In this document: positions 1 to 64,000 of the stretch, piece after piece | Position numbering within the stretch: the stretch's first letter is position 1 | Layout of the letters: the number at the start of each line of letters is the position of its first letter | NCBI GenBank assembly: GCA_964606745.1 | Contig: CAZSHJ010000003.1 | Location: 4,806-68,805 of the forward strand | From: an uncultured Thermoplasmatales archaeon | GTDB lineage: Archaea; Thermoplasmatota; E2; UBA202; DSCA01 | Reading direction: 5' to 3' | Length of the DNA stretch: 64,000 bases | Program-made: the position numbers and the translations under genes | The notes under the pieces: generated by a model | What the model was told of the DNA's origin: nothing | The model's database searches: none | What the model saw: only the letters and a program-made list of their open reading frames with translations

Positions 1-30
1 TATACAGATAGTAGCGTCCATAACTTTTCC

Positions 31-1077
31 ATGACAAATATCGCAGGAACAGATGCACACTATTACAATGCATCTTATTCCTTACAAGGCAATTATGAAT
101 ACTTCGTTTGGGCAAATGATACAAGTGGAAATGCAAATACATCGTCTACAAAAACATTTTCGATATTTGTTCCACAATACACCCTCACAACATATGTTGA
201 ACCATCAGGATATGGTTATATCACATTGAATCCATCCGGAGGAACATATGATGAAGGAATCATAGTTACGCTGACAGCCAATCCTGCTTCAGGATACGAA
301 TTCGACCATTGGAGCGGAGATGCAAGCGGAAGCAATCCAACAATACAAATTACAATGAATTCGAATAAAAGCATAACTGCACAATTTTTAGAGACAACTT
401 CACCAAATCATCCTCCAACTGTTGAACTAACTTCTCCAGCTAACGGTTCAATGATGAGTGGAACAGTAAGCATTGCAGGAGCTGCATCCGATACCGATGG
501 AACAGTTCAGAGCGTGCAGGTTAAAATTGATTCGGGCTTGTGGATAAACGCAACAGGAACTACATCATGGAATTATTCGTGGGATACCACTGCCGTTGCA
601 AACGGAAGCCATACCATTTATGCACGAAGCTATGATGGAACGAATTACTCAAACATTTCATCTTTAACAGTGAATGTAAACAACATTCCGCCAAATCATA
701 AACCAACAGTAGAAATCATCTTTCCAAATGATGGAATGGATGTTAAGAAAACATTTACCATTCACGGTACTGCAAGCGATGAGGATGGAGATGAAATTCA
801 GGTGGAGATAAAGATTGGTGACGGAAGTTGGAAAGTCGTTAATGGAACAACAACATGGAATTATACGTGGGATAGCACAAGTGTTGACAATGGAGAATAC
901 AGTATACAAGTAAGAAGTTATGATGGACATGAATATTCAAGCATTGACTCAATAATGGTTAAAGTGAATAATAAAAAAGAAGGCGGTGGTACTCCTGGCT
1001 TTGAATTTATTGCTTTGCTTGTAGCTCTGACTTCTGTGCTGATATGGGGGAGAAAAAGGAACGGCAATAAGTTTTAA
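31..1077 (+). CDS. Secreted surface protein with Ig/PKD-like repeats and a C-terminal PGF-CTERM archaeosortase sorting signal. The 5' end is truncated by the window edge.
   Basis: Repeated ~90-aa modules (TVELTSPANGS.../TVEIIFPNDG...; WNYSWDTT.../WNYTWDST...). The C-terminus GTPGFEFIALLVALTSVLIWGRKRNGNKF has a PGF motif, a TM helix and a basic tail. The ORF reaches the window edge with no upstream stop. Confidence 0.7.
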   Translation: MTNIAGTDAHYYNASYSLQGNYEYFVWANDTSGNANTSSTKTFSIFVPQYTLTTYVEPSGYGYITLNPSGGTYDEGIIVTLTANPASGYEFDHWSGDASGSNPTIQITMNSNKSITAQFLETTSPNHPPTVELTSPANGSMMSGTVSIAGAASDTDGTVQSVQVKIDSGLWINATGTTSWNYSWDTTAVANGSHTIYARSYDGTNYSNISSLTVNVNNIPPNHKPTVEIIFPNDGMDVKKTFTIHGTASDEDGDEIQVEIKIGDGSWKVVNGTTTWNYTWDSTSVDNGEYSIQVRSYDGHEYSSIDSIMVKVNNKKEGGGTPGFEFIALLVALTSVLIWGRKRNGNKF

Positions 1078-1083
1078 CCCTTC

Positions 1084-1575
1084 CTATCTCTTGTAACCTA
1101 TATTTCTCAAGAATTCCTTTCTATCTCTTATTTCATTATCGCCTTCAAAGCCCTTCGGCATGTAACCGTCGATGACTCCTATGATTCCTCTTCCTTTTTC
1201 ATTCCCAAACTCGCTTTCTGCAACCAGAACTTTCGTCGGGTTGGCGGTTGCACAGTAAATCCTGCAAACCTCCGGGGCATTCTTGATTGCGTTGAGTACA
1301 TTGATTGGAAAGCATTTTTCCATGAAAATGATGAATGAATGCCCTGCACCTATCCTCATAGCGTTCTCCATAGCCAGTTTTTTTAATCCTTCATCATTTC
1401 CCTCCGACCTGATTAGGCAGGGGCCCGATGCCTCACAGAATGCAATACCAAATTTTGCATTCGGGACATTCATCATTGCTTCGTACAAATCCTCCACGCT
1501 TTTTATAAAATGCGTCTGTCCAAGAATGAAATTCATATCTTCCGGCTTTTTAATATCCACTTCTTTTATTTCCAT
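1084..1575 (-). CDS. Conserved archaeal ~160-aa cytoplasmic protein. It may belong to the 'adenosine-specific kinase'-like family; function uncertain.
   Basis: Clean 163-aa ORF with conserved-looking blocks (CATANPTKVLVAE, GRGIIGVIDG). Family assignment is from memory only. Confidence 0.3.
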   Translation of the reverse strand: MEIKEVDIKKPEDMNFILGQTHFIKSVEDLYEAMMNVPNAKFGIAFCEASGPCLIRSEGNDEGLKKLAMENAMRIGAGHSFIIFMEKCFPINVLNAIKNAPEVCRIYCATANPTKVLVAESEFGNEKGRGIIGVIDGYMPKGFEGDNEIRDRKEFLRNIGYKR

Positions 1576-1783
1576 CTTGTCACCATAAATATATGTCCTT
1601 CGTGTTTTTAACTTTTTAATATTGGTATGAAATGATGACAGCTACCAATCTATTCGGAAGGAAAGAAAAAATAAAAATGGGGGCATTGGTATCTTCTCTT
1701 GGCCGGAGCATTCAATCTCTCTTTTCATTTATTATATTGATGGCGATTGTAATTGTGCAACTGTGCAAATTCGAAAAAGTATT

Positions 1784-2305
1784 TCATTCAGGCGGCAGGT
1801 AATCCTCCATAATCTCTACCACTTCTTTGCTTGTTTTCGCATTTCTGTATCTCTCCAGCGGCTCCTTGTTTAATTCAAGGAAGTGCGGCCCCCACTTGAA
1901 TTTATTCATCAACTTATTCGCCCCTTCCGTCGCTCCCAGAATATAGAGGGCAGCAGCAAAAGCCTCTGCGGTTGTGAGTCGGAGCGGTCTTCCGTAATTT
2001 ACGGGGTTTGCAGCAACGAGATAGGGCAAAGCCCTGGCATTTTCATTCCTTATTTTTGAGAACACTTCCTCGGCATTTTTCCATGAGCAATCTACCGATG
2101 TTATGCCCTCGAAATTTTTATCCTCATGTGATAAAGCCTTTTTCGAGAAAGGGCTGAGTAACAAATTGTCATGCGGAATCATTCTCAGATGTTTGACCAT
2201 GTTCACCATCCCGAATTTCGCAAGTTTTTTTGCCGTGCATTTTTTAGGGTCGTCCTGTCCGAGGTGGTATACGATTAAATCGTACTTTGTATGGTTGATT
2301 TCCAC
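1784..2305 (-). CDS. tsr3: Tsr3-like 16S rRNA aminocarboxypropyltransferase (DUF367).
   Basis: 173 aa. The N-terminal block YHLGQDDPKKCTAKKLAKFG and the block RLTTAEAFAAALYILG are typical of archaeal Tsr3. Confidence 0.65.
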   Translation of the reverse strand: MEINHTKYDLIVYHLGQDDPKKCTAKKLAKFGMVNMVKHLRMIPHDNLLLSPFSKKALSHEDKNFEGITSVDCSWKNAEEVFSKIRNENARALPYLVAANPVNYGRPLRLTTAEAFAAALYILGATEGANKLMNKFKWGPHFLELNKEPLERYRNAKTSKEVVEIMEDYLPPE

Positions 2306-2414
2306 GATGTTTTAACATCCATGCATTTATTAATTCTGCGAGGAAGTGAGTCCTTTCAAGAATCGAAAAGCCTTTTATGTCCAACAATCATAATTTCATA
2401 GGGAATAAGTAGCC

Positions 2415-3515
2415 TCATGTCTCATATCCCTTCTCTGCAAGCTTTTCTGGCAAATAGGTGTCCGTCACATAATCCAGACCGTATTTTGCCAGGGCCTGTT
2501 GTTCGGACTTCTTCTTCATCTTGAGCTGCAGTTTTATCTCGCTTTCCCAGAATTCATCGTGAAAGCGGGGGTCCGAAAGCTCTGACTTCAGGGCGGATAT
2601 ATCTTCGTTGGTCAAATCGTCTGTTGGAAGTTCATAGTTGAGGATATCGGAGGGTGTAATCCCGAGAAATTCTGCCGAGGGCGTCGCGAGATACTCGGAT
2701 ATATGTGCAGTTTTTATCGCTCCGTAGGCAACCGATGCAAATATGCGGTATGACCACGGATCGCCGTCAGTAAATACAATCACCGGCAGATTTTTTTCCT
2801 CGTTAATCCTTTTTATGAATCTCCTTGTTGAGCGGGCGGGTTGCCCCTTGAGGTGGACAAGTATGGCATTCTTTTCCTCGTCGAATCCGTTTTCCACCAG
2901 CCGGTCGAACATACCGCCGGTTTCTATGGCAATTACGAGTTTTGCGTTTGTATCCCTGATTTTCAGTTTCTCCCTCTCCACATTGTACGGTATGGAATAG
3001 CCACTGTCGCCGACATCATCCTGGCAGTGTATTCTCCTTTTTTCTCCCTTTCTTGTTATCTCTTCTACGCTCAGGTCACCCATCACTCTTGCCCCGTCCT
3101 CCTCCGGCCTCAGGCCCATATCCTCCCTCAACTTCTTCGTAAGTATTTCAAGGTCTTCTGCCAGCCGGTCGGAGTCGCCCTGTGAAGAAAATTTTCCCTC
3201 GCTCCACCCTTCTGAGATATAGTACATTTCCCTCAAAGTCGATGACTTGTGCTGCTCTATCATCTTTTTGATAAAGTCTATGGTATAGACAGTGCGGAGG
3301 AGCATGTACGCCCCGGGCAGGGATACGGCCGAGCGGGTGGACTTATTTCTTCCATATTTCCAGACCCTGTGTCTCTCATCAAATGCGATATTTGATTTTG
3401 TTCTAGAGGGTATTTCAAGCTCGGGTATCCTTGAATTGTCGAGGTCGTCGTATATTTCCCCGGCTATTTTCATCATTTCCTTTACAGCGGCCCTCCTGCG
3501 TTCTTCCATTGTCAT
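2415..3515 (-). CDS. top6A: DNA topoisomerase VI subunit A (Spo11-like).
   Basis: 366 aa. A winged-helix region is followed by a Toprim block [21 protein letters not shown]. The gene lies immediately downstream of top6B with stop and start 1 bp apart. Confidence 0.9.
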
Positions 3516-3516
3516 T

Positions 3517-5385
3517 TTAACTTCCCTCCCATTTTTCCGCTCCTATAACATTCACTGGATCGATTCCCCTTATGTACAAACTATTCTCGTCAAAATCTCC
3601 CTTCTCCATTCCGAGCATATGGAATGATAGTTCTCTCTTCTCGGCAGGCTTCAATCCATCTATTTTCCACATTATATACCCTCTTTTTATCTCGTCTGCC
3701 GCGGGGTTCACTCCTCCCAGCAATCCTTCATCTGGAAGGGCGGCATACAGTTCGAAACTCTGAATCTTGTTTTTGTAGTTCGTGATTGAAATGGTGCTCA
3801 CTATCTTTCCTTCCACGTACTGTACTCCATCATCAATCCATACGATATTCATTATTTTTGTGATGACACCCTCTATGGACGGGACGGCTTTTTCAAGTAC
3901 CTCCGATGATTTTTTTGCAATTTCGGGCAAAATTTGTGATATGAGCATGAATTTATTCTTTGCCTTCACCTTCTTTTTCTTCTTTGAGAGGTGGCTTTTC
4001 ATTTTCCGGGCGCACTGCCGCAGGGACAATTGTATCTCCCTCTCTATTTCGTCGATATTGGCAATTGCTTCTTTTGATTCCGACGTGAAGGGTATGTTCA
4101 CCGACGAAATGTGGACAAGTATTATAGCGGGACCGAAAGGAATGCCCTTTCCACTCCGTTGCTGCAGGCCGTAGTGGCGCCAGTCCATATTTTTTATTCC
4201 CTTGGTTATTACGCAGTCGCCCTCCTGGTAAAGAAGTGGAACACGGTTTGCAAATCTGAAGATTTCAACCCTCTCCTCGGATGGCAGATTTCCGCCGTAG
4301 ACTATGCCGGTCTCGACAAGAAAAGGAATACCAGAGTGTACGCTCGGGTTTCTCTTGTCGGTAGAGATGAATTCTGGGGAGAGTGTGTCCATTTCCTTTC
4401 TCAATCCTCTCTTTATCAGGATTTCTCCTATCGGGGAGAGGCAATCTGTTGGGGGGCCCATCAATTTAACTTTTTTGAAGGCATTGGCAACTTTTTTTGC
4501 ATTCTCAAGGGAAATCTTATTCGGGTTGAACGATTGGTCAAGTTCCGCAATCTCTATTATTTTTTTTGCCTTCTGAATACTGATTGATGAGAACTCGCCT
4601 GAAAGAAACGAGGTAAGTTTTCTCGCTTTTGTCTCCTTTGCCATCTTTATGAGTGTCCCGAGTTCTATCCCGTACGGATGGGGTTTTATTTCCCTCGGCT
4701 GGGATGGTAATTTGTCTGTAACTCTTTCAAAAACGGTTTCATTCCCGTTCGGTTCGATGAACGTTATCTCGGCATGGGGATTCACTATGGCGGTACTTCT
4801 GAGGTATCCGTATGCTGACTGCTTCCTGTTCCTTACGTACATTCCCCCCATCGACAGCTCTATCCGTGTTCCGCTGTTTCTCTCCCAGTGTGTCATCTCA
4901 TCATGCAGTATCTCCGGGCGATTCTTCTTTGTATCTATAACAAGGGTGCATCGATGGGCAGGGAAACCCTCCCCGATTTTTGATGTTACCACAGTCGGCT
5001 TGCCGGTTGTAAGCTGAGAGTAAAGCACGGCCGCTGATATTCCTATTCCTTGCTGCCCTCTTGATTGTTTTAGACTATGAAATCGAGAGCCGTAAAGAAG
5101 GCGGGCAAAAACGTGGGGTATCTGTTTCCTTACTATTCCGGGGCCGTTATCTTCAACTATTATGAGATATTCATTGTCACTTGTTTCCCGTATTTCAACG
5201 AATATATCGGGCAGTATTCCCGCTTCTTCACATGCATCTAGGGCGTTATCAACAGCCTCCTTTACTGAAGTTATCAAAGCCCTGGTCGAGGTGCCGAAAC
5301 CCAGTATCTGTTTGTTTCGTTCAAAAAATTCTGCTACGGATATTTTTCTTTGATTTTTGGCAAGTCCCTCTGCTATAGAATGCAT
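3517..5385 (-). CDS. top6B: DNA topoisomerase VI subunit B (GHKL ATPase).
   Basis: 622 aa. Bergerat-fold motifs [12 protein letters not shown] and [10 protein letters not shown] are present. The gene forms an operon with top6A. Confidence 0.9.
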
Positions 5386-5420
5386 CCGTCGATATAACCA
5401 TACGATTTATAAAATATTTA

Positions 5421-6284
5421 CTACTCCGTAAGCCCCTCTGGTTGCTTGAATTTGCTGAAGGCATATGCCGCCTTTTCCACGTATTCACTGTTGCTCCTGA
5501 ACCACTTTTCCCATCCCTCGAGTTTTTCGTTAGCTTCCTTCAGTTCCTTGTTCAAATCCTCGTATACCTTGTATAATTTCGCCAGCCGTTCCTGTTCTTT
5601 TTTGTACAGTCCTTCTATTTCATCGTATTTTTTCTTGTATCCTACATAATCTTTCAGCGGCTCTAGATTCTCCACTTTCTTCCTCAGAATTTCCGCTTCT
5701 TTTTTGTAGGGCAAATATTTACTCAAATCCTCAACTTCCTTCTCCAGCCTCGCCTTTGTTGTCTTTTCCCTGTCCAGTTCCGTCTGCAACCTTCCTTTTT
5801 CTGACTTGTACTCCCTCAGTTCGCTCTCAAGATTCTCCACCTTCTTCCTATCCTCCTCAAGTTCTTTCAGAGTTTTAACTTTTTTCTCTAAATCTGCAGT
5901 TACATTCTCCTGCTCCGAGAGTTTCTTCTTCCATTCCTCTGCCTCCTTCTTTTCTTTTGATATGTCATCTTCCTGTTTTTTGTAGGCGTCCCATAACTTC
6001 TCGAGGCGAATCTGTTCCATCTCCAGTTCTTTTCTGTACTTTTCCATGTCGCTAAAAGCACTTATTGACCTTTCATCCGCATCTCTTGTCTTTTTCTCCA
6101 TCGAGTCAAGCATCTGGAACAGTCGTTCCATCCTGTTTACATCAATAAGACTCTTAACCTTTTCAAAAATCTCCTTTTCCTTGTAAGAGCCCTGAGCAAT
6201 AGAATCAATTTCTGATAAAATCTCTTTAAAGTTATCCTTTATTCTCTCTATATCCTTACCGTAAATAATACCCATATCTGCCAT
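5421..6284 (-). CDS. Lys/Glu-rich coiled-coil protein of unknown function.
   Basis: 287 aa with heptad-like K/E/L repeats throughout and no catalytic motif. Confidence 0.4.
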   Translation of the reverse strand: MADMGIIYGKDIERIKDNFKEILSEIDSIAQGSYKEKEIFEKVKSLIDVNRMERLFQMLDSMEKKTRDADERSISAFSDMEKYRKELEMEQIRLEKLWDAYKKQEDDISKEKKEAEEWKKKLSEQENVTADLEKKVKTLKELEEDRKKVENLESELREYKSEKGRLQTELDREKTTKARLEKEVEDLSKYLPYKKEAEILRKKVENLEPLKDYVGYKKKYDEIEGLYKKEQERLAKLYKVYEDLNKELKEANEKLEGWEKWFRSNSEYVEKAAYAFSKFKQPEGLTE

Positions 6285-6318
6285 TTTATCAGCACTTAAA
6301 GAATGATATTCTGCATAT

Positions 6319-7011
6319 TTAAAACTTCCTTAGCCATTTTTTTCTGTAAGCATCTTTTAGTGCCTTTCTGCCCAGCATGTAGGGCTGGACTGCCTTTTTT
6401 GTATAGTTATATATGAACAGCGAATAGATTGCCATTGCAGCCACAATATACACCGATGACCTGAAAAACATGGCAGGCCATACCGCAAGTCCCATCAAGG
6501 AGGCGACAAGAAGGTATTTCATTTTTTGCCTTTTTTTAATGCCTGTGCCTATCCACATGGCGGTTGAGCAACTTAGAAGTAAAACCGATATGGAAATTAC
6601 TGTTGCATAAAGGCCCTGCAGTGAAAGTAGTGATGATGTGCCCCTCAACAGTATCACTCCGAATGGGGACGCAAACCCAAGGCCGAGAGAGGCACCGTAC
6701 AGAATAACACCCTCTTCGTCTTGGAACTTCGGCAGGTTCAAAACAACAAGTTTTGACAGACTTTCGAAAAATGAAAATATGAATGAAACGATTAAAATGA
6801 TGTCTATTGCCTGCATCAGCAGGTCATAGTTGAACATCGTGAGGAACCAGATTTCCATGAAGTATACCAGCGTGCCCATTGCTATCCCTCCTATAAATGT
6901 CAGGAATATATAGTGTTCCTTGAATTTCCCCTCATACTCTCCGAGCGTCACATAGAGGATGAAAAGTGCAGGTATTATGCCAATCGGCAGCAAGGCCGAG
7001 CCAATATCCAT
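6319..7011 (-). CDS. Polytopic integral membrane protein. It could be a PrsW/CPBP-type intramembrane protease-like protein.
   Basis: 230 aa with ~7 hydrophobic helices. A GEYEGKF / ESLSK pattern weakly resembles PrsW motifs. Confidence 0.35.
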   Translation of the reverse strand: MDIGSALLPIGIIPALFILYVTLGEYEGKFKEHYIFLTFIGGIAMGTLVYFMEIWFLTMFNYDLLMQAIDIILIVSFIFSFFESLSKLVVLNLPKFQDEEGVILYGASLGLGFASPFGVILLRGTSSLLSLQGLYATVISISVLLLSCSTAMWIGTGIKKRQKMKYLLVASLMGLAVWPAMFFRSSVYIVAAMAIYSLFIYNYTKKAVQPYMLGRKALKDAYRKKWLRKF

Positions 7012-7096
7012 GGGAATGTAACATTCAGTGTTATTTAGTAATTTTTGGCGATTTGCTATGGTAAATTAAATAATACGAAATACATTACCATATACG

Positions 7097-7939
7097 ATGC
7101 ATGATAAAGAATTGATAAAGGATTTGCAGAGAAAAGCTCTTCTTATAAGGAAGTATGTTGTCGATTCCGTTTATAGGGCGGGCTCGGGCCACCCCGGCGG
7201 AAGTCTGTCAATAGCAGATATACTGGCATGTCTTTATTTTCATGAGATGGGGCATGACCCGAAAAATCCCAGATGGCCGGACAGAGACAGATTTGTATTA
7301 TCCAAGGGTCATGCCTCACCTGCTTTATATGCTGCACTTGCCATGGCGGGATATTTCTCTGTTGATGAGCTGAAGAATCTGCGAAAAACGGGACATTTCT
7401 TGCAGGGTCATCCTTGCATGAAGAAGGTTCCGGGGGTGGATATGTCCACCGGCTCATTGGGTCAGGGGCTCAGTGCAGGTATTGGAATGGCAATTGCAAG
7501 CAAACTGGACAAGAAGGATTACAGAGTCTTCGTTTTAATGGGAGACGGGGAGATAGAGGAAGGACAGATATGGGAAGCCGCTGCTTCCGCATCTCATCAC
7601 TCACTGGACAACATTATAGCAATTCTGGACAGAAACGGATTGCAGATAGACGGCCATACGGAAGAAATACTCAATCTTGAACCGCTTAAGTGGCGGTGGA
7701 GGGCATTCGGGTGGGATGTGATAGAAATAGACGGGCACAACATCGAGGAAATACTTGATGCTCTTCACGAGGCGGATAAAAACGATAAACCAACCCTTAT
7801 AATTGCATATACCATAAAGGGCAAGGGTGTCTCGTTTATGGAGGGGAGTTTATCCTTTCATGGAAAACCGCCCTCCGACGAGCAGTATGTAAAAGCCATG
7901 AGCGAACTAAATCAGGCAGAGGAGGAATTAAATGGTTAG
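7097..7939 (+). CDS. Transketolase, N-terminal (TPP-binding) subunit.
   Basis: 280 aa with GHPGGSLS, the GDGEIEEGQ TPP motif and the SLDNIIAILDRNG block. This is the archaeal split transketolase arrangement. Confidence 0.9.
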   Translation: MHDKELIKDLQRKALLIRKYVVDSVYRAGSGHPGGSLSIADILACLYFHEMGHDPKNPRWPDRDRFVLSKGHASPALYAALAMAGYFSVDELKNLRKTGHFLQGHPCMKKVPGVDMSTGSLGQGLSAGIGMAIASKLDKKDYRVFVLMGDGEIEEGQIWEAAASASHHSLDNIIAILDRNGLQIDGHTEEILNLEPLKWRWRAFGWDVIEIDGHNIEEILDALHEADKNDKPTLIIAYTIKGKGVSFMEGSLSFHGKPPSDEQYVKAMSELNQAEEELNG

Positions 7940-8891
7940 CGCGAAAATTACGGACAAGATGAGAAATTTGAGGGACGGTTATAGTTCCGCATTGATAAAG
8001 CTCGGCTACGAAAATGAGAATGTGGTTGTGCTTGATGCAGATTTAGCCCTTTCTACAAAAACGAAGCGATTCGGCACCATCTTTTCCGAACGATTTTTTG
8101 ACTGCGGTATCTCCGAGGCAAACATGATGGGTATGGCCGCAGGCCTTGCGACATGCGGGAAAATAGCGTTTGCATCCTCCTTTGCGGTCTTTGCAACGGG
8201 GCGGTGTTATGACCAGATAAGGCAGTCGGTAGCATATCCCGAGTTGAATGTGAAAATCGTGGCGACGCATGCAGGTATATCCGTGGGCGGCGACGGGGCG
8301 AGCCACCAGATGCTTGAGGACATGGCATTGATGCGTGCCCTGCCGAACATGCGAGTTATCGCTCCGGCGGATGCAATAGAGGTTGAGGACGTTGTACCCG
8401 CCATCGCATCTTATCCTGGGCCTTTTTACGTTCGCATGGGGCGAGCCAATGCTCCTGTACTTTTCAGAAGGCATACAAAATTTAAGGTGGGAAAGGCAAA
8501 ACTGCTGAGGAACGGAGATGACATCACAATAATATCAACCGGGACGATGACCGCCGAGGCATTGAGAGCATACGGGTTACTGAAGGAGGAAGGCATCGGT
8601 GCAAGGGTAGTCCACATGCCGACGGTGAAGCCCGTGGACAGGAGGGCAGTGATGAAAGCGGCTGACGATACGGGACTCATAATTACCTGCGAGGAACATT
8701 CGGTAATCGGCGGGCTGGGAGGCGCTGTCTCGAGAGCGATGAGCGAGGACCCTGTGCCCATGACAAGAATAGGCATAAATGACACGTTCGGCGAATCCGG
8801 GGAGGCGGCCGAGCTGGTGAGAAAGTACGGTATGACGGCGGACAACATAGCGGGGACTGCAAAGAAAATGATAAAGGAAAAGAAGGGTTAG
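7932..8891 (+). CDS. Transketolase, C-terminal (pyrimidine-binding) subunit.
   Basis: 319 aa. It overlaps the N-terminal subunit by 8 bp. FGESG and a transketolase C-terminal domain are present. Confidence 0.9.
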   Translation: MVSAKITDKMRNLRDGYSSALIKLGYENENVVVLDADLALSTKTKRFGTIFSERFFDCGISEANMMGMAAGLATCGKIAFASSFAVFATGRCYDQIRQSVAYPELNVKIVATHAGISVGGDGASHQMLEDMALMRALPNMRVIAPADAIEVEDVVPAIASYPGPFYVRMGRANAPVLFRRHTKFKVGKAKLLRNGDDITIISTGTMTAEALRAYGLLKEEGIGARVVHMPTVKPVDRRAVMKAADDTGLIITCEEHSVIGGLGGAVSRAMSEDPVPMTRIGINDTFGESGEAAELVRKYGMTADNIAGTAKKMIKEKKG

Positions 8892-9027
8892 AGATTGAAT
8901 ATTTCTGATATTATTCCTTTCCCAAATATTTGAACAAGCCAGTCAAATATTTTTTCAATATATGTCCCTATCGCCTCTAAACACATCATATATTGTGGGT
9001 TTAAAAGAAAAAGGAATAGATAAAATC

Positions 9028-10920
9028 CTAGGGGTAGCCACCGATTTTCAGGCTTGGGTCTCCAAGCAAACACCATTCCTCTATTGTTTTCCCATCCTTT
9101 TTATCTGTCATCGGAAACTCTGTAAGATAATACGATATCGCTGCTCCATGAGTCTCTCCGAGAATATCCTTTTCTTCTTCTGTATATAACCTAAAAAATT
9201 CGATATCAATTCTATATCCATAATACTCTATACAATCAGGTATTCCATTTCCATTGGCGTCCCCCGTTCTAGCTGGACCATAAGATGTGCATCCTATGGT
9301 TGCTATTGCTCCACCATCAATTTTACGAGTCAGCCACCAACTGAAACACTCGGGACCGAAGGAAGCATGATTGATTATAGCTGATAAGTTTTCAAAGTCA
9401 AGTAGGTTAAGTAAACTAATATCAAACTTGCTATTACTACAACCACCAATCAAGCAAATTGGATACATATCCTTGTTCTTAAAAAGCATAAATTGAGCTT
9501 CATCGATTCCGATCCACACACTCTCATCCAGAGGAGGATGTGTTGCCCAGCTCATCGGGTTGCCGTGTCCCTCAAAATCCAAAAATCCGCATCCTTCGCT
9601 AACTGCATCAATAATATCTTTGCCCTCAGTCAAAGTGTTATCAGATGTAAAGAGTGTTGAAATTTCAAATCCAACATCTTTAAGATAATCTGCGGCTGCC
9701 AATACGGCAAGTTCTCCGTCATAATATTGGTCACCTGCAAACGAATCTCCTCCTATCCCAACGTATTTCTTAGACCAACTTTCTCCATATGCAGTTGTCT
9801 CATAGGTTATTATTTTCTCGACCATGATATCTACTTCAAATTTATTTCTACATGCCAACCTGCCTACATACACATCAGGATACCAATCAAGGACATCTTT
9901 CCCACCAAAACGCCATTCTCCAAAAATGCCGTTGCCGTTACTATCCCAATCTTCAAATACAATATTTCCATCGTCATACTTATAGATATCAGAGAAATAA
10001 AGATCGCTGAGGAAAAATTTGTCACCATCATTAACATCTAAATAAGAATATCTTACTGGACACCACCATTTGAACTCTTTGACGCCACCATGTCTTCCAC
10101 CGACAAGTAACACGTATTTTATTCCCCACTGTTCTACAGCGTCTTTAATGAAATATTTTACCTTCTCGGCATCATCTCTTCCATTCACCGTGAAATAAGT
10201 GCCTCCGTAAATCTCGCTCAAGGTAACCAACTTTGTTGCAACCCCATAGGTTTCCTTATGATTGACTAAAGGCTGCAAAGCATCACTGAACTCAGATGGG
10301 GCAACAATGAGTAAATCATAGACATCATTCTGCAATAACGGCTTTTCTGAAGGTTCATATGTTACCTTTATTTCCATTTTATTAGTATACATCAATTCAT
10401 TTGATGCAGGGATATATCTGCAAGGAAATGCCTGTATAGAAAGGAAAATGTTATGCCCGTCACTATCCCTTCCAGCCCCAATATTGTATGAGATCCAGTC
10501 TAAAGGATAAAGCTCGGTGCTCTGGTATACTGTTCCTTCTGTTATTTTTGTGTCAGCATTTTCCATATTATGGGAAATCGGCTTGGGTGCTGGTTGTATC
10601 TTTCTATCTAACTGCATTGTGTGGATTTCTGATGTCGTTACCTCCACGTTTTCAATTTTTGTTCCAAAGGGAAATGTCATAACCTCTGTTTTATAAGGCA
10701 ATATCGGAAAGTCTTCATTCATTAGGTAGGCCATATCACTTTCAATAAGTGTGTACTCTTGATTTTCTTTTATTTTTGGTGGTGAAAAATTAATTGAAAA
10801 AACATTTGTTTCGTTATGTTTTCCTTTGGCATCTTCCAAAACAGGTGCATTTATTCCTGCAAGCGTTGATGTTCCTAAGAGCATCACGACAATCACAACC
10901 ACTATTCCCAATTTTTTCAT
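9028..10920 (-). CDS. Secreted clan-CD cysteine peptidase-like protein (C25/gingipain-like), paralog 1.
   Basis: 630 aa with a signal peptide. A His-Gly block FEGHGNP and a Cys block ICLIGGCSNS fit the clan CD dyad. Blocks EKVKYFIKDAVEQWGIKYVLLVGG, DWDSNGNGIF...YPDVYVGRLACRN and the C-terminal LLGDPSLKIGGYP are shared with the 26140..28737 paralog. Confidence 0.6.
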   Translation of the reverse strand: MKKLGIVVVIVVMLLGTSTLAGINAPVLEDAKGKHNETNVFSINFSPPKIKENQEYTLIESDMAYLMNEDFPILPYKTEVMTFPFGTKIENVEVTTSEIHTMQLDRKIQPAPKPISHNMENADTKITEGTVYQSTELYPLDWISYNIGAGRDSDGHNIFLSIQAFPCRYIPASNELMYTNKMEIKVTYEPSEKPLLQNDVYDLLIVAPSEFSDALQPLVNHKETYGVATKLVTLSEIYGGTYFTVNGRDDAEKVKYFIKDAVEQWGIKYVLLVGGRHGGVKEFKWWCPVRYSYLDVNDGDKFFLSDLYFSDIYKYDDGNIVFEDWDSNGNGIFGEWRFGGKDVLDWYPDVYVGRLACRNKFEVDIMVEKIITYETTAYGESWSKKYVGIGGDSFAGDQYYDGELAVLAAADYLKDVGFEISTLFTSDNTLTEGKDIIDAVSEGCGFLDFEGHGNPMSWATHPPLDESVWIGIDEAQFMLFKNKDMYPICLIGGCSNSKFDISLLNLLDFENLSAIINHASFGPECFSWWLTRKIDGGAIATIGCTSYGPARTGDANGNGIPDCIEYYGYRIDIEFFRLYTEEEKDILGETHGAAISYYLTEFPMTDKKDGKTIEEWCLLGDPSLKIGGYP

Positions 10921-10938
10921 TTTATTTCACCTCTTTTT

Positions 10939-12315
10939 TTACTTTCCTACAGGTACAACAAACATTGGATCAAAATCATCATCTAGCCCAAGTATGGATA
11001 GGACGGATTCATCGTCTGTCACAGGAAACACATTTGCGGAAAGACCGCATGCTGTTGTTTCTAATAACACGTTATGGGCTGATGACCCTGCTTCAAAATG
11101 CCATACCCATCGTATACTTTCATCCGAAAAGTCATCATGCCATTCTGGTCTTGTGTGATCTATATCCAACACAGAAACGATGGTAAGAGGGGCAGAACTA
11201 ACAGATAAATCAGATGCTTGAGCAATTTCATCTCTCATGTCCCCGTTTGCAACTTTCATCATAAAAGTCATTATTGGAATTCCAAAAAAGTCAACAGGGG
11301 CACTCTTGAGTAACCAATTTATGCTGGTTAGAAGATTAGGGTAGTATCTATAAATGCCAGATTCTGTAATTGCATATATATCAAATGGATAATAACCATG
11401 CCCGCTCGGGACAGTTCGGTGTCTTTTCACCGTATTTGACGAACCACTCTTATCAAGGTAATACGAGAATCCATAGGACGACCAGATTAATTGACTTATC
11501 TCCTGCTCTGTTAACTCACCAGCAAACGATGTCCCCTCGTTTCTTTCTTCTAATGCAGTCGTTAAAGATATATCTGATGCCTCAACTCGTGGAAGCAATG
11601 AAATCCACTGTGGCTTATAGTCAAAATTATATGGGTGTTCTGGGTGACCAAGAGGCATAACAATCTTCCCTTTTTCAGTAGAGGGGACACCCATCTTTCT
11701 ATCTATGGGCGATGTCGGTACCTCTGCTGTAACCACCACCCCTAAATCAATGGCATTCGCCGAGAACTGAATATTCTGATACATCGCCCCGATTTGAGCG
11801 CATCCAATGTTTTCATCGCTCTTGGTTTTATTCCAGACAAGAGCCAATTGGATAGGTGCCTTATATTGCCATCCAACCCCGTCCCTGTAATCTCCTTCCA
11901 TATAAAAAACAAGTGAATGGTTCAATGCATCATATTTGTATACTGTATCCTCTTTTAGAACATAAATCTCTATTGCATAGTTGCCACCAATGTCGTAAAT
12001 AGTTCGTTTTCCATCATCTCTGTATCCACATGCAGACCATAGAATCGTAGATAATTCTTCGTCGGTTACAGGCTCATCGGTAAACTCTCTTACCGACATT
12101 CTCCTGAAAATAGCCTCTTCAAGAGGCATATCAATCGTAAGTGGTGGAGGAAGCATATAGTCCTGTAAAGCAAAGCCTTCTTTTTCTCCACTCATAAAAA
12201 TTGAAGAATTATGTAATCCCATTGTTGGCATGATGGCAAGACTAAAAAAAACTGCTATAACTCCAACAACCAACCTTTTTTTCCATATCGTCTTTCCCAT
12301 TTTTTGCCTCCGCAA
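10939..12315 (-). CDS. Membrane-anchored protein with two nitroreductase/SagB-type dehydrogenase-like domains.
   Basis: 458 aa. An N-terminal hydrophobic anchor is followed by two repeats of the nitroreductase signature: RRMSVREF...LSTILWSACGY + GCAQIGAMYQNIQFSANAIDLG, and LTEQEISQLIWSSYGFSY + GSSAHNVLLETTACGLSANV. It lies 18 bp upstream of the peptidase, in the same orientation. Confidence 0.5.
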   Translation of the reverse strand: MRRQKMGKTIWKKRLVVGVIAVFFSLAIMPTMGLHNSSIFMSGEKEGFALQDYMLPPPLTIDMPLEEAIFRRMSVREFTDEPVTDEELSTILWSACGYRDDGKRTIYDIGGNYAIEIYVLKEDTVYKYDALNHSLVFYMEGDYRDGVGWQYKAPIQLALVWNKTKSDENIGCAQIGAMYQNIQFSANAIDLGVVVTAEVPTSPIDRKMGVPSTEKGKIVMPLGHPEHPYNFDYKPQWISLLPRVEASDISLTTALEERNEGTSFAGELTEQEISQLIWSSYGFSYYLDKSGSSNTVKRHRTVPSGHGYYPFDIYAITESGIYRYYPNLLTSINWLLKSAPVDFFGIPIMTFMMKVANGDMRDEIAQASDLSVSSAPLTIVSVLDIDHTRPEWHDDFSDESIRWVWHFEAGSSAHNVLLETTACGLSANVFPVTDDESVLSILGLDDDFDPMFVVPVGK

Positions 12316-12457
12316 GTATATAATAAAAGTTTATACAAAAACTTTTCTATTGCTTGACGGCGTCATGTTAACATATGAAAGCATATGGAATATTTTGGTG
12401 GATTCGGCAAGTTAAGTCATCGATAAAAACCCCTATATATGCCAATTTTATTGCCAA

Positions 12458-13348
12458 GTGGAGAAAATGAAAATATTTATCGATACGGCAGATTTGAATG
12501 AGATAAAGGAGGCGTATTCATGGGGCGTCGTTGACGGCGTGACGACCAATCCGTCCCTGATAAAAAAGGCGGTTGACGGACTGAAGGTAAGGGGAGAGGT
12601 GGTCACAATGGAGGAATACATAAAAGGAATATGCATTGCCGTCGATGGTCCGGTGAGCCTTGAAGTCAAGGGGGTAAAAGCCGGGGAAATCATAAAAGAA
12701 GCCGAGACACTTTACAAAAAATTCAATTCGGTGAACGGTAATGTCGTAATCAAGGTTCCGGTAAATACTGCAATGTCTGAGGGAGATGGGAATTTCGAGG
12801 GCATAAAGGCAATAAAGCATCTTGAGGGCAAGGGCATTCCTACAAATGCAACGCTTGTAATGTCGGCGGAGCAGGCGCTGATGGCGGCGAAGGCGGGAGC
12901 AAGTTATGCAAGCCCATTTCTAGGCAGGATAGACGATTATATCCGAAAAAATCTGGGCATAGAATTTGGAAAGAGTGATTATCACGGCACCGGGGTAATG
13001 AAAAAAATTGAAACGGCAGAGGCGGTGGAACTGCTGGGGATTAGAGACCCTGCCGATATATATCGTAAATTGTGCGATGCCGAGCTTGGCGACAGTGGGG
13101 TGCACAGCGGTGTGGAGTTTGCAGAGATCATCATGAAAATATACAGGGCTTACAATTTCGGGACAAAGGTTATTGCAGCAAGCATAAGAAATGCCCGTCA
13201 GGTGAGGGAGGTGGCAGAACTGGGTGTAGATATTGCAACAATACCCTTCGGCGTAATAAAGGAGATGATGTCTCACTACAAGACAGTGGAGGGGATGAAG
13301 AAGTTTACAAATGATGTTGTCCCCGAATACAGGGCATTGTTTGAATAG
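12458..13348 (+). CDS. tal: Transaldolase (TalC/FSA-type) carrying a ~55-aa insertion.
   Basis: MKIFIDTADLNEIKEAYSWGVVDGVTTNPSLI and the catalytic-Lys region are present. The protein is 296 aa versus ~215 for a typical short transaldolase. Confidence 0.85.
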   Translation: MEKMKIFIDTADLNEIKEAYSWGVVDGVTTNPSLIKKAVDGLKVRGEVVTMEEYIKGICIAVDGPVSLEVKGVKAGEIIKEAETLYKKFNSVNGNVVIKVPVNTAMSEGDGNFEGIKAIKHLEGKGIPTNATLVMSAEQALMAAKAGASYASPFLGRIDDYIRKNLGIEFGKSDYHGTGVMKKIETAEAVELLGIRDPADIYRKLCDAELGDSGVHSGVEFAEIIMKIYRAYNFGTKVIAASIRNARQVREVAELGVDIATIPFGVIKEMMSHYKTVEGMKKFTNDVVPEYRALFE

Positions 13349-13375
13349 AATTTGTAAATTGGCAAAAATAAAGAC

Positions 13376-14197
13376 ATGTATTCTGAGAATAGCAATGCAT
13401 ATTTACCTCTCTCTTATTCTTCTATCATGCCCCTGCGTATTTGCATTATTGACAAAATAGTCAATAACACCTCGATTCACAAGACATTTTATTTTGAGGA
13501 TAGGGAATGCAGGAAGGCAAATCCCGGGCAATTTGTGATGGTCTGGGTGCCCGGAGTGGACGAAATGCCGATGTCCCTCTCTTGCATACGGGAAAGGCAG
13601 GCTGTCACTGTTGAGGTGAAGGGAGAGGGAACAAAAAGTATGCATGAAATGGAAGAAGGGGATAAAATAGGCATAAGTGGTCCGTATGGAAAAGGCTTTT
13701 TCATTCGTGGGAACAAACCCCTGTTTATTGCAGGTGGTACCGGCATCGCTCCTTTATTTCCTTTGGTAGAAGCGGCAAATAGTGGGGGAACAGTCATTAT
13801 GGGGGCCCGCACTGCTTCTCTCTTACTTTTTGAGAAAGAACTGAAAAACATGGATGTAGATTTATATATATCAACGGATGACGGCTCGAAAGGACGCAGG
13901 GGATTTGCCACGGATATACTTGAAGAAATGGTCGGTGAGGGATTCGACATGGTCTATACATGTGGACCGGAAATAATGATGAAGAAGGTGCTTGACTTAT
14001 GTATGAAAAACAGCGTCCCCATGCAGGCAAGCCTTGAGAGATATATGAAATGTGGAATCGGTATATGCGGTTCATGTGCAATCGACGGCTATCATGTCTG
14101 CAGGGACGGTCCCGTCTTTGAGGGCAACATTCTGTCAAAAATGGATGATTTCGGAAAATGGAAGAGAGACGAGGCAGGAAAGCAGGTGAGTATATAG
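13376..14197 (+). CDS. PyrK-like FAD/NAD-binding oxidoreductase with a C-terminal 2Fe-2S cluster (dihydroorotate dehydrogenase electron-transfer subunit family). The true start is probably near 13427.
   Basis: PGQFVMVWVPG, GGTGIAP and a C-terminal CGIGICGSCAIDGYHVC cysteine cluster are present. No adjacent pyrD was found. Confidence 0.7.
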   Translation: MYSENSNAYLPLSYSSIMPLRICIIDKIVNNTSIHKTFYFEDRECRKANPGQFVMVWVPGVDEMPMSLSCIRERQAVTVEVKGEGTKSMHEMEEGDKIGISGPYGKGFFIRGNKPLFIAGGTGIAPLFPLVEAANSGGTVIMGARTASLLLFEKELKNMDVDLYISTDDGSKGRRGFATDILEEMVGEGFDMVYTCGPEIMMKKVLDLCMKNSVPMQASLERYMKCGIGICGSCAIDGYHVCRDGPVFEGNILSKMDDFGKWKRDEAGKQVSI

Positions 14198-14201
14198 TGC
14201 T

Positions 14202-14399
14202 TCAATTCTTTCCGTAGATTTCTATGAATTTTTCTATGCTTCTGTCGTATGTCGCCTCGACATCGTCTGGAAACAGGCATGCCGGTAGCTCGCGCCTGCT
14301 CCAGTGATAGCGTATGCATTCGCAACATTTTCCCTTCCTGTTGCACGGTTCCCAGGTGCAGTTGCAGTTCCGAAGATTTCTGTCTCTATCGCATTCCAT
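14202..14399 (-). CDS. Small cysteine-rich protein, probably metal-binding.
   Basis: 65 aa with [21 protein letters not shown]. It overlaps the upstream NUDIX gene by 14 bp. Confidence 0.4.
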
Positions 14400-14841
14400 G
14401 CCTGACCATATGCACGGCGTCTTTTATAATCTTGTCATGGTCGAAAGCTAGCGGCGGCAGGTCGTCCAAATCAAAAAATTTTGCTTCCAGTGCGTCATCG
14501 TTTCCCCTAGGCGTTTCTCCTCCAGTGGAAACAAAGTAAACAACGGATACAGTATGTCCCCTTGGATCCCTTTCCGGATCCGAGTAGACCCCTACCAGCT
14601 TTTCTACGGCTGTTCTAAGCCCTGTTTCCTCCTCCGCCTCCCGCACCACCGCCTCCTCCACCGTTTCGCCATATTCAACGAAGCCCCCGGGCAATGCCCA
14701 CTGCCCTCTGAACGGCTCGTTTTTCCGCCGTATGAGCAGAATCTTTTCGTCCTTGATAATCACGCCATCGACTGTGAGCTTCGGATTTTTGTACTCCATG
14801 AAATGCAATATATTTGCCAATAAAAATGCATTGGCTGTCAA
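14386..14841 (-). CDS. NUDIX hydrolase.
   Basis: Nudix box [24 protein letters not shown]. Confidence 0.85.
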
Positions 14842-14989
14842 AAATAGGGCAATAAATGCATCGTTCGCTCAATTGGAGCGGGATAAACAAGTATGTTAAA
14901 TACGCAAGTTATATAAATATACTTTATATACTTACGATACTACTTGTGCTACTCAGAACATTTTATATACAACCGGCATATACAGTATC

Positions 14990-15691
14990 ATGGAAAAAGA
15001 AAATTTTGATGAGAAAAAAGATAAGGAAGAGGGCTCGGAAGAAAAAGATGCAGAAAATGCAGAGATGAAAAATATTAAAATTTCCATGCTAGTAAAAAAC
15101 TACCTTGACAGTCAAGGCCAAAAAGGGGAAACGTACAATTCTTTATTGAAGAGGCTTTTAAAAATATCTTCTGAGGGAAGATACAGCGATTTGGAGGAAA
15201 AAATCACAAAGTGTACAGAGAGTAACAAAATAATAGTGTGGAAAATCAGACAAAATGATTATCGTAATATTGCCAAATTTATTTACAACTTTGGCTATGA
15301 AGATGATGACGTAAAAGTAGATATAAGAGAGTTTCAGAAGGGCTGGGGAAACGGTCTTTATTACAGTGTGAACGGTATAACATTCGCTAAGATATTGCCG
15401 CAATATGAGAGTGTGATGGTAGGATGGATTATCGAAGAAAAAGGTAAATTAGTTTGGGGCGGGATGTGTACGCTAAAAGAAATGGATGATTTTGATACCC
15501 ATTTTTATAACCGCTATTCGGAGAAGATAAGAGAAGCTTATTACCTCGCAAAAAAGATAGCAAATGGATTGGGTGATAAGTATATCACTCTCAATAATAA
15601 GATGGCAACGATAGAGGAATCCATTAGAAAAATTCAGGATGAATTAAAAACAATAAAAAAGAAAACAATAAAAAAGAAAGAAGGAAGTTAA
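14990..15691 (+). CDS. Hypothetical protein; first gene of an AT-rich cluster.
   Basis: 233 aa with an acidic/lysine-rich N-terminus and no recognisable motif. Confidence 0.4.
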   Translation: MEKENFDEKKDKEEGSEEKDAENAEMKNIKISMLVKNYLDSQGQKGETYNSLLKRLLKISSEGRYSDLEEKITKCTESNKIIVWKIRQNDYRNIAKFIYNFGYEDDDVKVDIREFQKGWGNGLYYSVNGITFAKILPQYESVMVGWIIEEKGKLVWGGMCTLKEMDDFDTHFYNRYSEKIREAYYLAKKIANGLGDKYITLNNKMATIEESIRKIQDELKTIKKKTIKKKEGS

Positions 15692-15692
15692 A

Positions 15693-16451
15693 ATGAAAGA
15701 AATAACATTGGAAGTTTCTGAAGCACTTTCAGAAGATGTGGGATCAGGAAGGGCAAGATTGGATGATAGGACAAGAATAGAGCTTGACATAACCCCCGGC
15801 GATATAATAGAAATAGAAGGTAGTCAGAAAACATCGGCAGTTGTATGGAAAGTCCGCCATATAAATGAAGGAAAAGGAATAATCAGGATAGACAATCTTA
15901 CCAGAAAGAACGCTGGAATTGAAATAGGGGACAAGGTAATAGTTAGGAAAATAGTTCCCAAAACAGCAAAAAAAGTGGTAATGTTTCCGATAATTCCTGA
16001 GGGACAGAAAATCCAATTCGGACAGGATATAGAACATCTTGTTAAAAGAGGACTGCTGAATAGGACCGTGAGTATGGGAGACACAATCGTTGCACCCGGT
16101 ATAGCCCTATTCGGGAATAGTTTACTTTTCTCTGTATACTATACAAAACCAAGAGGAATTGTAGTTATTGGAGAAGAAACAGTTGTTGTTGTTAATAAGG
16201 ATCCTGTAGAATATCCATTCCAAATATCTGGGAAAGACGAAATTAAGATTTTGGAGAATTTTATCAAGGAAAACCCAAAATTAGATAAAAATGTAATAGT
16301 GGCAATACAACAATTAATTCCTATCATAAAACGCCTAAAAGAAGTGAGGGAAGGTGCAGAAAGAATAAAAAAGGATTCTATTGATTTATGTACCAGAATG
16401 GATATGCTATTAGAAGCATTAGGCTATTCGGAGGATGATAAAGATGAATAG
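15693..16451 (+). CDS. Stand-alone CDC48/VAT N-terminal-domain protein (double-psi barrel plus beta-clam). No AAA ATPase domain is present.
   Basis: The N-terminus EVSEALSEDVGSGRARLDDRTRIELDITPGDIIEIEG...GKGIIRIDNLTRKNAGIEIGDKVIVRK closely matches the VAT-N/CDC48-N consensus. There is no Walker A/B. Confidence 0.55.
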   Translation: MKEITLEVSEALSEDVGSGRARLDDRTRIELDITPGDIIEIEGSQKTSAVVWKVRHINEGKGIIRIDNLTRKNAGIEIGDKVIVRKIVPKTAKKVVMFPIIPEGQKIQFGQDIEHLVKRGLLNRTVSMGDTIVAPGIALFGNSLLFSVYYTKPRGIVVIGEETVVVVNKDPVEYPFQISGKDEIKILENFIKENPKLDKNVIVAIQQLIPIIKRLKEVREGAERIKKDSIDLCTRMDMLLEALGYSEDDKDE

Positions 16452-16830
16452 TGCAGATAAGTTTGAATTTTTTGCATCCGAGAAAAGGAAAGAAAGCAAA
16501 CCCAAAGATTTTTTATCCGAGATGGCAGATAAAACAGAAATAGTTATACTAAAAAATATTAAAAAACAGTTAAAACTTGCAGGTATGTCAAATTGGATTT
16601 TAATGTATTATGGTAAGTTGCTTTCGTTACTTATGGATGAAGTCCCTCACAATTATGAAAGAGTTTTTCTCGAACCAGAAGAATTAGCCAATAATAAAGA
16701 GAAACTAGAAATGATAAAAGAGAATCTGTCCCTTATTATGGTAAGTTGTATAGGCGTGGCGAAAACCCTTAAAATAGACTTACATAATCCTATTGTGGAA
16801 ACATTGAAAAGAATTGAGGAGGATTGTTAA
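16435..16830 (+). CDS. Hypothetical protein.
   Basis: 131-aa ORF overlapping the upstream gene by 17 bp, in the same operon. Confidence 0.35.
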   Translation: MIKMNSADKFEFFASEKRKESKPKDFLSEMADKTEIVILKNIKKQLKLAGMSNWILMYYGKLLSLLMDEVPHNYERVFLEPEELANNKEKLEMIKENLSLIMVSCIGVAKTLKIDLHNPIVETLKRIEEDC

Positions 16831-16935
16831 GTTGCTTGGGTTTGGTCATATAAGGTGGTATCATATCGAGAAAAGCAGGTTTAAGCAAAAGAGCAAGGAA
16901 GAACTCAGTAAAAGAGGTATTAGATTATTTAGAGG

Positions 16936-17262
16936 GTGAAAATAATGGATGATAATGACAGAAAATTTTTTACAGAAGAAAAGAAAAGAATAATAGGAAT
17001 TTACAAGGCATGTGAGGAAGAGCAGGAAAGATTATCCAAAGAAAAGGAAATTCGCTCTGAACTGAATATTGACAGGCTTGTAGATAATGAGCGTTACAGG
17101 GGTGAATCAAAAAACTTCTATGGGGCGCTTGGTGATAATTCGCATTTTTATAGAGGGGGATTCAAAATAGAGGACGGACAATTCATTGAGCAAATAAAAG
17201 CAGGGTTGGCAAGGGAACTCGTGGGGATAATAGAGGAAGAACTTGAGTTGGAGGAAAGATGA
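16936..17262 (+). CDS. Hypothetical protein.
   Basis: 108-aa ORF overlapping the mre11 start by 4 bp. Confidence 0.35.
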   Translation: MKIMDDNDRKFFTEEKKRIIGIYKACEEEQERLSKEKEIRSELNIDRLVDNERYRGESKNFYGALGDNSHFYRGGFKIEDGQFIEQIKAGLARELVGIIEEELELEER

Positions 17263-18362
17263 AAGTTCTTCACGTGGCTGACACACACATCGGCTATTCG
17301 ACGTACCACAAAGTTGACGAGAACGGGCTGAACCAGCGAGAGATGGATGTGTATGATGCCTTCAGGCAGTTTGTGGACTATGCGGTTGAGAAAAAGCCCG
17401 ACCTGATTGTTCATGCCGGAGATTTGTTTGATACAGTCCGTCCCACCAACAGAGCGATATCATTCACTCTCCAACAGCTCATCCGCATATCTAACGAGGG
17501 CATACCCATGGTGATAATATCCGGAAACCACGAAACGCCCAAGTTGAGAGAAACGGGCAGCGTATTCCGTATTTTCGAGCATCTTGACGGCATATATCCC
17601 GTATACAAGGGGAAATACGAGAAATATGAATTCGGAGATGTAATGGTTCATGCAATTCCCCACTGCAGCACAGGCGATGATTTGAGGAGAAACATAGAAG
17701 ATATGGATGCGAAAGAGGGTGTTTTCAACATCCTGATGCTGCATGTCGGCGTTGCCGGCATAAAGGAATTCCGCACGGGTGACTTCAACGAGCAGGTGGT
17801 GCCGAGCGGCTGCCTGTCCCCTGATTTCGATTACATCGCACTGGGGCACTATCACAAAAAGACGAGGGTGACGGACAATGCATATTATTCGGGTTCGACG
17901 GAACACCTGTCCTTCAAGGAGGCGGGCGGGGAAAAGGGTTTTTTCGAGATGGATACCTCCACCGGTAGGGCAACCTTCATTCCGTTAAAAGTAAGGGCCA
18001 TGGTGGATACGGGCATTATAGACTGTGCCTCCATGTCATCGGACAAGATAACGGGCGAAATAATGGAAAGGCTTAAAAATACGGGCACGGAGGGAAAAGT
18101 GCTGAAAGTGACATTGAAGGGAATGAACAGGAGCACGTACAAGGGGCTGAACTTTCACGAAATCAGAAATGTCGCATCGGATGCGCTCCACTTCGAGCTT
18201 TCCTATGAACTAAAGGAGATGGAGCAGGAGGTGGCAGGGGAGGGGAGCATCGGCTCACTTATAGAAGAATGGAAGGAATATCTGTCCGGCATCGCCATAG
18301 AAGGAGATAGGGATGCAATAGAAGGAATGGCCATGAAGTACCTCTCGGAGGTGAGCGGTTGA
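17259..18362 (+). CDS. mre11: Mre11 double-strand-break repair nuclease.
   Basis: Phosphoesterase motifs HVADTHIGY, GDLFD and GNHE are present. The stop overlaps the rad50 start. Confidence 0.9.
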   Translation: MKVLHVADTHIGYSTYHKVDENGLNQREMDVYDAFRQFVDYAVEKKPDLIVHAGDLFDTVRPTNRAISFTLQQLIRISNEGIPMVIISGNHETPKLRETGSVFRIFEHLDGIYPVYKGKYEKYEFGDVMVHAIPHCSTGDDLRRNIEDMDAKEGVFNILMLHVGVAGIKEFRTGDFNEQVVPSGCLSPDFDYIALGHYHKKTRVTDNAYYSGSTEHLSFKEAGGEKGFFEMDTSTGRATFIPLKVRAMVDTGIIDCASMSSDKITGEIMERLKNTGTEGKVLKVTLKGMNRSTYKGLNFHEIRNVASDALHFELSYELKEMEQEVAGEGSIGSLIEEWKEYLSGIAIEGDRDAIEGMAMKYLSEVSG

Positions 18363-20767
18363 AGCTTCTATCCATTGTGCTTCACAACTACAGGAAATTC
18401 CAGCATGTCGAGATTATCTTCCCTGACGGCATCACGGCAATCATAGGCAACAACGGCTCGGGGAAATCGACAATCATAGAAGCCGTGGGATGGGCGATAT
18501 ACGGTAGTAAGGTTGCCCGCACCAACAAAGAAGGCATAAGAAGACAGAGTGCAAGTCCCAACGAGGAATGCTGGGCCCGGCTGACGTTTGAGCTCGGGGG
18601 AGATGTGTACGAGGTTACTAGGATGATGACCCCGTCTTTCTCGGCCGATGCAAACGTCAAGGTGAATGGGTTGGTGGCAGCCTCCTCCGCCACCGGCGCC
18701 ACCCGGCTGCTGGAGAAGAGGATAGGAATGGATTACGATGCCTTTTTCACCTCGCTGGTCGCCCGGCAGAAGGAGATAAATGCACTTTCGAGCAGGACAC
18801 CGGGGGAAAGGAAGAAGAGCATGCTCAGGATGCTGAAAATCGATGCCATCGAGGATGCGGTGAGGAAGGTGAGGGATGACCGAAAGGGGAAGGAGAATGT
18901 CGTGGAGGCGATGGAAGGCACTCTTAAGGACATGGATGAACTCAAAAAGGGCATGGATGAAAGCAGGGCAAAAAAAGAGAGTCTGGCGTTAAGACTGCAT
19001 GAAACGGAGGACAAAATTTCGTTGCTTGAGGGGGAGGTCGGGGAGCTGGAAGTCAGGAGAGAGGCGGAGAAGAAGAAAGCCGAGAGGTATAACGAGCTGG
19101 AAAGAGAGAAGGTGCTGGTTGGTGAGAGGGCAGAGTCGAAAAGAAGGCAGATGGAGGAAAAGGAAAAAGAGAGGATTTCACTCACGAAAAAAAGGATACG
19201 GTACGGGGAGATAGAGCCGTTGGAAAAAGAGTATGATGCCCTAAAAAAAGAAAAAGAGCACATGGAAGGCATGAGGGAAAAATACCTTTCGGTCAAGAAG
19301 TTAAGGGAGGATATAACCGGCTTTCGGAAGGAGACGGAGGGGATGGATAAAACCATTGTAACTCTCGAGGAAAGGTTGAAGGAAAGGGAAAAGATAGGAA
19401 AAGAAGCGAGGGAGCTGGAAGTCGGACAGAGAGAAATCACGGACAAAAAGGAGAAAATAAAAAGTTCGATAAGGATAAAGGTTTTTCAGATAAAGGCATC
19501 GGAAGAGAAAATAGAGGCGACCGAAAAGGAGAGGAAAAAAATAGAGGAAATGGGACCCGACAGCAGCTGTCCCACATGCGGCAGGCCTCTAGAAGGGCAT
19601 TATGGTAAAATTATCAAGAATTTTGCGGAAAAGGCGGAGGGTGAACGAAAAAATATCGAAGCGCTCGGGGCGGAGCAGCGCTCACTTAAGGATGAGCTTG
19701 AGGGGCTGGATGCCGAGGAAGAAGCGTTGAAAAAAAGGATGGACGGGGCAATAAAACTTATGGAAGAGATAAAGGAGAATGAACAGAGATTGGGACATGT
19801 ATTGGAGACTAAAAAGGAAAGGGAGGCAAAGGTAGGGCAGATTGAAGGCAAAATTGCCGGGATGGGAAAGGTGGAATTTGACGAGAAAATATACGGGGGG
19901 TATGGGGAAAAACTCGGGGAACTGATGCCGGTAAAAGAGGATATAATCGTTCTCAGGAACGAAATCAAGAGACTGCCCGAGGTGGAGGGTACCATCTCGC
20001 AGTTGAAAATCGATATGGAATTGCTTGACAAGAGGGCGGAGGGTATAGCCCGGGAAATCAAGGAACTGGATTTCGATAAACAGAGATACGAGGCAATCGA
20101 GAAAAAATACGAGGAAAAAAGAAAGGAGATGCAGGGAATGAGGGAGGGACGGGTGCGGCTGGAGGGGGAGATAAAGCAGGCAAAATTGGATTTGGAACGA
20201 CTTGAAAAAGACATGAAGGAACAGAGGGAAGCGAGGGGAAAAATAAAGGCATTGAGAAGGGAGATACAACAGCTTGAGACACTTGCGGGCGACCGCGATT
20301 CCGGTCTTCTCAATGATTTCAGGAGATATTTGATTTCAAAGATAGGGCCGGTGCTTTCATATCATGCTTCAAACTTCTTCAACGTATTTACGGGGGGAAA
20401 ATACAGCCAGATGGAGATAGACGACAATTATGATATATTTATCTACGACAACGGGGAAAAGTTCGCCATCAACCGTTTTTCCGGGGGGGAGGAGGATCTG
20501 GCAAATTTGTCCCTGCGTCTTGCAATCTCCCAGATTATAGCCCAGCGCGCCGGCAATCTTGAATTCAATTTCATAGTGCTTGACGAAATATTCGGTTCGC
20601 AGGACAACGAGAGGAGGGCAAACGTACTGAATACCCTGGGAGAGTTGTCTCACCAGTTCCGTCAGGTCATACTCATAACCCACATAGAGGAGATAAAGGA
20701 CGGTATGCAGTACGTCATAAAAACCTTTGAGGACGAGGAGGGTATATCTCATGTGAGGGTGGAATAA
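18359..20767 (+). CDS. rad50: Rad50 SMC-like ATPase with a zinc hook.
   Basis: Walker A GNNGSGKST, a long coiled coil, the CPTCGRPL zinc hook, and the C-terminal signature FSGGEEDLANLSLRLA followed by a D-loop. Confidence 0.9.
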   Translation: MKLLSIVLHNYRKFQHVEIIFPDGITAIIGNNGSGKSTIIEAVGWAIYGSKVARTNKEGIRRQSASPNEECWARLTFELGGDVYEVTRMMTPSFSADANVKVNGLVAASSATGATRLLEKRIGMDYDAFFTSLVARQKEINALSSRTPGERKKSMLRMLKIDAIEDAVRKVRDDRKGKENVVEAMEGTLKDMDELKKGMDESRAKKESLALRLHETEDKISLLEGEVGELEVRREAEKKKAERYNELEREKVLVGERAESKRRQMEEKEKERISLTKKRIRYGEIEPLEKEYDALKKEKEHMEGMREKYLSVKKLREDITGFRKETEGMDKTIVTLEERLKEREKIGKEARELEVGQREITDKKEKIKSSIRIKVFQIKASEEKIEATEKERKKIEEMGPDSSCPTCGRPLEGHYGKIIKNFAEKAEGERKNIEALGAEQRSLKDELEGLDAEEEALKKRMDGAIKLMEEIKENEQRLGHVLETKKEREAKVGQIEGKIAGMGKVEFDEKIYGGYGEKLGELMPVKEDIIVLRNEIKRLPEVEGTISQLKIDMELLDKRAEGIAREIKELDFDKQRYEAIEKKYEEKRKEMQGMREGRVRLEGEIKQAKLDLERLEKDMKEQREARGKIKALRREIQQLETLAGDRDSGLLNDFRRYLISKIGPVLSYHASNFFNVFTGGKYSQMEIDDNYDIFIYDNGEKFAINRFSGGEEDLANLSLRLAISQIIAQRAGNLEFNFIVLDEIFGSQDNERRANVLNTLGELSHQFRQVILITHIEEIKDGMQYVIKTFEDEEGISHVRVE

Positions 20768-20817
20768 TATAACAGGCATAACAGAAAATATTAAATCCAG
20801 CACTTAATACAATCTCA

Positions 20818-20936
20818 GGGCCGGTAGATCAGCTGGAAGATCGCCACCTTCGCAAGGTGGAGGCCACGGGTTCAAAAGAGGGGGTTGCACCTCATTAAGG
20901 GGGGATGCAACCTGTTTGAAAATCCCGTCCGGTCCA
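20818..20936 (+). tRNA. tRNA-Ala(CGC) with a ~46-nt intron in the T-loop, near positions 59/60.
   Basis: Acceptor stem GGGCCGG/CCGGTCC includes a G3:U70 pair. D-arm is GATC/GATC. Anticodon stem CCACC/GGTGG has loop TTCGCAA. T-stem ACGGG/CCCGT is interrupted after TTCAAA by AGAGGGGGTTGCACCTCATTAAGGGGGGATGCAACCTGTTTGAAAA, which can form a hairpin and pair with the exon, consistent with a BHB-like fold. Confidence 0.7.
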
Positions 20937-21070
20937 TATTTTTGATTTAAAAAGACCAGAAGAAAATTAAATGAATTAGCAGGGGCGGTATTTGTTTAGA
21001 TAATAGATAGAGGTCAGTGTTCTGAAGCTGAGGATTGTCCATTAGATAAGGCCACACTATATTTTGAAGA

Positions 21071-22507
21071 GTGAAAGCCATCCTCATAAGGAGAGAACTT
21101 CAGACGCCTGGTCAGTATCAAATGATAAATAAGTTTAAAAATAATGAAATTCTATTAAATTATATGGGCTTTCAAAATAAATCAAAATCAGTCGCACTAA
21201 TTGTATTATTGATTGTTCCATCATTTTTTTCCCTCGTGTTTATAGTTGATCCAGCGGATTCATTGGCGGGAGGTCTAGAGTATAACAAAAACTCAGAGCC
21301 AGTTTGTACTATTGATAATAAAGCATTGATTAAGAGCGATATGTGCTGTCTTGAGTATGGTAATGAAACGTTATGTCGAAAAATTGGAACCTTTCAGGAT
21401 TCTAATTTTAGTGTCAAATGTGAATATTATATGGGCATTAGAAAGGAGAATGTTTTAATGTATTTTTTTACATATGAACTTAACAACTCTGGAAAATTTT
21501 ACCCTCTTGTAATCAATCTTTATACGTGGCCAGAAAAAATAGTTACAGATGATTTTGAAAACCCACTAAATGAAGAACCTTTAATGGTAGATACGTTTCC
21601 TTTTGTTTTATCAGGAAATAATAGAAGTTTGTACTTCCCCGAAAATAAGAATTATGAATATTACCTCTCTAATTCACAAGGAGAATATATATTATACATT
21701 TACTCAAAAACATCGAAAAATACAGACCATTCATCGATAGAAATGGTTGCAGTTTCAAGTGTTTTAAATAAATCAAACTTTCATGAATGCTCCCCTATTT
21801 ATCTATACGAAAATCCGCCGACTTGGAGTTCGTTTGGTCCAGAGCGGACAAAAATTGAAATAAAAAAATTTTTCACAGGAAGAATGTTGAGTTGGCATCC
21901 TGAATTGCCTTATGTAGAATTATCACTGGAAATATGTCCACCCAATGAAAGTGATAATGGAAATAAGACCTTGGTTATCAAATTTAACGGCATTTCGGGG
22001 ATGATGACTGAGAACGTATCGTATGATATAAACAATAAAAGATGGTGCTTCCCAGAAGAAGGCACAGAGCAGATATATTTTAACTATAATAGTTGGTTGT
22101 ACCCATTAAGTAAGTACATAACAACAATAAAAATTGATAGCAACATATCATTCAATGGTAGCCAATCTTTGGAGATACCTGGCAAACAACTACTGGATGC
22201 TGAGGTTATCTATAAATGGGATGAGATAAAAATCGAAGTGTATAACAATTGGTGGACGTGCATTCTATTGATTTTTATTTTGTTATCTTATTTGCCTGCT
22301 ATTAGTTGGTTTAGGAAATACCTAAAAGATGAAGAAAAAACATTCTCGTCATCGTTGGTGGTGTACGAGGTCATTCCAATTCTCTTTAGTGGTTTCTCGT
22401 TGTTAGTTAACTGGATTCCACTGAAGAGTATCTTATTTTTGGTATTGCTATCGAGCTGGGTATTCATTCCCTTAACTTTTGGTTTAATTAAAAAATATAA
22501 ACGTTGA
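21071..22507 (+). CDS. Asn-rich secreted/membrane hypothetical protein. AT-rich and likely foreign. The true start is probably near 21127.
   Basis: 478 aa with an N-terminal TM segment, C-terminal TM helices and many N-x-S/T sites. GC is about 33% versus about 48% in neighbouring rad50. Confidence 0.4.
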   Translation: MKAILIRRELQTPGQYQMINKFKNNEILLNYMGFQNKSKSVALIVLLIVPSFFSLVFIVDPADSLAGGLEYNKNSEPVCTIDNKALIKSDMCCLEYGNETLCRKIGTFQDSNFSVKCEYYMGIRKENVLMYFFTYELNNSGKFYPLVINLYTWPEKIVTDDFENPLNEEPLMVDTFPFVLSGNNRSLYFPENKNYEYYLSNSQGEYILYIYSKTSKNTDHSSIEMVAVSSVLNKSNFHECSPIYLYENPPTWSSFGPERTKIEIKKFFTGRMLSWHPELPYVELSLEICPPNESDNGNKTLVIKFNGISGMMTENVSYDINNKRWCFPEEGTEQIYFNYNSWLYPLSKYITTIKIDSNISFNGSQSLEIPGKQLLDAEVIYKWDEIKIEVYNNWWTCILLIFILLSYLPAISWFRKYLKDEEKTFSSSLVVYEVIPILFSGFSLLVNWIPLKSILFLVLLSSWVFIPLTFGLIKKYKR

Positions 22508-22606
22508 AATTTAGTTGTGACATTTTTTCACTACCACTGGCCATTAAGGTAGTCAAGTAGGATGGCAAGAAAACAGATAAGATGAATCATGTGGTTTTTG
22601 CATTAT

Positions 22607-23020
22607 TTACATAAACTTCCTTTTGATCCAGGTCCTATCAAAATCTCTGTCATTTGAATAAATCGTGCTTATATTCATCCTTTTCATAACAGCTAATGAA
22701 ATGCAGTCATTGAAATCGATTTTATACTTTTTTACAAATTCAGATGCCGCTATAAAGTCTCTCATATCTAAGGGTATTATCTCCAGGTGGAATATTGAGG
22801 ATATTAGTTTTATTTCTTCTTCTATCTCTTCTGACCTTTTATGTTTTTCAAGCCACCAACATACTTCTGCAAGATTTATTTGAGAGGTTACTGCTTTCTC
22901 TCCACTATCAATTCTCTCCAGTATTATTTTTGATACCTCTCCAAACTCAGGGTGTCCCTGGATGGCATAAATGAAGACATTGGTATCTACAAATCTTCTT
23001 CTATTCTTTTCTTCATCCAT
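22607..23020 (-). CDS. vapC: PIN-domain ribonuclease, a VapC-type toxin.
   Basis: FVDTNVFIYAI plus conserved acidic residues including SNDRDFD. Confidence 0.75.
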   Translation of the reverse strand: MDEEKNRRRFVDTNVFIYAIQGHPEFGEVSKIILERIDSGEKAVTSQINLAEVCWWLEKHKRSEEIEEEIKLISSIFHLEIIPLDMRDFIAASEFVKKYKIDFNDCISLAVMKRMNISTIYSNDRDFDRTWIKRKFM

Positions 23021-23235
23021 TCTCTGGCCTCTCTTTTTGGATTTTTCTCTGGCTTTACTTTTACGCTTCCATACAATTTTTCCACAGGTTTTTCTACCAT
23101 ATCCTTGGATCTTATTACCAGTTTTTTATCATCTATCGAGATCAATATCTTTTCTCCCTCCCCTATTTTCAGTATCTTTCTCATTTTCTTGGGGATGACA
23201 ACTCTCCCGCCCACCGATACTTTCATTTCTTCCAT
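22987..23235 (-). CDS. vapB: AbrB/SpoVT-family antitoxin (VapB). The start is trimmed to the MEEMKVS methionine.
   Basis: A swapped-hairpin motif VSVGGRVVIPKKMRKILKIGEGEKILI lies just upstream of vapC and overlaps it. Confidence 0.6.
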   Translation of the reverse strand: MEEMKVSVGGRVVIPKKMRKILKIGEGEKILISIDDKKLVIRSKDMVEKPVEKLYGSVKVKPEKNPKREAREWMKKRIEEDL

Positions 23236-23351
23236 TTTCCCACAAAATACATGTAGTTTTGGTATATAATATTTGTCATTAAATATTATCCATAGAGATT
23301 TTGTCAAATAAAAGATGGTACAATTCTCTTGTCAACTAGTTATTAATAGCA

Positions 23352-23465
23352 ATGATTTGTAAAATCTGTGACATGAACGAGACAACCAACTCTGACGGCA
23401 TCTGCGATTACTGCAAACTATCAATGTTGTTTAATAAAGATACTCGCTTATTATACGCCGTATGA
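23352..23465 (+). CDS. Mini-ORF encoding a 37-aa zinc-ribbon peptide (CxxC-x10-CxxC), copy A.
   Basis: MICKICDMNETTNSDGICDYCKLSMLFNKDTRLLYAV. A copy about 85% identical at the nucleotide level lies at 26007. Confidence 0.4.
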   Translation: MICKICDMNETTNSDGICDYCKLSMLFNKDTRLLYAV

Positions 23466-23483
23466 TGCAGCCGTGAAATCTTT

Positions 23484-24548
23484 TCATAACCACTTTTTTC
23501 TCTTGAAATATACTAACATTGAGATACCTATAATACCCATTACAAGCAAACCTGCAAAATAACCCCAATGCCAGCCAAGCTCCGGCATATACTGGAAATT
23601 CATCCCGTAGATTCCTGCTATAAAAGTAAGTGGTATGAATATAGTGGCTGTGATGGTCAGCACCTTCATAACTTCGTTCATCCTGTTGCTCACACTGGAA
23701 AGGTAAATATCCAGCATTCCTGATAACATGTCACGGGACGTCTCTATGGCGTCCATCACCTGGATTGTATGGTCGTAAACATCCCTGAAGTATATTTGTG
23801 TGGACTCTTGAACAAGTTTTGATTCCCCCCTTTCCAGACCGCCAATGACTTCCCTTAAGGGCCACACCGACTTGCGCAGGAATATCATCTCTCTTTTCAG
23901 GCTGTGGATTGCCTGCAACGTTTCTGGTGTTGGGTTTGTCACCAGATCCTCCTCCATACCCTCTAACTTCTCACCAACCTTTTCCAAGATCACAAAATAA
24001 TTGTCAATGACACTGTCTATTAACGCGTAGGCAAGGTAGTCCGCGCCCATTTTTCTAATGCGGCCTTTGCTACCACCTATCCTTTCGCGAATGGGGTTAA
24101 ATACATCCCCTTTCCTCTCCTGGAAGGAAATTACGAAATTTTTACTGATTATTAAACTTACCTGCTTTGTCTTAATCTCATCCTCTTTTTCATCGTAATA
24201 AATCATTTTTAAAACCACGAAGATGTAATCTCCAAAGTCCTCCATTTTCGGGCGTTGACCTGTATTAACAATATCTTCCAGAACAAGGGGATGCAAACCA
24301 AAATGCTTTCCTATCGCCTCTATAATACCAAGATTGTGTATCCCGTCTATGTTTATCCAGGTTACTGTGGGCTTGTCCTTAAAAGGAAGGCATTCCTCAA
24401 CCTTTTTTACTTCCCTCTCCTCAAAATGCTTTTCATCATAATCAATAATTGTAACCTTAATTGTCTCATCCTTTTCCTTGCCCACATGGACAAGAGTCCC
24501 GGGGGGGAGTCCAGCCTTTTTTGATATTTTTTTAATCAATCGCGACAT
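23484..24548 (-). CDS. corA: CorA magnesium/cobalt transporter.
   Basis: 354 aa with two C-terminal TM helices and the YGMNF signature. Confidence 0.85.
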   Translation of the reverse strand: MSRLIKKISKKAGLPPGTLVHVGKEKDETIKVTIIDYDEKHFEEREVKKVEECLPFKDKPTVTWINIDGIHNLGIIEAIGKHFGLHPLVLEDIVNTGQRPKMEDFGDYIFVVLKMIYYDEKEDEIKTKQVSLIISKNFVISFQERKGDVFNPIRERIGGSKGRIRKMGADYLAYALIDSVIDNYFVILEKVGEKLEGMEEDLVTNPTPETLQAIHSLKREMIFLRKSVWPLREVIGGLERGESKLVQESTQIYFRDVYDHTIQVMDAIETSRDMLSGMLDIYLSSVSNRMNEVMKVLTITATIFIPLTFIAGIYGMNFQYMPELGWHWGYFAGLLVMGIIGISMLVYFKRKKWL

Positions 24549-24802
24549 ATCTACTCATCTCTCACGCCGGGGGTAATATGGTGTATAACTCATATTTCAC
24601 GAACTTTTCACTCCCATAGCCATCTAACCGGAAGCTATTGCGAACTTTTATTAGCCCCAACCGCACATGTAGTAATCATATCTCTAAATTTAAACATTCC
24701 TAAAAATCTTTCTGGCTGTTTACATATTATAAAAATGATAAACTACAATCTGTAGTCTATTCTGTGGCTATTTACTTAAATCCATAGCACATATAGTATT
24801 GT

Positions 24803-25135
24803 ATGCCCAAGAGTAAAGAAAAACTGAAAAAAGAAATTGGGATGTTAATCAACCAGGGATACAAAGAAATCCCTGACCATGAAATGATGGGCAAAACACT
24901 TCGCATGAGAAGAGGAGACCAGCAGTTTTTCTATCCGGATACAAAAAAGGTTATTCAAATGGTAAGGCGTGGCTCTAAGGATAACAAACTTTACTATGTT
25001 GTTTACGGGGACAGAAAATACCATGATGATCTATTCCTCGTACCAGCAGAAAACTTTGGAGATGAATTACCCGGCAAAGACCAGAAAACCTTTTCCCAGT
25101 TGAACGCCCGAAAATGGAGTGAAAAAAGGAAATGA
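24803..25135 (+). CDS. Hypothetical basic protein.
   Basis: 110-aa ORF with no motif. Confidence 0.35.
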   Translation: MPKSKEKLKKEIGMLINQGYKEIPDHEMMGKTLRMRRGDQQFFYPDTKKVIQMVRRGSKDNKLYYVVYGDRKYHDDLFLVPAENFGDELPGKDQKTFSQLNARKWSEKRK

Positions 25136-25992
25136 TTAAAATGGAAAAGAGGATATTAGGTGTTTTGGTTTGTGTACTGATGATTGCAACGGTTTTTCCA
25201 ACTGTGGCAATAGGAAGTGAAGAATTGGTTTATTCTCTTCGGCAGATAAATTGTGACTACCTGGAGATAAATGTTACAACAGATAAGCAAAGTTATCAAA
25301 AAGGCGAACCAGTCAACATCATCATTACAAATGTTGATGAAGTGCCTATGTTAGGTTTTCCTTATCTTGACATCTATAACGTCTCCGCAAATGACCTTGT
25401 ATTTTGGGCACGACCTGTGGACATGCCTGATTTATGTCAACTTGACCCCGGGGAAAGCCAAAATTATACCTGGAATCAAAAAGATATGCATGAAAATCAA
25501 GTAGATGTTGGAGAATATATGGTTCTTTTCACCCTCATGGCTTGCTTTGGACCAGTTGCCAGAGACAACGCTAAATTTATGATATTTGACCGTTCTTTAA
25601 ACGAACCACCAAATCAACCAACAAAGCCTTCTGGTAAAACAAATGGAGAAACAGGTACCTCATACTCATACTCATCGTCAACCACTGACCCGGAAGGAAA
25701 TCAAATCTACTATATGTTTGACTGGGATGACGGAACCAACAGTGGTTGGATTGGGCCATTCGACCCAGGACAGCCAGCAAGCGAATCACACATCTGGAAT
25801 GCTCAGGGTTCATATCAAATCAAAGTAAAAGCCAAAGATGAATATAACGCAGAAAGCGATTGGTCTGATCCTTTGCCAGTTAGCATGCCAAAAATCTATG
25901 AAAATACGTTATTAGCATTGCTGGAAAAACTCAATGAATGGTTTATGCAAGCATTTGGAAGAGAGATATTGTCGTGGGCGTTCAACCTATAA
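25132..25992 (+). CDS. Secreted protein with a PKD-like domain.
   Basis: Signal peptide, plus YYMFDWDDGTNSGWIGPF...QIKVKAKDEYNAESDWSD, which is PKD-like. Confidence 0.5.
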   Translation: MIKMEKRILGVLVCVLMIATVFPTVAIGSEELVYSLRQINCDYLEINVTTDKQSYQKGEPVNIIITNVDEVPMLGFPYLDIYNVSANDLVFWARPVDMPDLCQLDPGESQNYTWNQKDMHENQVDVGEYMVLFTLMACFGPVARDNAKFMIFDRSLNEPPNQPTKPSGKTNGETGTSYSYSSSTTDPEGNQIYYMFDWDDGTNSGWIGPFDPGQPASESHIWNAQGSYQIKVKAKDEYNAESDWSDPLPVSMPKIYENTLLALLEKLNEWFMQAFGREILSWAFNL

Positions 25993-26006
25993 AATATCTT
26001 GAAAAA

Positions 26007-26100
26007 ATGATTTGTAAAATCTGCGGCGTGAACGAGACAACCAACTCTGACGTCATCTGTGATTACTACAAGCTCTCCCTACTGTTCAATTACTACCTGC
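26007..26100 (+). pseudogene. Degenerate copy B of the zinc-ribbon mini-ORF; the fourth Cys is replaced by Tyr.
   Basis: MICKICGVNETTNSDVICDYYKLSLLFNYY. It is embedded in a longer spurious ORF (25938..26258) that runs into the 3' end of the peptidase gene. Confidence 0.35.
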
Positions 26101-26139
26101 GGTTGCCGGAATTCTCTGCACGGATATGGCAATGGTTGT

Positions 26140-28737
26140 CTACGGATATCCGCCTATTCTCAAGCTCGGGTCGCCCAGCAGAATCCACTGCTGCACGGCT
26201 TTTTCATCTATGGAATCCCATCCCAAGTCGGGGAACCACCAGCATTCGGGCAGTGTAAAGGACTTGAAGTGGCTGATGTAGCTGGTCTGGGTCTGGGCGT
26301 ATGCGGTACCCAGCATGTCATATTCATGCTCGCCGTACTGGCGGAAGAACTCCGAGGTAATCCAACCGTCTCCTGCCCCAACCGTACAGAACTCTCCTTC
26401 CCAGCCCCAGCCGAAGCCCGTGTTGCCCATGGATGCAATAGCTCCCGTTTCGGGCATCTTCACAATATACCAACTCCAGCATTCAGGTGTGGGCTGACCG
26501 TAGGTGTGCATGTAGATATTTTTACCGAAGAAGAGCAGGAAGAAGATATCCAGTACTGAGGGAACCAGTGACACGTTGAACAGGCTGTTGTGACAGCCAC
26601 CCACTACCACCACCGGATATTTACCCGTATTGGCCAGCTGCTTCATGGGAAATGCCGGAAATTGTATCCAGGGGAAGAATGGGGAAACCTGGGAAACTGT
26701 AAGGCCGTCCACCGAACCGTACTGTCGGTTGCCGGGTATGCCGGGATATTGGTCGCCCCAATACCCAGGGCTGCCGTGCCCGGAGAAAAAGGCGAAACCG
26801 TGACCCTGGCTGAAGGCCTCGATGATGTCAGTCTGACCGGTAAATCGGCCGTTGGATGTCCATACAATCTCCTGTTCAAACCGCTCCGGCATGTAGTAGA
26901 GGGCTCCTCCTCGACCGTGCAGGGACTTGGCACCGGTGACCCATTCGCCTTCATAATAGACCTCGGTGTGGTTGCGGTAGTCGTTGAACATCACCTCCCC
27001 GTTGCTGTTTTCTATCCACAGGTGTACGTCCGTGACGTTGCCGTAGGGCTGCGGGTCATAAGACTTGCCTCTGATGTGCAACACGCCGTCCATGTAAGAA
27101 ACGTTTGCCCACCAGAAAAGAGTGTTGCAGTACGCCTCGCTCTCGCTGGGGGTGTACGAATAGTCATCGCTGCCCAGGACATCGCCATCAGATATAGATA
27201 CGATTTCAGTAATAGGTGGGGCCGGATACCCATCTTGCAGGGCAGGATTGAGATGGTCGTCGTGGTTGAAATGCAGTTCGGTGTCGGCACCCCGGTCAAG
27301 GTCAACGTTAACCACGTCAGCTGGGCCAGTGTCGCCATCGTCGTTGGTGCTCTGGGCGTAAATGGTGTATTGTCCGTCGGGAAGACCCGTGGTGTCCCAT
27401 TGGAAGTCCATGTCATGCTGGTCAAGAAACCCGTCGCCGGACGCCACCATGACGCTCTCAAACCAGTCGGCATTGTAGGTAGTGGTCTCGTAAGTGATAA
27501 TCTTATTCACCACGTCCTTAACCTCCTGGACGTTCCGGCAGGCCAGCCGGCCCACGGCTACATCCGGGTATAGGTCTGTAACATCCTCCGGGGCACCTGT
27601 CTCGTCGGTCCATTCGGCAAAGATGCCGTTGCCGTTGCTGTCCCAGTCCTCAAATGCACCCCCTGTCTTGTAGATGTCGGCGTAATACAAGTCGCAGGGA
27701 TAACCGGGCTCTCCGGACACCAGATTTGAATATCTTACGGGTACGTGCCATCCCTGAACTCCGCAGTTGGCATTGTCACGGGGCTTGGCATACAACAAGG
27801 ACTTGAGTCCGCCGGCTAGGATAACGTATTTAATGCCCCAAGACTCGATGGCGTCTTTGATGAAATATTTAATTTTCTCTGGCTCATCCACACCGTCATA
27901 CTGGGCGTAGATGTCCTCGGTGGTTTGGAGAAGGGTTGTAATGCCCATGCTGGTCTTGTGGTCCGCCAGCCACTGCAGTTCGGAGGAAAAGATTTGAGGG
28001 GCAATTATCACCAGGTCGTAGGCGCCGGCACGGGTAAGAGTGACGGCGGGTGAATCGTAAGTGATATGCATATCAGCACCGTCGGCCACATACAGCAGGT
28101 TATCTCCCGGTATATAGCGGACGGGGTAGAGGTTAACGGTTACGTAGGTGACATGCTCCATCTCTCCGTTCAGTCCGCAGCCCACGTTGTAACTGTACCA
28201 TGCGGCGGGGAACGGCTGATGGCTGTTATATAGTGAAATATCTTTTCCGGGCGGCGCGTACCCTTCAATGGGGGATAGGGGCATGGGTGCCGGAGCAGGG
28301 AGAACCTGATCCTGAACGGACTGCTCGTGTATACCGCGTGGTTCCACGGCCACTCTGACATTGCGTACTCCGAAGGGCAGTTGGAAGGTCTGTACCGTGC
28401 GGGGAAGCAGGGGCTTGCCAGGGTTAAGGAGGTAGTCTGTTCCATCACACTCCAGCCGGATATATCCGTCCGTACCTCTGGTGGAGGTAACTGATGAAAA
28501 ATCAATGGTTGCAGTGCGGGGGGCATACATGCCAGACGGCGATGTGCGGTAATCCGTCCCGTGGTTCACGGAAACAGCGGCTGCCCCCAGCCCACCCAAA
28601 ACAATCATGTACACAACGGCAATAGCGAGTATTTTTTTCATAATATCACATGCATATATCGGCTGCTGACTATTAAAAATTTTGTTGGTTGATAATTGAA
28701 AGGCATTATTGGGAAAACTCAATTTTAGAATTGTCAA
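26140..28737 (-). CDS. Secreted clan-CD (C25/gingipain-like) peptidase-like protein, paralog 2. GC-rich, with a ~230-aa Ig-like insertion.
   Basis: 865 aa with a signal peptide. SGHGSPGYWG and VVVGGCHNS His/Cys blocks are present. Blocks EKIKYFIKDAIESWGIKYVILAGG, DWDSNGNGIFAEW...YPDVAVGRLACRN and the C-terminal LLGDPSLRIGGYP are shared with paralog 1. GC is markedly higher than in its neighbours. Confidence 0.6.
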   Translation of the reverse strand: MTILKLSFPNNAFQLSTNKIFNSQQPIYACDIMKKILAIAVVYMIVLGGLGAAAVSVNHGTDYRTSPSGMYAPRTATIDFSSVTSTRGTDGYIRLECDGTDYLLNPGKPLLPRTVQTFQLPFGVRNVRVAVEPRGIHEQSVQDQVLPAPAPMPLSPIEGYAPPGKDISLYNSHQPFPAAWYSYNVGCGLNGEMEHVTYVTVNLYPVRYIPGDNLLYVADGADMHITYDSPAVTLTRAGAYDLVIIAPQIFSSELQWLADHKTSMGITTLLQTTEDIYAQYDGVDEPEKIKYFIKDAIESWGIKYVILAGGLKSLLYAKPRDNANCGVQGWHVPVRYSNLVSGEPGYPCDLYYADIYKTGGAFEDWDSNGNGIFAEWTDETGAPEDVTDLYPDVAVGRLACRNVQEVKDVVNKIITYETTTYNADWFESVMVASGDGFLDQHDMDFQWDTTGLPDGQYTIYAQSTNDDGDTGPADVVNVDLDRGADTELHFNHDDHLNPALQDGYPAPPITEIVSISDGDVLGSDDYSYTPSESEAYCNTLFWWANVSYMDGVLHIRGKSYDPQPYGNVTDVHLWIENSNGEVMFNDYRNHTEVYYEGEWVTGAKSLHGRGGALYYMPERFEQEIVWTSNGRFTGQTDIIEAFSQGHGFAFFSGHGSPGYWGDQYPGIPGNRQYGSVDGLTVSQVSPFFPWIQFPAFPMKQLANTGKYPVVVVGGCHNSLFNVSLVPSVLDIFFLLFFGKNIYMHTYGQPTPECWSWYIVKMPETGAIASMGNTGFGWGWEGEFCTVGAGDGWITSEFFRQYGEHEYDMLGTAYAQTQTSYISHFKSFTLPECWWFPDLGWDSIDEKAVQQWILLGDPSLRIGGYP

Positions 28738-28997
28738 TTATATGCTGTGGAACTTTTTTAACTTTCTCCCGCTAAAATCACAGCATGACAAGAAAAGTCA
28801 TCTGTTGCATCTGCACGCTTTCCATGTTGTTTAGTAAATGTATTCTGGCAAATGTTTTTTAGAAAGGAGTTGTTGGATTGGTGGGAATGGTTTCATTCAA
28901 ATTTTAATTATATGCCTAGCTAGCAATTAAACTGTGATGTGAAAATGCAAATAATGCAAATGATTTTAAGACGGTAAACCATTTATAAACGGTTAAA

Positions 28998-29681
28998 ATG
29001 AATGACAAGAAGAAAATACCTGTTTTGGGTATGGAGGAAAAGACCTACGGAATGATTTGGGGCACGGTAGCAATTGTTCTGGGATTAGTCATACTCCTAT
29101 TTGTCTTCTCCCAGGCGTATGATATCGTACAGAATCCCTCAGAGAAACTAGATAAATGGGTGCCTGAGGAGATAGAAGGACCAACTGCATCATTTAGTTG
29201 GATATCTCATGACAACTCTGTTACCTTCAATGACGATTCTAAGGAGGGAGACGGAGAGATAACGAGTTGGCACTGGGATTTTGATGACAGCTCCTCGAGC
29301 AATGAGGAGAACCCCCGTCACGATTATTCCGGCTATGGAGAGTATACCGTATCTTTAGAAGTTGAGGATGAGAACGGCAAGAGCGGCAGTGTAGATACAA
29401 TTGTGCATTTGGAGGAGGGTTCCAACGATGGTCATACTGAAGAGGGTTTTCCTTTTGACCTGGGTATTATTGGCAACGTACTCGAAAGGTTTGTCATTGT
29501 AGGTCTTTTGACAGGTCTCTTTGCTGTTTTGGTCATGATTGGTGGGAGAATCACCATGGCTGGTTGTTATCTCCTGAGACCAATGCCAAAGACCTTCAAA
29601 GTTAAAGTGAAACCCAGGGACATGGAGATTGAGATTCCGAGCAAACAGATAGAAGAAAATCAACCAGAAAAACAAACATAA
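28998..29681 (+). CDS. Membrane protein with an extracellular PKD domain.
   Basis: An N-terminal TM segment, WHWDFDDSSSSNEENPRHDYSGYGEYTVSLEVEDENG (PKD-like), and a C-terminal TM segment. Confidence 0.5.
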   Translation: MNDKKKIPVLGMEEKTYGMIWGTVAIVLGLVILLFVFSQAYDIVQNPSEKLDKWVPEEIEGPTASFSWISHDNSVTFNDDSKEGDGEITSWHWDFDDSSSSNEENPRHDYSGYGEYTVSLEVEDENGKSGSVDTIVHLEEGSNDGHTEEGFPFDLGIIGNVLERFVIVGLLTGLFAVLVMIGGRITMAGCYLLRPMPKTFKVKVKPRDMEIEIPSKQIEENQPEKQT

Positions 29682-30033
29682 GAAAAATAAAAAATTACGA
29701 TATTGAAGTTGGCCTTATATTGAGAAATGAATTGCTGGGCTTATGGGACTGAATTTATTTTGAGTCCTGCAATTCGAGTCTTACTCAAATTCTTGCCTAC
29801 CCTTTGTATCAGTGTATTAGAATATAACATCTGCAAGATTTCAAAACAAACAGAATACCATCAAGTATAAATATCAGGAGGAACTATTCGCTGTTAACAA
29901 CGTACAATTTAGGGAGTATGAAATTATTTACTCTTTTTGTTAGTTGCTGTTGATATAAGATAAGAAGGTAGAAAATGAAAAACGAAAAAGAAACAATGGT
30001 GATATCCACCAATCTATTTGAGGTTTAATTAAT

Positions 30034-31287
30034 ATGAAATTTGAAGAGCTCGATATGAATCCAATGTTCCTGAAAAAAGCAAGGGAGCATGGATTCAAAG
30101 AACTTACTTACATTCAGGAGAGATGTATACCCGAAATAAACAAGGAGAAAGATGTGGTCGGTCAGGCGGAAACGGGTTCCGGAAAAACCCTTGCTTTCGG
30201 TCTTCCGATACTTGAAAAGATCGTTCCCGGCAGGGGAATTCAGGCGCTCGTCCTCACCCCGACAAGGGAGCTTTGCGTGCAGGTAACAGAAGTTTTCCAG
30301 GATTTCGGGAAATTGCTAGGCATAAAGACGGCAAGCGTATACGGTGGTGTGAGTATAGAACCCCAGATGAGGAATATACGCAAATCCGATATAATTGTCG
30401 GCACTCCTGGTAGAATACTCGACCATATTGGCAGGAATACAATACATTTCGATAATTTACGATTTCTCGTGCTTGATGAAACTGACAGGATGCTGGATAT
30501 GGGGTTCATAGATGATGTCAATAGGATTATATCTTATACGCCGAAGAAACGACAGACTCTTATGTTCAGTGCCACCATATATGAAGATATTCACCGAGTA
30601 ATGAATAGATATCTCAGGAACCCCCTGATTGTGAAGACCCGTTCACATGTCGATGAAAGCAAACTGGAGCAGGTATACTACGATATATTTCCTCAGAACC
30701 TCAAGTTCTCCCTCCTTTTGCATCTGCTCAGGAACAGCACGCCCGGTCTGGCAATAGTGTTCTGCGGGACAAGACGCGAGTCCGATATTGTTGCAAGAAA
30801 CCTCAAAAATCAGGGCATAAATGCCGTAGCGATACATGGGGGAATGAGCCAGAACAAAAGGCTTAGTTCGCTCAATTCATTGAAGAACAAAAAAACAGAT
30901 GTACTTGTTGCAACCGATGTGGCGGCCCGGGGGCTTGATATAAAGGACGTCACCCACATATATAACTATGATACGCCAAAGACAGCCAAGGAATATCTCC
31001 ACCGCATAGGAAGAACCGCACGTGCCGGGGAGAATGGTACTGCAGTCACCCTTCTTACGAAGCGTGACCACGATAATTTCAGGCGGATACAGAAGGAATA
31101 TGAAATGGAGATAAAACGGACGGATATGCCTGACTTCAAGAGAGTTGCATTCACAAGGGATTATGATAGAAGGGGAACAAGGGATTCTGACAGGAGAGAA
31201 AGGCGATTCAAGGGGTACAACAAATATCCGACTCCGGCTGCTTACCGCCATACATCGGCGAAATCAAGGGGATACAACCGGCGATAA
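30034..31287 (+). CDS. DEAD-box ATP-dependent RNA helicase.
   Basis: Q-motif, AETGSGKT, PTRELC, DETD (a DEAD variant), SAT, HRIGRTAR and a basic RG-rich tail. Confidence 0.85.
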   Translation: MKFEELDMNPMFLKKAREHGFKELTYIQERCIPEINKEKDVVGQAETGSGKTLAFGLPILEKIVPGRGIQALVLTPTRELCVQVTEVFQDFGKLLGIKTASVYGGVSIEPQMRNIRKSDIIVGTPGRILDHIGRNTIHFDNLRFLVLDETDRMLDMGFIDDVNRIISYTPKKRQTLMFSATIYEDIHRVMNRYLRNPLIVKTRSHVDESKLEQVYYDIFPQNLKFSLLLHLLRNSTPGLAIVFCGTRRESDIVARNLKNQGINAVAIHGGMSQNKRLSSLNSLKNKKTDVLVATDVAARGLDIKDVTHIYNYDTPKTAKEYLHRIGRTARAGENGTAVTLLTKRDHDNFRRIQKEYEMEIKRTDMPDFKRVAFTRDYDRRGTRDSDRRERRFKGYNKYPTPAAYRHTSAKSRGYNRR

Positions 31288-31398
31288 ACGGGGTATCCGG
31301 TAACTCCCTTTTTCCGTGGACTATAATGGACAGGGAAAGCAAAATTTGGGGGTTGTAACGTTATATGCAAGATAGAATTATTTCCTCATCTACGGTTA

Positions 31399-32517
31399 GT
31401 GCAACATTTAAAATCCCGACCTTTTTTGAATATTCTTATAAGCGGCAATTCGTTTTGGTACGTTAAAATGGTAAAAATTGAAAAGGTAATATTCTGCGTG
31501 TTTGTGGCAATGCTTTTCGTGATGCCCATGCTGTCTCAATCTGATTCATCATCTCTGGTGGGGGGCGGGGAGGTAAAAAATGATGACCGTTGTATTGGAT
31601 TTAATGTCCTGGGCGATGGGTGGAATAAAACATTCGGGGGAAGTGATGCTGACCAGAGCCACTCCGTCATACAAACTGCCGACGGGGGATATGTTCTGGC
31701 GGGAACGACCGCCTCGTTCGGTGCAGGGGGCGATGACATGTGGCTTGTCAAAACCGATGGCGAGGGCAACGAGCAGTGGAACCGGACTTTCGGGGTGAGG
31801 GAAAATGATGTGGGATGGGACTGCCAGCAGACTTCGGACGGCGGATATGTCATGGCAGGTTTTGCCGGTTCTTCGTCTTCGATATACGGCAATGTTCTGT
31901 TGATAAAGACCGACGGTAACGGCGATGAAATGTGGACAAAAACTTTTGAGGACGACGATGGCAGCAGTGCATACTCGGTTCAGCAGACCGCCGACGGCGG
32001 CTACATCATAGGCGGGGTTACCAACCTCGGCGAGGGGCATGGTGACATATTACTCGTCAAAACGGACGGTGACGGAAACTTTCTGTGGGACAGGATTTTT
32101 GGGGGATATTATCCAGATGCCTGCTACTCGGTTCGGCAGACCGCCGATGGATGCTACATCATAGCCGGAGAAACATATTCTTTCGGTGCAGGAATTGTGG
32201 ATGCATGGCTCGTAAAGACGGCAGAGCCTGCGGTGAAGATATGGATTTCGGGCGGTTTTGGATTGCATGTGTTAATCAAAAATATTGCTGACGATGAACT
32301 GCACGACATAGGTTATTCAATCGAGTTCAGCGGGCTGATATTCATTGGCAGGGAAAGTACGGGGTTCATCAGTTCAATTCCCCCGGGCGGGGAGGTGGCG
32401 GTCAACATGCCGGTTTTCGGCATTGGTTCGGTGACGGTGAAGGTGACGGCATCGGATATATCAAAGACGGCACACTTCCGTGTATTTGGGCCATTTTTGT
32501 TGCCAGACGCAAAATAA
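31399..32517 (+). CDS. Secreted beta-propeller-repeat (SBBP-like) protein.
   Basis: Six or more repeats of the form QTADGGY...AG.T.SFGAGG.D.WLVKTDG.GN..W. A signal peptide is present; the probable start is near 31468. Confidence 0.55.
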   Translation: MQHLKSRPFLNILISGNSFWYVKMVKIEKVIFCVFVAMLFVMPMLSQSDSSSLVGGGEVKNDDRCIGFNVLGDGWNKTFGGSDADQSHSVIQTADGGYVLAGTTASFGAGGDDMWLVKTDGEGNEQWNRTFGVRENDVGWDCQQTSDGGYVMAGFAGSSSSIYGNVLLIKTDGNGDEMWTKTFEDDDGSSAYSVQQTADGGYIIGGVTNLGEGHGDILLVKTDGDGNFLWDRIFGGYYPDACYSVRQTADGCYIIAGETYSFGAGIVDAWLVKTAEPAVKIWISGGFGLHVLIKNIADDELHDIGYSIEFSGLIFIGRESTGFISSIPPGGEVAVNMPVFGIGSVTVKVTASDISKTAHFRVFGPFLLPDAK

Positions 32518-32556
32518 ATAGAAAAAGCAAAAAATGTACAGAGGCATTACCTTTCA

Positions 32557-33432
32557 ATGAAAAAGCCATACGTTGCACTTTCTATTTCAATCGCATCGGT
32601 TTCATTTGCTGCGATATTCATAGTGTCGGCGGAAGCCCCGCCCCTTACCCTGGCGTTCTACCGCATTCTTTTCACTGCACTCATGGTTCTCCCGCTTGTG
32701 GCATTCAATAAAAAACACAGGGAGGAGATGGCAATGCTTCCTTCTCGCCATTTGCTTCTCATGGTCGGCATAGGAATAATTCTTGCCGCCCACTTTGCAT
32801 TGTGGATTTCATCACTTGAAAAAACCTCGGTGGCAAGCTCGGTTATACTCGTGACCGCCCATCCCATCATTGTCACACCCCTTGCATACCTCATTTTTAA
32901 GGAGAAGTCTTCCCCCGTAAATGTAGCAGGCATAATTCTGTCTGTTGCGGGGGTCATAACCCTCGTTATGGGGAACTACGGCATCCATTCCTCTACGCTG
33001 GAAGGTAATGTGCTTGCAATGCTCGGGGGGGCGGCTGCGGGTCTGTACATACTGGGCGGAAGGAAGATGCGTAAGACCGTATCAACGTCGTGCTACGCCT
33101 TCGTGGTTTATGCCGTCGCTTCCGTGATGCTGTTATCGCTCTGCATAATATTCGATTCTCCTGTTTACGGCATAAGCATGAGAGATTACGGGATAATTTT
33201 TCTGATGGCAATTGTTTCCGGGATGTTCGGGCATACGATGTACAACTGGGCACTGAAATACGTTCGTGCGTCTGTTGCATCCGTATCCCTGCTCGGGGAA
33301 CCGCTGGGTTCTTCGCTGCTGGCCTTTGCACTGCCTTGGATAAATCAGGTGCCAACTCTTTATACAATGGGCGGCGGATGCCTGATTATTGCGGGCATAT
33401 ACATGGCATCGCGGCATCAGGAATTGGATTAA
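32557..33432 (+). CDS. EamA/DMT-family transporter.
   Basis: 291 aa with 10 predicted TM helices in two repeated halves. Confidence 0.6.
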   Translation: MKKPYVALSISIASVSFAAIFIVSAEAPPLTLAFYRILFTALMVLPLVAFNKKHREEMAMLPSRHLLLMVGIGIILAAHFALWISSLEKTSVASSVILVTAHPIIVTPLAYLIFKEKSSPVNVAGIILSVAGVITLVMGNYGIHSSTLEGNVLAMLGGAAAGLYILGGRKMRKTVSTSCYAFVVYAVASVMLLSLCIIFDSPVYGISMRDYGIIFLMAIVSGMFGHTMYNWALKYVRASVASVSLLGEPLGSSLLAFALPWINQVPTLYTMGGGCLIIAGIYMASRHQELD

Positions 33433-33485
33433 ATCTGATTGGTGCCGTTAAGAGAATTTATAAATAATTTGCATATGCAAAATGT

Positions 33486-34415
33486 ATGAAAGTTGCGATA
33501 ACGGGGGCGGCCGGATATTTTGGGCAAAGAATAACAGAAAGACTTGAAGGAAACGAGGCATGTGATAAAATCGTGGGCATTTCAAGAAGAAAATTTGAGC
33601 ATTCCTTTAAAAAACTGGATTATTACCGTATGGATGTCAGGAGCGAGGAGCTGAAGCAATTATTTGGCAAATACGAAATTGATGCGGTTGTGCACCTTGC
33701 ATTTGTGGTAAACCCGATTCATGATGCCAAGGAAATGAACAGCATAGATGTCGAAGGGGCAAGAAATGTGCTGGAGGCTGCAAAGCAGGCAGGGGTTAAA
33801 AAAGTCATCATGACGAGCAGTACGATGGTCTACGGGGCATGGCCGGACAACCCAGAATTTTTGACGGAGAGCAGTCCTCTGAGAAGTCATCCGAAATATT
33901 ATTACAGTAAGGACAAGGTAGAAGTTGAAAAAATGTGCGGGGTTTTCAAGAAGCAGAATCCCGACATGATTATTACGATATTGAGACCGTGCCTTGTCAT
34001 AGGGCCGAATGTGAACCATTTTTATTCCCGGTTGGTGAACTGGCCCGTCCTCCCGCTGGTCGGAGGAAACAATCCCGGCATACAGTTTGTCCATGAGAAC
34101 GATATCGGGAGGGCATATGAATTCTTCTTAACGAACGATATCGGCGGAACGTTCAACATCGTGGGTGACGGGACGATGAAATGGAAGGAAATTATTGGGG
34201 CGGCAGAAAAAAGGGCTGTTAAAATGCCAGGCTTTATTGTTTATCCCATACTCAGCCTTATGTGGAAACTTCATCTGACGGAGTCGCCCCCGGAAATTCT
34301 GGACTTTATAAGATACAGGTGGGTTGCATCGGGAGATAAAGCCAGGAAAGCCGGATTCACCCCGGATTACAATTCCAAGGAAGCGCTCTATACATTCCTG
34401 AAAAAGAAAAAGTAG
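33486..34415 (+). CDS. NAD-dependent epimerase/dehydratase (extended SDR family).
   Basis: Rossmann motif ITGAAGYFGQ plus a YxxxK-type core. Confidence 0.7.
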   Translation: MKVAITGAAGYFGQRITERLEGNEACDKIVGISRRKFEHSFKKLDYYRMDVRSEELKQLFGKYEIDAVVHLAFVVNPIHDAKEMNSIDVEGARNVLEAAKQAGVKKVIMTSSTMVYGAWPDNPEFLTESSPLRSHPKYYYSKDKVEVEKMCGVFKKQNPDMIITILRPCLVIGPNVNHFYSRLVNWPVLPLVGGNNPGIQFVHENDIGRAYEFFLTNDIGGTFNIVGDGTMKWKEIIGAAEKRAVKMPGFIVYPILSLMWKLHLTESPPEILDFIRYRWVASGDKARKAGFTPDYNSKEALYTFLKKKK

Positions 34416-34455
34416 AAAAACTTTATTACCTGATTCAATTTACGATTACCCCTCC

Positions 34456-34528
34456 GGGCCCGTGGGGTAGCTTGGCATCCTTCCAGCTTGGGGTGCTGGT
34501 AACCCGAGTTCAAATCTCGGCGGGCCCA
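34456..34528 (+). tRNA. tRNA-Pro(GGG).
   Basis: 73 nt. Acceptor stem GGGCCCG/CGGGCCC is followed by discriminator A. Anticodon stem CCAGC/GCTGG has loop TTGGGGT (anticodon GGG, G37). T-arm CCGAG-TTCAAAT-CTCGG. Confidence 0.8.
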
Positions 34529-34844
34529 TTTCTATTTTTATCTGGCATTTGTATTTGCCCATGCATTAGCGGCTGGCTGATTTAAAAGCGCGGAGGGAGG
34601 TGCTGAATCCCACGATAAATTTTATGGTTGGAGAAGGGATTCCGCCAGCTCTCCTCTTCGTAAGAAGCCCCGCCATTCATGGCGGGGAGTATGTCACTTG
34701 TTCATTCGTCATTTGTGTGAGGATGCGCCAGTCGCTATAAGGAGAAAGGGATTTACTGAGTGTGCCTAAAACGCACATTTTCCGCTCTTTTTTGTTACTT
34801 TCCGAAGTACTGATAAAATCGATAAATTTATAATAAGTTATTGT

Positions 34845-35774
34845 TTGATACCAAATAGGATGGGAAAGATGGATATCAGGGATTACAAATCTGGTATAGC
34901 TAATTCCTTAGATATAAAAACTATTGATAACATACTCATTAAGTTGATAGTATCAGAAAAAGAAGATGACGTTAACTGCGATTATTATATGATTGAATGT
35001 TATGAAGACGATATCCGGGAAGAAGATTTTTTACGAGCTTTAGTTAATATGATTCCCCATTATGCATTAAAAAGGGAAAAATTGGATTCTCTTTCGAAGG
35101 AAAATTTTATGAAACTCAGTAAAGAAGCTTTAAGAAGATTTGTTAGAACTGAAAACTCGGGGGAAATTGGAGAACTACTGATCTTTATTTTATTAGAGGC
35201 CGAAAGGAAGGCTTCTCAATTGATAAATAAAATGGTTTTGAAGACTTCTGGGGGTGTTCACGTTTATGGTCTTGACGGAATACATATTGGGGTTCTTGAC
35301 GATGATGTTGTTCTATACTATTGTGAATCCAAAACTTACAAAGATTTAAACAAGGGCATAAATGCTGCAATATCTGATTTGGATAAATTTCATCAGGACA
35401 ACATAAAAGAAGCCTTCGAATTAGAGCTTGTTAGCGATAATATAGATGAAAAAAAGTTTGAGGGAATCAAAGATAAACTTTTGGAATTATTAGATCCTTA
35501 TACAGAAATAGATAAGAGTCACTTTAAAAAGAAATATGCAATTTTTATTGGATTTGATTGGGCTAATATCAAATCATTTAATTTTAGGCCACCTATAAAA
35601 AATATCGAAGGGAAATTATGTAAATGCCTAAAAACTGATTCCAAAACAATTTGTAATAGATGCAAATCACTTGTTGATAAAAAAACAATCAATCGTTCTG
35701 TAGATATTTTCTTTTTGCCTTTTAAGGATTCTAAAAAAATAAATAGAGATTTCGTTAGGGAGATAAAATCATGA
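34845..35774 (+). CDS. PD-(D/E)xK nuclease-fold protein, a HamA-like (DUF1837-like) candidate.
   Basis: 309 aa. GELLIFILLE...GLDGIH...VLYYCESKTYKD fits the D...ExK pattern. Its stop overlaps the start of the helicase gene. Confidence 0.45.
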   Translation: MIPNRMGKMDIRDYKSGIANSLDIKTIDNILIKLIVSEKEDDVNCDYYMIECYEDDIREEDFLRALVNMIPHYALKREKLDSLSKENFMKLSKEALRRFVRTENSGEIGELLIFILLEAERKASQLINKMVLKTSGGVHVYGLDGIHIGVLDDDVVLYYCESKTYKDLNKGINAAISDLDKFHQDNIKEAFELELVSDNIDEKKFEGIKDKLLELLDPYTEIDKSHFKKKYAIFIGFDWANIKSFNFRPPIKNIEGKLCKCLKTDSKTICNRCKSLVDKKTINRSVDIFFLPFKDSKKINRDFVREIKS

Positions 35775-38329
35775 ACCAGGGTTGGTATCAAGAATTGAGC
35801 AACCGAATAACTTCAAATGATGAATTCATTGGGGATTATCTTGAATTATCAAGGCATTTTTTCAATAATAAGCAAAATAGTCTGTCATCAAAAACCCTTA
35901 AAAGACTTATGGAGAGTGCTTCAATTTTTGCTTGCTCCTCAGAGGAAACCCATAAAAGATTGGCTTTAAAGATTGCTGGCTCAGTTATGGAGGCTGATAT
36001 TGATAATGAAGCCTTAACTGCAGCGTCTGAGTTAATATTTTTAAGATTAGGCAATTTTCCATTAATAAGAATGGCTATAGAAAAATATGAAATGAAAGAT
36101 TTTTTTAGCATTTACAATGGAAATAGACCATTGACTACTCTCTCCCTAAACTATGAACTCACCAACAAGGTTATATCAAATCAAATAGTTATCGGGAAAA
36201 ATATTGAATTATTTACAGATTTTCAATCGAATGTAATAAAATTTTTAAGTGAAAAAGAAGATCTTTCTATTTCTGCTCCTACTTCAGCAGGAAAATCTCA
36301 TGCGTTGAAATCCTTTATTATTCAATCCCTTTTGACAAAAGAAAGATTTGTAGTGGTTTATTTGGTGCCAACCAGGGCACTCATAACTCAGGTACAGAAA
36401 GAAATCAGACAATCATTTAATGAATACTCCATAACTGATGCTGAAATTTTCACCTCTTCTTGGGAAGTGGTCGGGGAGGGAAAACATGAATTTTCTAAAG
36501 CAGTTATAATTTTAACGCAGGAGCGCCTACAAACTATAGAGGGAAGGACAGATAATTTTCAAGTGGATTTTCTTGTTGTTGATGAAGCTCAAAATATTGA
36601 AAAGGGTAGTCGAGGAATTACCTTAGAAGATAGTATTATGCAACTAATTGAATGGAACCCAGATTTTCAAATTGTATTTATATCTCCTTTTAGTAAAAAT
36701 CCAAAAAAATTTGGTGAGATATTCTCTTATGAAACTAAAGACATTATAACAAAACTTACGCCGGTAAGCCAAAATATTCTTTACGTCAATATTGATGGTA
36801 AAAAAATTACTATTAAACAAGTTTCACAGGAATTAGAAAAAATTCTAGATATGGCAGAATATGATGGTGAAAAATCCCTTCCTAAAGTTGGATATAAAAG
36901 AAAATCTTGGGTTGCGTTAAATCTTGTTGATGGCAACTCTACACTAGTTTATTGTGATGGGGCTCATGATTGTATAAGAACTGCACATTATCTTGTAGAT
37001 AATGCCAAAAATGCATCACTAAATAATAAAGAACTTGATGACGCTGGTAATTTTCTAGCTTCTTATATTCACCCACAATATTATCTTGTCGATTTCATCA
37101 AGAAAGGAGTTGGTTATCACTATGGAAACATGCCAGCTTCTGTACGGACTATTGTAGAATCACTGTTTAAAAAGAGATTAATTAATTCTGTGTGCTGCAC
37201 AAGTACATTATTAGAAGGCGTTAACTTTCCAGCAAAGAATATTATTTTGTACAGACCGAAAGTCGGTTTGAAAAACCCTATGGACAAGTTGGGATTTTTA
37301 AATTTAGCTGGACGAGCTGGGAGATTGATGGAAGATTTTGTGGGTAATATTTACTGTATTAACCCCCAAGAATGGAGGGATGGTTATACCCCAAAATCAA
37401 CACCAGAAGACCATGAAATTGGAAGCTCTATGGAAGATGTTGTAAAGAAGAAAAAAGATGAAATTATTAGTCATTTGAAAAAGTATGTAAAGAAAAGAGA
37501 TAATGAAGATGTCATGGTAGCAGTCACTAGATTTTTGGTAAATGAAATTAGAAAAGGAAACAAAGAGTTTGTGAAAAATCTGTTGCAACGTGATAAAGAA
37601 ATTCGAAAACAAGACCTAGATGACATTGTTAAAATGGTTAAACAAATTGTAAGTGAAATAGAATTAGATGGTAAAATTATTATTAAAAATAGGGCTATTG
37701 ACCCCAGATTACAGAATAGATTGTACTTGCACCTTCAAAAAATGGACGAACCTCCTTTGCCCCTTCATCCATCAAATTTTGAATTTTATGAGTCTTTGTT
37801 AAAAATATTAAGTGTAACTAACGAGATATTCCAGAGGAAAAAACCCGAAAATTCGTTAAAATTCACAGCTTGGCTTTCAAAGTCATGGTCAAACGAGGAA
37901 CCTTTAAATGAAATTATCAAACAAAGAATCTCGTATAAATCCAAAAACACTCAACTTACAAAGAAGAAAATCAATGATATAATAGAAGATGATATTATTA
38001 AACATATCAATCATAGAATAAGATACGAGGTAGTTAGGGATTTTAGTTGTTATATCTCTATACTTAAATATGTATTAGAAGAAAAAGATGGGGTGCCTGA
38101 ACATTTTGATGAGAAAGTACCATATTATTTGGAAATTGGGGCAAGTACACCCACCACGATCACTTTAATCAATAACGGCATTCCAAGATCGCTTGCATTA
38201 TTATTTTCTGAGCATCTGCCTGAAGATTTACAGGATTTTGAACTTTGCAAGAAATATATTGAGCAAAATGAAAGTTATATCAAACAAAAAATCTCACCCG
38301 CCTTATACAAAGAATTAGTATTGTTTTAA
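35771..38329 (+). CDS. Ski2/Hel308-like SF2 helicase, a HamB-like candidate.
   Basis: 852 aa with motif I ISAPTSAGKSHAL, motif II FLVVDEAQNI, GVGYHYGNMP (an HHAGL-like motif), CTSTLLEGVNFPAKNIILY and motif VI NLAGRAGRLMED. Confidence 0.55.
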   Translation: MNQGWYQELSNRITSNDEFIGDYLELSRHFFNNKQNSLSSKTLKRLMESASIFACSSEETHKRLALKIAGSVMEADIDNEALTAASELIFLRLGNFPLIRMAIEKYEMKDFFSIYNGNRPLTTLSLNYELTNKVISNQIVIGKNIELFTDFQSNVIKFLSEKEDLSISAPTSAGKSHALKSFIIQSLLTKERFVVVYLVPTRALITQVQKEIRQSFNEYSITDAEIFTSSWEVVGEGKHEFSKAVIILTQERLQTIEGRTDNFQVDFLVVDEAQNIEKGSRGITLEDSIMQLIEWNPDFQIVFISPFSKNPKKFGEIFSYETKDIITKLTPVSQNILYVNIDGKKITIKQVSQELEKILDMAEYDGEKSLPKVGYKRKSWVALNLVDGNSTLVYCDGAHDCIRTAHYLVDNAKNASLNNKELDDAGNFLASYIHPQYYLVDFIKKGVGYHYGNMPASVRTIVESLFKKRLINSVCCTSTLLEGVNFPAKNIILYRPKVGLKNPMDKLGFLNLAGRAGRLMEDFVGNIYCINPQEWRDGYTPKSTPEDHEIGSSMEDVVKKKKDEIISHLKKYVKKRDNEDVMVAVTRFLVNEIRKGNKEFVKNLLQRDKEIRKQDLDDIVKMVKQIVSEIELDGKIIIKNRAIDPRLQNRLYLHLQKMDEPPLPLHPSNFEFYESLLKILSVTNEIFQRKKPENSLKFTAWLSKSWSNEEPLNEIIKQRISYKSKNTQLTKKKINDIIEDDIIKHINHRIRYEVVRDFSCYISILKYVLEEKDGVPEHFDEKVPYYLEIGASTPTTITLINNGIPRSLALLFSEHLPEDLQDFELCKKYIEQNESYIKQKISPALYKELVLF

Positions 38330-38444
38330 ACAATCTGGATTTTCTGCAGTTATCGCATTGCGGATAACCAATTCCCACCTCTTCTGTTGGAGTATGTCCC
38401 AATATATCATCTCTCTTTATGAAGTTATAATACATCCTGTAATA

Positions 38445-38588
38445 CCGTCTCGCTCCCCCCTACTTGTGCGTTCCTGTGAAACCCCCCTACTATATGTATA
38501 TAGATATATAATAGGAATTAGTAAAACATTTCCGGCGAGTGTGTAACGATCGGGAGCGGACAGGCACCAATCAACAGATAGAAACACC
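38445..38588 (+). repeat. Intergenic repeat family R, copy 1 (3' portion).
   Basis: CTTGTGCGTTCCTGTGAAACCCCCC...TATATGTATATAGATATATAATAGGAATT...CAACAGATAGAAACACC followed by a T-run. It is about 85% identical to the copy at 44365. Confidence 0.7.
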
Positions 38589-38865
38589 AATATTTTTTTA
38601 CAATAAGGTCGCCTATTGTAGAAAAGGGGCGGAAATGTACCGGAAATTTTATTTTTGCTGAGCGGTAATGAGCAAATAGTGAGAGGATTGAATGCAGTAT
38701 TCATTATCTTTTATTCCCTCAAACTTTCGATTTTTTCCTCCACTGTAGCAGAATTTTATAATATTTTGCAACCCGTATTTACCACCCGTTTTGCTCGCCA
38801 CCCAAAACCCGAAGATTCGCCAGACCATAAACCAATACTTTTTTAAATAATGTAGTAATATAAAA

Positions 38866-39354
38866 TTGTTTAACATGTTATCCAACACGACAAAGGAGAA
38901 TGCAACGCAAACGGATATGGAAGAATTAGGGCAGTGTAAATTTTGCTCTATGATTAAAAACAAAAGAAATTATGATACTTTCATTACTGAATTAAATTAT
39001 GGCTATGTTTTTCTTAATCCAAATCAATCTTATAAAGGTCGAGTAATATACATACTTAAAGAGCACATCGAAGATTTTACCGAAGTTGATAACGATTTGT
39101 TTTTAAATTTCTGTGGAGAAATGAAGCAGATTGCAAAAATAACTAAACAAACTTTACAGAATCCCCTAATAAACGTTGCTATCCTCGGTAACAAAATTAA
39201 ACATCTGCATTGGCACATAATTCCAAGATATAAGTACGATAGTCGGTGGAATGGACCCCCTTGGCCAATTGATACAAAATTATTGAATCCTGACGAGTAT
39301 AAGGAATTGGCACTTTTGATAGGGGGGAAATTGAAGGTACTTAAAAATGACTGA
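38866..39354 (+). CDS. HIT-family nucleotide hydrolase/transferase.
   Basis: A histidine triad HLHWHIIPRY plus an N-terminal Cys pair (CKFCS). Confidence 0.7.
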   Translation: MFNMLSNTTKENATQTDMEELGQCKFCSMIKNKRNYDTFITELNYGYVFLNPNQSYKGRVIYILKEHIEDFTEVDNDLFLNFCGEMKQIAKITKQTLQNPLINVAILGNKIKHLHWHIIPRYKYDSRWNGPPWPIDTKLLNPDEYKELALLIGGKLKVLKND

Positions 39355-40354
39355 AATAATAAGATATAGAAAAACACCCGTTGGTTTGAATGATATCGGA
39401 AAATTTCCAGCATTGGAGGGAAACTGGAATTACTCTTACAAGAGTCTAAAAAATTTAAATCTTGCTTTCAACGAAAAATTAGATATAGACTCGGAAAAAA
39501 CATCAATTGTGCTAATGGGGTCTTTTGGTAGATATGAAGCATGCCCGTTTTCAGATATAGATTTAGTTGTTGTTTCAAATGAAAAAGAAACTGAGATAAA
39601 AAAAATAAGAAGTAACGCTTTAAAAATTGGTCGAGAATTGAGATTTTTAGCACCTAATCCTAAAGGCGTTTTTAGCCAAGTTAAACCAATCGATTCTTCA
39701 ATACGGGATATTGGAAGCCATAAAGTTGACGATAGTTTTCAGCTATCGCAAAGACTCTTATTGCTAATGGAATCAACACCTGTCTGGAATAAGACATTCT
39801 ATGATGAAATCATCGATAGATTGCTCGAGAGATACTCTTATTATGTAATCGAGGAACCGAAAAAAGAGCAGATATTCCTATTGAATGACACCATCAGATA
39901 TTTTCGCACAATTTGTGTCAATTACCAACACTCTTTTTGGAAAGAAAACGAAAAATGGGCTATTAGAAATATTAAATTAAATCATAGCAGAATTATTATG
40001 TTTGCAGGACTATTATTTCTCATTCTTAACTCCAGCAAAAATAGAACAGACAAAGTGAACTATATGAAATCCCACATGAAATTAACCCCACTAGAACGAA
40101 TCATCCATGTCTATAATGATAACAATGATACAAATGTTGAAAGAGTTGTTGGTTCATACAATGTTTTTCTTGGAAAAATGAGTGATAAGAATATTCGAAA
40201 TAGTCTAAATATTGATTACGTAAATCGGTATTTAAATCCAATATATGCTGAATTAAAAGTCAACGCATGTTTATTGACGGCTGAGCTAACACGCTTTATA
40301 TTTTCTATGATGGGTCACTGGACGAATAGCATATTTGAATATCTTATTTTTTAA
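39347..40354 (+). CDS. Pol-beta-superfamily nucleotidyltransferase (GlnE/DUF294-like or CD-NTase-like) with a C-terminal helical domain.
   Basis: LMGSFGRYEACPFSDIDLVVV matches the GS...DxD NTase motif. The gene overlaps the HIT gene by 8 bp. Confidence 0.5.
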   Translation: MTEIIRYRKTPVGLNDIGKFPALEGNWNYSYKSLKNLNLAFNEKLDIDSEKTSIVLMGSFGRYEACPFSDIDLVVVSNEKETEIKKIRSNALKIGRELRFLAPNPKGVFSQVKPIDSSIRDIGSHKVDDSFQLSQRLLLLMESTPVWNKTFYDEIIDRLLERYSYYVIEEPKKEQIFLLNDTIRYFRTICVNYQHSFWKENEKWAIRNIKLNHSRIIMFAGLLFLILNSSKNRTDKVNYMKSHMKLTPLERIIHVYNDNNDTNVERVVGSYNVFLGKMSDKNIRNSLNIDYVNRYLNPIYAELKVNACLLTAELTRFIFSMMGHWTNSIFEYLIF

Positions 40355-40419
40355 TAACAATATTAAGTCTAAAATCTTAATCTCTAAATGCCCATTTTAT
40401 TTTCACAAATATAGCCAAG

Positions 40420-40640
40420 TCTAAGTATGTAACCGCTAGCTTGAATAAGTTTAAGACATTTTGTGGAGGACAGATGAGATTCACTGAATGCTATCCCATA
40501 TTGGACAGTTAGTAAGTTTCCAAATATTTAGTACATGAAAACATAGAAACAACAGCTCGATACCTACATTTGATAGATGGAGACTTGCGAAAATTAATCA
40601 ATAATCCAAATGTAAAAGACCCTCTCACGCAAAGAAACGG
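40420..40640 (+). pseudogene. Frameshifted 3' remnant of a tyrosine recombinase/integrase.
   Basis: In one frame, ...GGQMRFTECYPILDS* (RHT-box-like). In a second frame, YLVHENIETTARYLHLIDGDLRKLINN, which matches the LGH...TT..Y.H catalytic Tyr region. Confidence 0.45.
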
Positions 40641-40850
40641 CAAAAATCGATATGCCATTGTAAAACCCTATCCGTTGAATGAAATGGGCCCACAGGGGCT
40701 GGGAGGGTACAGCGAAACATTTTTCCTGTTCTTGTATTTCCGATAATGATTGCGGTCATTTTACCCTTCACTTTTAGGGTAAAACAGAAGGATGTCATTT
40801 CGACCTAATTTAAGCCGTGCTGGCCTTATCGTATCTACATCTGGTTCTGT

Positions 40851-41037
40851 CAATAAATTCGGTTCTGGTGCAATTCCGGGTCTTTTCTCTCCACAAACGT
40901 TACGCCGTCCCACTTGTGCGTTCCTGTGAAACCCCCCCCACCATATACACATATATATGTTATAGGAATCTTAATTTCATTGCCGTTTGCCGGCACGCCA
41001 ATGCAGGGGACGTGAGGGTGTTCAACAGATGTAAAAC
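40851..41037 (+). repeat. Intergenic repeat family R, copy 2 (full length).
   Basis: ATAAATTCGGTTCTGGTGCA...CACAAACGTTACGCCGTCCCACTTGTGCGTTCCTGTGAAACCCCCC...TATA-rich...TTCAACAGATGTAAAACCC followed by TTGATTTTTT. Confidence 0.7.
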
Positions 41038-41285
41038 CCTTGATTTTTTAAGAATAGCCTTCTCATCTTCTCCAACAAAGAAAATCTTTTGTACTCGTCC
41101 TTTGACCTGTGCAAATGTCCAGGAAATACTCCGAGTTTGTTATATTCACTGAAAGCACCTTCGCTTTCTGGGTGCTCTTTCTCCATCTCATTTTTTATTT
41201 TAGCAAACAGGGTATGGAGCTGAATTAATTCTTCTTTTTGCATCCTGTCACGGTGGGATAAATAAATTTGGTTTAGAATGTGCAA
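41022..41285 (-). CDS. Hypothetical small protein.
   Basis: 87-aa ORF that overlaps the 3' end of repeat R2. Confidence 0.3.
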   Translation of the reverse strand: MHILNQIYLSHRDRMQKEELIQLHTLFAKIKNEMEKEHPESEGAFSEYNKLGVFPGHLHRSKDEYKRFSLLEKMRRLFLKNQGFYIC

Positions 41286-41884
41286 TGTCCAAACTCTGGA
41301 GGATTTCCAATCTTTCCGTACAACACAGTAATCCTTCCTAACACTTCATCTATTAAAGATTGATCATTATTCATCCACTTCAAATCATTTTTTAATTCGT
41401 CGTGAATACTTTCACAATCTACCGCAACAGCATCTTCTTTAGCAATGACACAAAAATAAAACTGCACATCACCATTTATCTTGTACTCATTTCCACCCAT
41501 ATCGCCAGTTACGGGATTGAACAGGAGTTTCTCTGAAAAATTATTTCTTGCTTTAAAATAGTCCACGAATTTATAAAAGTCACCCTGATAATAAGGGTAA
41601 TTAGAATGTTTTAGCTCTACAAATGCTGTTATCTCCCCGCCCTTACATATTAGGTAGTCTGGAGAATAGTGCCCCAAGTTTAACAAGGTAGGCTTTGCAA
41701 ATAATTCATACCCATCTTTCTCGATGTTTTTTATTAGGTAATGGCCCAAACGAAAGTCCAGGTCGCCTTCATAGGCTATTTTTCCATCCTCATAGTATCG
41801 TTTAATATCTTCATTCCATATCTTCAAAATCACTGTTTTAATCATAGAATTTTCATCATGCATATAGTTTAATCCTGTTTCCAA
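41273..41884 (-). CDS. Hypothetical protein with a possible PD-(D/E)xK nuclease motif.
   Basis: 203 aa. HYSPDYLICKGGEITAFVELKHS fits a PD...ExK pattern. Confidence 0.35.
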   Translation of the reverse strand: METGLNYMHDENSMIKTVILKIWNEDIKRYYEDGKIAYEGDLDFRLGHYLIKNIEKDGYELFAKPTLLNLGHYSPDYLICKGGEITAFVELKHSNYPYYQGDFYKFVDYFKARNNFSEKLLFNPVTGDMGGNEYKINGDVQFYFCVIAKEDAVAVDCESIHDELKNDLKWMNNDQSLIDEVLGRITVLYGKIGNPPEFGHCTF

Positions 41885-41908
41885 TATTTAAGCATTACTG
41901 GTTCACTC

Positions 41909-42025
41909 GGGTTCTGTTTCAAATACAGGTCTTTTCCCTGCACAAACGTTACGCCATCATACTTGCGGGTACTGTGAAACCCCCCCGCTATATGTATATA
42001 GATATATTATGGGAATTAGATTACT
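41909..42025 (+). repeat. Intergenic repeat family R, copy 3 (5' and TATA portion, diverged).
   Basis: GGGTTCTGTTTCAAATACAGGTCTTTTCCCTGCACAAACGTTACGCC...CTGTGAAACCCCCCCGCTATATGTATATAGATATATTATGGGAATT. Confidence 0.65.
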
Positions 42026-42170
42026 CATCAGAAATGTTTTTGTTTTTCATTTAGAAGCTTAGCTATTTCATCTGATTTGGTCTGACCTGTTTCTTTTAGT
42101 TTCTTATATACTTGTGAATCCAACTGATTAAGTAAAAGTTTAAGTAGAATCTTTACATCTATCTCCATAG

Positions 42171-42428
42171 GTGATGAAAATGATAGAGGCTTTTATCTTA
42201 TTGACGCTAGAGGCGGATAAAGTCAAGGAAGTACTTAAAAATATAAAGAAAAAAGTACCTGAGGTCAAAGAAGCAAAAGGGATAACAGGACCGTATGATG
42301 CGATACTTCGGGTAGATGCAAAGGATCTACAGGATCTTACAAGAGAGATTGTCTCCACAATCTACAGAATAAATGGGGTCATTGACACAACGACAGCAAT
42401 AGTCATAGAATCAAGTGAAGACGAATAA
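42171..42428 (+). CDS. Stand-alone Lrp/AsnC-type ligand-binding (RAM) domain protein.
   Basis: 85 aa. MIEAFILLTLEADKVKEVLKNIKK.PEVKEA.GITGPYDAILRVDAKDLQDLTREIV....GV.DT.T.IVIE matches the AsnC C-terminal domain. Confidence 0.6.
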   Translation: MMKMIEAFILLTLEADKVKEVLKNIKKKVPEVKEAKGITGPYDAILRVDAKDLQDLTREIVSTIYRINGVIDTTTAIVIESSEDE

Positions 42429-43641
42429 TCATATTATTGGAATTTTATCAATGTCAAACAATCCTCCTAAGAACATAAATTCATCATCCTGCAGGGAAGA
42501 TTATGCTAGAAAAAGAAAGATATTAAGAAGAAGAAGATTAAGAAGAGAAAGAATACTACTCCATCAAATTAGAAGAAATACAAAGATCGCTGCTTTTAGA
42601 ATATCAACAATTAAAGTTGAAAAACTTAGAATAACTCCGGTAGAAGGTCTGGCGATACTCGTGGGTACACTGGTAGGGGCGGGAGTTCTTGGTTTACCTT
42701 ATGCTGCATCAAAGGTAGGTCTTATACCAGCAATGGGGATTTTATTTGGAATTATGCTGCTCATGCTTTTCACATCATTCATTGTCCTAAAATTATCAGC
42801 TGAAATGGGTGGAGCCCAAATGAGTACAATTGCACAAAGCTCTCTAGGTAAAACCGGTGGCTGGATAATGTACCTCAGCATCATGATAACGGGTTTCGGA
42901 GCTTTTCTCGCCTATATAGCAGGAATTGGAAGTATTTTCACAAATTTATTTGGAGTTAACGAGACCATTGGGGCCATCTTTTTCTGGATTCTTGCTTCAT
43001 CTGTAATATACTTGGGTTTGGAGGCCAGTGGAAAAACAGAGTTGATAATGAGCTTGTTGCTGCTAGCTATTTTCATAGGTATAACCGGTATGCTTCTCCC
43101 ACATGCAAGATTAGAGAATGCGCTCTATGCAGATTATACCGGTATATTTTCTATGATGGGTGTTGTCATATTTGCTTTTGGATTCCATACGGTTATACCA
43201 GATGTTTATAGAGGAATTGGAAGCTACAAGAAAACGAAGAAAATTATTGTATTGGCATTCCTTATCCCCACTGTTGTCTACGCGGTTTTTATGGTTGTAT
43301 TCCTAATGACATTTGGCAAAAATACTCCTCAGGTAGCAACCCAGGGGCTTGAAACCATTTATAATGGAATGGGAAACGTTGTTGGTAATGCGTTACCCTT
43401 AATTGCTATAACAACAAGTTATATCGGATTGGGTCTTGCACAGCAAAGTAACAGTAAAGAGTTCCTCAGATTGAAAAAACCAGCTGCATGGGCACTGACC
43501 GTTGTTCCACCAATAATTATTTATCTTGCAGGTGTAAAAAACTTTGCCGATATTCTATCATTTTCAGGTAACACTGGTGACCTGATGGCTTTCATAATTC
43601 TTCCTATACTGATATGGATTATAAGACGTGTTTCCCGATGA
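42415..43641 (+). CDS. Amino-acid permease (APC/aromatic amino acid transporter-like) with a basic N-terminal extension.
   Basis: 408 aa with about 11 TM helices. It overlaps the RAM-domain gene by 14 bp. Confidence 0.55.
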   Translation: MKTNNHIIGILSMSNNPPKNINSSSCREDYARKRKILRRRRLRRERILLHQIRRNTKIAAFRISTIKVEKLRITPVEGLAILVGTLVGAGVLGLPYAASKVGLIPAMGILFGIMLLMLFTSFIVLKLSAEMGGAQMSTIAQSSLGKTGGWIMYLSIMITGFGAFLAYIAGIGSIFTNLFGVNETIGAIFFWILASSVIYLGLEASGKTELIMSLLLLAIFIGITGMLLPHARLENALYADYTGIFSMMGVVIFAFGFHTVIPDVYRGIGSYKKTKKIIVLAFLIPTVVYAVFMVVFLMTFGKNTPQVATQGLETIYNGMGNVVGNALPLIAITTSYIGLGLAQQSNSKEFLRLKKPAAWALTVVPPIIIYLAGVKNFADILSFSGNTGDLMAFIILPILIWIIRRVSR

Positions 43642-43887
43642 TTAGCATACATCTTCAAAAATGATAGATAACTCTGCTTTGTGGAGGGGGGTGACAGATT
43701 CCACGATAAATTTTGCGGTTGGTGCACCGGTTCTGGTGCATATACGACTGTTACTATTTAGTTGGTGCATTCGACTGTCACACTCCTTCCCATTAAATCC
43801 AACATTTTATTCCTTCCAAGATTTAAGTCAATCCCTGCTTCCTCTGCCGGAGCGAACCGTAACGGGTTCTGGTGCAAAAGTGGCATT

Positions 43888-44310
43888 TTATAGCTTTCCT
43901 GCGAACTCGTCGAGTTCCCTTTCCCAGTTTCCTGTCAGACCGTTGCCGGTATTGGCATCTTTTCCGACCTTAAAATCCACGCCGGCCACCTTAACCATAT
44001 TCTTCTTCGAGAGAAGTTTCTCCATCTTTTGAAGCCAGTTCCTTTCCATTGCATGTGTGTTGATTATAGCGTATCTTTTTCCTTCCATGTCCTCCAGCTT
44101 CTTCATAAAACTCCTCATGTTCTTCTGGATGTTGAATGCCTCAGTCGGGGCAGAGAATACATACAGGTTTGCTTCGGGCATTGCGACAGGGTTTGCCTCA
44201 TCGGTTTTGAAAATCTGGACTTCCCCTTTCTCCCTCAGCTTTTCTGCGAGGTAATCAACAATCTTCTTTCCGTTGCCATATCTTGACCAATAAACGGTGA
44301 CATATTTCAT
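43888..44310 (-). CDS. Flavodoxin-like fold protein.
   Basis: 140 aa. MKYVTVYWSRYGNGKKIVDYLAEKL resembles a flavodoxin N-terminal phosphate-binding loop. Confidence 0.4.
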   Translation of the reverse strand: MKYVTVYWSRYGNGKKIVDYLAEKLREKGEVQIFKTDEANPVAMPEANLYVFSAPTEAFNIQKNMRSFMKKLEDMEGKRYAIINTHAMERNWLQKMEKLLSKKNMVKVAGVDFKVGKDANTGNGLTGNWERELDEFAGKL

Positions 44311-44364
44311 AAACTCACCAGTATAAGATACGAATCATATATAAGAATGTAACAGTAAACATAT

Positions 44365-44543
44365 GGTTCTGGTGCAAATACAGGTCTTTTCCCTTCACAA
44401 ACGTTACGCCGTCCTACTTGTGCGTTCCTGTGAAACCCCCCTGTTATATGTATATAGATATATAATAGGAATTGATAAAACGTTTCCGGCGTGTGTGTGG
44501 CGATTGGGAGCTGACGGACACCATTCAACAGATGTAAAACCCC
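44365..44543 (+). repeat. Intergenic repeat family R, copy 4 (full length).
   Basis: GGTTCTGGTGCAAATACAGG...CTTGTGCGTTCCTGTGAAACCCCCCTGTTATATGTATATAGATATATAATAGGAATT...TTCAACAGATGTAAAACCCC followed by ATTATTTTT. Confidence 0.7.
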
Positions 44544-44544
44544 A

Positions 44545-44718
44545 TTATTTTTCGGCAATCATATATGGAATCCCATCCTTTATTTTGTATGTGGCTCTGC
44601 ATTTCGTGCATGTGAACATTCCCTCCAGGATATCATCGCCTTCCATTTCTTTCACCTCCAGCTCAAGTTCGCCACGGCATGCGGGACAGCACATCATCTG
44701 GATAAATTCTTTCTTCAT
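44545..44718 (-). CDS. Trm112-like zinc-ribbon small protein (57 aa). It is missing from the ORF track, which uses a 60-aa minimum.
   Basis: Translation of the reverse strand gives MKKEFIQMMCCPACRGELELEVKEMEGDDILEGMFTCTKCRATYKIKDGIPYMIAEK, carrying the CPxC...CxxC Trm112/UPF0434 signature. Confidence 0.6.
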   Translation of the reverse strand: MKKEFIQMMCCPACRGELELEVKEMEGDDILEGMFTCTKCRATYKIKDGIPYMIAEK

Positions 44719-44761
44719 CATTATGACATAAACAAATTAAATAAAAATGTGATTACCATAC

Positions 44762-45544
44762 ATGCGTCTTGCACTGAAAATTGCATATGACGGAACATAC
44801 TACCATGGTTACGCCCGCCAGCCCGGCATTGTCACAATCGAGGGAGAAATTGCGAGAAAATTGGAGGAGATGGGTGCAATTAAAAGTGGAAAAGATTCAT
44901 ACCTTCAGGTTGCATCAAGGACGGACGGGGGTGTCAGTGCCGCGGGAAACGTAATTGCTTTTGACACCGATATGGATAGCAACTCAATTGTGAATGCTCT
45001 TGTCCATGCCCTGAAGGAGATATGGGTTGTGGGTTTTGCAGAGGTGCCGTGTGATTTCAATCCGCGTTACGCCATGGGTAAAAAATACAGATACTACCTT
45101 TACAATGACGGGCTTGATGTTGATGCCATCAAAAATGCGGTGGGATTGTTTGTGGGAGAACACGACTTCACAAACTTTGCCCGGCTGGACGGGAGAAATC
45201 CCGTAAGGAGAATCCGGAAGGCAAGGGTTTTGCCCGGCAGGATAATGAAGATGGATTTCGAGGGCAATAGCTTTTTATGGAATCAGGTAAGACGTATGGC
45301 GGCTGCGGCGGAAAAAGCCGGAAGGGGAGAGATTTCTGCGGAAGATATCGGGAATGCTCTGAGGGTAAAATGTAGAAAAAGTTTTGGTACTGCACCGCCG
45401 GAAAATCTGCTGCTAGTAAGTGTAGCATACCAGGAAAGTCTGGATTTTCATCCGGTCAGAAAATCGGAAAAGTTTGTGTCCGGCACATTAAAAAAGTTGG
45501 AATTGAGGACGACAATGGCGAGCGACATTATGACATTCTTGTAA
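44762..45544 (+). CDS. truA: tRNA pseudouridine(38-40) synthase TruA.
   Basis: LKIAYDGTYYHGYARQPG, with the catalytic Asp in the RTDGGVSAAGN block. Confidence 0.8.
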   Translation: MRLALKIAYDGTYYHGYARQPGIVTIEGEIARKLEEMGAIKSGKDSYLQVASRTDGGVSAAGNVIAFDTDMDSNSIVNALVHALKEIWVVGFAEVPCDFNPRYAMGKKYRYYLYNDGLDVDAIKNAVGLFVGEHDFTNFARLDGRNPVRRIRKARVLPGRIMKMDFEGNSFLWNQVRRMAAAAEKAGRGEISAEDIGNALRVKCRKSFGTAPPENLLLVSVAYQESLDFHPVRKSEKFVSGTLKKLELRTTMASDIMTFL

Positions 45545-45606
45545 ACGCAATTGAACGAAATAAATATATACACATTTCCCATTCTTGTAAGTAAGGTGAT
45601 TGTATA

Positions 45607-46308
45607 ATGAAAGCGAATGCAGTTAAATTTGGTTTGGTTTTGGGGGTGGCAGCACTTTTGGTTGCGCCGATGTTATTTGCACCGGCATCTTCGAGTGATT
45701 CGCCGAAGGTCATACCTGTAAACTGCTCTGTTGTAAAGCAAAAAGGGGCTTCTCTTGACATGCAGCAAACAATAACAGTCAGGGAGGCGAAGGAATTAAC
45801 CCGGAAATGCAATGATGCGGCGCAGTCGTTCGAGGTACTCTGTTCGAATTCATCCTCTGATGGGGAGAAGGACAGGGCAAGGGAGATTATAGAAAATGCA
45901 GTGGATATGATGATAGACCTTAATATACTGACTGCAGAATATGCTACGTATGTGGCGAATATGCTGTTCTGGCCATGCGGACCGTCACACGGCTTTGACA
46001 TATTCGCACCCGTAATCAGTGTGGGGCAGGGTTGCTCGTGGATTCCCCTTTATCCTGGAGAAGCGTTCCTGGGCATTATGCTGAGGCCTATATTTGTGTT
46101 GTATCCCCTCGTGGGTTATACGGCTTCTCTCGGTGTTAACCTGTTGCCGCCGCGAATAGAGTACTGGGATCTTGTCGGACCGCAGGTCTTTATGGCATGG
46201 GGATTTGCCGGGATATACCTCAACTTCGGTAAGATCGGGCTTGGAGTGCCTAATACAAATTTCATGCTAGGTTATTCTATTGCCACGGCGGGAATAAGCC
46301 TTCTTTAG
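45607..46308 (+). CDS. Secreted/membrane hypothetical protein.
   Basis: Signal peptide and C-terminal hydrophobic segments. Confidence 0.4.
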   Translation: MKANAVKFGLVLGVAALLVAPMLFAPASSSDSPKVIPVNCSVVKQKGASLDMQQTITVREAKELTRKCNDAAQSFEVLCSNSSSDGEKDRAREIIENAVDMMIDLNILTAEYATYVANMLFWPCGPSHGFDIFAPVISVGQGCSWIPLYPGEAFLGIMLRPIFVLYPLVGYTASLGVNLLPPRIEYWDLVGPQVFMAWGFAGIYLNFGKIGLGVPNTNFMLGYSIATAGISLL

Positions 46309-46371
46309 AGCTTTTTCCTTTTTTATATTTTTTTAACTTTTTTAAAATTTTTTTGATGCCAAATTTTATTA

Positions 46372-47310
46372 ATGGTATTTGTATTTAGGTGGTTAATGGG
46401 TGGACAATTCAAGGCATGGATACAACTGGTTAGACCGTTTACTCTCGTAGCTCCGTTTATAGCGATATTTTTCGGAGTCATTATCCAGCTTGCAGTATAC
46501 GGGAACCTGGCAGCATTCTGGCCAAATCTGCCGACGATACTTTTTGCATCTCTTGCACTATCTGCAGCTCAGGCGGTGGGGCAGATTCTAAATCAGGTGG
46601 AGGATGTTGAAATAGATATATTGAACCATAAGGATTACCGCCCCATACCGAGCGGAAAAGTAAATGTGGGGCAGGCCGAGATGGCCAGCTGGTCGCTCGC
46701 CATATTTTCCGTACTTGTCGGCTTTGCGGTGAATATTTATTATGGGATGTTCATGACGACTTTTCTTTTGTTCGGCATACTGTATAATCTCGAGCCTTTC
46801 AGGGTGAAAAAACGCCTGTGGATGAATACGGCATCACTTGCACTGTCCCGTGGTTTGCTTCCTTTACCGGCGGCGTGGAGCATATTCGGTAACCCCGCCG
46901 ATGCGGCCCCGTGGCTTCTCGGTAGCATAATGGCTGTCTGGGTGCTTGCATGGCAGAATACTAAGGACATTGACGATGTTGAGGGCGACAGGGATTGCAG
47001 GATAATGACGCCCGTAGTTTATCATAAAGGGAAGACATTGACTCGCATAATGGGCATTTTATCGTTAATTACATTTACCCTGCTCACTTTTTATATTGTT
47101 TCCGGATGGCTTCCGTCCAGTATGGCAATTTTATTCATCCTGGCGTTGCCTACATTCTGGATGTTTTACAAGATGGCCAGAAATGACATATCTATTACTT
47201 CACTGGAAAATAATGAATTATGGGCATCCTTTTACCTTACACTGGCAGGTTTTTATATAGTTGCCGCTGCAGCATACCTCGTGGGTCCTTACCTGACTCT
47301 TTTTTCGTAG
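46372..47310 (+). CDS. UbiA-family prenyltransferase, possibly digeranylgeranylglyceryl phosphate synthase.
   Basis: Nine TM helices, an Asp-rich motif NQVEDVEID and a second motif KDIDDVEGD. Confidence 0.65.
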   Translation: MVFVFRWLMGGQFKAWIQLVRPFTLVAPFIAIFFGVIIQLAVYGNLAAFWPNLPTILFASLALSAAQAVGQILNQVEDVEIDILNHKDYRPIPSGKVNVGQAEMASWSLAIFSVLVGFAVNIYYGMFMTTFLLFGILYNLEPFRVKKRLWMNTASLALSRGLLPLPAAWSIFGNPADAAPWLLGSIMAVWVLAWQNTKDIDDVEGDRDCRIMTPVVYHKGKTLTRIMGILSLITFTLLTFYIVSGWLPSSMAILFILALPTFWMFYKMARNDISITSLENNELWASFYLTLAGFYIVAAAAYLVGPYLTLFS

Positions 47311-48917
47311 TCAAGATTTTTGCTCATGTAGACCCCGTCTTTTTTGTACCCCAAGCGTCTGTAATATTCTCTGGTACCTACACCACTTAAAACCAGGATT
47401 TTTTCTTTTCCTGCATCTCTTGCGGCATTCTCCGCCTCGCCCAGCAATTGCCTCCCGTATCCCCTATGTTGCCATTCTTGATATGCTTTTTTTCCTATTG
47501 GAACGAGGGGTCCGCTTACTCTCAACTCCCTTACCAATGCATCATTCGCACCGATTTCATGGCGGTGGGGCATGAAAGGGAATCGTAGTCTGCAGTAGCC
47601 CACTATCACATCATTTTTCCCATCTTCAATTGATATAAATATTTCTTTTCCGGCGCTCGCTTTGTAATCTCTCTTCACAATCTCCACTTTCCCTATACAC
47701 ACATTGTCTTTATACTGCCGGTGGCCCACTTCTCTGCACCGTATGCACCTGCATTTTCTCCCTTCGTTTTCCATGCGTTTGAGAACAAGCTGCCGCAAAT
47801 TGCTTTTTTTGATGCCCGCATCAATCAAATTTGCCGGAATATCTCTTTCCACACGCTGTATACGAACCCACTCGGGTACATATCTCTTCATTTCGGCGAT
47901 AAGATCAATGGCATCATTCGTATCAAGCGGTTTGTATTTCCCTCTTTTCCATTTCTCGTATAGTAATGATGGATTTACCACTAGTGTGGGATAGATTTTC
48001 AGCATGTCGGGTTTGAATTTCTCGTCTTCGAACATCCTTTTAAAGGACTCGACGTCATCATCCCGTCCGCTTCCCGGCAACCCCGGCATTATGTGGTAAC
48101 ATACTTTCAATCCGGCATCCTTGGATATCCTCGTAGCATCCGTGGTATCCGAAACAGTATGTCCCCTCCTTATTTCGTATAATACCCGGTCGTTCAGAAT
48201 CTGGGCACCCAGTTCGATTCTCGTTGCACCCATACCCAAAATCCTGTCCACGTGATGCAATCTGCACCAGTCAGGCCTTGTTTCTACAGTCATGCCTGTG
48301 CACCTATACTTTGCCTTCTCGTTCAAAACCTCTGCATCTTCCAGTGTTGTAGTCCTTTTTTCATTCATGGCATCGTAGCATCTCTTCACAAACCATTCCT
48401 GGTAGTCAAAATCCCTGGCTGTAAAAGTTCCTCCCATTATTATAAGTTCGATTTTATCTGTCGGATGCCCTACAATTTCAAGCTGCTTTATCCTGCCGGC
48501 TGTTTGTTCAAACGGGTCGTAGTTGTACATAATTGCCCGCTGGGCGGCAGGCTCCTTGCCCGTATAGCTCTGGGCGGAGAATGGCGGCCCTCCGGGGCAT
48601 GGGATACATCTCCCGTGGGGGCATTCGTATGGCGAGGTCATTACGGCGACAATTGCCACGCCCGAGAGTGTCCTTACGGGCTTTTTTTGTAATATTGCAT
48701 CTATCTCTTGTTTTTGCCCACCGGGGATGTGTGAATGTATATCTGCATTTGTGGGCATTCTGGCAAGACCGTATTTCTTGCAAAATTCTTTTTTAAATTT
48801 CTCCAGAGACTTCCTTCCGGTTATCTTTCCCTCATTTATGGCTTCCAGTATTTTCCCCGCCAGTTTTTTTATCTTTTCCTCCTCACAGTCATTCATTTGA
48901 AAATTGTATTTTTTCAT
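47289..48917 (-). CDS. elp3: Elp3 homolog: a radical-SAM plus GNAT tRNA uridine-34 acetyltransferase.
   Basis: YECPHGRCIPCPGG radical-SAM cluster region and a C-terminal GNAT block QHRGYGRQLLGEAE. Confidence 0.85.
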   Translation of the reverse strand: MKKYNFQMNDCEEEKIKKLAGKILEAINEGKITGRKSLEKFKKEFCKKYGLARMPTNADIHSHIPGGQKQEIDAILQKKPVRTLSGVAIVAVMTSPYECPHGRCIPCPGGPPFSAQSYTGKEPAAQRAIMYNYDPFEQTAGRIKQLEIVGHPTDKIELIIMGGTFTARDFDYQEWFVKRCYDAMNEKRTTTLEDAEVLNEKAKYRCTGMTVETRPDWCRLHHVDRILGMGATRIELGAQILNDRVLYEIRRGHTVSDTTDATRISKDAGLKVCYHIMPGLPGSGRDDDVESFKRMFEDEKFKPDMLKIYPTLVVNPSLLYEKWKRGKYKPLDTNDAIDLIAEMKRYVPEWVRIQRVERDIPANLIDAGIKKSNLRQLVLKRMENEGRKCRCIRCREVGHRQYKDNVCIGKVEIVKRDYKASAGKEIFISIEDGKNDVIVGYCRLRFPFMPHRHEIGANDALVRELRVSGPLVPIGKKAYQEWQHRGYGRQLLGEAENAARDAGKEKILVLSGVGTREYYRRLGYKKDGVYMSKNLDYEKRVR

Positions 48918-49214
48918 TTACGTATATGTCATGCCGCTTTCGCTGTCTATCCTTTCGTCATCAGAATAATATTTTTCGATGATATCATTTTTATCGACGA
49001 ATGTTTCCTTCAGCCGTGTTATACGTTTTTTGAATTCACTATCATGTATATCCATCTCCTTGTAAATCCTGCTTATGAGTTTTACCAAGTCTGAAAATAT
49101 CGGAACCAGGGCTTCCTGTGTTTCATAAATTTCCTCGAGCATGGCCTCATTATATCTGATTTCATCTTCCAGTTCCTTGATTTTACGGGAAATATCCTTC
49201 TTATCGGTCTTCAT
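48918..49214 (-). CDS. Hypothetical coiled-coil protein.
   Basis: 98-aa ORF immediately upstream of elp3. Confidence 0.35.
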   Translation of the reverse strand: MKTDKKDISRKIKELEDEIRYNEAMLEEIYETQEALVPIFSDLVKLISRIYKEMDIHDSEFKKRITRLKETFVDKNDIIEKYYSDDERIDSESGMTYT

Positions 49215-49252
49215 TATTTCATCTCCGGGGATTATGAAAATGGGAAAGATTA

Positions 49253-52200
49253 TTAAACTTTCCCATGCCTCTTTCCGATTAATATCATTGAAAGCAGTAC
49301 GCCCAATAGCATTACTATGACTTCAAATCCCGGAGTATTTTCGGAAGTAATTTCTACAGTCTTCGTTATACTGTCCTCACCTCCATCGTCATCTTTTACG
49401 GTGAGCGTTATTGTGTATTTTCCACTTTCTTTATAGATGTGCTCGGGATTTTGCTTGTCCGATGCTGTTCCGTCCCCGAAGTCCCAGTGCCATGCAATTA
49501 TTTCTTCGTCATCGCTTGAAACATCCGTAAAGTTGATTTTTTCTCCGACGGATGCTTTCTCGGGGATGTAGAAGAATTCTGCGGATGGCAGTGCATTCGC
49601 CACAGTCACCTTTTTCGTTATTTTCATCTCGGCCCCTTCGTTGTCGGTGACCGTAAGCGTAACAACGTATATGCCATTTTCATGGTACTTGTGCTCGGGA
49701 TTTTGCTTGTCCGATGCTGTTCCGTCCCCGAAGTCCCATGTATAATTCGCTATGGTGCCATCGCTGTCGGTTGATGCGTCCGTGAAATTAATCGTATCCG
49801 CCGTTGTCGGAGCTGGAGGATCATAGCTGAAATTCGCCACAGGAGGCACATTTAGAACTTTCATGGTTATATTGTACTCGCTTTCTTCCCCGTACCCATC
49901 ATTAACCTTGAGTGAAATATTGTATGTGCCGCTATGTAGGTATTCGTGAGTCGGATTCTGTTCGCTTGATGTGTTACCGTCCCCGAAGTTCCAGTGCCAG
50001 GATTCTATATCAATCTCACCGTTCGGGTCTGTGGAATGGTCGATGAAATTAATTGTGTCACCGGAGAACGGATTTGTTGGGTAATATGAGAATAAGGCGG
50101 TCGGGGGGCTGTTCGGAATGCCGGCTGCGTACTCGCAGGTATTCATAAGTGGATATTTGTCCCTGTCATTCCCTCCGGATAGTTTGTATGGTATGTCGCC
50201 TATCCCATCGCTGCCTGAAATATTCTGTGTCATTCCTTTGTAATTGTCGGTTCCTGCGTAATCACTCCAATAATTGCCACCGGAAGGGTAGCCGTTATCC
50301 CATGTATTGTTGTTTCCTTTATCAAATGCATTTTCCACGTTGTATGCAAAGTTATTGTGGTATATCGCATTGCCGGTACCTTTCTCGATATTCAGTCCGT
50401 AGACATTTTTCCAGAAAGAGCAGTTGAATATATAGTTGTTATCTGATTTTATATCCAGCCCGTACAGGTTGTGGTGGATAAGTAATCTCGTGATTGTATT
50501 TGATATGGATCCGTTTGCAATGGCAATACCGTCCGTGTTATTGTATATGGTGCATCCGTCCGTGTTTCCGTTTGATGAGTTCTCGATGAGCAAACCATGT
50601 ATATTGTCAAAGATCGAACAGTTCTTCATTCCCGTGTATGAAGATGAGTTTATAAGTACTCCATATACGTTGTTGTGTATCCCACTTCCAGTGCAATTTA
50701 CAATGCTTGTATCGTTAGATTGGTACAGAAAAACGCCGTATTCGTTGATTGAAAATTCGCATCTGTTGATCTTTGATGTGTATGAAGATGAGTATATGCC
50801 GTAAGTATTGTTTGTGAATATACAGTTTGTCATATCGAAAGAAGAATCATAGCTCGCCGTACCATTTACATTCTCGTAAAACATGCAATCCTCTATATCG
50901 GCATCGGAATCCGTGATGAGCAATCCTGTGTTGCTGTTGTTGAACCTATTTTCGCCCGTTATTGATGCATATGAGTCTGAAAGACGAACGCCTTTCTCAT
51001 TTTTCCAGAGATCGTTCCCTGAAATGTCGGTTGATGCGGAGCTTATCACGTCTATACCGCATTCGTTATCATTGAGTGTATTGTTGTGTATACTGTTGCC
51101 ATCAGATTTGAATAATCGCATTCCGCTTCTCTCATTATTGTAGAACATCGTATTCTCAATCGTATTGGTATGAACATTTTCTATGTTGATGCCCAGCCAG
51201 TTGAGATATATTCTGCAGTCTTTTATTATGAATCCTCCGTTCGATGGTCCAATGCTGTATGCATTCATTCCCCTCTGTCCATTTGAGAAAATATCACAGT
51301 TGGTTATTGATGTATCCGAGGATAACCTGAATATTATGCCATCGTTGGCATTACCGGAAGCCGTCACATTCTTTATATCACATCCGGAAGACAATATGAA
51401 TATCATGCCGTCAATATTATCGGAAAAGTTACTTTCGGATATGTAGATGTTACTGGAATTTACCACAAGCATACCCTCTCCGTTATTTTCCGTTGAAACC
51501 TCGATAGAGATATTAACACAGTTTATCAGGGCCATATAGCCGGCCACACTAGTTAGGGCGCCGCCGGTCTGATTTACCAGATAATAAACATTCCTTTCAT
51601 TTACCTTATTAGACACATCCATATATTCGTAAAAGTGCTCGGTTTCGCTTCCTTCCATGTCTATGCCATAGTTATTTCCACTGAAAATGTTGTCGGTAAA
51701 TGTATTAAGAGGGGCATAGGAAAGCAGCAGACCGATACTGTTCCTGCCTATCATATTACTAGAAAAGATGTTGTGCTTGCTGTTTGTTATTTCAAGGCCT
51801 GTTGTACCATCGTTTATTATGTTGTTGCCGATTGTGTTATACAATGAATCCGTGAGGACTACGCCCTTTTCATTATGGGAAAAGGTACAGTTAGTAACAT
51901 TGATGTAGCCGGAACCATCCACATATGCCCCATAAGTGTTATTTGAGAACGAAGCATTTCCAAGAATGCAGGCTGATGAGTTGTATAAGTAAACTGCATA
52001 TTCATTTTTAAATGCAGACACCTGTATATTCAGGTAAGTTGAATCGAATGCGTACATTCCATAATTATTATCGCGTATGGTGCATTCTTCCACCGTATTG
52101 TTTTTCCCGTAAATCTTAAATCCAAAATCGTTTTCATATATGTCCAGGGATTTGAATGTTGAATTATCCCCGTATACAATCAGGCCAACATCACTTTCAT

Positions 52201-54661
52201 GGATAATGCAATCTTCAATATTTGCTTTTGAATCCGTTATATTTATGCCACAGTTTTTCCCGGTGAAGTTACATAATTTTATCTCCACGCCCGAAGAATT
52301 TTTTATATTCACTCCTTCCGTATTTTCGGAAAATGAGGAGTTGAATATTCCTACTCTTGAGGAAATCCGGGAATATATTCCACTGGTGTAATGTGAGTTA
52401 AATTTACTGTTGGTTATATTTATAAAATCACTATCCTCAATATACACTCCGTATGCATTGCTGGAAATTGAGCAGTTGTCTATTAGGGTGTTGCATGACG
52501 AGCCGATTTCTATCCCGTTTATGTTATGTGTTATGTCACAGTTTGTTATCGTATTCCCGTCTCCATTAACAAGAATGGCCACTGTATTGAATTTTAAAGT
52601 GTTGTTGTCTACAGATGAGGTATTGCTGGAGAACAATCTTATCCCGTTTCCATTTCCTTCCAGCCGGTTGTCTTTTATGCTACACGTTCCATATGTATGA
52701 ACATCTATTGCATGTGAATTTTCATGAAAATCATTTCCGTTTATTTCATTATTGTTTCCATTTTTAATTTCAATACCGAATATATTATCTGCAAAGTTGT
52801 TTCCTGAGATTTCATTTTCATCTCCATTCACATCTGTGCCATTGGAATTCTGTAAAATTTCGTTGTTTTTTACATGATTGTCTGAACTCTCTATTACAAC
52901 GCCTTTTATGTTATCTCTTACCTCATTGTCTGATACTTTGGTATAATCTCCCTGCAAACGTATGCCAATTTTGTTGTCAGTGGAGATACAATTTTCTATG
53001 GTTATATTATTTCCGTTCACATCTATTCCTACATTATTTGAGGCATTTGTTATCACAAAATTTTGGATTTTGGATTCACCTGCTGTTATGGTTACAGCAC
53101 TTCCTGTACCCATCCCGTCCACAACTGCATTTTCCCCTTTGATAATAACAGATTTGTCAATAACTATACTCTCCCTGTAATTTCCCTCAAGCACGTATAC
53201 GTGGTATCCTTCGCTTGCATTGTTTATGCCCTCCTGTATGGTGTGGACATGTCTTCCATCATACCAGTCTGGTGGTGCATCATCATCGACATAGACGTTT
53301 GCTATGGTTAGATTGCACGTTTTATTAGATGAAGCCTCATCATCATCGGTGACTGTTAGGCTAATGTTGTAGGTTCCACTTTGAGAGAAGTTATGGGTTG
53401 CATTCCTTTCATAACTTATGTTTCCATCGCCAAAATTCCATGTGTAGTTGGTTATGACCCCGTCGGCATCGCTGGATTTATCTGTGAAGTTTATCATTTC
53501 ACCATCGGCAGGATACCGGGGCATCCATGAAAAATTTGCCACCGGTGGTGCATTCACTATCTCAATATCCTTGGAGAGGGTGTTGAGTGCATATCTCTCA
53601 TCAAGTACCGTCAGTGTTACGGTGTATTCCTTCTTTTCCGAATACTGGTGTGTAGGGTTCTGCTCGTAACTTATGTTACCGTCACCGAAATTCCATGTCC
53701 AGTTCACCAACTCGTCATCCACACCCGAGGATTCATCATCGAACTGTACGGTATCCAGAACCGTGGGCTGTAAAGGGGTCCAGAAGAAATTGACATAGGG
53801 GATATGGTTGAGAGTATTGATTTTCTTGGTTATCGAATTAACCGCCGAGTCATCATCTTTTATGGTGAGCGTGACGTCATATATTCCATAGTCACTATAG
53901 TTGTGAACGGGATTCTGATCATAGCTTATATTTCCGTCCTCGAAGTCCCATGTCCAGTTTGCAATACTGCCGTCCGTGTCATAGGAATAATCAATAAACT
54001 TTATTAAATTATTTTCTTTTGTCCAGTAAAAGTTTGCGGTCGGTGGAACGTTGAAAACAATAATCTGTTTAGTCGCACTGTTTCCGCCGCTTGAATAATC
54101 CTTTACAAACAGTGTCACATCATATTTTCCATCGTCGGTATATATGTGCGTCGGGTTCTGCTCATAGCTTATATTTCCGTCCCCGAAGTCCCACGTCCAG
54201 TTGTATATGTCCCCGTTCCCGTCAGGGTCGGTTGAGTTATCGATAAAGTATACGGTATCATAAGTAGTGGGTGTCTCCGGTTCCCAGTAAAAATCTACTG
54301 TCGGTGTACCTCCATCCAGCAGGTTAAGATATTGTGAGATGATGATATCATCGCCGCCTTTTCTTATTACCAACGTGACGGTATAATTTTCATCCTTGTC
54401 ATATGTATGTTTAATACTCTTTCCGTAGCCTGTATTCCCGTCCCCGAAGTCCCATGTGTAATTTGATATGTCCGAACCTATTGCAGAAAAATTCACCTCC
54501 CTGCTGCCACTGTCATAGCCCCATATAAAATCAGTCTGTTTTAATTTGTAGTAAGAGGAGGATACACCTTCGCTTTCCTGCATTACATTTAGAGCTACCA
54601 ATATCAATGAAGCTGCAAGTACCATTACAAAAACTGCTTTAGTGTTTGTTTTAGTTAACAT
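49253..54661 (-). CDS. Giant surface protein (1802 aa) with a signal peptide, multiple PKD domains, right-handed beta-helix (PbH1-like) repeats and a C-terminal PGF-CTERM.
   Basis: At least eight PKD repeats (WDFGDGN.SYEQNPTH.Y). A central region holds dozens of N-x-[IV]-x-x-N beta-helix turns. The C-terminus is TPGFEVIVMLLGVLLSMILIGKRHGKV. Confidence 0.75.
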   Translation of the reverse strand: MLTKTNTKAVFVMVLAASLILVALNVMQESEGVSSSYYKLKQTDFIWGYDSGSREVNFSAIGSDISNYTWDFGDGNTGYGKSIKHTYDKDENYTVTLVIRKGGDDIIISQYLNLLDGGTPTVDFYWEPETPTTYDTVYFIDNSTDPDGNGDIYNWTWDFGDGNISYEQNPTHIYTDDGKYDVTLFVKDYSSGGNSATKQIIVFNVPPTANFYWTKENNLIKFIDYSYDTDGSIANWTWDFEDGNISYDQNPVHNYSDYGIYDVTLTIKDDDSAVNSITKKINTLNHIPYVNFFWTPLQPTVLDTVQFDDESSGVDDELVNWTWNFGDGNISYEQNPTHQYSEKKEYTVTLTVLDERYALNTLSKDIEIVNAPPVANFSWMPRYPADGEMINFTDKSSDADGVITNYTWNFGDGNISYERNATHNFSQSGTYNISLTVTDDDEASSNKTCNLTIANVYVDDDAPPDWYDGRHVHTIQEGINNASEGYHVYVLEGNYRESIVIDKSVIIKGENAVVDGMGTGSAVTITAGESKIQNFVITNASNNVGIDVNGNNITIENCISTDNKIGIRLQGDYTKVSDNEVRDNIKGVVIESSDNHVKNNEILQNSNGTDVNGDENEISGNNFADNIFGIEIKNGNNNEINGNDFHENSHAIDVHTYGTCSIKDNRLEGNGNGIRLFSSNTSSVDNNTLKFNTVAILVNGDGNTITNCDITHNINGIEIGSSCNTLIDNCSISSNAYGVYIEDSDFINITNSKFNSHYTSGIYSRISSRVGIFNSSFSENTEGVNIKNSSGVEIKLCNFTGKNCGINITDSKANIEDCIIHESDVGLIVYGDNSTFKSLDIYENDFGFKIYGKNNTVEECTIRDNNYGMYAFDSTYLNIQVSAFKNEYAVYLYNSSACILGNASFSNNTYGAYVDGSGYINVTNCTFSHNEKGVVLTDSLYNTIGNNIINDGTTGLEITNSKHNIFSSNMIGRNSIGLLLSYAPLNTFTDNIFSGNNYGIDMEGSETEHFYEYMDVSNKVNERNVYYLVNQTGGALTSVAGYMALINCVNISIEVSTENNGEGMLVVNSSNIYISESNFSDNIDGMIFILSSGCDIKNVTASGNANDGIIFRLSSDTSITNCDIFSNGQRGMNAYSIGPSNGGFIIKDCRIYLNWLGINIENVHTNTIENTMFYNNERSGMRLFKSDGNSIHNNTLNDNECGIDVISSASTDISGNDLWKNEKGVRLSDSYASITGENRFNNSNTGLLITDSDADIEDCMFYENVNGTASYDSSFDMTNCIFTNNTYGIYSSSYTSKINRCEFSINEYGVFLYQSNDTSIVNCTGSGIHNNVYGVLINSSSYTGMKNCSIFDNIHGLLIENSSNGNTDGCTIYNNTDGIAIANGSISNTITRLLIHHNLYGLDIKSDNNYIFNCSFWKNVYGLNIEKGTGNAIYHNNFAYNVENAFDKGNNNTWDNGYPSGGNYWSDYAGTDNYKGMTQNISGSDGIGDIPYKLSGGNDRDKYPLMNTCEYAAGIPNSPPTALFSYYPTNPFSGDTINFIDHSTDPNGEIDIESWHWNFGDGNTSSEQNPTHEYLHSGTYNISLKVNDGYGEESEYNITMKVLNVPPVANFSYDPPAPTTADTINFTDASTDSDGTIANYTWDFGDGTASDKQNPEHKYHENGIYVVTLTVTDNEGAEMKITKKVTVANALPSAEFFYIPEKASVGEKINFTDVSSDDEEIIAWHWDFGDGTASDKQNPEHIYKESGKYTITLTVKDDDGGEDSITKTVEITSENTPGFEVIVMLLGVLLSMILIGKRHGKV

Positions 54662-54755
54662 TTTTTCCCTCAGTTCTATGCTTTAGAAATGAATATTGTA
54701 TGGTTATTTATAAATTTGTATAATGCTTAGGGTTATTCTTTCATATTTCCCCTTA

Positions 54756-55526
54756 TCATCTTTTCGATTCTATGCTGCTGATTTCCCCGGCATGCATCTC
54801 TCCGTTCTTCACATATGCTCTATCTATTCTTATAGTGTCCCCTTCTTTAAATTTTTGAAGTGCCCTTGCCATTTCATCCCACAAGATTATCCTGCGTTCG
54901 CCGCTTTCGTCTTCGGCAAGTATTGATGCTGCAAATCTCTCACCATTTTCCGTGAAGAATATTCTGGTGGGATGAATTTTCTTTATTCTTGCTTCTATGT
55001 TAGCAATCCCTTTTTTTATCTCCCTCAATTTTGCAGGTTTTATCTCCTTTTTTATATCTGGTGCATTTCCCGGCTCTGTTTCCACAAGTCCCCACTTCCC
55101 GATGTTTATCTCCATTCCGTAATACCCATTCTTGACGTATCCGTTTATTATCTTTATCACCTTCCCTTCTCTGATTTTCCTGCTTTCGACGAGCCCCACG
55201 TCTTTATCCCATAAAACAAGCATGCAGCTGCCCGTCCCGTCCGAAATGACCACGTTTACCACCTGTCCCTTGTCGAATTTCCTCGTTTTCCCCAACAATT
55301 CCACCCTTGCATACAATGTCACCTCTGTTGAATCCTCAAGTTCGGATATCTTGGTAGCATTGAAAAAATCACTTTTGAGCTTATCCACGACAATCATGGC
55401 TGCCGTATCCTCATCGATAAGCTCCCCGTACTCCTCGATTTCCCTGCTCATCTTTTCCTCGAACTCTTCCCTGCCAAGCATGTCCTTTACGGCGTTATAA
55501 AGTTCTTCCTTTCCGTACCTCTGCAT
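54756..55526 (-). CDS. RPA-like single-stranded-DNA-binding protein with two OB folds.
   Basis: VVISDGTGSCMLVLWDKD and ASILAEDESGERRIILWDEMA match the RPA OB-fold D.TG.I..T.W signature. Confidence 0.6.
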   Translation of the reverse strand: MQRYGKEELYNAVKDMLGREEFEEKMSREIEEYGELIDEDTAAMIVVDKLKSDFFNATKISELEDSTEVTLYARVELLGKTRKFDKGQVVNVVISDGTGSCMLVLWDKDVGLVESRKIREGKVIKIINGYVKNGYYGMEINIGKWGLVETEPGNAPDIKKEIKPAKLREIKKGIANIEARIKKIHPTRIFFTENGERFAASILAEDESGERRIILWDEMARALQKFKEGDTIRIDRAYVKNGEMHAGEISSIESKR

Positions 55527-55541
55527 TATTTATGGATTGTA

Positions 55542-56879
55542 TTGGCGTTCATATCATTTTCCGTGATACATTTTTATATGCCCCCTGAATTAAAAGCCAT
55601 GGCTATACTCCAAGTAGCATTGGATTTGGTGAACGCCAGCCGTGCTCTCCAGATAGCAAGCGAGGCTGTAGACGGCGGGGCCGACTGGCTGGAGGCGGGC
55701 ACCCCTTTGATAAAATCCGAAGGTATGGAGATCATACGCCGGTTGAAAAAATTTGGCAAAAAAATCGTGGCTGACATGAAGACGATGGATGTCGGGGCGG
55801 TCGAGGTTGAGATGGCGGCAAAGGCGGGGGCGGACGTTGTATGCATACTCGGTCTCGCAAGCGACGAAACGTTGAGGGAGGGTATACTGGCTGCTCACGG
55901 ATACGGGGCAGAGATACTTGTTGACATGATTGGTGTGGGGGATGTTGCGGGAAGGGTGGCGGAGGTGGAAAAGATGGAGGCAGATTACGTTTGTATTCAC
56001 GTTGCAATAGATGACCAGATGCGGGGGATGGAGCCGTTCGATGCCGTGAAGGAGGTTGCCGAAAAATGCAGTTTGCCGGTAGCTGCTGCCGGCGGGATAA
56101 ATAGCGAGACAGCCCACATTGCCGTAGAGAACGGTGCAAGCATTGTAATTGTCGGAGGGGCAATTATAAAGGCTACGGATGTTACGGCGGTAACAGAAAC
56201 GATAAAGGAAGCCATGGAGAGCGGCACGGCCATAAAAACCTCCCTTTTCAAGAAGTACAGCGGGGAGAATTTGCATGAGGCATTTGGTAAAGTTTCCACC
56301 TGTAACATATGCGATGCCATGCACAATAAGGGTGCGATGCGGGGCATAATGCCCATAAAAAAGGGTTATCATATGGCCGGGAAAGCCCTGACGGTGAAAA
56401 CGATAGACGGCGATTGGGCAAAAGTGGTCGAAGCCATCGACGTCGCAGAGGAGAAGGCTATCATTGTCGTGCAGGCGGGCGGGGGCCGCAGGGCGGTATG
56501 GGGGGAACTTGCAACATGGAGTAGCATAAAAAACAATATTGGGGGGGTTGTGATAGATGGGGCAGTGAGGGACATTCATGAAATAATAAAGAGGGATATT
56601 CCAGTATATACGAAGAAGGTCGTGCCCGAAGCCGGAGAGCCCGAGGGTTATGGGGAAATCGGTAGCGAGATAGTTTGCGGGGGACAGTTTGTAAAGAAGG
56701 GAGATTGGATAGTCGGGGATGATAATGGTGTTGTTGTCGTTCCAAGGGAAAGGGCGCAGGAATTGGCAAACCGTGCCCTGAATGTTCATGAGCGAGAAAA
56801 CCGCATGAGAGAGGAGATAAAGAGGGGAAGTTCGCTGGGAAAAATTCTGGAATTAAAGAAGTGGGATAAAGCCGGGTAA
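55542..56879 (+). CDS. Bifunctional 3-hexulose-6-phosphate synthase (OMPDC-fold) fused to an RraA/MenG-like domain. The probable start is near 55599.
   Basis: N-terminal half AILQVALDL...GADWLEAGTPLIK...ADMKTMD is HPS/KGPDC-like. C-terminal half CNICDAM...VVQAGGG.RAVWGELAT...GVVIDGAVRD is RraA-like. Confidence 0.7.
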   Translation: MAFISFSVIHFYMPPELKAMAILQVALDLVNASRALQIASEAVDGGADWLEAGTPLIKSEGMEIIRRLKKFGKKIVADMKTMDVGAVEVEMAAKAGADVVCILGLASDETLREGILAAHGYGAEILVDMIGVGDVAGRVAEVEKMEADYVCIHVAIDDQMRGMEPFDAVKEVAEKCSLPVAAAGGINSETAHIAVENGASIVIVGGAIIKATDVTAVTETIKEAMESGTAIKTSLFKKYSGENLHEAFGKVSTCNICDAMHNKGAMRGIMPIKKGYHMAGKALTVKTIDGDWAKVVEAIDVAEEKAIIVVQAGGGRRAVWGELATWSSIKNNIGGVVIDGAVRDIHEIIKRDIPVYTKKVVPEAGEPEGYGEIGSEIVCGGQFVKKGDWIVGDDNGVVVVPRERAQELANRALNVHERENRMREEIKRGSSLGKILELKKWDKAG

Positions 56880-56966
56880 ATGTAGATTTGGACAAGGTTA
56901 AAAAATGGTGCTTTGATAATACTTCGGAAGAGATAAAATAAATATATGTAAAGATATATTGCTAGT

Positions 56967-58352
56967 ATGGCCAACAAAAAATTTGCAATTCTCGGCGTTT
57001 TTTTATTAATTGTTTCAAGCCAGTCTATTGGAAGCAGTCTTATAAAAAATATTGGAGATAAAGAGATTGATGTTAAAGATGATCTGTGCAATTTTTTAAT
57101 GAAAGATGAAATAAACTGCCTTTTAAATGAGGAAATTTTTGAAAGAATCATTCTAAATTTAATGAAAATTGCCCATATGTCCGCCCTTTCTGCGGCGATA
57201 ATTAAAGACAATAAAGTAATGTGGACAGAGGGATTTGGTTTGTATGATAGGGAGAATAACAAGCCAGCAGATGAAAAAACAATTTATTTGGTTGCATCTA
57301 TATCAAAAAGCTTTACCGCTACCGCTATTATGCAATTGTACGAAAAAGGATATTTTGATTTGGATGATGATGTAAATGATTATCTGCCCTTTCCTTTAAG
57401 AAATCCAAAATATCCTGATGAACCCATAACTTTCAGAATGTTGCTTGCCCATCAATCAAGCTTGGCAAGTGAGCGGGAAGATATGCCTACATTCTTTGTT
57501 AGGATTATTCCAGGTAATTTAGAGGTAACAGGATATCCATATCCATTTCTAAGAGATTATCTGGTTCCAGGCGGAATACATTATAAGCCAGAGGTTTGGA
57601 GTGGCTCGCCTCCAGGCGGGGAAATGTATTATGCAAATATCGGATACGCCCTGCTGGGTTATCTTGTTGAAATAATCTCTAGTCAATCTTTTGAGGATTA
57701 TTGCATGAAAAACATTTTTGAGCCATTGGAAATGAAAAATACAAGTTTTAGGTTTGCTAATTTAAATGCAAGCAAGGTAGCTGTACCATACGAGGCACAA
57801 CTTGGAAAATATTATCCCATTCTGCATTACGACACTCTCGACTCACCTGCAGGCGGGCTGAGAACAACTATCATGGATATCTCTCGATTCCTTATTGCTT
57901 ACATGAACGGTGGTGTGTACAACGGCAAGCGCATACTGAACGAGGAAAGTGTAAATGAAATGCATACTGCGCAGTATCCGAGCAAAAATTACAATTTCCG
58001 GTACGGGCTCGGATGGCAGATATGGGACAAGGGAAAAGATACCTATATCGGACACACTGGAGGATTGTTTGGTGTATCTACAAAAATGGTTTTCAGGGAG
58101 TCTGATGGGACAGGCATAATTTTCTTTACAAATAAACAGATTAAGAATATAAGAGAGATGATTGTATTTTTCCTAGTGGAACATCTTTTGTTTTGGAAAG
58201 CGAGTAAGAATGCAGATGAATTGAAAAGAGAAAATATTGAAGAGTCTATCTTTATGGACAGACATCTCCTAAATGGCATCAATGTTAATGATAATGAAAT
58301 AGATGAGATTAAGATTCATCTCACAGAAATATTGAATGAGGTGTTTACATAA
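56967..58352 (+). CDS. Secreted serine hydrolase of the beta-lactamase/transpeptidase superfamily.
   Basis: Signal peptide, S-x-x-K motif ASISKSF and the YANIGYALLG block. Confidence 0.6.
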   Translation: MANKKFAILGVFLLIVSSQSIGSSLIKNIGDKEIDVKDDLCNFLMKDEINCLLNEEIFERIILNLMKIAHMSALSAAIIKDNKVMWTEGFGLYDRENNKPADEKTIYLVASISKSFTATAIMQLYEKGYFDLDDDVNDYLPFPLRNPKYPDEPITFRMLLAHQSSLASEREDMPTFFVRIIPGNLEVTGYPYPFLRDYLVPGGIHYKPEVWSGSPPGGEMYYANIGYALLGYLVEIISSQSFEDYCMKNIFEPLEMKNTSFRFANLNASKVAVPYEAQLGKYYPILHYDTLDSPAGGLRTTIMDISRFLIAYMNGGVYNGKRILNEESVNEMHTAQYPSKNYNFRYGLGWQIWDKGKDTYIGHTGGLFGVSTKMVFRESDGTGIIFFTNKQIKNIREMIVFFLVEHLLFWKASKNADELKRENIEESIFMDRHLLNGINVNDNEIDEIKIHLTEILNEVFT

Positions 58353-58520
58353 AATGGTGTTAAGAAAAATTATTATCCAAACAAATAAAGGAAAAAGATT
58401 GGTTATGAAAAATGGAGAGCTAAATATCGAGAGTTTTGAATAACCTCATAGAAACATGTATCTGGCGGTTTTCCATTCCTTATCAATGGAATAGAGGTGA
58501 TGGTACGGGCTTTAACAAGT

Positions 58521-59153
58521 TTATTCTAAATTTAACTCATCAATCAACCTTTTTGCCCATATGAGTTTTCTTCTTTTTATTTCGGTATCCTTGCCTTCTT
58601 TCGGTCTTGGATTTTCGAAATCAAAGCCGAGCAGTTTTATCTCTCTGGAGCCAAAGTGTTTTGCCATGAAGAATGCTCTGTCGCCGTCAGTAAATCCTCC
58701 GAAATTGTGAACATTGTCGAAGGGCTTTGACTGCGTGGTGAGCACTACCCTGCTCTTAAAGAGAGGTGCATATTTTTTTATTGCATCAACATTATCTCCG
58801 TGAGCATGAATAACTGCAATACTTCCTCTCTCATTTGCCTCAATCTGGTTCTCCACCTTTCCATCGAGGTCGGTAACGATTATGTCCGGGAGAATGTGTT
58901 TAATTAAAGTCGAAGTGGATTCATCGGCAGCAATCACTGTGCCGTCAATTTTTTTGATTTCTGTGGCAAGTCCTTTTGCCGCCCCGCATATTGTAACCTT
59001 TTTTCCCTGCAGTTTATCTTTCAAAATTTTTATGTCGGTACTTTTCTTCGCCAATGAATGGAGCAGTCTGGCTGCATTTTCATCCTCCTGTCGGCTATAG
59101 CCGAATTCCTTTAGAATGGATTTGTAGAACGGTTCCCATTCGCGGAAGTTCAT
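58521..59153 (-). CDS. DUF115/MptE-like protein, possibly an archaeal 6-hydroxymethylpterin diphosphokinase.
   Basis: 210 aa. The architecture, and its position next to nucleotide-biosynthesis genes, support the call. Assignment is tentative. Confidence 0.35.
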   Translation of the reverse strand: MNFREWEPFYKSILKEFGYSRQEDENAARLLHSLAKKSTDIKILKDKLQGKKVTICGAAKGLATEIKKIDGTVIAADESTSTLIKHILPDIIVTDLDGKVENQIEANERGSIAVIHAHGDNVDAIKKYAPLFKSRVVLTTQSKPFDNVHNFGGFTDGDRAFFMAKHFGSREIKLLGFDFENPRPKEGKDTEIKRRKLIWAKRLIDELNLE

Positions 59154-59154
59154 C

Positions 59155-60099
59155 CTATTCCCATTCCACGGTACCGGGCGGCTTGTTGGTAATGTCGTAT
59201 ATTATCCTGTTTACCTCCTTCATCTCGTTTGTCATCCTCGTGGATATCTGGTCAAGTACCTCATATGGAATTTTACTGAAGTCTGCGGTCATTGCATCAA
59301 CCGATTCAACGGAGCGGATGGCAATGGTGTAGCCGTATGCCCTTTTGTCCCCGTGCACCCCCACCGTCTTTACCGGCAAGAGAACTGCAAAGTACTGCCA
59401 TGGCTCGCTCATCTTTTCTTCCTTCACCGCCTTCTCTATCTCTTCCTCGACAATGTAGCATGCTTCTCTTATCACCTTTGCCTTTTCGGCTGTTGCCTCA
59501 CCCATTATGCGGATCGCCAGTCCGGGTCCCGGGAATGGCTGTCTTTCCGCCACTTCGAGCTTCAGCGCGCGGGCAACCCTCCTGACCTCGTCCTTATACA
59601 AGTCCCTGAGTGGCTCTACTATCTTCAAGTTCATATCAATAGGTAAGCCGCCGACATTGTGATGGGATTTTATCGTGTCTCTTAATCCTCCCCCGCTCTC
59701 AATCCAGTCCGGGGCGATTGTGCCCTGAATCAGATATTCTGCATTTTCTTTTGATGCCTCCCTCTCGAACACCCTGATGAATTTCTCTCCGATGATTTTC
59801 CTCTTTCTCTCGGGGTCCTTAATTCCGGCAAGTGCACGGTAAAACTCATCGCTGGCATCCACATAATGAAGCTTTATATCCATTCTCTCAATAATTTTCT
59901 TCACTTTTTCGTCTTCACCCTTTCTCATATAGCCCGTGTCAACATATATGGCGACCAGATTTTTGCCGAGAGCCATACTCCCTATTTTGGCGGCAACAGT
60001 AGAATCCACACCCCCGGAAGTTGCAATCACGGCCTTTCCGTTAACCTCACTTTTAATGGCATCAACAGCCTTTTTTATAAATTTCTCGGCATCAAACAT
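59155..60099 (-). CDS. guaAB: GMP synthase subunit B (ATP pyrophosphatase).
   Basis: PP-loop [10 protein letters not shown], the archaeal guaA-B length (314 aa), and the C-terminal dimerisation block. Confidence 0.85.
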
Positions 60100-60529
60100 A
60101 TTTTTCCCTCATCTCTTTTCTGTAATCTTCAAGTTTCTCTCTCACCGAGTCATCAGTCAGGGCCAGAATCTCAGCGGCGAGCAGGGCGGCATTATCCCCT
60201 CTATCCAGCCCCACCGCAGCGACGGGAATTCCGGGCGGCATCTGGACAATCGAAAGAATGGCGTCCATATTCACTTTTCCCGATACGGGAACGCCTATGA
60301 CTGGCTTTGTGGTGTGAGATGCTATACTTCCCGGCAATGCTGCAGCCAGCCCTGCAATGGCAATAAAAACATCGGTATCATCACTTGCAATTTCCTTAAC
60401 TTTTTCAGGTGTTCTGTGAGCAGATGCGACAACTTTTTCGTATGGGATGCCAAGTTTATCGAGCATTTCCTCTGTTTTCCCTGCAATCCTTTCATCGCTT
60501 TTACTGCCCATCACTATCTTAACTTTCAT
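60092..60529 (-). CDS. purE: N5-CAIR mutase PurE. The start is trimmed from the over-extended ORF 60092..60697.
   Basis: [12 protein letters not shown]...AGLAAALPG...PVIGVP. The 56 upstream in-frame codons lack any family signal. Confidence 0.75.
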
Positions 60530-60670
60530 GATACTGAAATCCTCCGGGGTTAATAAAATTTTTATTGGCATTAAACGTTTCATTTTATTGTTCCGAGAGG
60601 ACAAAATTGTGCTTATAGAACAATTTAAATATGCTTTTGTTATCTTATAATAGGAATAGAAGAGGGGATA

Positions 60671-62113
60671 ATGAAAGGAACAATTGAGGTCATGCATGAC
60701 TTTTTAGGCAAAATGATTCTTGCCAGCTCAATTGACGAGATACATGAAAGCATATTTTCCGTTGTAAAAAAAATCCTGGATTTTGCCGAATGCACTCTTT
60801 ATGTTATGTATGGGCAATCACTGAAGGTCGCCTATCCAAAGGGGTATAGGGACAGTAAATCCCTGTCATTGAATGGTGCAGACGACGATGATATGCTTTC
60901 AAAGTCCGTTAGAACTAAAATAATTGTTTGCGACCCTTATGAAATAGCTGCTCCAATTGTAGTCGATGATGCAGTCATAGGTGTTATTGATGTTAAAAAC
61001 AAGACAGGGAAATTCGATGACGACGATGGGCACCTGCTTGAAGTGCTCCTTGGTATGACAGCTGCATCGGTAAAGAATTTCGAGAGCAAGATGAAAATGG
61101 TACAATCGGAAAATAAGTGCAGGACGATGATAAAGAATGCAGTGGAAGGTATTTACCGTAGCACCATTGATGGACAGATACTGGAGGCAAATCTTTCTCT
61201 TGTAAAATTTTTTGGCTATGAAAATGAGGGAGAGTTAAGAAAGGCAGGCATTTTTAAAACTTATAAAAATCCTGAAGAAAGGCGGAAGTTTGTAGAGGCG
61301 CTTCTAAAGGAGAAAAAAGTAAAAAATTACGGGATTGAATACAGGAAAAAAAACGGGGAAACCGTCATGGGAAACGAGTTTGCAATTCTGGTAGATGGGG
61401 ACACAATAATTGAGGGGATAATCCATGATGTGACCGAGTTGAAAAAAGCAGAGAAAAAAGCGAAATTTTACAATTCCCTAATAAGGCATGATATCTGGAA
61501 TAAAAACCAGATTGTTATGGGCTATCTCGAATTGTTGTCGGATACAGAGCTTTCTGGGGAGCAGCGAAGTTTTCTTGAAAGGGCAAAGCTGGCGGTGAAA
61601 AGCAACACAGGGCTTATGGAAGAGGTAAATAAACTCCGCCATATGGAAGAGCACCAGAATGTAAAAGAGATAGATATCGATGAAATGATGAGGGCGGTAT
61701 TAAATCAACTTCTGCATGAGGCGGAGAGGAGAAAAATCAGTATTCGCTATACTCCCTCGGGTATAAAAATCAATACCGTTACCATCATAAATGAAGTATT
61801 TTACAATATTTTGCTGAATGCCATACTCCATGCACATTGCAAGAATATAAGAATTTATGTCATATCTAATAAAAAATTCTGTAAAATAACCATTGAAGAT
61901 GACGGGGTTGGCATAGGGCCAGAGATAAAAAAAGATATTTTTAAGAGAACCGTGAGGGGTGGCAGGGAAAACGGTATGGGGCTTTACCTGACTGGGAAAA
62001 TAGTGGAAATGAATGGGGGCCATATTAAAGTCAAGAATAGGATTAAAGAAGATTACAGGAAGGGTACTGTATTTGAGATATACCTTCCGATGGAAAACAA
62101 TTTTAAGAGATAG
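60671..62113 (+). CDS. GAF/PAS sensor histidine kinase.
   Basis: H-box IRHDIWNK and HATPase_c blocks ([30 protein letters not shown]). Confidence 0.7.
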
Positions 62114-62128
62114 CACTTTATCGGTACT

Positions 62129-62956
62129 ATGGAAGAATTTATTTTCAATTGTCATACTCACATCGGGGATGCATTTATCTCACTGGGTAAGAGAAAATGG
62201 ACGGTTGAGGAACTGGTCGCCCCTCCTGACGGGTTCAAATACAGATTGATGAGGGAATCGCGGAAGGAAATAATTGTCAAGGGCATGAAAAAAGCTGTTT
62301 CCGTAATGAAGAAATCTGGAATTACCCACTTCTGTGACTTCAGGGAGGGGGGAGTGGAGGGGATAAATCTGTTGAGGGAAGTTGTTAGAGACAGGGAAGG
62401 CATAAGTGCAGTAATACTTGGGAGACCATCGGAATTGGATTATAGCAGGACTGAGATGGATGAAATACTTGAAATTGCAGACGGCATAGGATTGAGCAGC
62501 ATTTCTGACTGGGAATATGATGAACTGAAAAAGGTGGCAGTTCATACTCATAAAAGAAAAAAATTGTTTGCAATCCATGCAAGCGAGGCATTCAGGGAGG
62601 ATATTGATGCCGTGCTCGGGTTGAAACCTTCTTTTCTCGTACATATGAGCAGTGCAAGCAACAGCGATATTGAACTGGTGGCAGATGAAGGTGTACCGGT
62701 CGTGGTGTGCCCTCGTTCAAATGCATTTTTTAGCATACGCCCCAACATTGAAGGCATGATCGGGTACGGCATCCCGCTCCTTCTTGGAACGGATAATGCG
62801 ATGATTACATCTCCTGATATCACGGAGGAAGTGGAATACCTGCTAAAATATTTTGACGTTTCCAGAGAACAGGCAATGGAGATGATAACCATAAACCCGA
62901 GGAAATGTTTAAATGTAAGTGCTGATATTCACCAGTCAGATGGAAAGGACTGTTAA
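62129..62956 (+). CDS. Metal-dependent amidohydrolase-family protein.
   Basis: N-terminal NCHTHIGDAF (HxH metal ligands) and later His/Asp ligands consistent with a TIM-barrel hydrolase. Confidence 0.5.
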   Translation: MEEFIFNCHTHIGDAFISLGKRKWTVEELVAPPDGFKYRLMRESRKEIIVKGMKKAVSVMKKSGITHFCDFREGGVEGINLLREVVRDREGISAVILGRPSELDYSRTEMDEILEIADGIGLSSISDWEYDELKKVAVHTHKRKKLFAIHASEAFREDIDAVLGLKPSFLVHMSSASNSDIELVADEGVPVVVCPRSNAFFSIRPNIEGMIGYGIPLLLGTDNAMITSPDITEEVEYLLKYFDVSREQAMEMITINPRKCLNVSADIHQSDGKDC

Positions 62957-63068
62957 CAGTTTGCCTATGTTGCCTAGAAGAGAATCACAGGATATGGTGG
63001 GGGGGGGTAATACGCAATATTCATGTTCCTCGCTTCGTTGAATTCGAATTTGTAGAAAGAGGGAAAAG

Positions 63069-63917
63069 ATGAAAGGAAAGATAAGGGTAAAGGATGTAAT
63101 GACTACAGATCTCCTGCTGGCAGAGGTGCCCGGCAACAGGGAGAGCGTACTCCGCATGTTTGGCAGGTATGAAATATCGGGCATGCCCGTCGTTAAGGCC
63201 GGAACGAAAAAATTTGTGGGGGTAATTACCAGAAATGATATGTTTCGGAAATATGATGAGGACCAGCTAGCAATGATAATGAATGATAACTCGTTAACAG
63301 TTTCTCCAGGTGATGATGTAAAGAAGGCGGCAAAGATATTTTATGAGGAAAGAATACACGGGCTGCCTGTTGTTGATAAAGGTGAGATTAAGGGTATTAT
63401 CTCTCCCTCTAACATTCTTCGCCTTATAGAAAAATTTGATGGTGATGAGGTCGAAAGATATATGTCTCCCATTTTTGTTCCGGTGTATCAGGAAACGCCT
63501 TTGCCTGCAGTGATGAAAATTTTCAGAATTACGGATGCCGGGGCATTGCCCGTGATAGATGAGAACGGTGTACTCATTGGAATAGTGGCAGACGGCGATT
63601 TATTCACTTTCTCCCATATTAATGAGAGTGTTGTGAAATCAGAAATGGGAATTGGCGAAGATGAGGATGTATGGAGCTGGGAGGGAATAAGGGATGTTAT
63701 GCGTCTCTACTATGAAACATCCAAGATACAACTTCCGCCCATACCTGTAAAGGAAGTGATGGTAGAGGATTTGGTTACCGTATTCAGAAAAACCAAACTC
63801 TCGGTTGTTGCCCAGAAAATGCTTGACAATAACGTGAATCAGATGCCCGTGATGGATGGGGAAAACGAAATGATGGGAATGGTTTGCGATGTTGATTTAA
63901 TGAAAACATTGATATAG
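63069..63917 (+). CDS. CBS-domain protein with four CBS motifs.
   Basis: Repeated VKDVMTTD.../GLPVVD.../ALPVID.../QMPVMD blocks. Confidence 0.7.
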   Translation: MKGKIRVKDVMTTDLLLAEVPGNRESVLRMFGRYEISGMPVVKAGTKKFVGVITRNDMFRKYDEDQLAMIMNDNSLTVSPGDDVKKAAKIFYEERIHGLPVVDKGEIKGIISPSNILRLIEKFDGDEVERYMSPIFVPVYQETPLPAVMKIFRITDAGALPVIDENGVLIGIVADGDLFTFSHINESVVKSEMGIGEDEDVWSWEGIRDVMRLYYETSKIQLPPIPVKEVMVEDLVTVFRKTKLSVVAQKMLDNNVNQMPVMDGENEMMGMVCDVDLMKTLI

Positions 63918-64000
63918 TGATGGAATGGATAAATATGGCGATATAATTTCGTTATCTAAGAGAAGGGGTATTTTCTATCCGTCATACGATATATATGGGG

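What the first reader, a model, noticed from the sequence alone, without database searches (positions are those of the whole stretch)
34845..38329. Hachiman-like two-gene antiviral module: PD-(D/E)xK protein plus Ski2/Hel308-like helicase
A 309-aa protein carries a D...ExK nuclease signature. Its stop overlaps the start of an 852-aa SF2 helicase that has Hel308-type motifs (APTSAGKS, DEAQ, an HHAGL-like motif, TSTLLEGVNFP, AGRAGR) and long non-catalytic extensions. This size, order and overlap match the HamA(DUF1837)/HamB architecture of Hachiman systems. It sits at the start of a tRNA-linked island. Archaeal Hachiman homologs are rare and diverged. The identification is by motif only.
Basis: inference. 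Interest (0 to 1): 0.65.

Follow-up and report, generated by a model that had tools for sequence, protein, structure and literature searches.

The report
Archaeal Hachiman (HamA–HamB) antiviral gene pair
These two overlapping genes are a complete, apparently intact copy of the known Hachiman antiviral system (a DNA-cutting enzyme controlled by a DNA-sensing helicase), carried in a low-GC, probably imported stretch of an uncultured archaeon's chromosome; it is a routine new member of a known family.

Summary
ORF 34869–35774 matches HamA/DUF1837 over almost its full length (Pfam PF08878 163 bits against a cutoff of 25; PADLOC HamA1 7.6e-50). It keeps the family's near-invariant GExGE, D136 and E153-x-K155 residues. 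ORF 35771–38329 matches PADLOC HamB1 end to end (2.7e-186) and has intact SF2 motifs. It fails the NCBIfam Hel308 models by a wide margin (75.5 bits against 1200). The genes overlap by ATGA. Predicted folds match solved HamA and HamB chains best. In 6 of 6 relatives with enough contig, hamB directly follows hamA, and the two identities fall in near-parallel. By architecture it is a type I-A Hachiman: a DUF1837-only, catalytically competent HamA, not an AbpAB-type fusion. The mechanism is inferred from characterised bacterial systems: HamB restrains HamA, then on sensing aberrant DNA it licenses HamA to degrade DNA. Archaeal Hachimans are not rare: most named close relatives are archaeal and they are already reported. 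The "tRNA-linked island" has a GC drop and a synteny break but no integrase or att repeat. Side observations: a conserved uncharacterised HIT–nucleotidyltransferase pair, a four-copy local repeat, and an HgcC-like RNA element.

The parts
34869..35774 (+). hamA: stand-alone DUF1837 / PD-(D/E)xK effector nuclease, 301 aa. Alternative starts are ATG 34860 (304 aa) and TTG 34845 (309 aa, unlikely).
   Evidence: Pfam PF08878 163 bits against cutoff 25, covering profile 2-230/230. PADLOC HamA1 PDLC00168 7.6e-50, profile 31-309/312. AF2 model pLDDT 79, pTM 0.83; the only PDB matches with high Foldseek probability (1.00) are the HamA chains 8zue_A, 8vx9_A and 8vxy_A (E 3e-5 to 2e-3). Gene-caller start.
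35160..35174 (+). HamA motif G98-E99-I-G101-E102 (GExGE), which holds the first conserved acidic residues of the nuclease site.
   Evidence: E102 is conserved in 100% and G98/E99/G101 in 95-97% of 126 full-length family representatives. The motif matches the G89-D90-x-x-E93 pattern of S. thermophilus HamA by pattern only, where D90A and E93A abolish defence.
35268..35285 (+). HamA motif G134-L-D136-G-I-H139, carrying the D of D...ExK.
   Evidence: D136 is conserved in 100%, G134 in 99% and H139 in 95% of 126 representatives.
35322..35333 (+). HamA motif C-E153-S-K155 (the ExK).
   Evidence: K155 is conserved in 100% and E153 in 87% of 126 representatives. Equivalent ExK mutations abolish defence in E. 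coli ECOR31 (E138A/K140A), DEC14B (E150A/K152A) and S. thermophilus (E147A, K149A). The correspondence rests on motif pattern, not residue-level superposition.
35771..35774 (+). ATGA overlap of the hamA stop (TGA) and the hamB start (ATG); an operon junction.
   Evidence: Read directly from the sequence. E. coli K12 hamAB has the same 4-bp overlap, as does relative L007; L005 overlaps by 14 nt and L008 by 1 nt.
35771..38329 (+). hamB: Ski2/Hel308-like SF2 sensor helicase, 852 aa.
   Evidence: PADLOC HamB1 PDLC00186 2.7e-186 over aa 26-848. Best PDB sequence match is 9wh1_B, 7e-55 over aa 143-813. AF2 pLDDT 90, pTM 0.89; top Foldseek hit is HamB 8vxa_A with TMq 0.69, against about 0.5 for Hel308/Hjm. 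Fails the NCBIfam Hel308 cutoffs.
35771..36085 (+). HamB N-terminal all-helical domain (aa 1-105, six helices); presumed HamA-docking, TPR-like domain.
   Evidence: Helices H3-14, 17-32, 40-53, 59-74, 80-92 and 96-104 in the AF2 model. [quoted passage not shown] The docking role here is inferred.
36203..36760 (+). HamB RecA1 (aa ~145-330): Q-motif FTDFQ 148-152, motif I APTSAGKS 169-176, Ia VPTRAL 199-204, II DEAQ 271-274, and ISPF 304-307 at the position expected for motif III.
   Evidence: Pfam DEAD 4.1e-19 over aa 149-305. Motif coordinates. Q152, A169, P170, T171, S172, G174, K175, S176, D271 and E272 are invariant in a 40-sequence HamB alignment. Naming ISPF as motif III is by position only.
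36923..37375 (+). HamB RecA2 (aa ~385-535): GYHYG 448-452, motif V TSTLLEGVNFP 477-487, motif VI AGRAGR 513-518.
   Evidence: Pfam Helicase_C aa 444-518 (23.3 bits, just below its 23.5-bit gathering cutoff). T477, T479, G483, N485, P487, G514, R515, G517 and R518 are invariant in 40 HamB sequences.
37427..38326 (+). HamB C-terminal all-helical region (aa ~553-852), covered by the HamB profile and by the AbpB-like structure 9wh1_B.
   Evidence: The HamB1 profile match runs to aa 848. The alignment to 9wh1_B runs to aa 813. The region is helical in the AF2 model.
34827..34836 (+). TATA-like TTTATAATAA, 24-33 nt upstream of the two candidate ATG starts; possible archaeal promoter of hamAB.
   Evidence: Read from the sequence. 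The promoter role is inferred and untested.
34456..34528 (+). tRNA-Pro(GGG), the left-hand landmark of the low-GC segment (context).
   Evidence: ARAGORN; Rfam tRNA 53 bits. The same EamA-epimerase-tRNA-Pro order occurs in Thermoplasmatales MAG contig L003, with unrelated genes after the tRNA.

Best explanation
This is a complete two-gene Hachiman defence system of the type I-A architecture. HamA is a stand-alone DUF1837 protein with an intact PD-(D/E)xK active site. HamB is a compact (852 aa) Ski2/Hel308-like SF2 helicase. The pair lies in a low-GC segment of an uncultured archaeon's chromosome that was probably acquired horizontally.

Shown here: family membership of both proteins, intact catalytic and ATPase motifs, overlapping co-oriented genes, conservation of the pair in relatives with near-parallel divergence, and fold agreement with solved HamA and HamB.

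Inferred from characterised bacterial Hachimans (E. coli ECOR31, DEC14B and K12; S. thermophilus):
- HamA and HamB form a 1:1 complex through HamB's N-terminal helical domain.
- HamB surveys DNA and keeps HamA in check.
- When HamB engages aberrant DNA, such as 3' single-stranded ends, damage or viral replication intermediates, its ATP-driven activity licenses HamA.
- HamA then degrades DNA indiscriminately, aborting the infection at the cost of the cell.

The published systems disagree on whether HamA is released or acts within the complex, and on which DNA form triggers it. Neither point can be decided here.
For: Family membership:
- PADLOC HamA1 7.6e-50 and HamB1 2.7e-186, both near full length.
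- Pfam HamA PF08878 163 bits against a cutoff of 25.

Catalytic residues:
- HamA E102, D136 and K155 are 100% conserved and E153 is 87% conserved among 126 full-length representatives, and all are present here.
- HamB motif I (GKS) and motif II (DE) are invariant among 40 homologues and present here.

Gene arrangement:
- ATGA overlap.
- hamB directly follows hamA in 6 of 6 relatives with enough contig. HamA/HamB identities fall in near-parallel (one swap): 45/50, 42/50, 40/44, 36/46, 36/40 and 29/33%.

Structure:
- The HamA model matches only HamA chains in the PDB.
- The HamB model's best match is HamB 8vxa_A at TMq 0.69, above Hel308 at about 0.5.
- The N-terminal six-helix domain is consistent with the HamA-binding TPR domain.

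Context and literature:
- The mechanism comes from PMC12278908, PMC11914072 and PMC13064477.
- hamAB GC is 0.317 against 0.43 for the rest of the window. Relatives in L005 (0.33 against 0.51) and L007 (0.34 against 0.43) are likewise low-GC inserts.
- The next gene pair is a PADLOC defence candidate.
Against: - No experiment exists on this or, as far as the papers read here say, any archaeal Hachiman.
- Sequence identity to every characterised system is low. HamA gives no phmmer hit to ECOR31 HamA, and its only solved sequence relative is the catalytically inactive AbpA-type domain.
- The HamA fold matches are moderate (TM 0.53-0.60, rmsd about 7 Å).
- The HamA-HamB interface was not modelled.
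- HamB is about 320 residues shorter than ECOR31 HamB and is closest in sequence to the AbpB type. The trigger (3' ssDNA or dsDNA) may therefore differ from the best-studied model.
- Whether the genes are expressed is unknown.
Confidence: 0.88

Rival explanations
1. The helicase is the host's housekeeping Hel308/Hjm DNA-repair helicase, and the upstream gene is an unrelated nuclease partner. On this view the pair acts in replication-fork repair, not antiviral defence.
For: HamB is Ski2/Hel308-like. Hel308, Hjm and PolQ-helicase chains are high-probability Foldseek matches (TMq about 0.5) and weak sequence matches. One homologue is annotated 'Hel308' in a public record (P0103).
Against: NCBIfam helicase_Hel308 scores 75.5 bits against a cutoff of 1200, and the other Hel308-type equivalogs score 56-92 bits against 887-1216. 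PDB Hel308 sequences align mainly over the RecA-type helicase core (best stretches aa 439-531 or 142-531), whereas HamB profiles cover aa 26-848. The gene is fused in an operon with a DUF1837 gene in every relative examined. It sits in a low-GC segment absent from the one comparable genome.
Confidence: 0.02
2. It is an AbpAB-type (type I-B) Hachiman, in which the DUF1837 domain is a dead scaffold and another nuclease domain does the cutting.
For: Among solved structures the closest sequence matches for both proteins are the AbpAB-like entry 9wh1 (HamA part 4.5e-7, or 6.6e-18 with a profile; HamB 7e-55). HamB length (852 aa) matches that entry's 853 aa.
Against: HamA is only 301 aa, and the DUF1837 profile covers residues 61-293 (309-aa numbering), leaving no room for an N-terminal Cap4 domain. 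The D...ExK residues that the AbpA-type domain lacks (it has HSAAF where this protein has YCESK) are present here.
Confidence: 0.02
3. The pair is a genuine HamAB, but in this archaeon it serves mainly the mobile segment that carries it (addiction or competition between mobile elements), or a genome-integrity function, rather than virus defence. Alternatively it is silent cargo.
For: The composition looks foreign. Relatives sit next to a transposase and an integrase (L007). Hachiman can be triggered by DNA damage without phage. The role of Hachiman in archaea is stated to be unknown.
Against: Every experimentally tested Hachiman protects against phages. Both ORFs are full length with all catalytic residues intact, which argues for continued selection on activity. 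The neighbours include another defence-candidate pair.
Confidence: 0.08
4. hamAB and the downstream HIT-nucleotidyltransferase pair form one four-gene composite system.
For: The four genes are co-oriented and adjacent (38329 to 38866) and share the same low GC. A 24-nt segment of hamA is repeated in inverted orientation between hamB and the HIT gene.
Against: hamAB occurs without a HIT or NTase gene in L005, L007 and L008. The HIT-NTase pair occurs without hamAB in L009 and L010. A 536-nt spacer with a repeat element separates the two pairs. The inverted repeat is absent from relatives.
Confidence: 0.03

Closest known systems
Type I-A Hachiman (HamAB), e.g. E. coli DEC14B and E. coli ECOR31 (PDB 8VX9/8VXA/8VXY)
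   Same: Two overlapping, co-oriented genes. HamA is a stand-alone DUF1837 protein with a D...ExK active site. HamB is a Ski2/Hel308-like SF2 helicase with intact ATPase motifs. The predicted folds of both proteins match these solved chains.
   Different: Identity is very low (11-14% in the structural alignments), and HamA gives no phmmer hit to ECOR31 HamA. HamB here is 852 aa against 1174 aa, so about 300 residues of ECOR31 HamB have no counterpart. These may include the WH*/OB modules described for that type, but which ones was not resolved here. The host is an archaeon.
Type I-B Hachiman / AbpAB (E. coli K12, PDB 8ZUE; related entry 9WH1)
   Same: The closest solved HamB by sequence (7e-55 over aa 143-813). 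Similar HamB length. An N-terminal helical HamB domain that docks DUF1837. A 4-bp gene overlap.
   Different: AbpA carries an N-terminal Cap4-type nuclease and a catalytically dead DUF1837 domain. HamA here has no extra domain and keeps D136/E153/K155.
Archaeal Hel308/Hjm DNA-repair helicase
   Same: Same Ski2-like SF2 core fold and motif style; 3'-5' DNA helicase relatives.
   Different: Fails the curated Hel308 models by more than tenfold in bit score. It has the HamB-specific N-terminal docking domain and C-terminal region, and it is always paired with hamA.
Archaeal hamAB loci already in public genomes (Nitrosotalea devaniterrae LN890280; Methanomicrobia MAG GCA_016930255)
   Same: Same gene order and sizes (HamA 306-310 aa, HamB 856-871 aa) and the same PF08878 + DEAD architecture. 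The Nitrosotalea copy sits among ubiquitin-like (Multi_ubiq/ThiF/BubE) genes and a restriction-enzyme HsdR gene.
   Different: Only 29-42% (HamA) and 33-50% (HamB) identical to the window's proteins. The flanking genes differ.

Membership tests
Hachiman (HamAB) | HamA contains a DUF1837 (PF08878) domain | tested here: met
   Pfam PF08878 163 bits against a gathering cutoff of 25, profile 2-230/230. Twenty PADLOC HamA models hit, best 7.6e-50.
Hachiman (HamAB) | HamB is an SF2 helicase matching HamB profiles over its whole length, not only the RecA core | tested here: met
   PADLOC HamB1 PDLC00186 2.7e-186, aa 26-848 of 852, profile 31-853/864.
Hachiman (HamAB) | hamA and hamB are adjacent and co-oriented in one operon, hamA first | tested here: met
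   ATGA overlap at 35771-35774. The same order occurs in 6 of 6 relatives with room on the contig.
Hachiman (HamAB) | Intact PD-(D/E)xK catalytic residues in HamA (as in type I-A) | tested here: met
   E102, D136, E153 and K155 are present. They are conserved at 100, 100, 87 and 100% in 126 representatives. Equivalence to the mutated residues of characterised HamA rests on motif pattern.
Hachiman (HamAB) | Intact Walker A and DExx ATPase motifs in HamB | tested here: met
   GKS at aa 174-176 and DEAQ at aa 271-274; both invariant in the 40-sequence alignment.
Hachiman (HamAB) | HamA and HamB fold like solved HamA and HamB | tested here: met
   The HamA model's only PDB matches with high Foldseek probability are 8zue_A, 8vx9_A and 8vxy_A (prob 1.00; E 3e-5 to 2e-3; TM 0.47-0.60). 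The HamB model's top hit is 8vxa_A, TMq 0.69.
Hachiman (HamAB) | HamA and HamB form a heterodimer through HamB's N-terminal domain | not testable with these tools
   Only monomer prediction is available. The N-terminal six-helix domain is present in the model, and HamA/HamB identities fall in near-parallel. Both are indirect.
Hachiman (HamAB) | Confers protection against viruses; ATP- and nuclease-dependent DNA degradation | not testable with these tools
   Needs experiments. Known only for the bacterial systems.
Type I-B Hachiman / AbpAB | HamA has an N-terminal Cap4-type nuclease domain and a catalytically inactive DUF1837 domain | tested here: not met
   HamA is 301 aa with DUF1837 only. 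The active-site residues are present where the AbpA-type chain has HSAAF.
Housekeeping Hel308/Hjm | Scores above the curated NCBIfam equivalog cutoffs for Hel308 | tested here: not met
   NF040935 75.5 against 1200; NF002654 91.9 against 887; NF002251 65.4 against 891; NF001308 56.5 against 1216.
tRNA-integrated genomic island | Integrase gene at one end and a direct repeat of the tRNA 3' end at the other | tested here: not met
   No integrase or recombinase domain in any ORF between 34.8 and 46 kb. No second copy of the tRNA-Pro 3' 20- or 31-mer in the window, allowing up to 3 mismatches.
tRNA-integrated genomic island | Compositional deviation, and a synteny break at the tRNA | tested here: met
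   GC is 0.28-0.37 (mostly 0.30-0.34) over 34.8-40.6 kb against about 0.47 upstream. In L003 the EamA-epimerase-tRNA-Pro order is conserved, and the genes after the tRNA are unrelated. This is a single comparison at 61% protein identity.
Integron-like cassette array | attC-type hairpin-forming recombination sites between cassettes, and an IntI integrase | tested here: not met
   The four repeat copies fold no better than shuffled sequence as single-stranded DNA (z from -0.9 to +0.6). No integrase was found.

The most novel reading that the evidence does not exclude
The hamAB pair may be one cassette of a roughly 9-kb low-GC array. Four same-strand copies of a local 110-190-nt repeat (38459-38598, 40861-40972, 41910-42019, 44365-44552) separate these gene modules:
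- hamAB
- HIT-NTase
- UPF0058 plus a PD..ExK-like ORF
- AsnC-permease

The array is bracketed by an HgcC/IS200-IS605-right-end-like RNA element (34593-34710) and a partial copy of its 5' part (43683-43733). On this reading the region is an undescribed archaeal hotspot for cassette exchange that needs no integrase, and the conserved HIT-nucleotidyltransferase pair beside Hachiman is a new, uncharacterised defence system.
Probability: 0.1. Interest if true: 0.55.

Novelty: new member of a known kind. Interest (0 to 1): 0.2.

Why it matters
The finding adds one more diverged archaeal Hachiman to a family that profile searches already detect. Its nearest relatives are 45% (HamA) and 51% (HamB) identical.

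Its modest value lies in three points:
- No archaeal Hachiman appears to have been tested experimentally. Archaea also carry the related repair helicase Hel308, so a compact archaeal HamAB could be used to ask how the immune helicase and the repair helicase are kept apart.
- This locus combines an active stand-alone HamA (the type I-A feature) with a compact HamB closest to the AbpB type. That bears on the unresolved question of which DNA form triggers which Hachiman subtype.
- Its neighbour, a HIT-nucleotidyltransferase pair conserved in bacteria and archaea on or near mobile elements and listed only as a PADLOC candidate, is the less-known item in the segment.

Tried and rejected
1. Empty-site comparison to define the island ends.
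- Exact-protein look-ups of the flanking epimerase and TruA returned only the same organism or nothing.
Its synteny ends at the tRNA but gives no right-hand boundary.

2. Naming the organism.
- The source is a Logan assembly of SRR9705735 plus unnamed NCBI and JGI records.
- The nearest genome is labelled 'uncultured Thermoplasmatales archaeon'.
- I can say the organism is archaeal (flanking synteny and tRNA shared with that archaeal MAG; ELP3 and Mre11/Rad50-like genes in the window), but not which lineage.

3. Direct mapping of the catalytic residues onto ECOR31 HamA by sequence failed. Neither phmmer nor a 9-sequence profile hit 8vx9_A. Fold search was used instead.

4. attC/integron reading of the four local repeats: rejected.

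5. tRNA-derived att repeat: none found.

6. Metagenome scan for the 26-nt repeat core: no match.

7. Profile scan of metagenomes.
- A 7-sequence alignment returned only 4 loci.

8. Conservation of the 24-nt hamA inverted repeat in relatives: not found.

10. HamA-HamB complex prediction: not possible with the single-chain tool.

11. Sigma-70 promoter and intrinsic-terminator scans gave counts no different from shuffled sequence, and they do not apply to archaea.

Full report
**1. Observation**

The stop of the first and the start of the second share the tetranucleotide ATGA at 35771-35774.

The TTG start at 34845 is probably not used.
- An independent gene call on an identical contig starts at ATG 34869, giving 301 aa.
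- A 304-aa cluster member fits the ATG at 34860.
- A TATA-like TTTATAATAA sits at 34827-34836.

I use 301-aa numbering below.

tRNA-Pro(GGG) lies at 34456-34528.

**2. What the proteins are**

The first protein matches Pfam HamA/DUF1837 (PF08878) at 163 bits against a gathering cutoff of 25, across the whole profile. It also matches 20 PADLOC HamA models, the best being HamA1 PDLC00168 at 7.6e-50 over profile positions 31-309 of 312.

The second protein matches PADLOC HamB1 PDLC00186 at 2.7e-186 over residues 26-848.

- The NCBIfam Hel308 equivalogs score 56-92 bits against cutoffs of 887-1216.
- PDB Hel308 sequences align mainly over the RecA-type helicase core: best stretches cover aa 439-531, or aa 142-531 for the Sulfolobus and Pyrococcus enzymes.

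**3. Active sites**

Nine HamA homologues share the invariant residues G98, E99, G101, E102, K121, K125, D136, H139, E153 and K155.

An exhaustive search of 1.84 billion cluster representatives found 719 relatives at E ≤ 1e-3. Among the 126 full-length ones in the top 150, conservation is:
- E102, D136 and K155: 100%
- K121 and K125: 99%
- E153: 87%

The pattern GE..E / D / ExK is the one whose alanine substitutions abolish defence in S. thermophilus HamA (D90, E93, D127, E147, K149). The ExK part also does so in E. coli ECOR31 (E138/K140) and DEC14B (E150/K152). I infer the correspondence from the motif pattern. No residue-level superposition was possible.

In HamB, the Walker A GKS and the DE of motif II are invariant in a 40-sequence alignment, along with motifs V and VI.

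**4. Folds**

The AlphaFold2 model of HamA has pLDDT 79 and pTM 0.83. The only PDB matches with high Foldseek probability (1.00) are three HamA chains, 8zue_A, 8vx9_A and 8vxy_A, with TM 0.47-0.60 and E from 3e-5 to 2e-3.

The HamB model has pLDDT 90 and pTM 0.89. Its top hit is ECOR31 HamB (8vxa_A, TMq 0.69), ahead of Hel308, Hjm and PolQ-helicase at about 0.5.

The model shows three regions:
- six N-terminal helices (aa 3-104);
- two RecA domains, with a β-rich segment (aa ~323-365) after RecA1;
- a long helical C-terminal region.

The docking role here is inferred.

**5. Subtype**

Under the published scheme, type I-A has a DUF1837-only HamA with an active site and makes up 86% of HamA sequences. 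Types I-B to I-D carry an extra N-terminal domain and a dead DUF1837. This locus is type I-A by architecture.

By sequence, however, the closest solved HamB is the 853-aa partner of an AbpA-like protein (9wh1_B, 7e-55 over aa 143-813). ECOR31 HamB (1174 aa) aligns only over RecA2.

In the AbpA-like chain the positions matching C-E-S-K read S-A-A-F, so it is inactive, whereas this HamA is active. The locus thus pairs an active stand-alone nuclease with a compact AbpB-like helicase. I could not determine which accessory modules of ECOR31 HamB it lacks.

**6. The pair as a unit**

Relatives were examined in:
- a Methanomicrobia MAG (L005);
- Nitrosotalea devaniterrae (L008);
- environmental contigs (L007, L012, L013, L014).

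In all six, hamB directly follows hamA on the same strand. HamA/HamB identities to the window fall in near-parallel, with one swap in rank: 45/50, 42/50, 40/44, 36/46, 36/40 and 29/33%. This fits co-inheritance of an interacting pair.

The hamAB genes are low-GC against their flanks here (0.317 against 0.43), in L005 (0.33 against 0.51) and in L007 (0.34 against 0.43). That suggests this clade moves horizontally between archaeal hosts. Full-length but distant HamB homologues (26-29% identity) also sit on bacterial plasmids, including one from Bacillus cereus.

**7. Mechanism (inferred)**

Three studies describe bacterial systems.
- In ECOR31, HamAB is a heterodimer. HamB restrains HamA on intact dsDNA. 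DNA damage or 3' ssDNA activates the helicase, HamA is freed, and all cellular DNA is degraded. Both catalytic activities are required.
- In the K12 and DEC14B systems, the complex itself hydrolyses ATP and cleaves DNA, and the K12 HamB ATPase is stimulated by dsDNA.
- In S. thermophilus, HamA is inactive alone and is activated within the complex, chiefly by ATP binding.

For the window's pair I commit to the common core. A HamB-HamA complex forms through the N-terminal helical domain. HamB carries out ATP-dependent sensing of aberrant DNA. HamA's PD-(D/E)xK nuclease is then licensed, with an abortive outcome. Which DNA form is the trigger, and whether HamA dissociates, remain open.

**8.

The host is archaeal but unnamed.
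- The flanking EamA-epimerase-tRNA-Pro block is syntenic with a 'Thermoplasmatales archaeon' MAG at 59-62% protein identity, and the tRNA is 97.6% identical over 83 nt.
- The window also carries ELP3, Mre11/Rad50-like genes, PKD/β-helix surface proteins and C25 peptidases.

On the 'tRNA-linked island':
- GC drops from about 0.47 to 0.28-0.37 (mostly 0.30-0.34) over 34.8-40.6 kb and is intermediate up to about 43.8 kb.
- Genes after the tRNA differ completely in L003.
- There is no integrase, no duplicate of the tRNA 3' end, and no defined right border.

So 'tRNA-linked island' is only partly supported.

'Archaeal Hachimans are rare' is not supported. Of the eight organism-named entries among the 120 listed HamB relatives, seven are archaeal and one is a Petrotogales bacterium. 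Published surveys report Hachiman in Freyarchaeia and find it more frequent in Asgard genomes than in other prokaryotes, while noting that its role in archaea is untested.

**9. Other things in the segment**

(a) *HIT-NTase pair.* Directly downstream are a HIT-family gene (38866-39354, histidine triad HLHWH) and an overlapping Pol-β-type nucleotidyltransferase gene (39347-40354, GS...DID).
- The NTase matches the PADLOC candidate PDC-M70A at 3.6e-41 over its full length.
- The same HIT + NTase pair occurs in Mucilaginibacter, and on an ENA contig beside relaxase, T4SS and ArdC genes. In a third genome a histidine phosphatase replaces the HIT protein.
- No solved structure and no paper was found for it.

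(b) *Local repeat.* Four same-strand copies of a repeat occur only in this segment, with core CTGTGAAACCCCCC followed by a TATA-rich tract. They lie between the gene modules. They do not fold as hairpins.

(c) *HgcC-like element.* Between the tRNA and hamA, 34593-34710 gives a sub-threshold but full-length match to Rfam HgcC (38.5 bits against a gathering score of 50; E 1.4e-7). It includes the hairpin CCCCGCCA-UUCA-UGGCGGGG.
- HgcC RNAs share this tetraloop motif with the right ends of IS1341/tnpB elements and with PATEs.
- A 51-nt partial copy (75% identical) lies at 43683-43733, near the right end of the low-GC region.

(d) *Inverted repeat.* A 24-nt stretch of hamA (35453-35476) recurs inverted at 38704-38727, matching 23 of 24 bases. 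It is unique in the window and absent from relatives. It remains unexplained.

(e) *Minus-strand ORF.* ORF 41273-41884 (−) carries a PD...ExK-like string (PDYLICKGGEITAFVELK) but matches no family.

**10. Verdict**

It is a new, diverged member of a well-known defence family and would be found by standard PADLOC or DefenseFinder annotation. The novelty is low, and the less-understood material lies beside it.

Noticed in passing
window 38866-39354 (+) and 39347-40354 (+): An overlapping HIT-family hydrolase gene (HLHWH triad) and a 335-aa Pol-beta-type nucleotidyltransferase gene. The NTase matches the PADLOC candidate PDC-M70A at 3.6e-41 over its full length. The HIT+NTase pair is conserved in Mucilaginibacter (L009) and on an ENA contig (L010) beside conjugation and relaxase genes; in L011 a histidine phosphatase replaces the HIT protein. 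There is no solved structure and no literature, so this is an uncharacterised candidate defence pair.
   Followed up: partly
window 38459-38598, 40861-40972, 41910-42019, 44365-44552 (all + strand): Four copies of a repeat found only in this segment: core ...ACTTGTGCGTTCCTGTGAAACCCCCC followed by TATATGTATATAGATATATAATAGGAATT. They lie between the gene modules (hamAB | HIT-NTase | UPF0058 + 203-aa ORF | AsnC-permease/flavodoxin | truA). They form no significant hairpin, match no Rfam family, and the 26-mer gave no hit in the metagenome scan. Three of the four lie 150-270 nt upstream of a + strand gene, so they could be duplicated promoter regions or MITE-like joints.
   Followed up: partly
window 34593-34710 (+); partial copy 43683-43733 (+): A full-length but sub-threshold match to Rfam HgcC (RF00062): 38.5 bits against a gathering score of 50, E 1.4e-7. 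It includes the hairpin CCCCGCCA-UUCA-UGGCGGGG and lies between tRNA-Pro and hamA. HgcC RNAs share this tetraloop with the right ends of IS1341/tnpB elements and PATEs (PMC4615843). A 51-nt, 75%-identical copy of its 5' part lies just after the permease gene, so the two copies bracket the low-GC region. No tnpB gene is present.
   Followed up: partly
window 35453-35476 (in hamA) and 38704-38727 (between hamB and the HIT gene): A 24-nt inverted repeat matching 23 of 24 bases (blastn-short E 1.5e-6), unique in the window. A + strand transcript through 38704-38727 would be antisense to hamA mRNA. It does not extend beyond 24 nt and is not found in six related loci, so its significance is unknown.
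   Followed up: partly
window 41273-41884 (-) and 41022-41285 (-): A 203-aa ORF with a PD...ExK-like string (PDYLICKGGEITAFVELK) but no Pfam, PADLOC, NCBIfam or PDB match. It lies next to a small UPF0058 (PF01893) gene, and both are in the low-GC segment.
   Followed up: partly
L008 (Nitrosotalea devaniterrae LN890280, 510169-524784): The hamAB relative there is flanked by Multi_ubiq/ThiF/BubE genes (a ubiquitin-like conjugation module), a type I restriction HsdR gene and an ORC/Cdc6-like kinase fusion. This looks like a clear archaeal defence island.
   Followed up: no
window 15000-17000 and 21000-23300: Two further low-GC stretches (0.33-0.35). The first holds a stand-alone CDC48 N-domain protein (15693-16451) just upstream of Mre11/Rad50-like genes (17259-20767). 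The second holds a 478-aa ORF with no Pfam family match and a PIN-domain (VapC-like) gene at 22607-23020 (-).
   Followed up: no
window 31399-32517 (+): A 372-aa ORF (349 aa by the gene caller) between a DEAD-box RNA helicase gene and an EamA transporter gene, with no Pfam or PADLOC match.
   Followed up: no

Follow-up and report, generated by a model that had tools for sequence, protein, structure and literature searches.

A repeated non-coding sequence in a tRNA-Pro defence island of an uncultured Thermoplasmatales archaeon as a candidate attachment-site scar

Introduction

The window, i.e., the whole 64-kb stretch of archaeal DNA analyzed in this study, carries several intergenic copies of one sequence, R, and the question is what this sequence does there. 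An earlier note on this DNA had offered three possibilities: a small non-coding RNA gene family, a mobile promoter or miniature transposable element, or reiterated att-site scars. The third is favored here. R most likely marks the joints of mobile gene modules that were integrated serially, and would thus be a scar of an ordinary kind and not a novel RNA gene.

Results

An island inserted between tRNA-Pro and Trm112

All copies of R lie in a genomic island of foreign genes, mostly for defence, whose boundaries are formed by the following features.

34456-34528, + strand: tRNA-Pro(GGG), the integration target (ARAGORN; Rfam, 53 bits)
about 34529-44544, unstranded: genomic (defence) island, ~10 kb, recognized from relatives without it and from its low GC
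34525-34562, + strand: attL-side imperfect direct repeat CCCATTTCTATTTTTATCTGGCATTTGTATTTGCCCAT, from local alignment of the junction windows
44541-44577, + strand: attR-side imperfect direct repeat CCCATTATTTTTCGGCAATCATATATGGAATCCCAT, coinciding from 44545 on with the Trm112 3' end
44545-44721, - strand: Trm112, the first core gene right of the island (Pfam; synteny with relatives)

Empty sites at tRNA-Pro/Trm112 are found in four relatives (L060, L061, L062, and L064), and in the first three of these the 3' end of the tRNA lies 0 to 5 nt from the Trm112 stop codon. Since tRNA-Pro(GGG) abuts the Trm112 stop in the relatives, positions 34529-44544 are a ~10-kb low-GC insertion, located exactly between the last base of tRNA-Pro and the stop codon of Trm112. 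In the blastn alignment of L060 with the window, flanking sequence is matched at 32514-34528 and 44549-51679, which sets the insertion at 34529-44548. The GC content is 32 to 36% over most of the island, compared with ~45% in the flanks, and the C-terminus of Trm112 (MIAEK, then the stop) is conserved in the relatives.

The 3'-terminal CCCA of tRNA-Pro begins the left junction repeat, and the right junction is a full copy of R (c44) followed by the core. The two junction windows align locally with a score of 22, compared with 12.5 (sd 2.4) for the null (P = 0.0025); the junction core is short and T-rich and, as a 12-mer, is not rarer than chance. The contigs of this population are all identical, so that no excision or insertion polymorphism is observable.

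Copies and architecture of R

R is a non-coding repeat of ~188 nt. It is present as four copies and two short 5'-end fragments, all on the + strand, and a second repeat, D8, lies close to it.

38459-38598, + strand: copy c38, 5'-truncated, which retains both the TA and 3' modules and ends in the core-like tail ACCAATATTTTTTT
40861-41048, + strand: copy c40, full length (~188 nt), with the tail CCCTTGATTTTTT
41910-42025, + strand: copy c41, the most diverged, 3'-truncated just past the TA module and ending after GGGAATTAG
44365-44552, + strand: copy c44, full length (~188 nt), of which 44365-44544 are the right-terminal 180 nt of the island
43729-43745, + strand: isolated R 5'-end fragment GGTTCTGGTGCATATAC, matching the first 17 nt of R at 16/17 positions
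43865-43877, + strand: second isolated R 5'-end fragment GGTTCTGGTGCAA, 13 nt
34592-34632, + strand: D8 copy a, 63 nt in from the left island boundary and outside R proper
43683-43723, + strand: D8 copy b, with the R 5'-end fragment starting 6 nt later

The repeat family is real: the copies share three exact 26-mers and two exact 19-mers where ~0 are expected. The count of at least five copies in the earlier note is replaced by the four copies and two fragments listed above. One of its two 5' fragments, at 43729-43745, is genuine; the other, at 34606-34632, has no significant similarity to R and belongs to D8, a separate repeat of 41 to 51 nt (score 43 vs. a null of 18, sd 2.2). The analysis supports the earlier remark that the open reading frames spanning R are not real genes, and no coding signal was found in R.

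The three-part layout described earlier, in which a 5' module is followed by one rich in TA and then by a 3' module that includes a T-run (T5-T7 in c38, c40, and c44), holds. Identity among the copies is 83 to 100% in the 5' module, 69 to 93% in the TA module, and 81 to 93% at the 3' end. In c40 and c44, the 5' module is 92% identical and the 3' 19-mer is identical. The central 51 nt of the 3' module in c40 are nevertheless unrelated to those of c38 and c44 (16/51 matches vs. a shuffle mean of 13.4; P = 0.24), although the length is the same. Ends of R that are 92 to 100% identical flank a center at chance level, which argues for distinct element lineages with common functional end blocks rather than in-place duplication of one copy. 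The tails of c38, c40, and c44 are alignable through the T-run (P = 0.0005 to 0.0075) and share the core-like sequence CCC/CCA-TT/AT-ATTTTTT-..AAT; the homology of c44 with c38 and c40 continues 8 nt past 44544, to 44552.

RNA, transposon, and origin readings of R

As a small RNA gene, R would have a TA-rich promoter and yield a transcript of ~70 to 80 nt, in which a variable body is followed by the conserved 3' handle UUCAACAGAUGUAAAACCC and by an oligo-U terminator; the RNA would be a cargo or regulator of the mobile elements. The layout fits, since an AT-rich box is followed by ~80 nt and a T5-T7 run in c38, c40, and c44, and the 19-nt 3' block is perfectly conserved beside a replaced center of equal length. 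The best + strand matches to the host promoter motif (6.9 to 7.9 bits) are located just past the TA module in c38 and c44. The TA module itself, which had been likened to a BRE/TATA promoter, matches this motif at only 2.9 to 5.2 bits, compared with a median of 9.7 for real promoters. At c44, the T-run TTATTTTTC (44545-44553) belongs to Trm112, for which it supplies the stop, Lys, and Glu codons; these are also conserved in relatives without R. Copy c41 lacks the entire 3' module. R has no Rfam match, and it folds no better than shuffled sequences on either strand (z = +0.2 to +2.0). The search for covarying base pairs found none above the calibrated null; 45% of the shuffled controls contain a helix as good as the apparent compensatory one of five pairs. 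No antisense target of the variable part occurs in the window. R may still encode an unstructured RNA; as a whole, the small RNA reading is unlikely.

A non-autonomous, MITE-like transposable element or mobile promoter, inserted repeatedly, would account for short, non-coding, multi-copy sequences at AT-rich intergenic sites. R has no terminal inverted repeats, however; its 5' block GGTTCTGGTGCA is complemented at the 3' end only in part, with gaps, and in c44 alone. Neither c40 nor c44 has target-site duplications around it, and c44 is located exactly at the island boundary. The copies are confined to one 6-kb stretch inside the island, in a single orientation, the remaining 54 kb contain none, and a six-frame peptide search against 5.8 billion proteins gave no R-derived open reading frames elsewhere. 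We consider this explanation very improbable.

Two further functions, a replication origin and an attC-like integron site, have hardly any probability and are largely refuted by the tests run. As an origin of plasmid-derived modules, R would combine an ORB-like box GTTCCTGTGAAAC with an AT-rich unwinding element; the TTCC...GAA core does resemble that of mini-ORBs such as TTCCAGTGGAACT (PMC1904270) and lies beside an AT-rich stretch. Against this, each copy has a single box, the boxes are direct and never inverted, the distance between TTCC and GAA varies by 1 nt, and the 64 kb contain no orc1/cdc6 gene. The direct repeats between gene cassettes are reminiscent of an integron array, but no attC-like hairpin was found in R (single-strand DNA folds of full copies, z = -0.1 to +1.1 vs. 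shuffles), the R''/R' sites are not arranged as in attC, an IntI-type gene is absent, and the cassettes hold several genes and run in both directions.

Island genes and the integrase remnant

The genes between the copies of R are as follows.

34845-38329, + strand: cassette 1, Hachiman (HamA, HamB; Pfam; PADLOC HamA 8e-50, HamB 3e-186)
38866-40354, + strand: cassette 2, HIT protein and nucleotidyltransferase (PDC-M70A-like; Pfam, PADLOC)
40516-40701, + strand: tyrosine-recombinase pseudogene, last ~57 codons only, with box II ...LVHENIETTARYLHL...
41022-41285, - strand: UPF0058 gene, with the c40 tail in place of its own 3' end, the last 8 codons being R-encoded
42028-44310, unstranded: cassettes 4a/4b, with a 46-aa ORF, an AsnC-type domain protein, and an amino-acid permease, then flavodoxin

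Both c38 and c40 are located at module borders: c38 separates Hachiman from the nucleotidyltransferase, HIT protein, and integrase remnant, and c40 separates these from the module of UPF0058 and a 203-aa protein. The Pfam match of UPF0058 covers only positions 1 to 52 of 87. The pseudogene, read from the six-frame translation, points toward c40, which is 160 nt away. It matches P0125 (PF00589) in phmmer (E = 1e-7) and has 58% identity over 62 aa in tblastn (E = 3e-16); directly upstream, from ~40445, the sequence is box II-like but weaker and contains two in-frame stops. The only other member of the family retrieved, in L070, has 78.5% nucleotide identity to the pseudogene, and the 1.1 kb downstream of its integrase gene contain no R-like DNA. 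Neither an excisionase nor a circular junction was observed. As the 64 kb encode no intact integrase, the island now looks immobile.

Discussion

On balance, R is probably the conserved non-coding end of small integrative elements or gene cassettes stacked at the 3' end of tRNA-Pro(GGG), consisting of an attP-type arm and a short core. The empty sites, low GC, junction repeat, common tails, UPF0058 truncation, integrase remnant, distribution of R, conserved ends around a chance-level center, and terminal position of c44 support this reading, and so does the precedent of documented arrays at one re-used site. On the other hand, R has no significant similarity to tRNA-Pro, whereas classical tRNA-targeting elements repeat a segment of the tRNA. 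R is therefore not a match to a tRNA-Pro-derived att core, as the earlier note had also considered, and would be an arm brought in by the element, beside a short core, rather than a tRNA copy. The commonness of the core as a 12-mer, the L070 integrase gene without R, the missing integration machinery, and the uniform contigs also count against the att reading. Neither the order of D8 copy b and the R 5' fragment (43683-43745) nor the isolated GGTTCTGGTGCA motifs are neatly predicted by it.

In the proposed course of events, each incoming element would have recombined its own R-plus-core site with the att site present at the tRNA, and every integration would have left an internal att copy. The loss of the integrases and the truncation of c38 and c41 may be due to later deletions. 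The near-identical blocks GGTTCTGGTGCA, CACAAACGTTACGCC, ACTTGTGCGTTCCTGTGAAACCCCCC, and TTCAACAGATGTAAAACCC are putative protein-binding sites of the integrase arm type and core type, and the unrelated 51-nt spacer of c40, equal in length, may reflect a constraint on spacing.

R could instead be a mere homology patch, at which circular or linear DNA with an R-like intergenic region enters a resident R by homologous (Campbell-type) recombination; R would then be duplicated at each event, with no R-specific recombinase or function. Direct repeats of 140 to 188 nt with 83 to 100% identical 5' modules are sufficient for homologous recombination, and both the 64 kb without an intact integrase and the R-less L070 integrase suit this explanation. 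It leaves unexplained why the first insertion fell exactly on the 3' terminus of the tRNA and has a direct repeat at its junctions, why the end blocks are sharply conserved around an unrelated center of equal length, and why there are isolated 13- to 17-nt 5'-end motifs. We regard it as improbable.

Comparison with known systems

The attP of phage lambda consists of arm sites and a core, is ~240 bp long, and adjoins the 3' end of int. R is of similar size, lies just downstream of the integrase remnant, and has conserved blocks and fixed-length spacers, which suggests a likeness of architecture only. Archaeal integrons were reportedly described in 2022. Similar to integron attC arrays, the island has same-orientation repeats between accessory and defence cassettes near a tyrosine-recombinase gene; in contrast, R has no single-strand hairpin, R''-L''/L'-R' organization, or IntI, and the cassettes have their own promoters and both orientations.

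Pipolins (PMC11551731), like the island, are integrated at the 3' end of a tRNA, have att-like direct repeats, and carry defence genes that vary (Hachiman and NTase/HIT in the island). The island differs in its archaeal host, in having repeats that are internal as well as terminal, and in lacking piPolB or another conserved core module. The accretion of ICEs, IMEs, and CIMEs in streptococci (PMC5704250) likewise builds composite islands by site-specific accretion, with internal att sites between integrase-less, cis-mobilizable modules; those systems are bacterial and conjugation-linked, with experimentally defined att sites, whereas the present island lacks genes for conjugation or mobilization.

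Tyrosine-recombinase elements are documented to form arrays by using one site repeatedly, and archaeal att sites can be as short as 8 bp (PMC6563490). Compared with the archaeal arrays at one tRNA (Krupovic et al. 2019, PMC6563490), the unit here is ~188 nt and not tRNA-derived, only its last ~12 nt resemble the target, and the modules are very small (1 to 4 kb) and have lost their own integrases. The island resembles these arrays in its insertion at a tRNA 3' end, verified here against empty sites, its flanking attL/attR direct repeats, its tandem modules with internal att copies, its decayed integrase, and its short att cores.

The R Repeat Family

The repeat finder, pattern searches, and MAFFT alignment of the window identify four copies of R, a repeated non-coding sequence of approximately 188 nt that comprises a 5' module, a TA-rich module, and a 3' module. 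All copies are on the same strand, and the number in each name is the position in kilobases.

c38: 38459-38598, + strand, R copy with the first ~50 nt absent
c40: 40861-41048, + strand, full-length R copy
c41: 41910-42025, + strand, R copy that ends just past the TA-rich module, with the entire 3' module absent
c44: 44365-44552, + strand, full-length R copy that forms the right-terminal 180 nt of the island (the low-GC block of approximately 10 kb between the tRNA-Pro and Trm112 genes)

No R copy is found in the window outside 38.4 to 44.6 kb. The 26-mer ACTTGTGCGTTCCTGTGAAACCCCCC occurs three times in the window and the 19-mer TTCAACAGATGTAAAACCC twice, and shuffles lead one to expect approximately none of either. 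Between copies, the identity is 83 to 100% in the 5' module, 69 to 93% in the TA-rich module, and 81 to 93% at the 3' end. c40 is a mosaic; i.e., the 51 nt from its TA-rich module to the 3' 19-mer match c44 at 16 of 51 positions (shuffle mean of 13.4, P = 0.24), and this divergent centre is identical in length to its counterpart in c44. The conserved blocks of R include GGTTCTGGTGCA, GTTCCTGTGAAAC, and TTCAACAGATGTAAAAC. Otherwise divergent copies keep such blocks nearly identical on either side of a fixed-length, unrelated spacer, and the blocks are best interpreted as putative protein-binding sites. The 5'-terminal motif GGTTCTGGTGCA also stands alone at 43729 and 43865. The repeat family described in the earlier note is real and in a single orientation, but it comprises four copies and these two lone 5' motifs rather than at least five copies. 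The 5' fragment of R that had been placed at 34606-34632 shows no significant alignment to R and belongs to D8, a separate repeat pair (D8a, 34592-34632; D8b, 43683-43723) with a score of 43 against a null of 18 (sd of 2.2).

The lone motifs are part of a short same-strand cluster at 43716-43877, in which GTTGGTGCA also occurs twice (43718 and 43761). The cluster is located between convergent permease and flavodoxin genes, adjoins D8b, and has the appearance of a decayed junction or of arrayed binding sites. A 24-nt inverted match with 96% identity is observed between 35453-35476, inside hamA, and 38704-38727, in the spacer after c38, with no extension at the protein level.

R is very unlikely to be a MITE: no inverted-repeat pair joins its ends, neither c40 nor c44 is flanked by a target-site duplication, and the copies, all on the + strand and confined to one stretch of the window, are neither dispersed nor present in both orientations. 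An integron attC site is likewise rejected. Single-strand DNA folds of both strands of c44 and of c40 gave z values of 0.22, 1.08, and -0.11, and no IntI-type integrase with attI and Pc was found beside R; what the array contains is no more than a decayed remnant of generic PF00589 type. The block GTTCCTGTGAAAC recalls the TTCC...GAA core of the mini-ORBs (PMC1904270). Archaeal origins, however, have several ORBs, usually inverted, around an AT-rich region beside orc1/cdc6 (PMC4010727), whereas each R copy carries a single TTCC-N3-GAA box, all boxes are direct, and no initiator gene is adjacent. Since no Orc1/Cdc6 domain was found in any ORF scanned across the 64-kb window and the boxes are single and direct, an ORB/DUE origin was also rejected.

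RNA, Promoter, and Coding Tests

The structure of R was assessed with Rfam, single-sequence folds on both strands, RNAalifold on both modules and both strands, pair counting, and a null of our own. Rfam 15 gave no match to R, either at the gathering threshold or at E ≤ 10, and RNA folding of the two modules, in either strand, gave z values of +0.2 to +2.1, with a single exception of -0.5. For the 3' module, RNAalifold suggested a helix with five compensatory pairs, which passed the column-shuffle control of the tool at 3/500. This control is misleading, as the three sequences tested were also those from which the structure had been built. When only the divergent centre of c40 was shuffled and alifold was rerun, five or more compensatory pairs were reached in 45% of the controls (energy P of 0.11). 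The apparent covariation is therefore artefactual and arises when a structure is fitted to a single sequence unrelated to the others. The covariation check proposed for the aligned copies thus revealed nothing above the null, and a structured ncRNA was rejected, no structure or covariation test having given a signal. A guide-like variable region was rejected as well, since a blastn-short search of the variable segments against the window gave matches of 12 nt or less, which is the chance level.

The host promoter motif learned from 33 upstream regions in the window, RAAAnTTTAAATAA, is centred at -30 to -45 from the start codons, which indicates that leaders are very short or absent, and the median score of the training set is 9.7 bits. 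The TA-rich module that had been likened to a TATA box is present in R, but it scores 2.9 to 5.2 bits on either strand and is a poor fit to this motif. The best hits on the + strand (6.9 to 7.9 bits) are located just past the TA-rich module, in c38 and c44 only. We consider it unlikely that the 3' module encodes an unstructured small RNA. R as a fragment of a protein-coding gene was rejected because the frames are broken in c38 and c40 and no Pfam match was obtained; when the peptides of all six frames were concatenated and searched against 5.8 billion proteins, nothing was returned at E ≤ 10.

The Island and the Empty Sites of Related Genomes

The sole tRNA gene in the window, tRNA-Pro(GGG), is at 34456-34528, and the GC content falls from approximately 45% to 32-36% over approximately 35 to 43 kb. 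From the tRNA toward Trm112, the island encodes HamA and HamB (Hachiman), a HIT protein with a PDC-M70A-like nucleotidyltransferase (NTase), and UPF0058 with a 203-aa protein without an assigned family. Further island genes encode a 46-aa ORF, an AsnC-type domain protein, an amino-acid permease, and a flavodoxin.

Related genomes were found with TruA, the gene just right of c44, as the query (61 to 68% identity). On four of their contigs (L060, L061, L062, and L064), the gene order is epimerase, tRNA-Pro, Trm112 on the minus strand, and TruA, with nothing in between. The distance from the last base of tRNA-Pro to the Trm112 stop codon is 0 to 5 nt in L060, L061, and L062, compared with 10 kb in the window. 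In blastn, the flanks of L060 align to 32514-34528 and 44549-51679 of the window. Because these flanks align on both sides and the relatives have empty sites, the island is an insertion of approximately 10 kb at 34529-44544 (±4), located at the 3' end of the tRNA. The four same-population contigs (L059 and L067-L069) are 100% identical to the window and show no insertion polymorphism.

At the homologous site of L064 (4530-4590; TruA 61% identical), the tRNA promoter is kept, only the last 24 nt of tRNA-Pro are left (CGAGTTCAAATCTCGGCGGGCCCA), and ARAGORN detects no tRNA. This remnant could be the deletion scar of an element that used the 3' part of the tRNA as its att site. Two contigs from related populations, L063 (1-40) and L065 (1-10), end 8 to 36 nt beyond the 3' end of Trm112, at the tRNA-Pro/Trm112 junction, which may be a hint that these populations, too, vary in what they carry at this site.

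Junctions, Core, and Module Borders

The two island junctions were compared in 51-nt windows centred on each. They form an imperfect direct repeat from the CCCA of the tRNA onward, with CCCATTTCTATTTTTATCTGGCAT... on the left (attL) and CCCATTATTTTTCGGCAAT... on the right (attR), and the score is 22 against a null of 12.5 (sd of 2.4, P = 0.0025). Exact identity within these direct repeats extends over 5 to 6 nt only. Internal att-like copies are observed inside the island at module borders, where the c40 tail (CCCTTGATTTTTTAAGAAT) and the c38 tail (ACCAATATTTTTTTACAAT) can be aligned with the c44/attR junction through the T-run (P = 0.0005 and P = 0.003, respectively). c41 is without a core-like tail because it is truncated. 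As a bare 12-mer, the core, i.e., the short T-rich tail at the 3' end of R, is not rarer than chance in this AT-rich window, and the weight of the argument for it lies in where it sits, not in the rarity of its sequence. The UPF0058 gene is truncated at such a border; its last 8 codons and stop are supplied by the c40 tail, and its Pfam match stops at profile position 52 of 87, which identifies the c40 tail as a breakpoint. T-runs follow three of the copies, as had been reported for a terminator-like tail, but the run after c44 (TTATTTTTC) lies within the Trm112 gene, as its stop, Lys, and Glu codons, which are conserved in relatives that lack R.

The repeated sequence is not a copy of a tRNA segment. 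Local alignment of R with tRNA-Pro is at the chance level, the 3' 24-mer of tRNA-Pro has no second copy in the window, and only the terminal CCCA is common to both. The possibility, raised in the earlier note, that the copies simply match an att core derived from tRNA-Pro is accordingly not borne out.

The Integrase Remnant

A tyrosine recombinase is represented by its last ~57 codons (...LVHENIETTARYLHL...), which are found 160 nt upstream of c40 and are oriented toward it. Directly upstream of this pseudogene is a weaker box II-like sequence with two in-frame stops. The sole database relative of the pseudogene is P0125, which carries PF00589 (E = 1e-7); the tblastn identity is 58% over 62 aa (E = 3e-16), and the DNA identity to contig L070 is 78.5%. 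No intact integrase is encoded in the 64-kb window, and tblastn with all island proteins revealed no other pseudogene remnant in the island spacers. We infer that the recombinase of the island was of the type preserved in this remnant. L070 is the only other contig with the same integrase family, and no R-like DNA was found on it in the 1.1 kb downstream of the integrase gene.

On L070 (957-2509), the integrase is truncated at its 5' end (156 aa) and is located directly behind the defence gene ApeA (HEPN). The same pattern, in which a defence gene replaces the N-terminus of the integrase, is observed at 39347-40701 of the window. No relatives of the island NTase were found on viral contigs.

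Distribution of R and Other Features of the Window

The R pattern gave no match in a collection of genome contigs and one chance match, in a high-GC bacterial gene, in a collection of metagenome contigs. Two scans of viral contigs gave no match and one chance match, respectively, and no match was obtained by blastn against phages and plasmids. Little weight attaches to these negatives, since the source genome is absent from the collections and the scans missed even JGI contig L059, which is identical to the window. The R family is real and lineage-specific, and its best explanation is as scars of attachment regions, reiterated within a composite defence island at tRNA-Pro.

Elsewhere, the window also encodes Topo VI, C25 peptidases, and a giant PKD protein. 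Together with the neighbours of TruA, these genes suggest that the DNA probably comes from a Thermoplasmatota archaeon of the sediment MBG-D type. Within the gene of the 1802-aa PKD-repeat protein, a 125-nt direct repeat (49362-49738; 77% identical, 252-nt spacing) reflects the domain repeats of the protein. Between the DEAD helicase and EamA genes, 31399-32517 contains a 372-aa ORF with four internal tandem repeats of ~156 nt and no Pfam match; L060 and L061 have no gene at this position. Two more low-GC patches (33 to 35%; 21071-23307 and 15000-17000), both without R, may be additional acquired DNA. One contains a 478-aa protein without a Pfam match and a PIN/MazE-type toxin-antitoxin pair, and the other contains a stand-alone CDC48 N-domain protein.

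Probable Serial Integration at tRNA-Pro

The best-supported account, which builds on the observed insertion with its limits, the repeat at its junctions, the position of R at module borders, the truncated gene, and the integrase remnant, is that one family of small integrative elements targeted the 3' terminus of tRNA-Pro. The attachment region of these elements would have had R as its arm and, after R, a short T-rich core similar to the junction between the tRNA end and the Trm112 end. The order of events that we infer would leave, from the left, the tRNA, attL, the Hachiman module, and R with its core (c38). The NTase/HIT module with the integrase remnant and R with its core (c40) would come next, then the UPF0058/203-aa module and a trimmed R (c41), and finally the permease and flavodoxin modules, R with its core (c44), and Trm112. 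Later deletions would have eliminated the integrases and trimmed c38 and c41. The length of R, its non-tRNA origin, and the lack of R on L070 do not fit this account, and the cluster of D8b and R fragments at 43683-43877 is unaccounted for in detail.

Other readings of R were also weighed. A Campbell-type, homology-driven origin of the R duplications appears improbable, to the same degree as the unstructured small RNA. Less probable still, in our estimate, is that R is the recombination site of a still-active, integron-like archaeal cassette platform. A tyrosine recombinase of the P0125 family would then recognise R, a long att site that is conserved in sequence, forms no hairpin, and has a variable spacer of fixed length. 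Through this site, cassettes with defence and metabolic genes would be taken up, stacked, and reshuffled beside tRNA-Pro, and the 3' module would perhaps also be transcribed as an element-specific small RNA. A cassette platform or a small RNA would be of wider interest, the former as a second, non-integron way to organise exchangeable defence cassettes.

If serial integration is correct, the locus is a clean example, resolved to the base pair, of the assembly of a defence island in an uncultured Thermoplasmatota-like archaeon by repeated integration at one tRNA, after which the integrases were lost. R would serve as a sequence tag for module borders and for finding free elements, and it would help to annotate islands in archaeal metagenome-assembled genomes, in which att sites are seldom defined; current concepts would be unchanged. 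Typical att repeats are far shorter than R, and R does not derive from a tRNA. Arrays of tyrosine-recombinase elements that re-use one site, as well as short archaeal att sites, have been documented (PMC6563490), as has the accretion in bacteria of integrase-less modules with internal att sites between them (PMC5704250), and tRNA-linked defence islands with att-like repeats are known (PMC11551731).

Follow-up and report, generated by a model that had tools for sequence, protein, structure and literature searches.

A HIT hydrolase–nucleotidyltransferase gene pair, conserved in archaea and bacteria, beside a Hachiman system in an uncultured Thermoplasmatales archaeon

Introduction

In GlnD, a nucleotidyltransferase (NTase) is teamed with a hydrolase, an HD domain, that removes the nucleotidyl group. 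Writer and eraser may also be encoded side by side, as is the case for SidM (DrrA) and SidD (PMC12409994). Small mobile two-gene cassettes with a Pol-beta NTase are represented by the type VII toxin–antitoxin system MntA-HepT (PDC-M05/PDC-S09), in which MntA, of ~100-140 aa, AMPylates its HEPN partner, and type II Thoeris, in PADLOC's definition, has a HIT accessory, ThsC, hypothesised to be a nucleotide-signal off-switch (PMC8565338). Finally, the PADLOC PDCs were, according to the preprint describing them, chosen for their embedding in BREX, DISARM or type I restriction-modification (R-M) loci, and one of these, PDC-M70, is listed there as a candidate cassette of two genes, FAM_01459>>FAM_02243 (count, 32; Payne et al. 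2024 preprint, 10.1101/2024.01.29.577857).

Here we analyse a HIT hydrolase gene and a Pol-beta-superfamily NTase gene that adjoin each other in a 64,000-nucleotide stretch of DNA from an uncultured Thermoplasmatales archaeon (hereafter, the window). The PDC-M70A profile (PADLOC PDLC04778) matches the NTase end to end (E 3.6e-41, residues 20-335 on profile positions 19-355 of 355), and E. coli, Mycobacterium and HD-fused relatives are matched with E ~1e-52 to 1e-55. The original prediction held the arrangement to be possibly new; the NTase family itself is not wholly so, being already in PADLOC as a candidate. In contrast, the component B models are matched neither by the window HIT nor by any of the HIT, histidine phosphatase (HP), 2H phosphoesterase or HD partners described below, leaving the A component alone in common.

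With GlnD and GlnE the NTase shares the signature GSxGRxE...SDxD, together with weak matches to GlnD/DUF294 profiles, and its family includes HD fusions that recall the GlnD pairing. However, the window protein is a single domain pair of 335 aa, lacking an ACT or second NTase domain, the HD of its fused relatives is dGTPase/SAMHD1-like, and the family is mobile and patchy rather than housekeeping. DrrA is its best structural match and likewise lies next to its eraser gene, but the two NTases are only 15% identical, SidD is PP2C-like whereas the window partner is a HIT protein, and DrrA is a secreted, eukaryote-targeting effector with additional GEF and P4M domains. MntA, PDC-S09 and PDC-M05A give weak matches to the catalytic core only (MntA model, 15 bits vs a cut-off of 60); the window NTase differs by its size, its large helical domain and its hydrolase partner, and a MNT-HEPN identity was rejected because it is too large and the window holds no HEPN gene. 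A Pol-beta core with a helical C-lobe in a defence-island setting is also reminiscent of CBASS, from which the pair differs by a cyclase match confined to the core and by the absence of a Cap effector in the window and at ~55 homologous loci. As for Thoeris, the PADLOC ThsC2 model matches the window HIT weakly (2.3e-7, 28.7 bits), but ThsA and ThsB/TIR are absent nearby, the neighbours being HamA/HamB and the NTase, and the function of ThsC is itself hypothetical. Lastly, the eukaryotic TULA/Sts (UBASH3) proteins unite a 2H and a histidine phosphatase, the same enzyme types as the commonest partners of the NTase family, but these are fused and involve no NTase, and the window cassette has neither of them but a HIT protein instead.

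Results

The HIT gene (38866..39354, + strand) is followed by the NTase gene (39347..40354, + strand; 335 aa from an ATG), and the HIT stop codon falls within the NTase start region. The 8-bp overlap already described for the two genes (39347..39354, + strand; ATGACTGA) agrees with both the ORF list and the junction sequence (AAA AAT GAC TGA / ATG ACT GAA), and implies co-transcription and translational coupling. Among relatives, the HIT-NTase spacing ranges from -46 to +58 bp. Just 5' of the candidate HIT start codons, TATA-box-like A/T-rich elements, TTTAAATA at 38842-38849 and AATATAAAA at 38857-38865, can be read off the sequence as a putative archaeal promoter (38842..38865, + strand). 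The predicted HIT length of 162 aa corresponds to the TTG at 38866, which is merely the first possible start, with ATG 38875 and ATG 38917 as alternatives: public gene calls use ATG 38875 (159 aa), while homologues start near a conserved CxFC, favouring ATG 38917 (145 aa), and the true start is likely one of these two.

The motif HLHWHIIPRY, noticed in the first reading of the sequence, is indeed present (H96-L-H98-W-H100-I-I-P-R-Y), and with a Pfam HIT match (PF01230; 46.9 bits vs a cut-off of 21.5; E 4.6e-12) it places the protein in the HIT superfamily, which is defined by an HxHxHxx motif and a profile score above the curated threshold. H98 is unchanged in 28/28 members of the subfamily. 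An AF2 model (pLDDT 90.8) has a Hint/Fhit-like fold, with TM 0.70-0.74 to solved HIT proteins, of which uncharacterised HITs are closest, followed by Fhit and ApnA enzymes.

The N-terminal catalytic lobe of the NTase carries G58, S59, G61, R62, S69, D70, D72 and E142, i.e., the motif G58-S59-x10-D70-I-D72 with E142 as third acidic residue, and Pfam NTP_transf_2 (PF01909) matches it at 31.1 bits vs a cut-off of 21. It therefore has all the marks of a Pol-beta nucleotidyltransferase (hG[GS]x9-13Dh[DE]h, a third acidic residue and a profile match). These signature residues are unchanged in 43 homologues and at every locus, regardless of the partner, and are accompanied by many invariant basic residues. 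Judging from their intact catalytic residues, both enzymes of the pair look active. The AlphaFold2 model of the NTase (pLDDT 93.9, pTM 0.93) is all-helical over residues 149-334, bearing out what had been proposed for the C-terminal half; this domain is strongly conserved and has FEYLIF at its end.

The protein AMPylases DrrA and GlnE are the sole full-length structural neighbours of this model in Foldseek. The top four matches (DrrA 6yx5_B, GlnE 3k7d/1v4a) have a probability of 1.00 over 341-359 columns but only remote likeness (TM 0.44-0.50; GlnE, 0.47-0.50), DrrA 6yx5_B being the best (E 1.6e-5), and the aminoglycoside NTases AadA, ANT(4') and KNTase form a second tier. A housekeeping GlnE/GlnD identity was rejected, the NCBIfam GlnD models reaching only 14-20 bits vs cut-offs of 519-1299, and only over residues ~38-87. 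Similarly, a CD-NTase/CBASS identity was rejected, since CdnE ranks 29 or lower in Foldseek with a probability <=0.12 and the PADLOC cyclase match (E 0.0017, 15.7 bits) covers only the catalytic core, residues 38-90. Of the two affiliations with which the motif had been thought compatible, CD-NTase thus falls away and GlnE/DUF294 stands: by fold and motif, the NTase groups with GlnE/GlnD/DrrA/DUF294, outside the housekeeping families. The whole family comprises ~2,100 members (E<=1e-3, among 1.84 billion representatives) in ~700 clusters at 50% identity. Its distribution is patchy and HGT-like, nearest relatives being found in other phyla or domains, and the closest relatives of the window copy are bacterial (49% identity).

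The pair is not peculiar to the window. In each of the 12 window-clade relatives (41-50% identical) whose upstream sequence could be used, the NTase is directly preceded by a HIT gene (HIT-upstream loci L003, L014, L015, L029, L038, L041, L042, L044, L045 and L046, and those of P0005, P0009, P0015, P0016, P0017 and P0019). The order HIT-HisPhos-NTase is found in a further NTase clade, phylogenetically distinct from the first (L004, L012, L024, L025, L053, L054), and in a plasmid relative with 25% identity the HIT gene is convergent. HIT and NTase are associated in 19 independent loci from bacteria and archaea and in two separate NTase clades, and their distances co-vary (r=0.73, Mantel p~2e-4, n=16). 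A HIT homologue search with a single sequence gave only two matches, and an alignment query was used instead; a metagenome scan with a single protein found one locus only. Seen from the HIT side, most subfamily members lie on the same contigs as family NTases, with the exception of L052, a type-1-like HIT without NTase neighbour. These genomic data strongly suggest that the pairing is real and the two genes functionally linked. That two unrelated genes came to adjoin by chance in a gene-dense island might be imagined, HIT and NTase domains being both common and L052 showing a close HIT homologue on its own, but the 8-bp overlap, the 19 recurrences across two domains and the co-divergence leave it a negligible probability, and the conservation data effectively refute it.

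Across ~55 homologous loci, the NTase almost always adjoins, or is fused to, a nucleotide-phosphoester hydrolase, which may be a histidine phosphatase with or without a 2H phosphoesterase (the commonest type), a HIT protein or an HD domain. The predicted HIT partnership is conserved within the window clade, HIT being one of four interchangeable hydrolase partners in the family at large. In 37 species-representative loci, NT+HP+2H occurs 17 times, HP+NT 7 times, and HIT+HP+NT and HIT+NT 4 times each; 2H is accompanied by HP in 17/17 loci and is never found together with HIT, which takes its place across the family. HD-NTase fusions are represented by P0214, P0263 and P0271, and in E. coli a plasmid of 4.5 kb (pISHS7_5) has the two as separate genes that make up its sole cargo. 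The HD partner is SAMHD1/dGTPase-like (PADLOC dGTPase model, 8e-9) and the histidine phosphatase is closest to CobC and PhoE; its RHG...H residues are invariant, as are both HxT motifs of the 2H partner, which has a faint match to Acb1 (E 0.089). An apparent HP-2H fusion at L002 was discarded, as these are two separate ORFs. A tblastn search with all C1/C2 members found no histidine phosphatase or 2H partner hidden in the window. At L006, L020 and L023 the NTase has no hydrolase partner; since all of its catalytic residues are kept, the idea that these are decayed toxins was rejected.

As to the genomic setting, the upstream genes constitute a true Hachiman system (HamA, Pfam 1.4e-47; HamB, PADLOC 2.7e-186) in a low-GC island, confirming the Hachiman-like neighbour seen from the sequence alone. 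The pair is nevertheless not part of it, Ham genes occurring in none of the homologous loci. Between hamB and the pair lie 537 bp that contain a partial copy (3' ~65 nt; 38459..38521, + strand) of a dispersed repeat of ~110-130 nt ending in a TATA-like TATATGTATATAGATATATAATAGG. A further copy downstream (40861..40972, + strand) means that the cassette is bracketed by repeat copies in direct orientation, and the 25-mer core of the repeat has 3 exact copies in the window vs 0 expected by chance. Rfam searches around the pair gave only tRNA-Pro and a sub-threshold HgcC-like match, neither adjacent to it. No rRNA was found in the window, in which UPF0058, this HgcC-like match and the TATA-like elements are the features that hint at an archaeal origin.

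Neighbours of the relatives include recombinases/integrases, a relaxase, T4SS, ArdC, nSTAND NTPases, MmeI-type and type I R-M, SymE, an OLD-like ATPase and DCD, and HIT-type cassettes lie mostly among integrases, R-M, conjugation and defence genes; a Mycobacterium plasmid NTase copy adjoins hsdR/hsdS, and in one HIT-HP-NT locus the next gene is of the dCTP deaminase family. In contrast, many family members and triad loci occur in housekeeping or biosynthetic settings (UbiA, CtaA, ilvC, pyrG), and a Rhizobium plasmid has its NTase and histidine phosphatase genes surrounded by glycosyltransferases, MFS transporters and a HAD hydrolase. Tests for tRNA-linked integration of HIT-type cassettes were negative (a tRNA is nearby in 1/16 loci), and carriage by viruses was detected neither in INPHARED phages nor in IMG/VR contigs, with a best E of 0.065 among BFVD structures. 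The absence of a recognisable fused or adjacent effector gene, noted at the outset for the window, extends to the ~55 homologous loci. A literature search yielded nothing on HIT+NTase defence pairs, PDC-M70 or a HIT de-AMPylase. Altogether, the cassette is autonomous, horizontally mobile and separate from Hachiman. Its context makes a conflict function (defence or addiction) most likely, but given the many triad loci in housekeeping or biosynthetic settings, such a role is not general across the family.

Discussion

A nucleotidylation/de-nucleotidylation cycle, as in the original prediction, remains the most economical reading of these data, and we tentatively propose, at somewhat less than an even chance, that the two co-translated genes form a self-contained make-and-break module for nucleotidyl transfer. 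The NTase would bind NTP-Mg2+ through G58-S59, D70, D72 and E142, as suggested by its intact catalytic residues and fold, and would move NMP onto an acceptor held by the conserved, basic, helical C-terminal domain. His98 of the HIT protein would then attack the alpha-phosphate of the NMP-linked product, giving a covalent His-NMP, as its motif and Hint/Fhit-like fold would predict, and would release first the acceptor and then NMP, making the modification or product reversible and self-limited. Since the same NTase occurs with all these partners, the bond that it makes would have to be cleavable by each, and since HIT replaces 2H, the partner hydrolases may be inferred to do the same job on the same product. 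However, in the 7 loci with a histidine phosphatase as sole partner, that enzyme cannot cleave a phosphodiester, and the term 'eraser' thus does not fit every partner. The intact NTases that lack a hydrolase partner, the HIT gene of L052 without NTase neighbour and the remoteness of the likeness to GlnE and DrrA also weigh against the module. Moreover, we know of no HIT enzyme that cleaves protein-AMP or RNA 3'-phosphodiesters.

What the acceptor might be is subject to two conflicting lines of reasoning, as the fold points to protein AMPylases, while the partners (2H, SAMHD1/dGTPase-like HD, Fhit-like HIT and CobC/PhoE-like phosphatase) point to nucleotide-type substrates. We consider it evenly balanced whether the acceptor is of the latter type, i.e., a ribose OH or phosphate of a nucleotide or RNA end, because all partner chemistries act on such substrates. 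A protein hydroxyl, by analogy with the structural neighbours GlnE and DrrA, would be a less probable acceptor, and a small molecule one less probable still.

Several other readings share part of this evidence. The NTase could make a nucleotide second messenger upon infection, a di-/oligonucleotide or dinucleoside polyphosphate, with HIT (or 2H+HP, or HD) as off-switch and an effector located elsewhere or unrecognised. HalB (PDB 9dbh), which is only a weak Foldseek match to the window NTase, provides a precedent for oligonucleotide signals from NTases outside the CD-NTase group. The characterised enzymes nearest to the HIT fold are Fhit, Ap3A hydrolase and Ap4A phosphorylase, and the faint Acb1 match of the 2H partner, the weak PADLOC cyclase matches and the abundance of invariant basic residues in the NTase are consistent with such a signal, as is the hypothesised signal degrader ThsC, a HIT accessory in PADLOC (PMC8565338). 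Nevertheless, this is unlikely, given that no conserved effector or sensor gene occurs in ~55 loci, that the fold is not CD-NTase-like (CdnE probability <=0.12) and that a degrader made constitutively alongside would quench the signal. Equally improbable, to our mind, is the healing or tailing of RNA 3' ends against ribotoxin damage, in which 2H would open a 2',3'-cyclic phosphate, HP remove the phosphate and the NTase re-extend the end, with HIT or HD standing in for the healing steps. Precedents are class II CCA-adding enzymes, whose HD domain combines cyclic phosphodiesterase with phosphatase activity, and the NTase TUT1 with the 2H enzyme USB1, both of which work on U6 3' ends. The constant company of 2H and HP (17/17) is what a cyclic phosphodiesterase followed by a phosphatase predicts, their HxT and RHG...H residues are invariant, and the same pairing is found in TULA/Sts, whose 2H domain acts on RNA 2',3'-cyclic phosphate (PMC10253181). 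But beyond a 74-residue core the NTase fold is unlike CCA-adding enzymes, poly(A) polymerases and TUTases, there is neither a ligase nor a kinase nor an RNA-binding partner, no role in 3'-end healing is established for HIT, and the window-type cassette lacks both 2H and HP.

The remaining readings concern growth arrest, metabolism and nucleotide pools. By analogy with DarT/DarG, whose logic it resembles with nucleotidylation instead, the PDC-M70A NTase family could be an effector-less enzymatic toxin-antidote or immune module of bacteria and archaea, in which the nucleotidylated product or the consumption of NTPs would arrest growth or virus and the interchangeable hydrolase (HIT, 2H+HP or HD) would be the antidote; we regard this as doubtful. 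A metabolic or resistance enzyme pair, in which the NTase nucleotidylates a metabolite, antibiotic, cofactor precursor or other small molecule and the hydrolase or phosphatase belongs to the same pathway, fits with the Rhizobium plasmid setting with its glycosyltransferases, MFS transporters and HAD hydrolase, the housekeeping neighbours of many triad loci, the second structural tier of AadA, ANT(4') and KNTase, and a phosphatase nearest to CobC and PhoE. It is rather unlikely in view of the patchy, HGT-like distribution with nearest relatives in other phyla or domains, the setting of HIT-type cassettes mostly amid integrases, R-M, conjugation and defence genes, the module being the sole cargo of a 4.5-kb plasmid, and its embedding in defence loci, on which the PDC candidates are based. 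Finally, an attack on nucleotide pools, whereby the combined cycle consumes NTPs (net NTP -> NMP or nucleoside + PPi) or makes a toxic analogue and starves or poisons replicating viruses, would agree with the dGTPase model match of the HD partner (8e-9), the dCTP deaminase-family gene abutting one HIT-HP-NT locus, the lack of other effectors at all loci, and NTase residues invariant across domains of life, which suggest a universal small substrate. Yet no regulator or sensor is evident, so that the futile cycle, being unregulated, would be harmful to the host, and partnerless, catalytically intact NTases exist, which makes this reading quite unlikely.

If the pair is indeed a make-and-break nucleotidylation unit, it would define an uncharacterised enzyme family of ~2,100 members and a natural experiment in which one invariant NTase has acquired partners from four unrelated hydrolase families (HIT, 2H + histidine phosphatase, HD). 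The family may yield a new nucleotide product or macromolecular modification, a first HIT-type 'eraser', or a new mobile defence/addiction module common to archaea and bacteria, and the PDC-M70A candidate is given a concrete genomic grammar. Should the toxin-antidote reading be true, 2H + histidine phosphatase would be the prokaryotic counterpart of the eukaryotic TULA/Sts immune regulators. Should the family instead be metabolic, it would caution against taking PDC-M70A matches as defence.

A translationally coupled gene pair in a composite island

Both reading frames lie where the original prediction had placed them, and the 8-bp overlap that it described was verified in the sequence. The HIT hydrolase gene (38866-39354, plus strand; 162 aa from the first possible start, a TTG) runs into the nucleotidyltransferase (NTase) gene (39347-40354, plus strand; 335 aa, ATG start) through the junction AAA AAT GAC TGA / ATG ACT GAA, the shared ATGACTGA at 39347-39354 being an overlap of the kind usual in translational coupling. 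Although the frame and position of the HIT gene hold, its proposed length of 162 aa probably does not: public gene calls begin at ATG 38875 (159 aa), and ATG 38917 (145 aa) is favoured because the homologues all start just ahead of a conserved C-x-F-C; either codon is likelier than the TTG.

The predicted Hachiman neighbourhood is also present, with hamA (34845-35774; Pfam 1.4e-47) and hamB (35771-38329; PADLOC 2.7e-186) upstream, a tRNA-Pro (34456-34528) before hamA, and a 537-bp spacer between hamB and the pair. GC content is 0.32-0.37 across 36-42 kb versus 0.40-0.47 in the flanks. On the 3' side, a minus-strand two-gene unit is followed by housekeeping genes (an AsnC-type regulator, an amino-acid permease and TruA). 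A dispersed intergenic repeat of approximately 110-130 nt, with core CTTGTGCGTTCCTGTGAAACCCCCC and a TATA-like end TATATGTATATAGATATATAATAGG, occurs in the window in four direct copies, all on the plus strand (38459-38521, partial; 40861-40972; 41910-42019; and about 44365-44475). Since direct copies flank the pair on both sides, it constitutes a cassette of its own within a composite island.

The repeat copies mark the boundaries of the island modules and may act as promoter carriers or as recombination/insertion sites. The minus-strand unit (41022-41884), lying between two of them, encodes a UPF0058 protein of 87 aa (Pfam 7e-15) and another of 203 aa whose sole match, a weak one, is to HSDR_N (restriction-endonuclease-like); it could be a third island module. 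Directly 3' of the tRNA-Pro and 5' of hamA, Rfam gives a below-threshold match to HgcC family RNA (34593-34710, plus strand; 38.5 bits versus a gathering score of 50, E 4.5e-6). A GC-rich stretch (0.54) at 26140-28737 on the minus strand holds an ORF of 865 aa for which solved structures offer no relative; rRNA is ruled out, as Rfam finds none anywhere in the window.

Identity of the two proteins

Both proteins carry complete catalytic signatures. Judged by its sequence, the upstream product is a genuine HIT protein (Pfam HIT, 46.9 bits versus a cut-off of 21.5), with the anticipated histidine-triad motif H96-L-H98-W-H100-I-I-P-R-Y. All 28 subfamily sequences compared have H98, the residue at the nucleophile position; position 100 holds His in 25 of them and Gln in the other 3, and position 96 is His in the window subtype alone; N36-Q37, G41-R42, N86, G91-N92, L97-H98, P103-R104-Y105 and a D-x-x-W-G-x-x-x-P tail are conserved in the subfamily. 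Uncharacterised HIT proteins from structural genomics are the nearest structures (TM 0.70-0.74) to the AlphaFold2 model (pLDDT 90.8), which among characterised enzymes comes closest to Fhit, an Ap3A hydrolase and the Ap4A phosphorylase Rv2613c; aprataxin, GalT and DcpS are not among its best 50 structural matches.

The downstream product is a Pol-beta NTase (Pfam NTP_transf_2, 31.1 bits versus a cut-off of 21; motif G58-S59-x10-D70-I-D72). Its model (pLDDT 93.9, pTM 0.93) combines an alpha/beta catalytic lobe with the all-helical C-terminal half foreseen for it (residues 149-334). Two affiliations had been considered compatible with its motif, CD-NTase and GlnE/DUF294, and the first is rejected by both profile and fold: the PADLOC cyclase match reaches 15.7 bits over the catalytic core alone, and in Foldseek CdnE ranks 29th or lower with a probability of at most 0.12. 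The sole full-length Foldseek neighbours (probability 1.00 each) are the protein AMPylases DrrA/SidM (6yx5_B; E 1.6e-5, TM 0.44) and GlnE (3k7d, 1v4a; TM 0.47-0.50), followed at far lower scores by aminoglycoside NTases, MntA and HalB. Weak profile matches to DUF294 (E 0.044), to GlnD N-terminal regions (1.5e-4 and weaker) and, in a relative, to SidM_N agree with this placement, none being close to its curated family threshold. No member of the family is found among solved structures. The strongest match, end to end, is to PADLOC PDC-M70A (E 3.6e-41), the first component of the two-gene cassette PDC-M70 (count 32), one of 145 experimentally unproven phage-defence candidates (PDCs) chosen because they occur inside BREX, DISARM or type I R-M loci (Payne et al. 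2024 preprint, 10.1101/2024.01.29.577857).

A conserved NTase with interchangeable partners

A word-indexed search gave 197 NTase homologues, the best after the identical sequence being 49% identical, from Bacteroidota, Desulfobacterota, Acidobacteriota, Cyanobacteria, Planctomycetota, Bathyarchaeia, Nitrososphaerota and further groups. When 1.84 billion representatives were searched exhaustively with a profile, 696 clusters matched at E<=1e-30, rising to 2,135 at E<=1e-3. About 35 residues are invariant in 43 diverse members, including a C-terminal FEYLIF and many Arg and Lys.

The family is nearly always tied to a nucleotide-phosphoester hydrolase, whose type is interchangeable. Among 37 species-representative genome loci, classified with HMMs made from recurrent neighbours, 17 combine the NTase with a histidine phosphatase (His_Phos_1) and a 2H phosphoesterase, 7 have the phosphatase and NTase, 4 have HIT, phosphatase and NTase, 4 have HIT and NTase, and the remaining 5 have the NTase alone or on a truncated contig. 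In these loci 2H is always accompanied by the phosphatase and never by HIT. Pfam identifies the partners as His_Phos_1 (6e-29) and 2_5_RNA_ligase2 (6e-7), and their catalytic residues are invariant (RHG...H in the phosphatase, both HxT motifs in 2H). HD is a fourth partner type: in three members of 664-691 aa the NTase is fused behind an N-terminal HD domain, and the 4.5-kb ColE1/Rop-type E. coli plasmid pISHS7_5 (NZ_CP092257.1; L049/L051) carries as sole cargo an HD gene (4155..684) followed by an NTase gene (711-1706; PDC-M70A, 5e-54). This HD protein is 33% identical to the N-terminal half of the fusions (E 5e-27) and matches the PADLOC dGTPase model (8e-9); its gene spans the record origin and is present in RefSeq but absent from the PLSDB table, where the NTase appears solitary. 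Of 5,426 complete E. coli genomes, one carries the module.

The HIT and NTase genes are inherited together. The co-occurrence survey called for by the prediction finds HIT directly 5' of the NTase in 12/12 relatives of the window clade with usable upstream sequence (41-50% identical; including loci L003, L014, L015, L029, L038, L041, L042, L044, L045, L046 and that of homologue P0015); L023, a 3.1-kb contig, is the single locus of the clade in which no HIT was detected. The pairwise divergence of HIT correlates with that of the NTase (r=0.73, Mantel p~2e-4, n=16). The NTase-phosphatase-2H triad is found in a relative at 45% identity. In the NTase tree, HIT-NTase loci form a grade adjoining the NTase-phosphatase-2H clade and HIT-phosphatase-NTase loci a separate clade nested within phosphatase-NTase-2H loci; HIT therefore replaced 2H in two lineages. 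A Mycobacterium plasmid NTase (25% identical) has a convergent HIT gene, with type I R-M genes and an OLD-like ATPase alongside. Searching with a HIT profile gave 85 subfamily members, many sharing contigs with family NTases. Of four new long-contig members examined, two lie in HIT-phosphatase-NTase loci (one next to an integrase and a dCTP-deaminase-family gene, the second with dnaN and gyrB on either side), one is a type-1-like HIT without an NTase neighbour, and the lowest-scoring match is a generic HIT. HIT and NTase are thus strongly, though not invariably, associated.

Three of these loci show further features. At L041 a divergent His_Phos_1 gene (3659-4294, minus strand) lies just 5' of HIT in a HIT-NTase locus and may represent an intermediate between the HIT-phosphatase-NTase and HIT-NTase architectures. 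The HIT-phosphatase-NTase trio at L053 (4001-6019), with an NTase shortened to 258 aa, sits in a replication-origin gene cluster between dnaA-dnaN and gyrB. At L052 (2662-4411) a HIT 42% identical to that of the window, with no NTase close by, shares an 8-bp overlap with a 448-aa squalene-hopene-cyclase-like/prenyltransferase-like gene, near a phage integrase.

Proposed reaction and acceptor

The NTase would transfer an NMP from an NTP onto an acceptor, from which HIT would strip it again via a covalent His98-NMP intermediate; the other partners would achieve the same end by different chemistry. 2H enzymes act on ribose-linked phosphates, leaving cyclic or terminal phosphates, which would explain their obligatory phosphatase, whereas direct release of NMP by HIT would explain HIT-only cassettes without one, that of the window included. 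The nucleotidylation/de-nucleotidylation or signalling cycle first proposed is partly supported: the pairing of a conserved NTase with an opposing hydrolase stands, the CD-NTase affiliation falls away, and elsewhere in the family the partner is a phosphatase, with or without 2H, or HD.

Twenty NTase signature positions are identical at every locus regardless of partner gene, an invariance which implies that a single substrate would be common to bacteria and archaea. The likenesses of HD to dGTPase, of HIT to Fhit and of the phosphatase to CobC/PhoE together favour a nucleotide-type acceptor, and a nucleotide or RNA end has an even chance of being the correct one. The NTase fold suggests instead a protein AMPylase, and writer-eraser precedents for such a pairing exist in GlnD, as well as in SidM/SidD (PMC12409994); a protein acceptor is the less likely of the two, and a small molecule is unlikelier still. 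The literature yielded no experiment on any family member.

Biological role

Several lines of evidence point to conflict or mobility: the low-GC island adjoining Hachiman, the PDC provenance of the family, and the sole-cargo HD-NTase plasmid. HIT-type cassettes adjoin serine recombinases, relaxase, T4SS genes, ArdC and nSTAND NTPases, as well as MmeI-type and type I R-M systems, SymE, integrases, an OLD-like ATPase and DCD. Inter-domain horizontal transfer of the family is evident, and its absence from viruses (INPHARED phages, BFVD structures, IMG/VR contigs) counts in the same direction. Against generality, several cassettes lie among housekeeping genes, one NTase-phosphatase pair lies in a glycosyltransferase/MFS cluster, and partnerless NTases with intact catalytic residues exist. 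The cluster in question, L050 on Rhizobium sp. BT04 plasmid pRspBT04e, holds the pair (3875-5570) on the same strand as two glycosyltransferases, two MFS transporters, a HAD hydrolase and an AAA ATPase, a setting that looks biosynthetic rather than defensive. In the Bathyarchaeia MAG loci L014 and L015, very large WD40-repeat proteins (1,229-1,457 aa) lie on the flanks of the HIT-NTase cassettes, an arrangement reminiscent of the STAND/WD40 conflict proteins known from multicellular prokaryotes.

That the pair forms an enzymatic toxin-antidote or immune module which works through reversible nucleotidylation and needs no effector is, on balance, improbable. What stands is a real and conserved module whose general kind, an NTase with an opposing hydrolase, is known, in a HIT-NTase partner combination that is previously undescribed, as the suggestion of a new arrangement had it.
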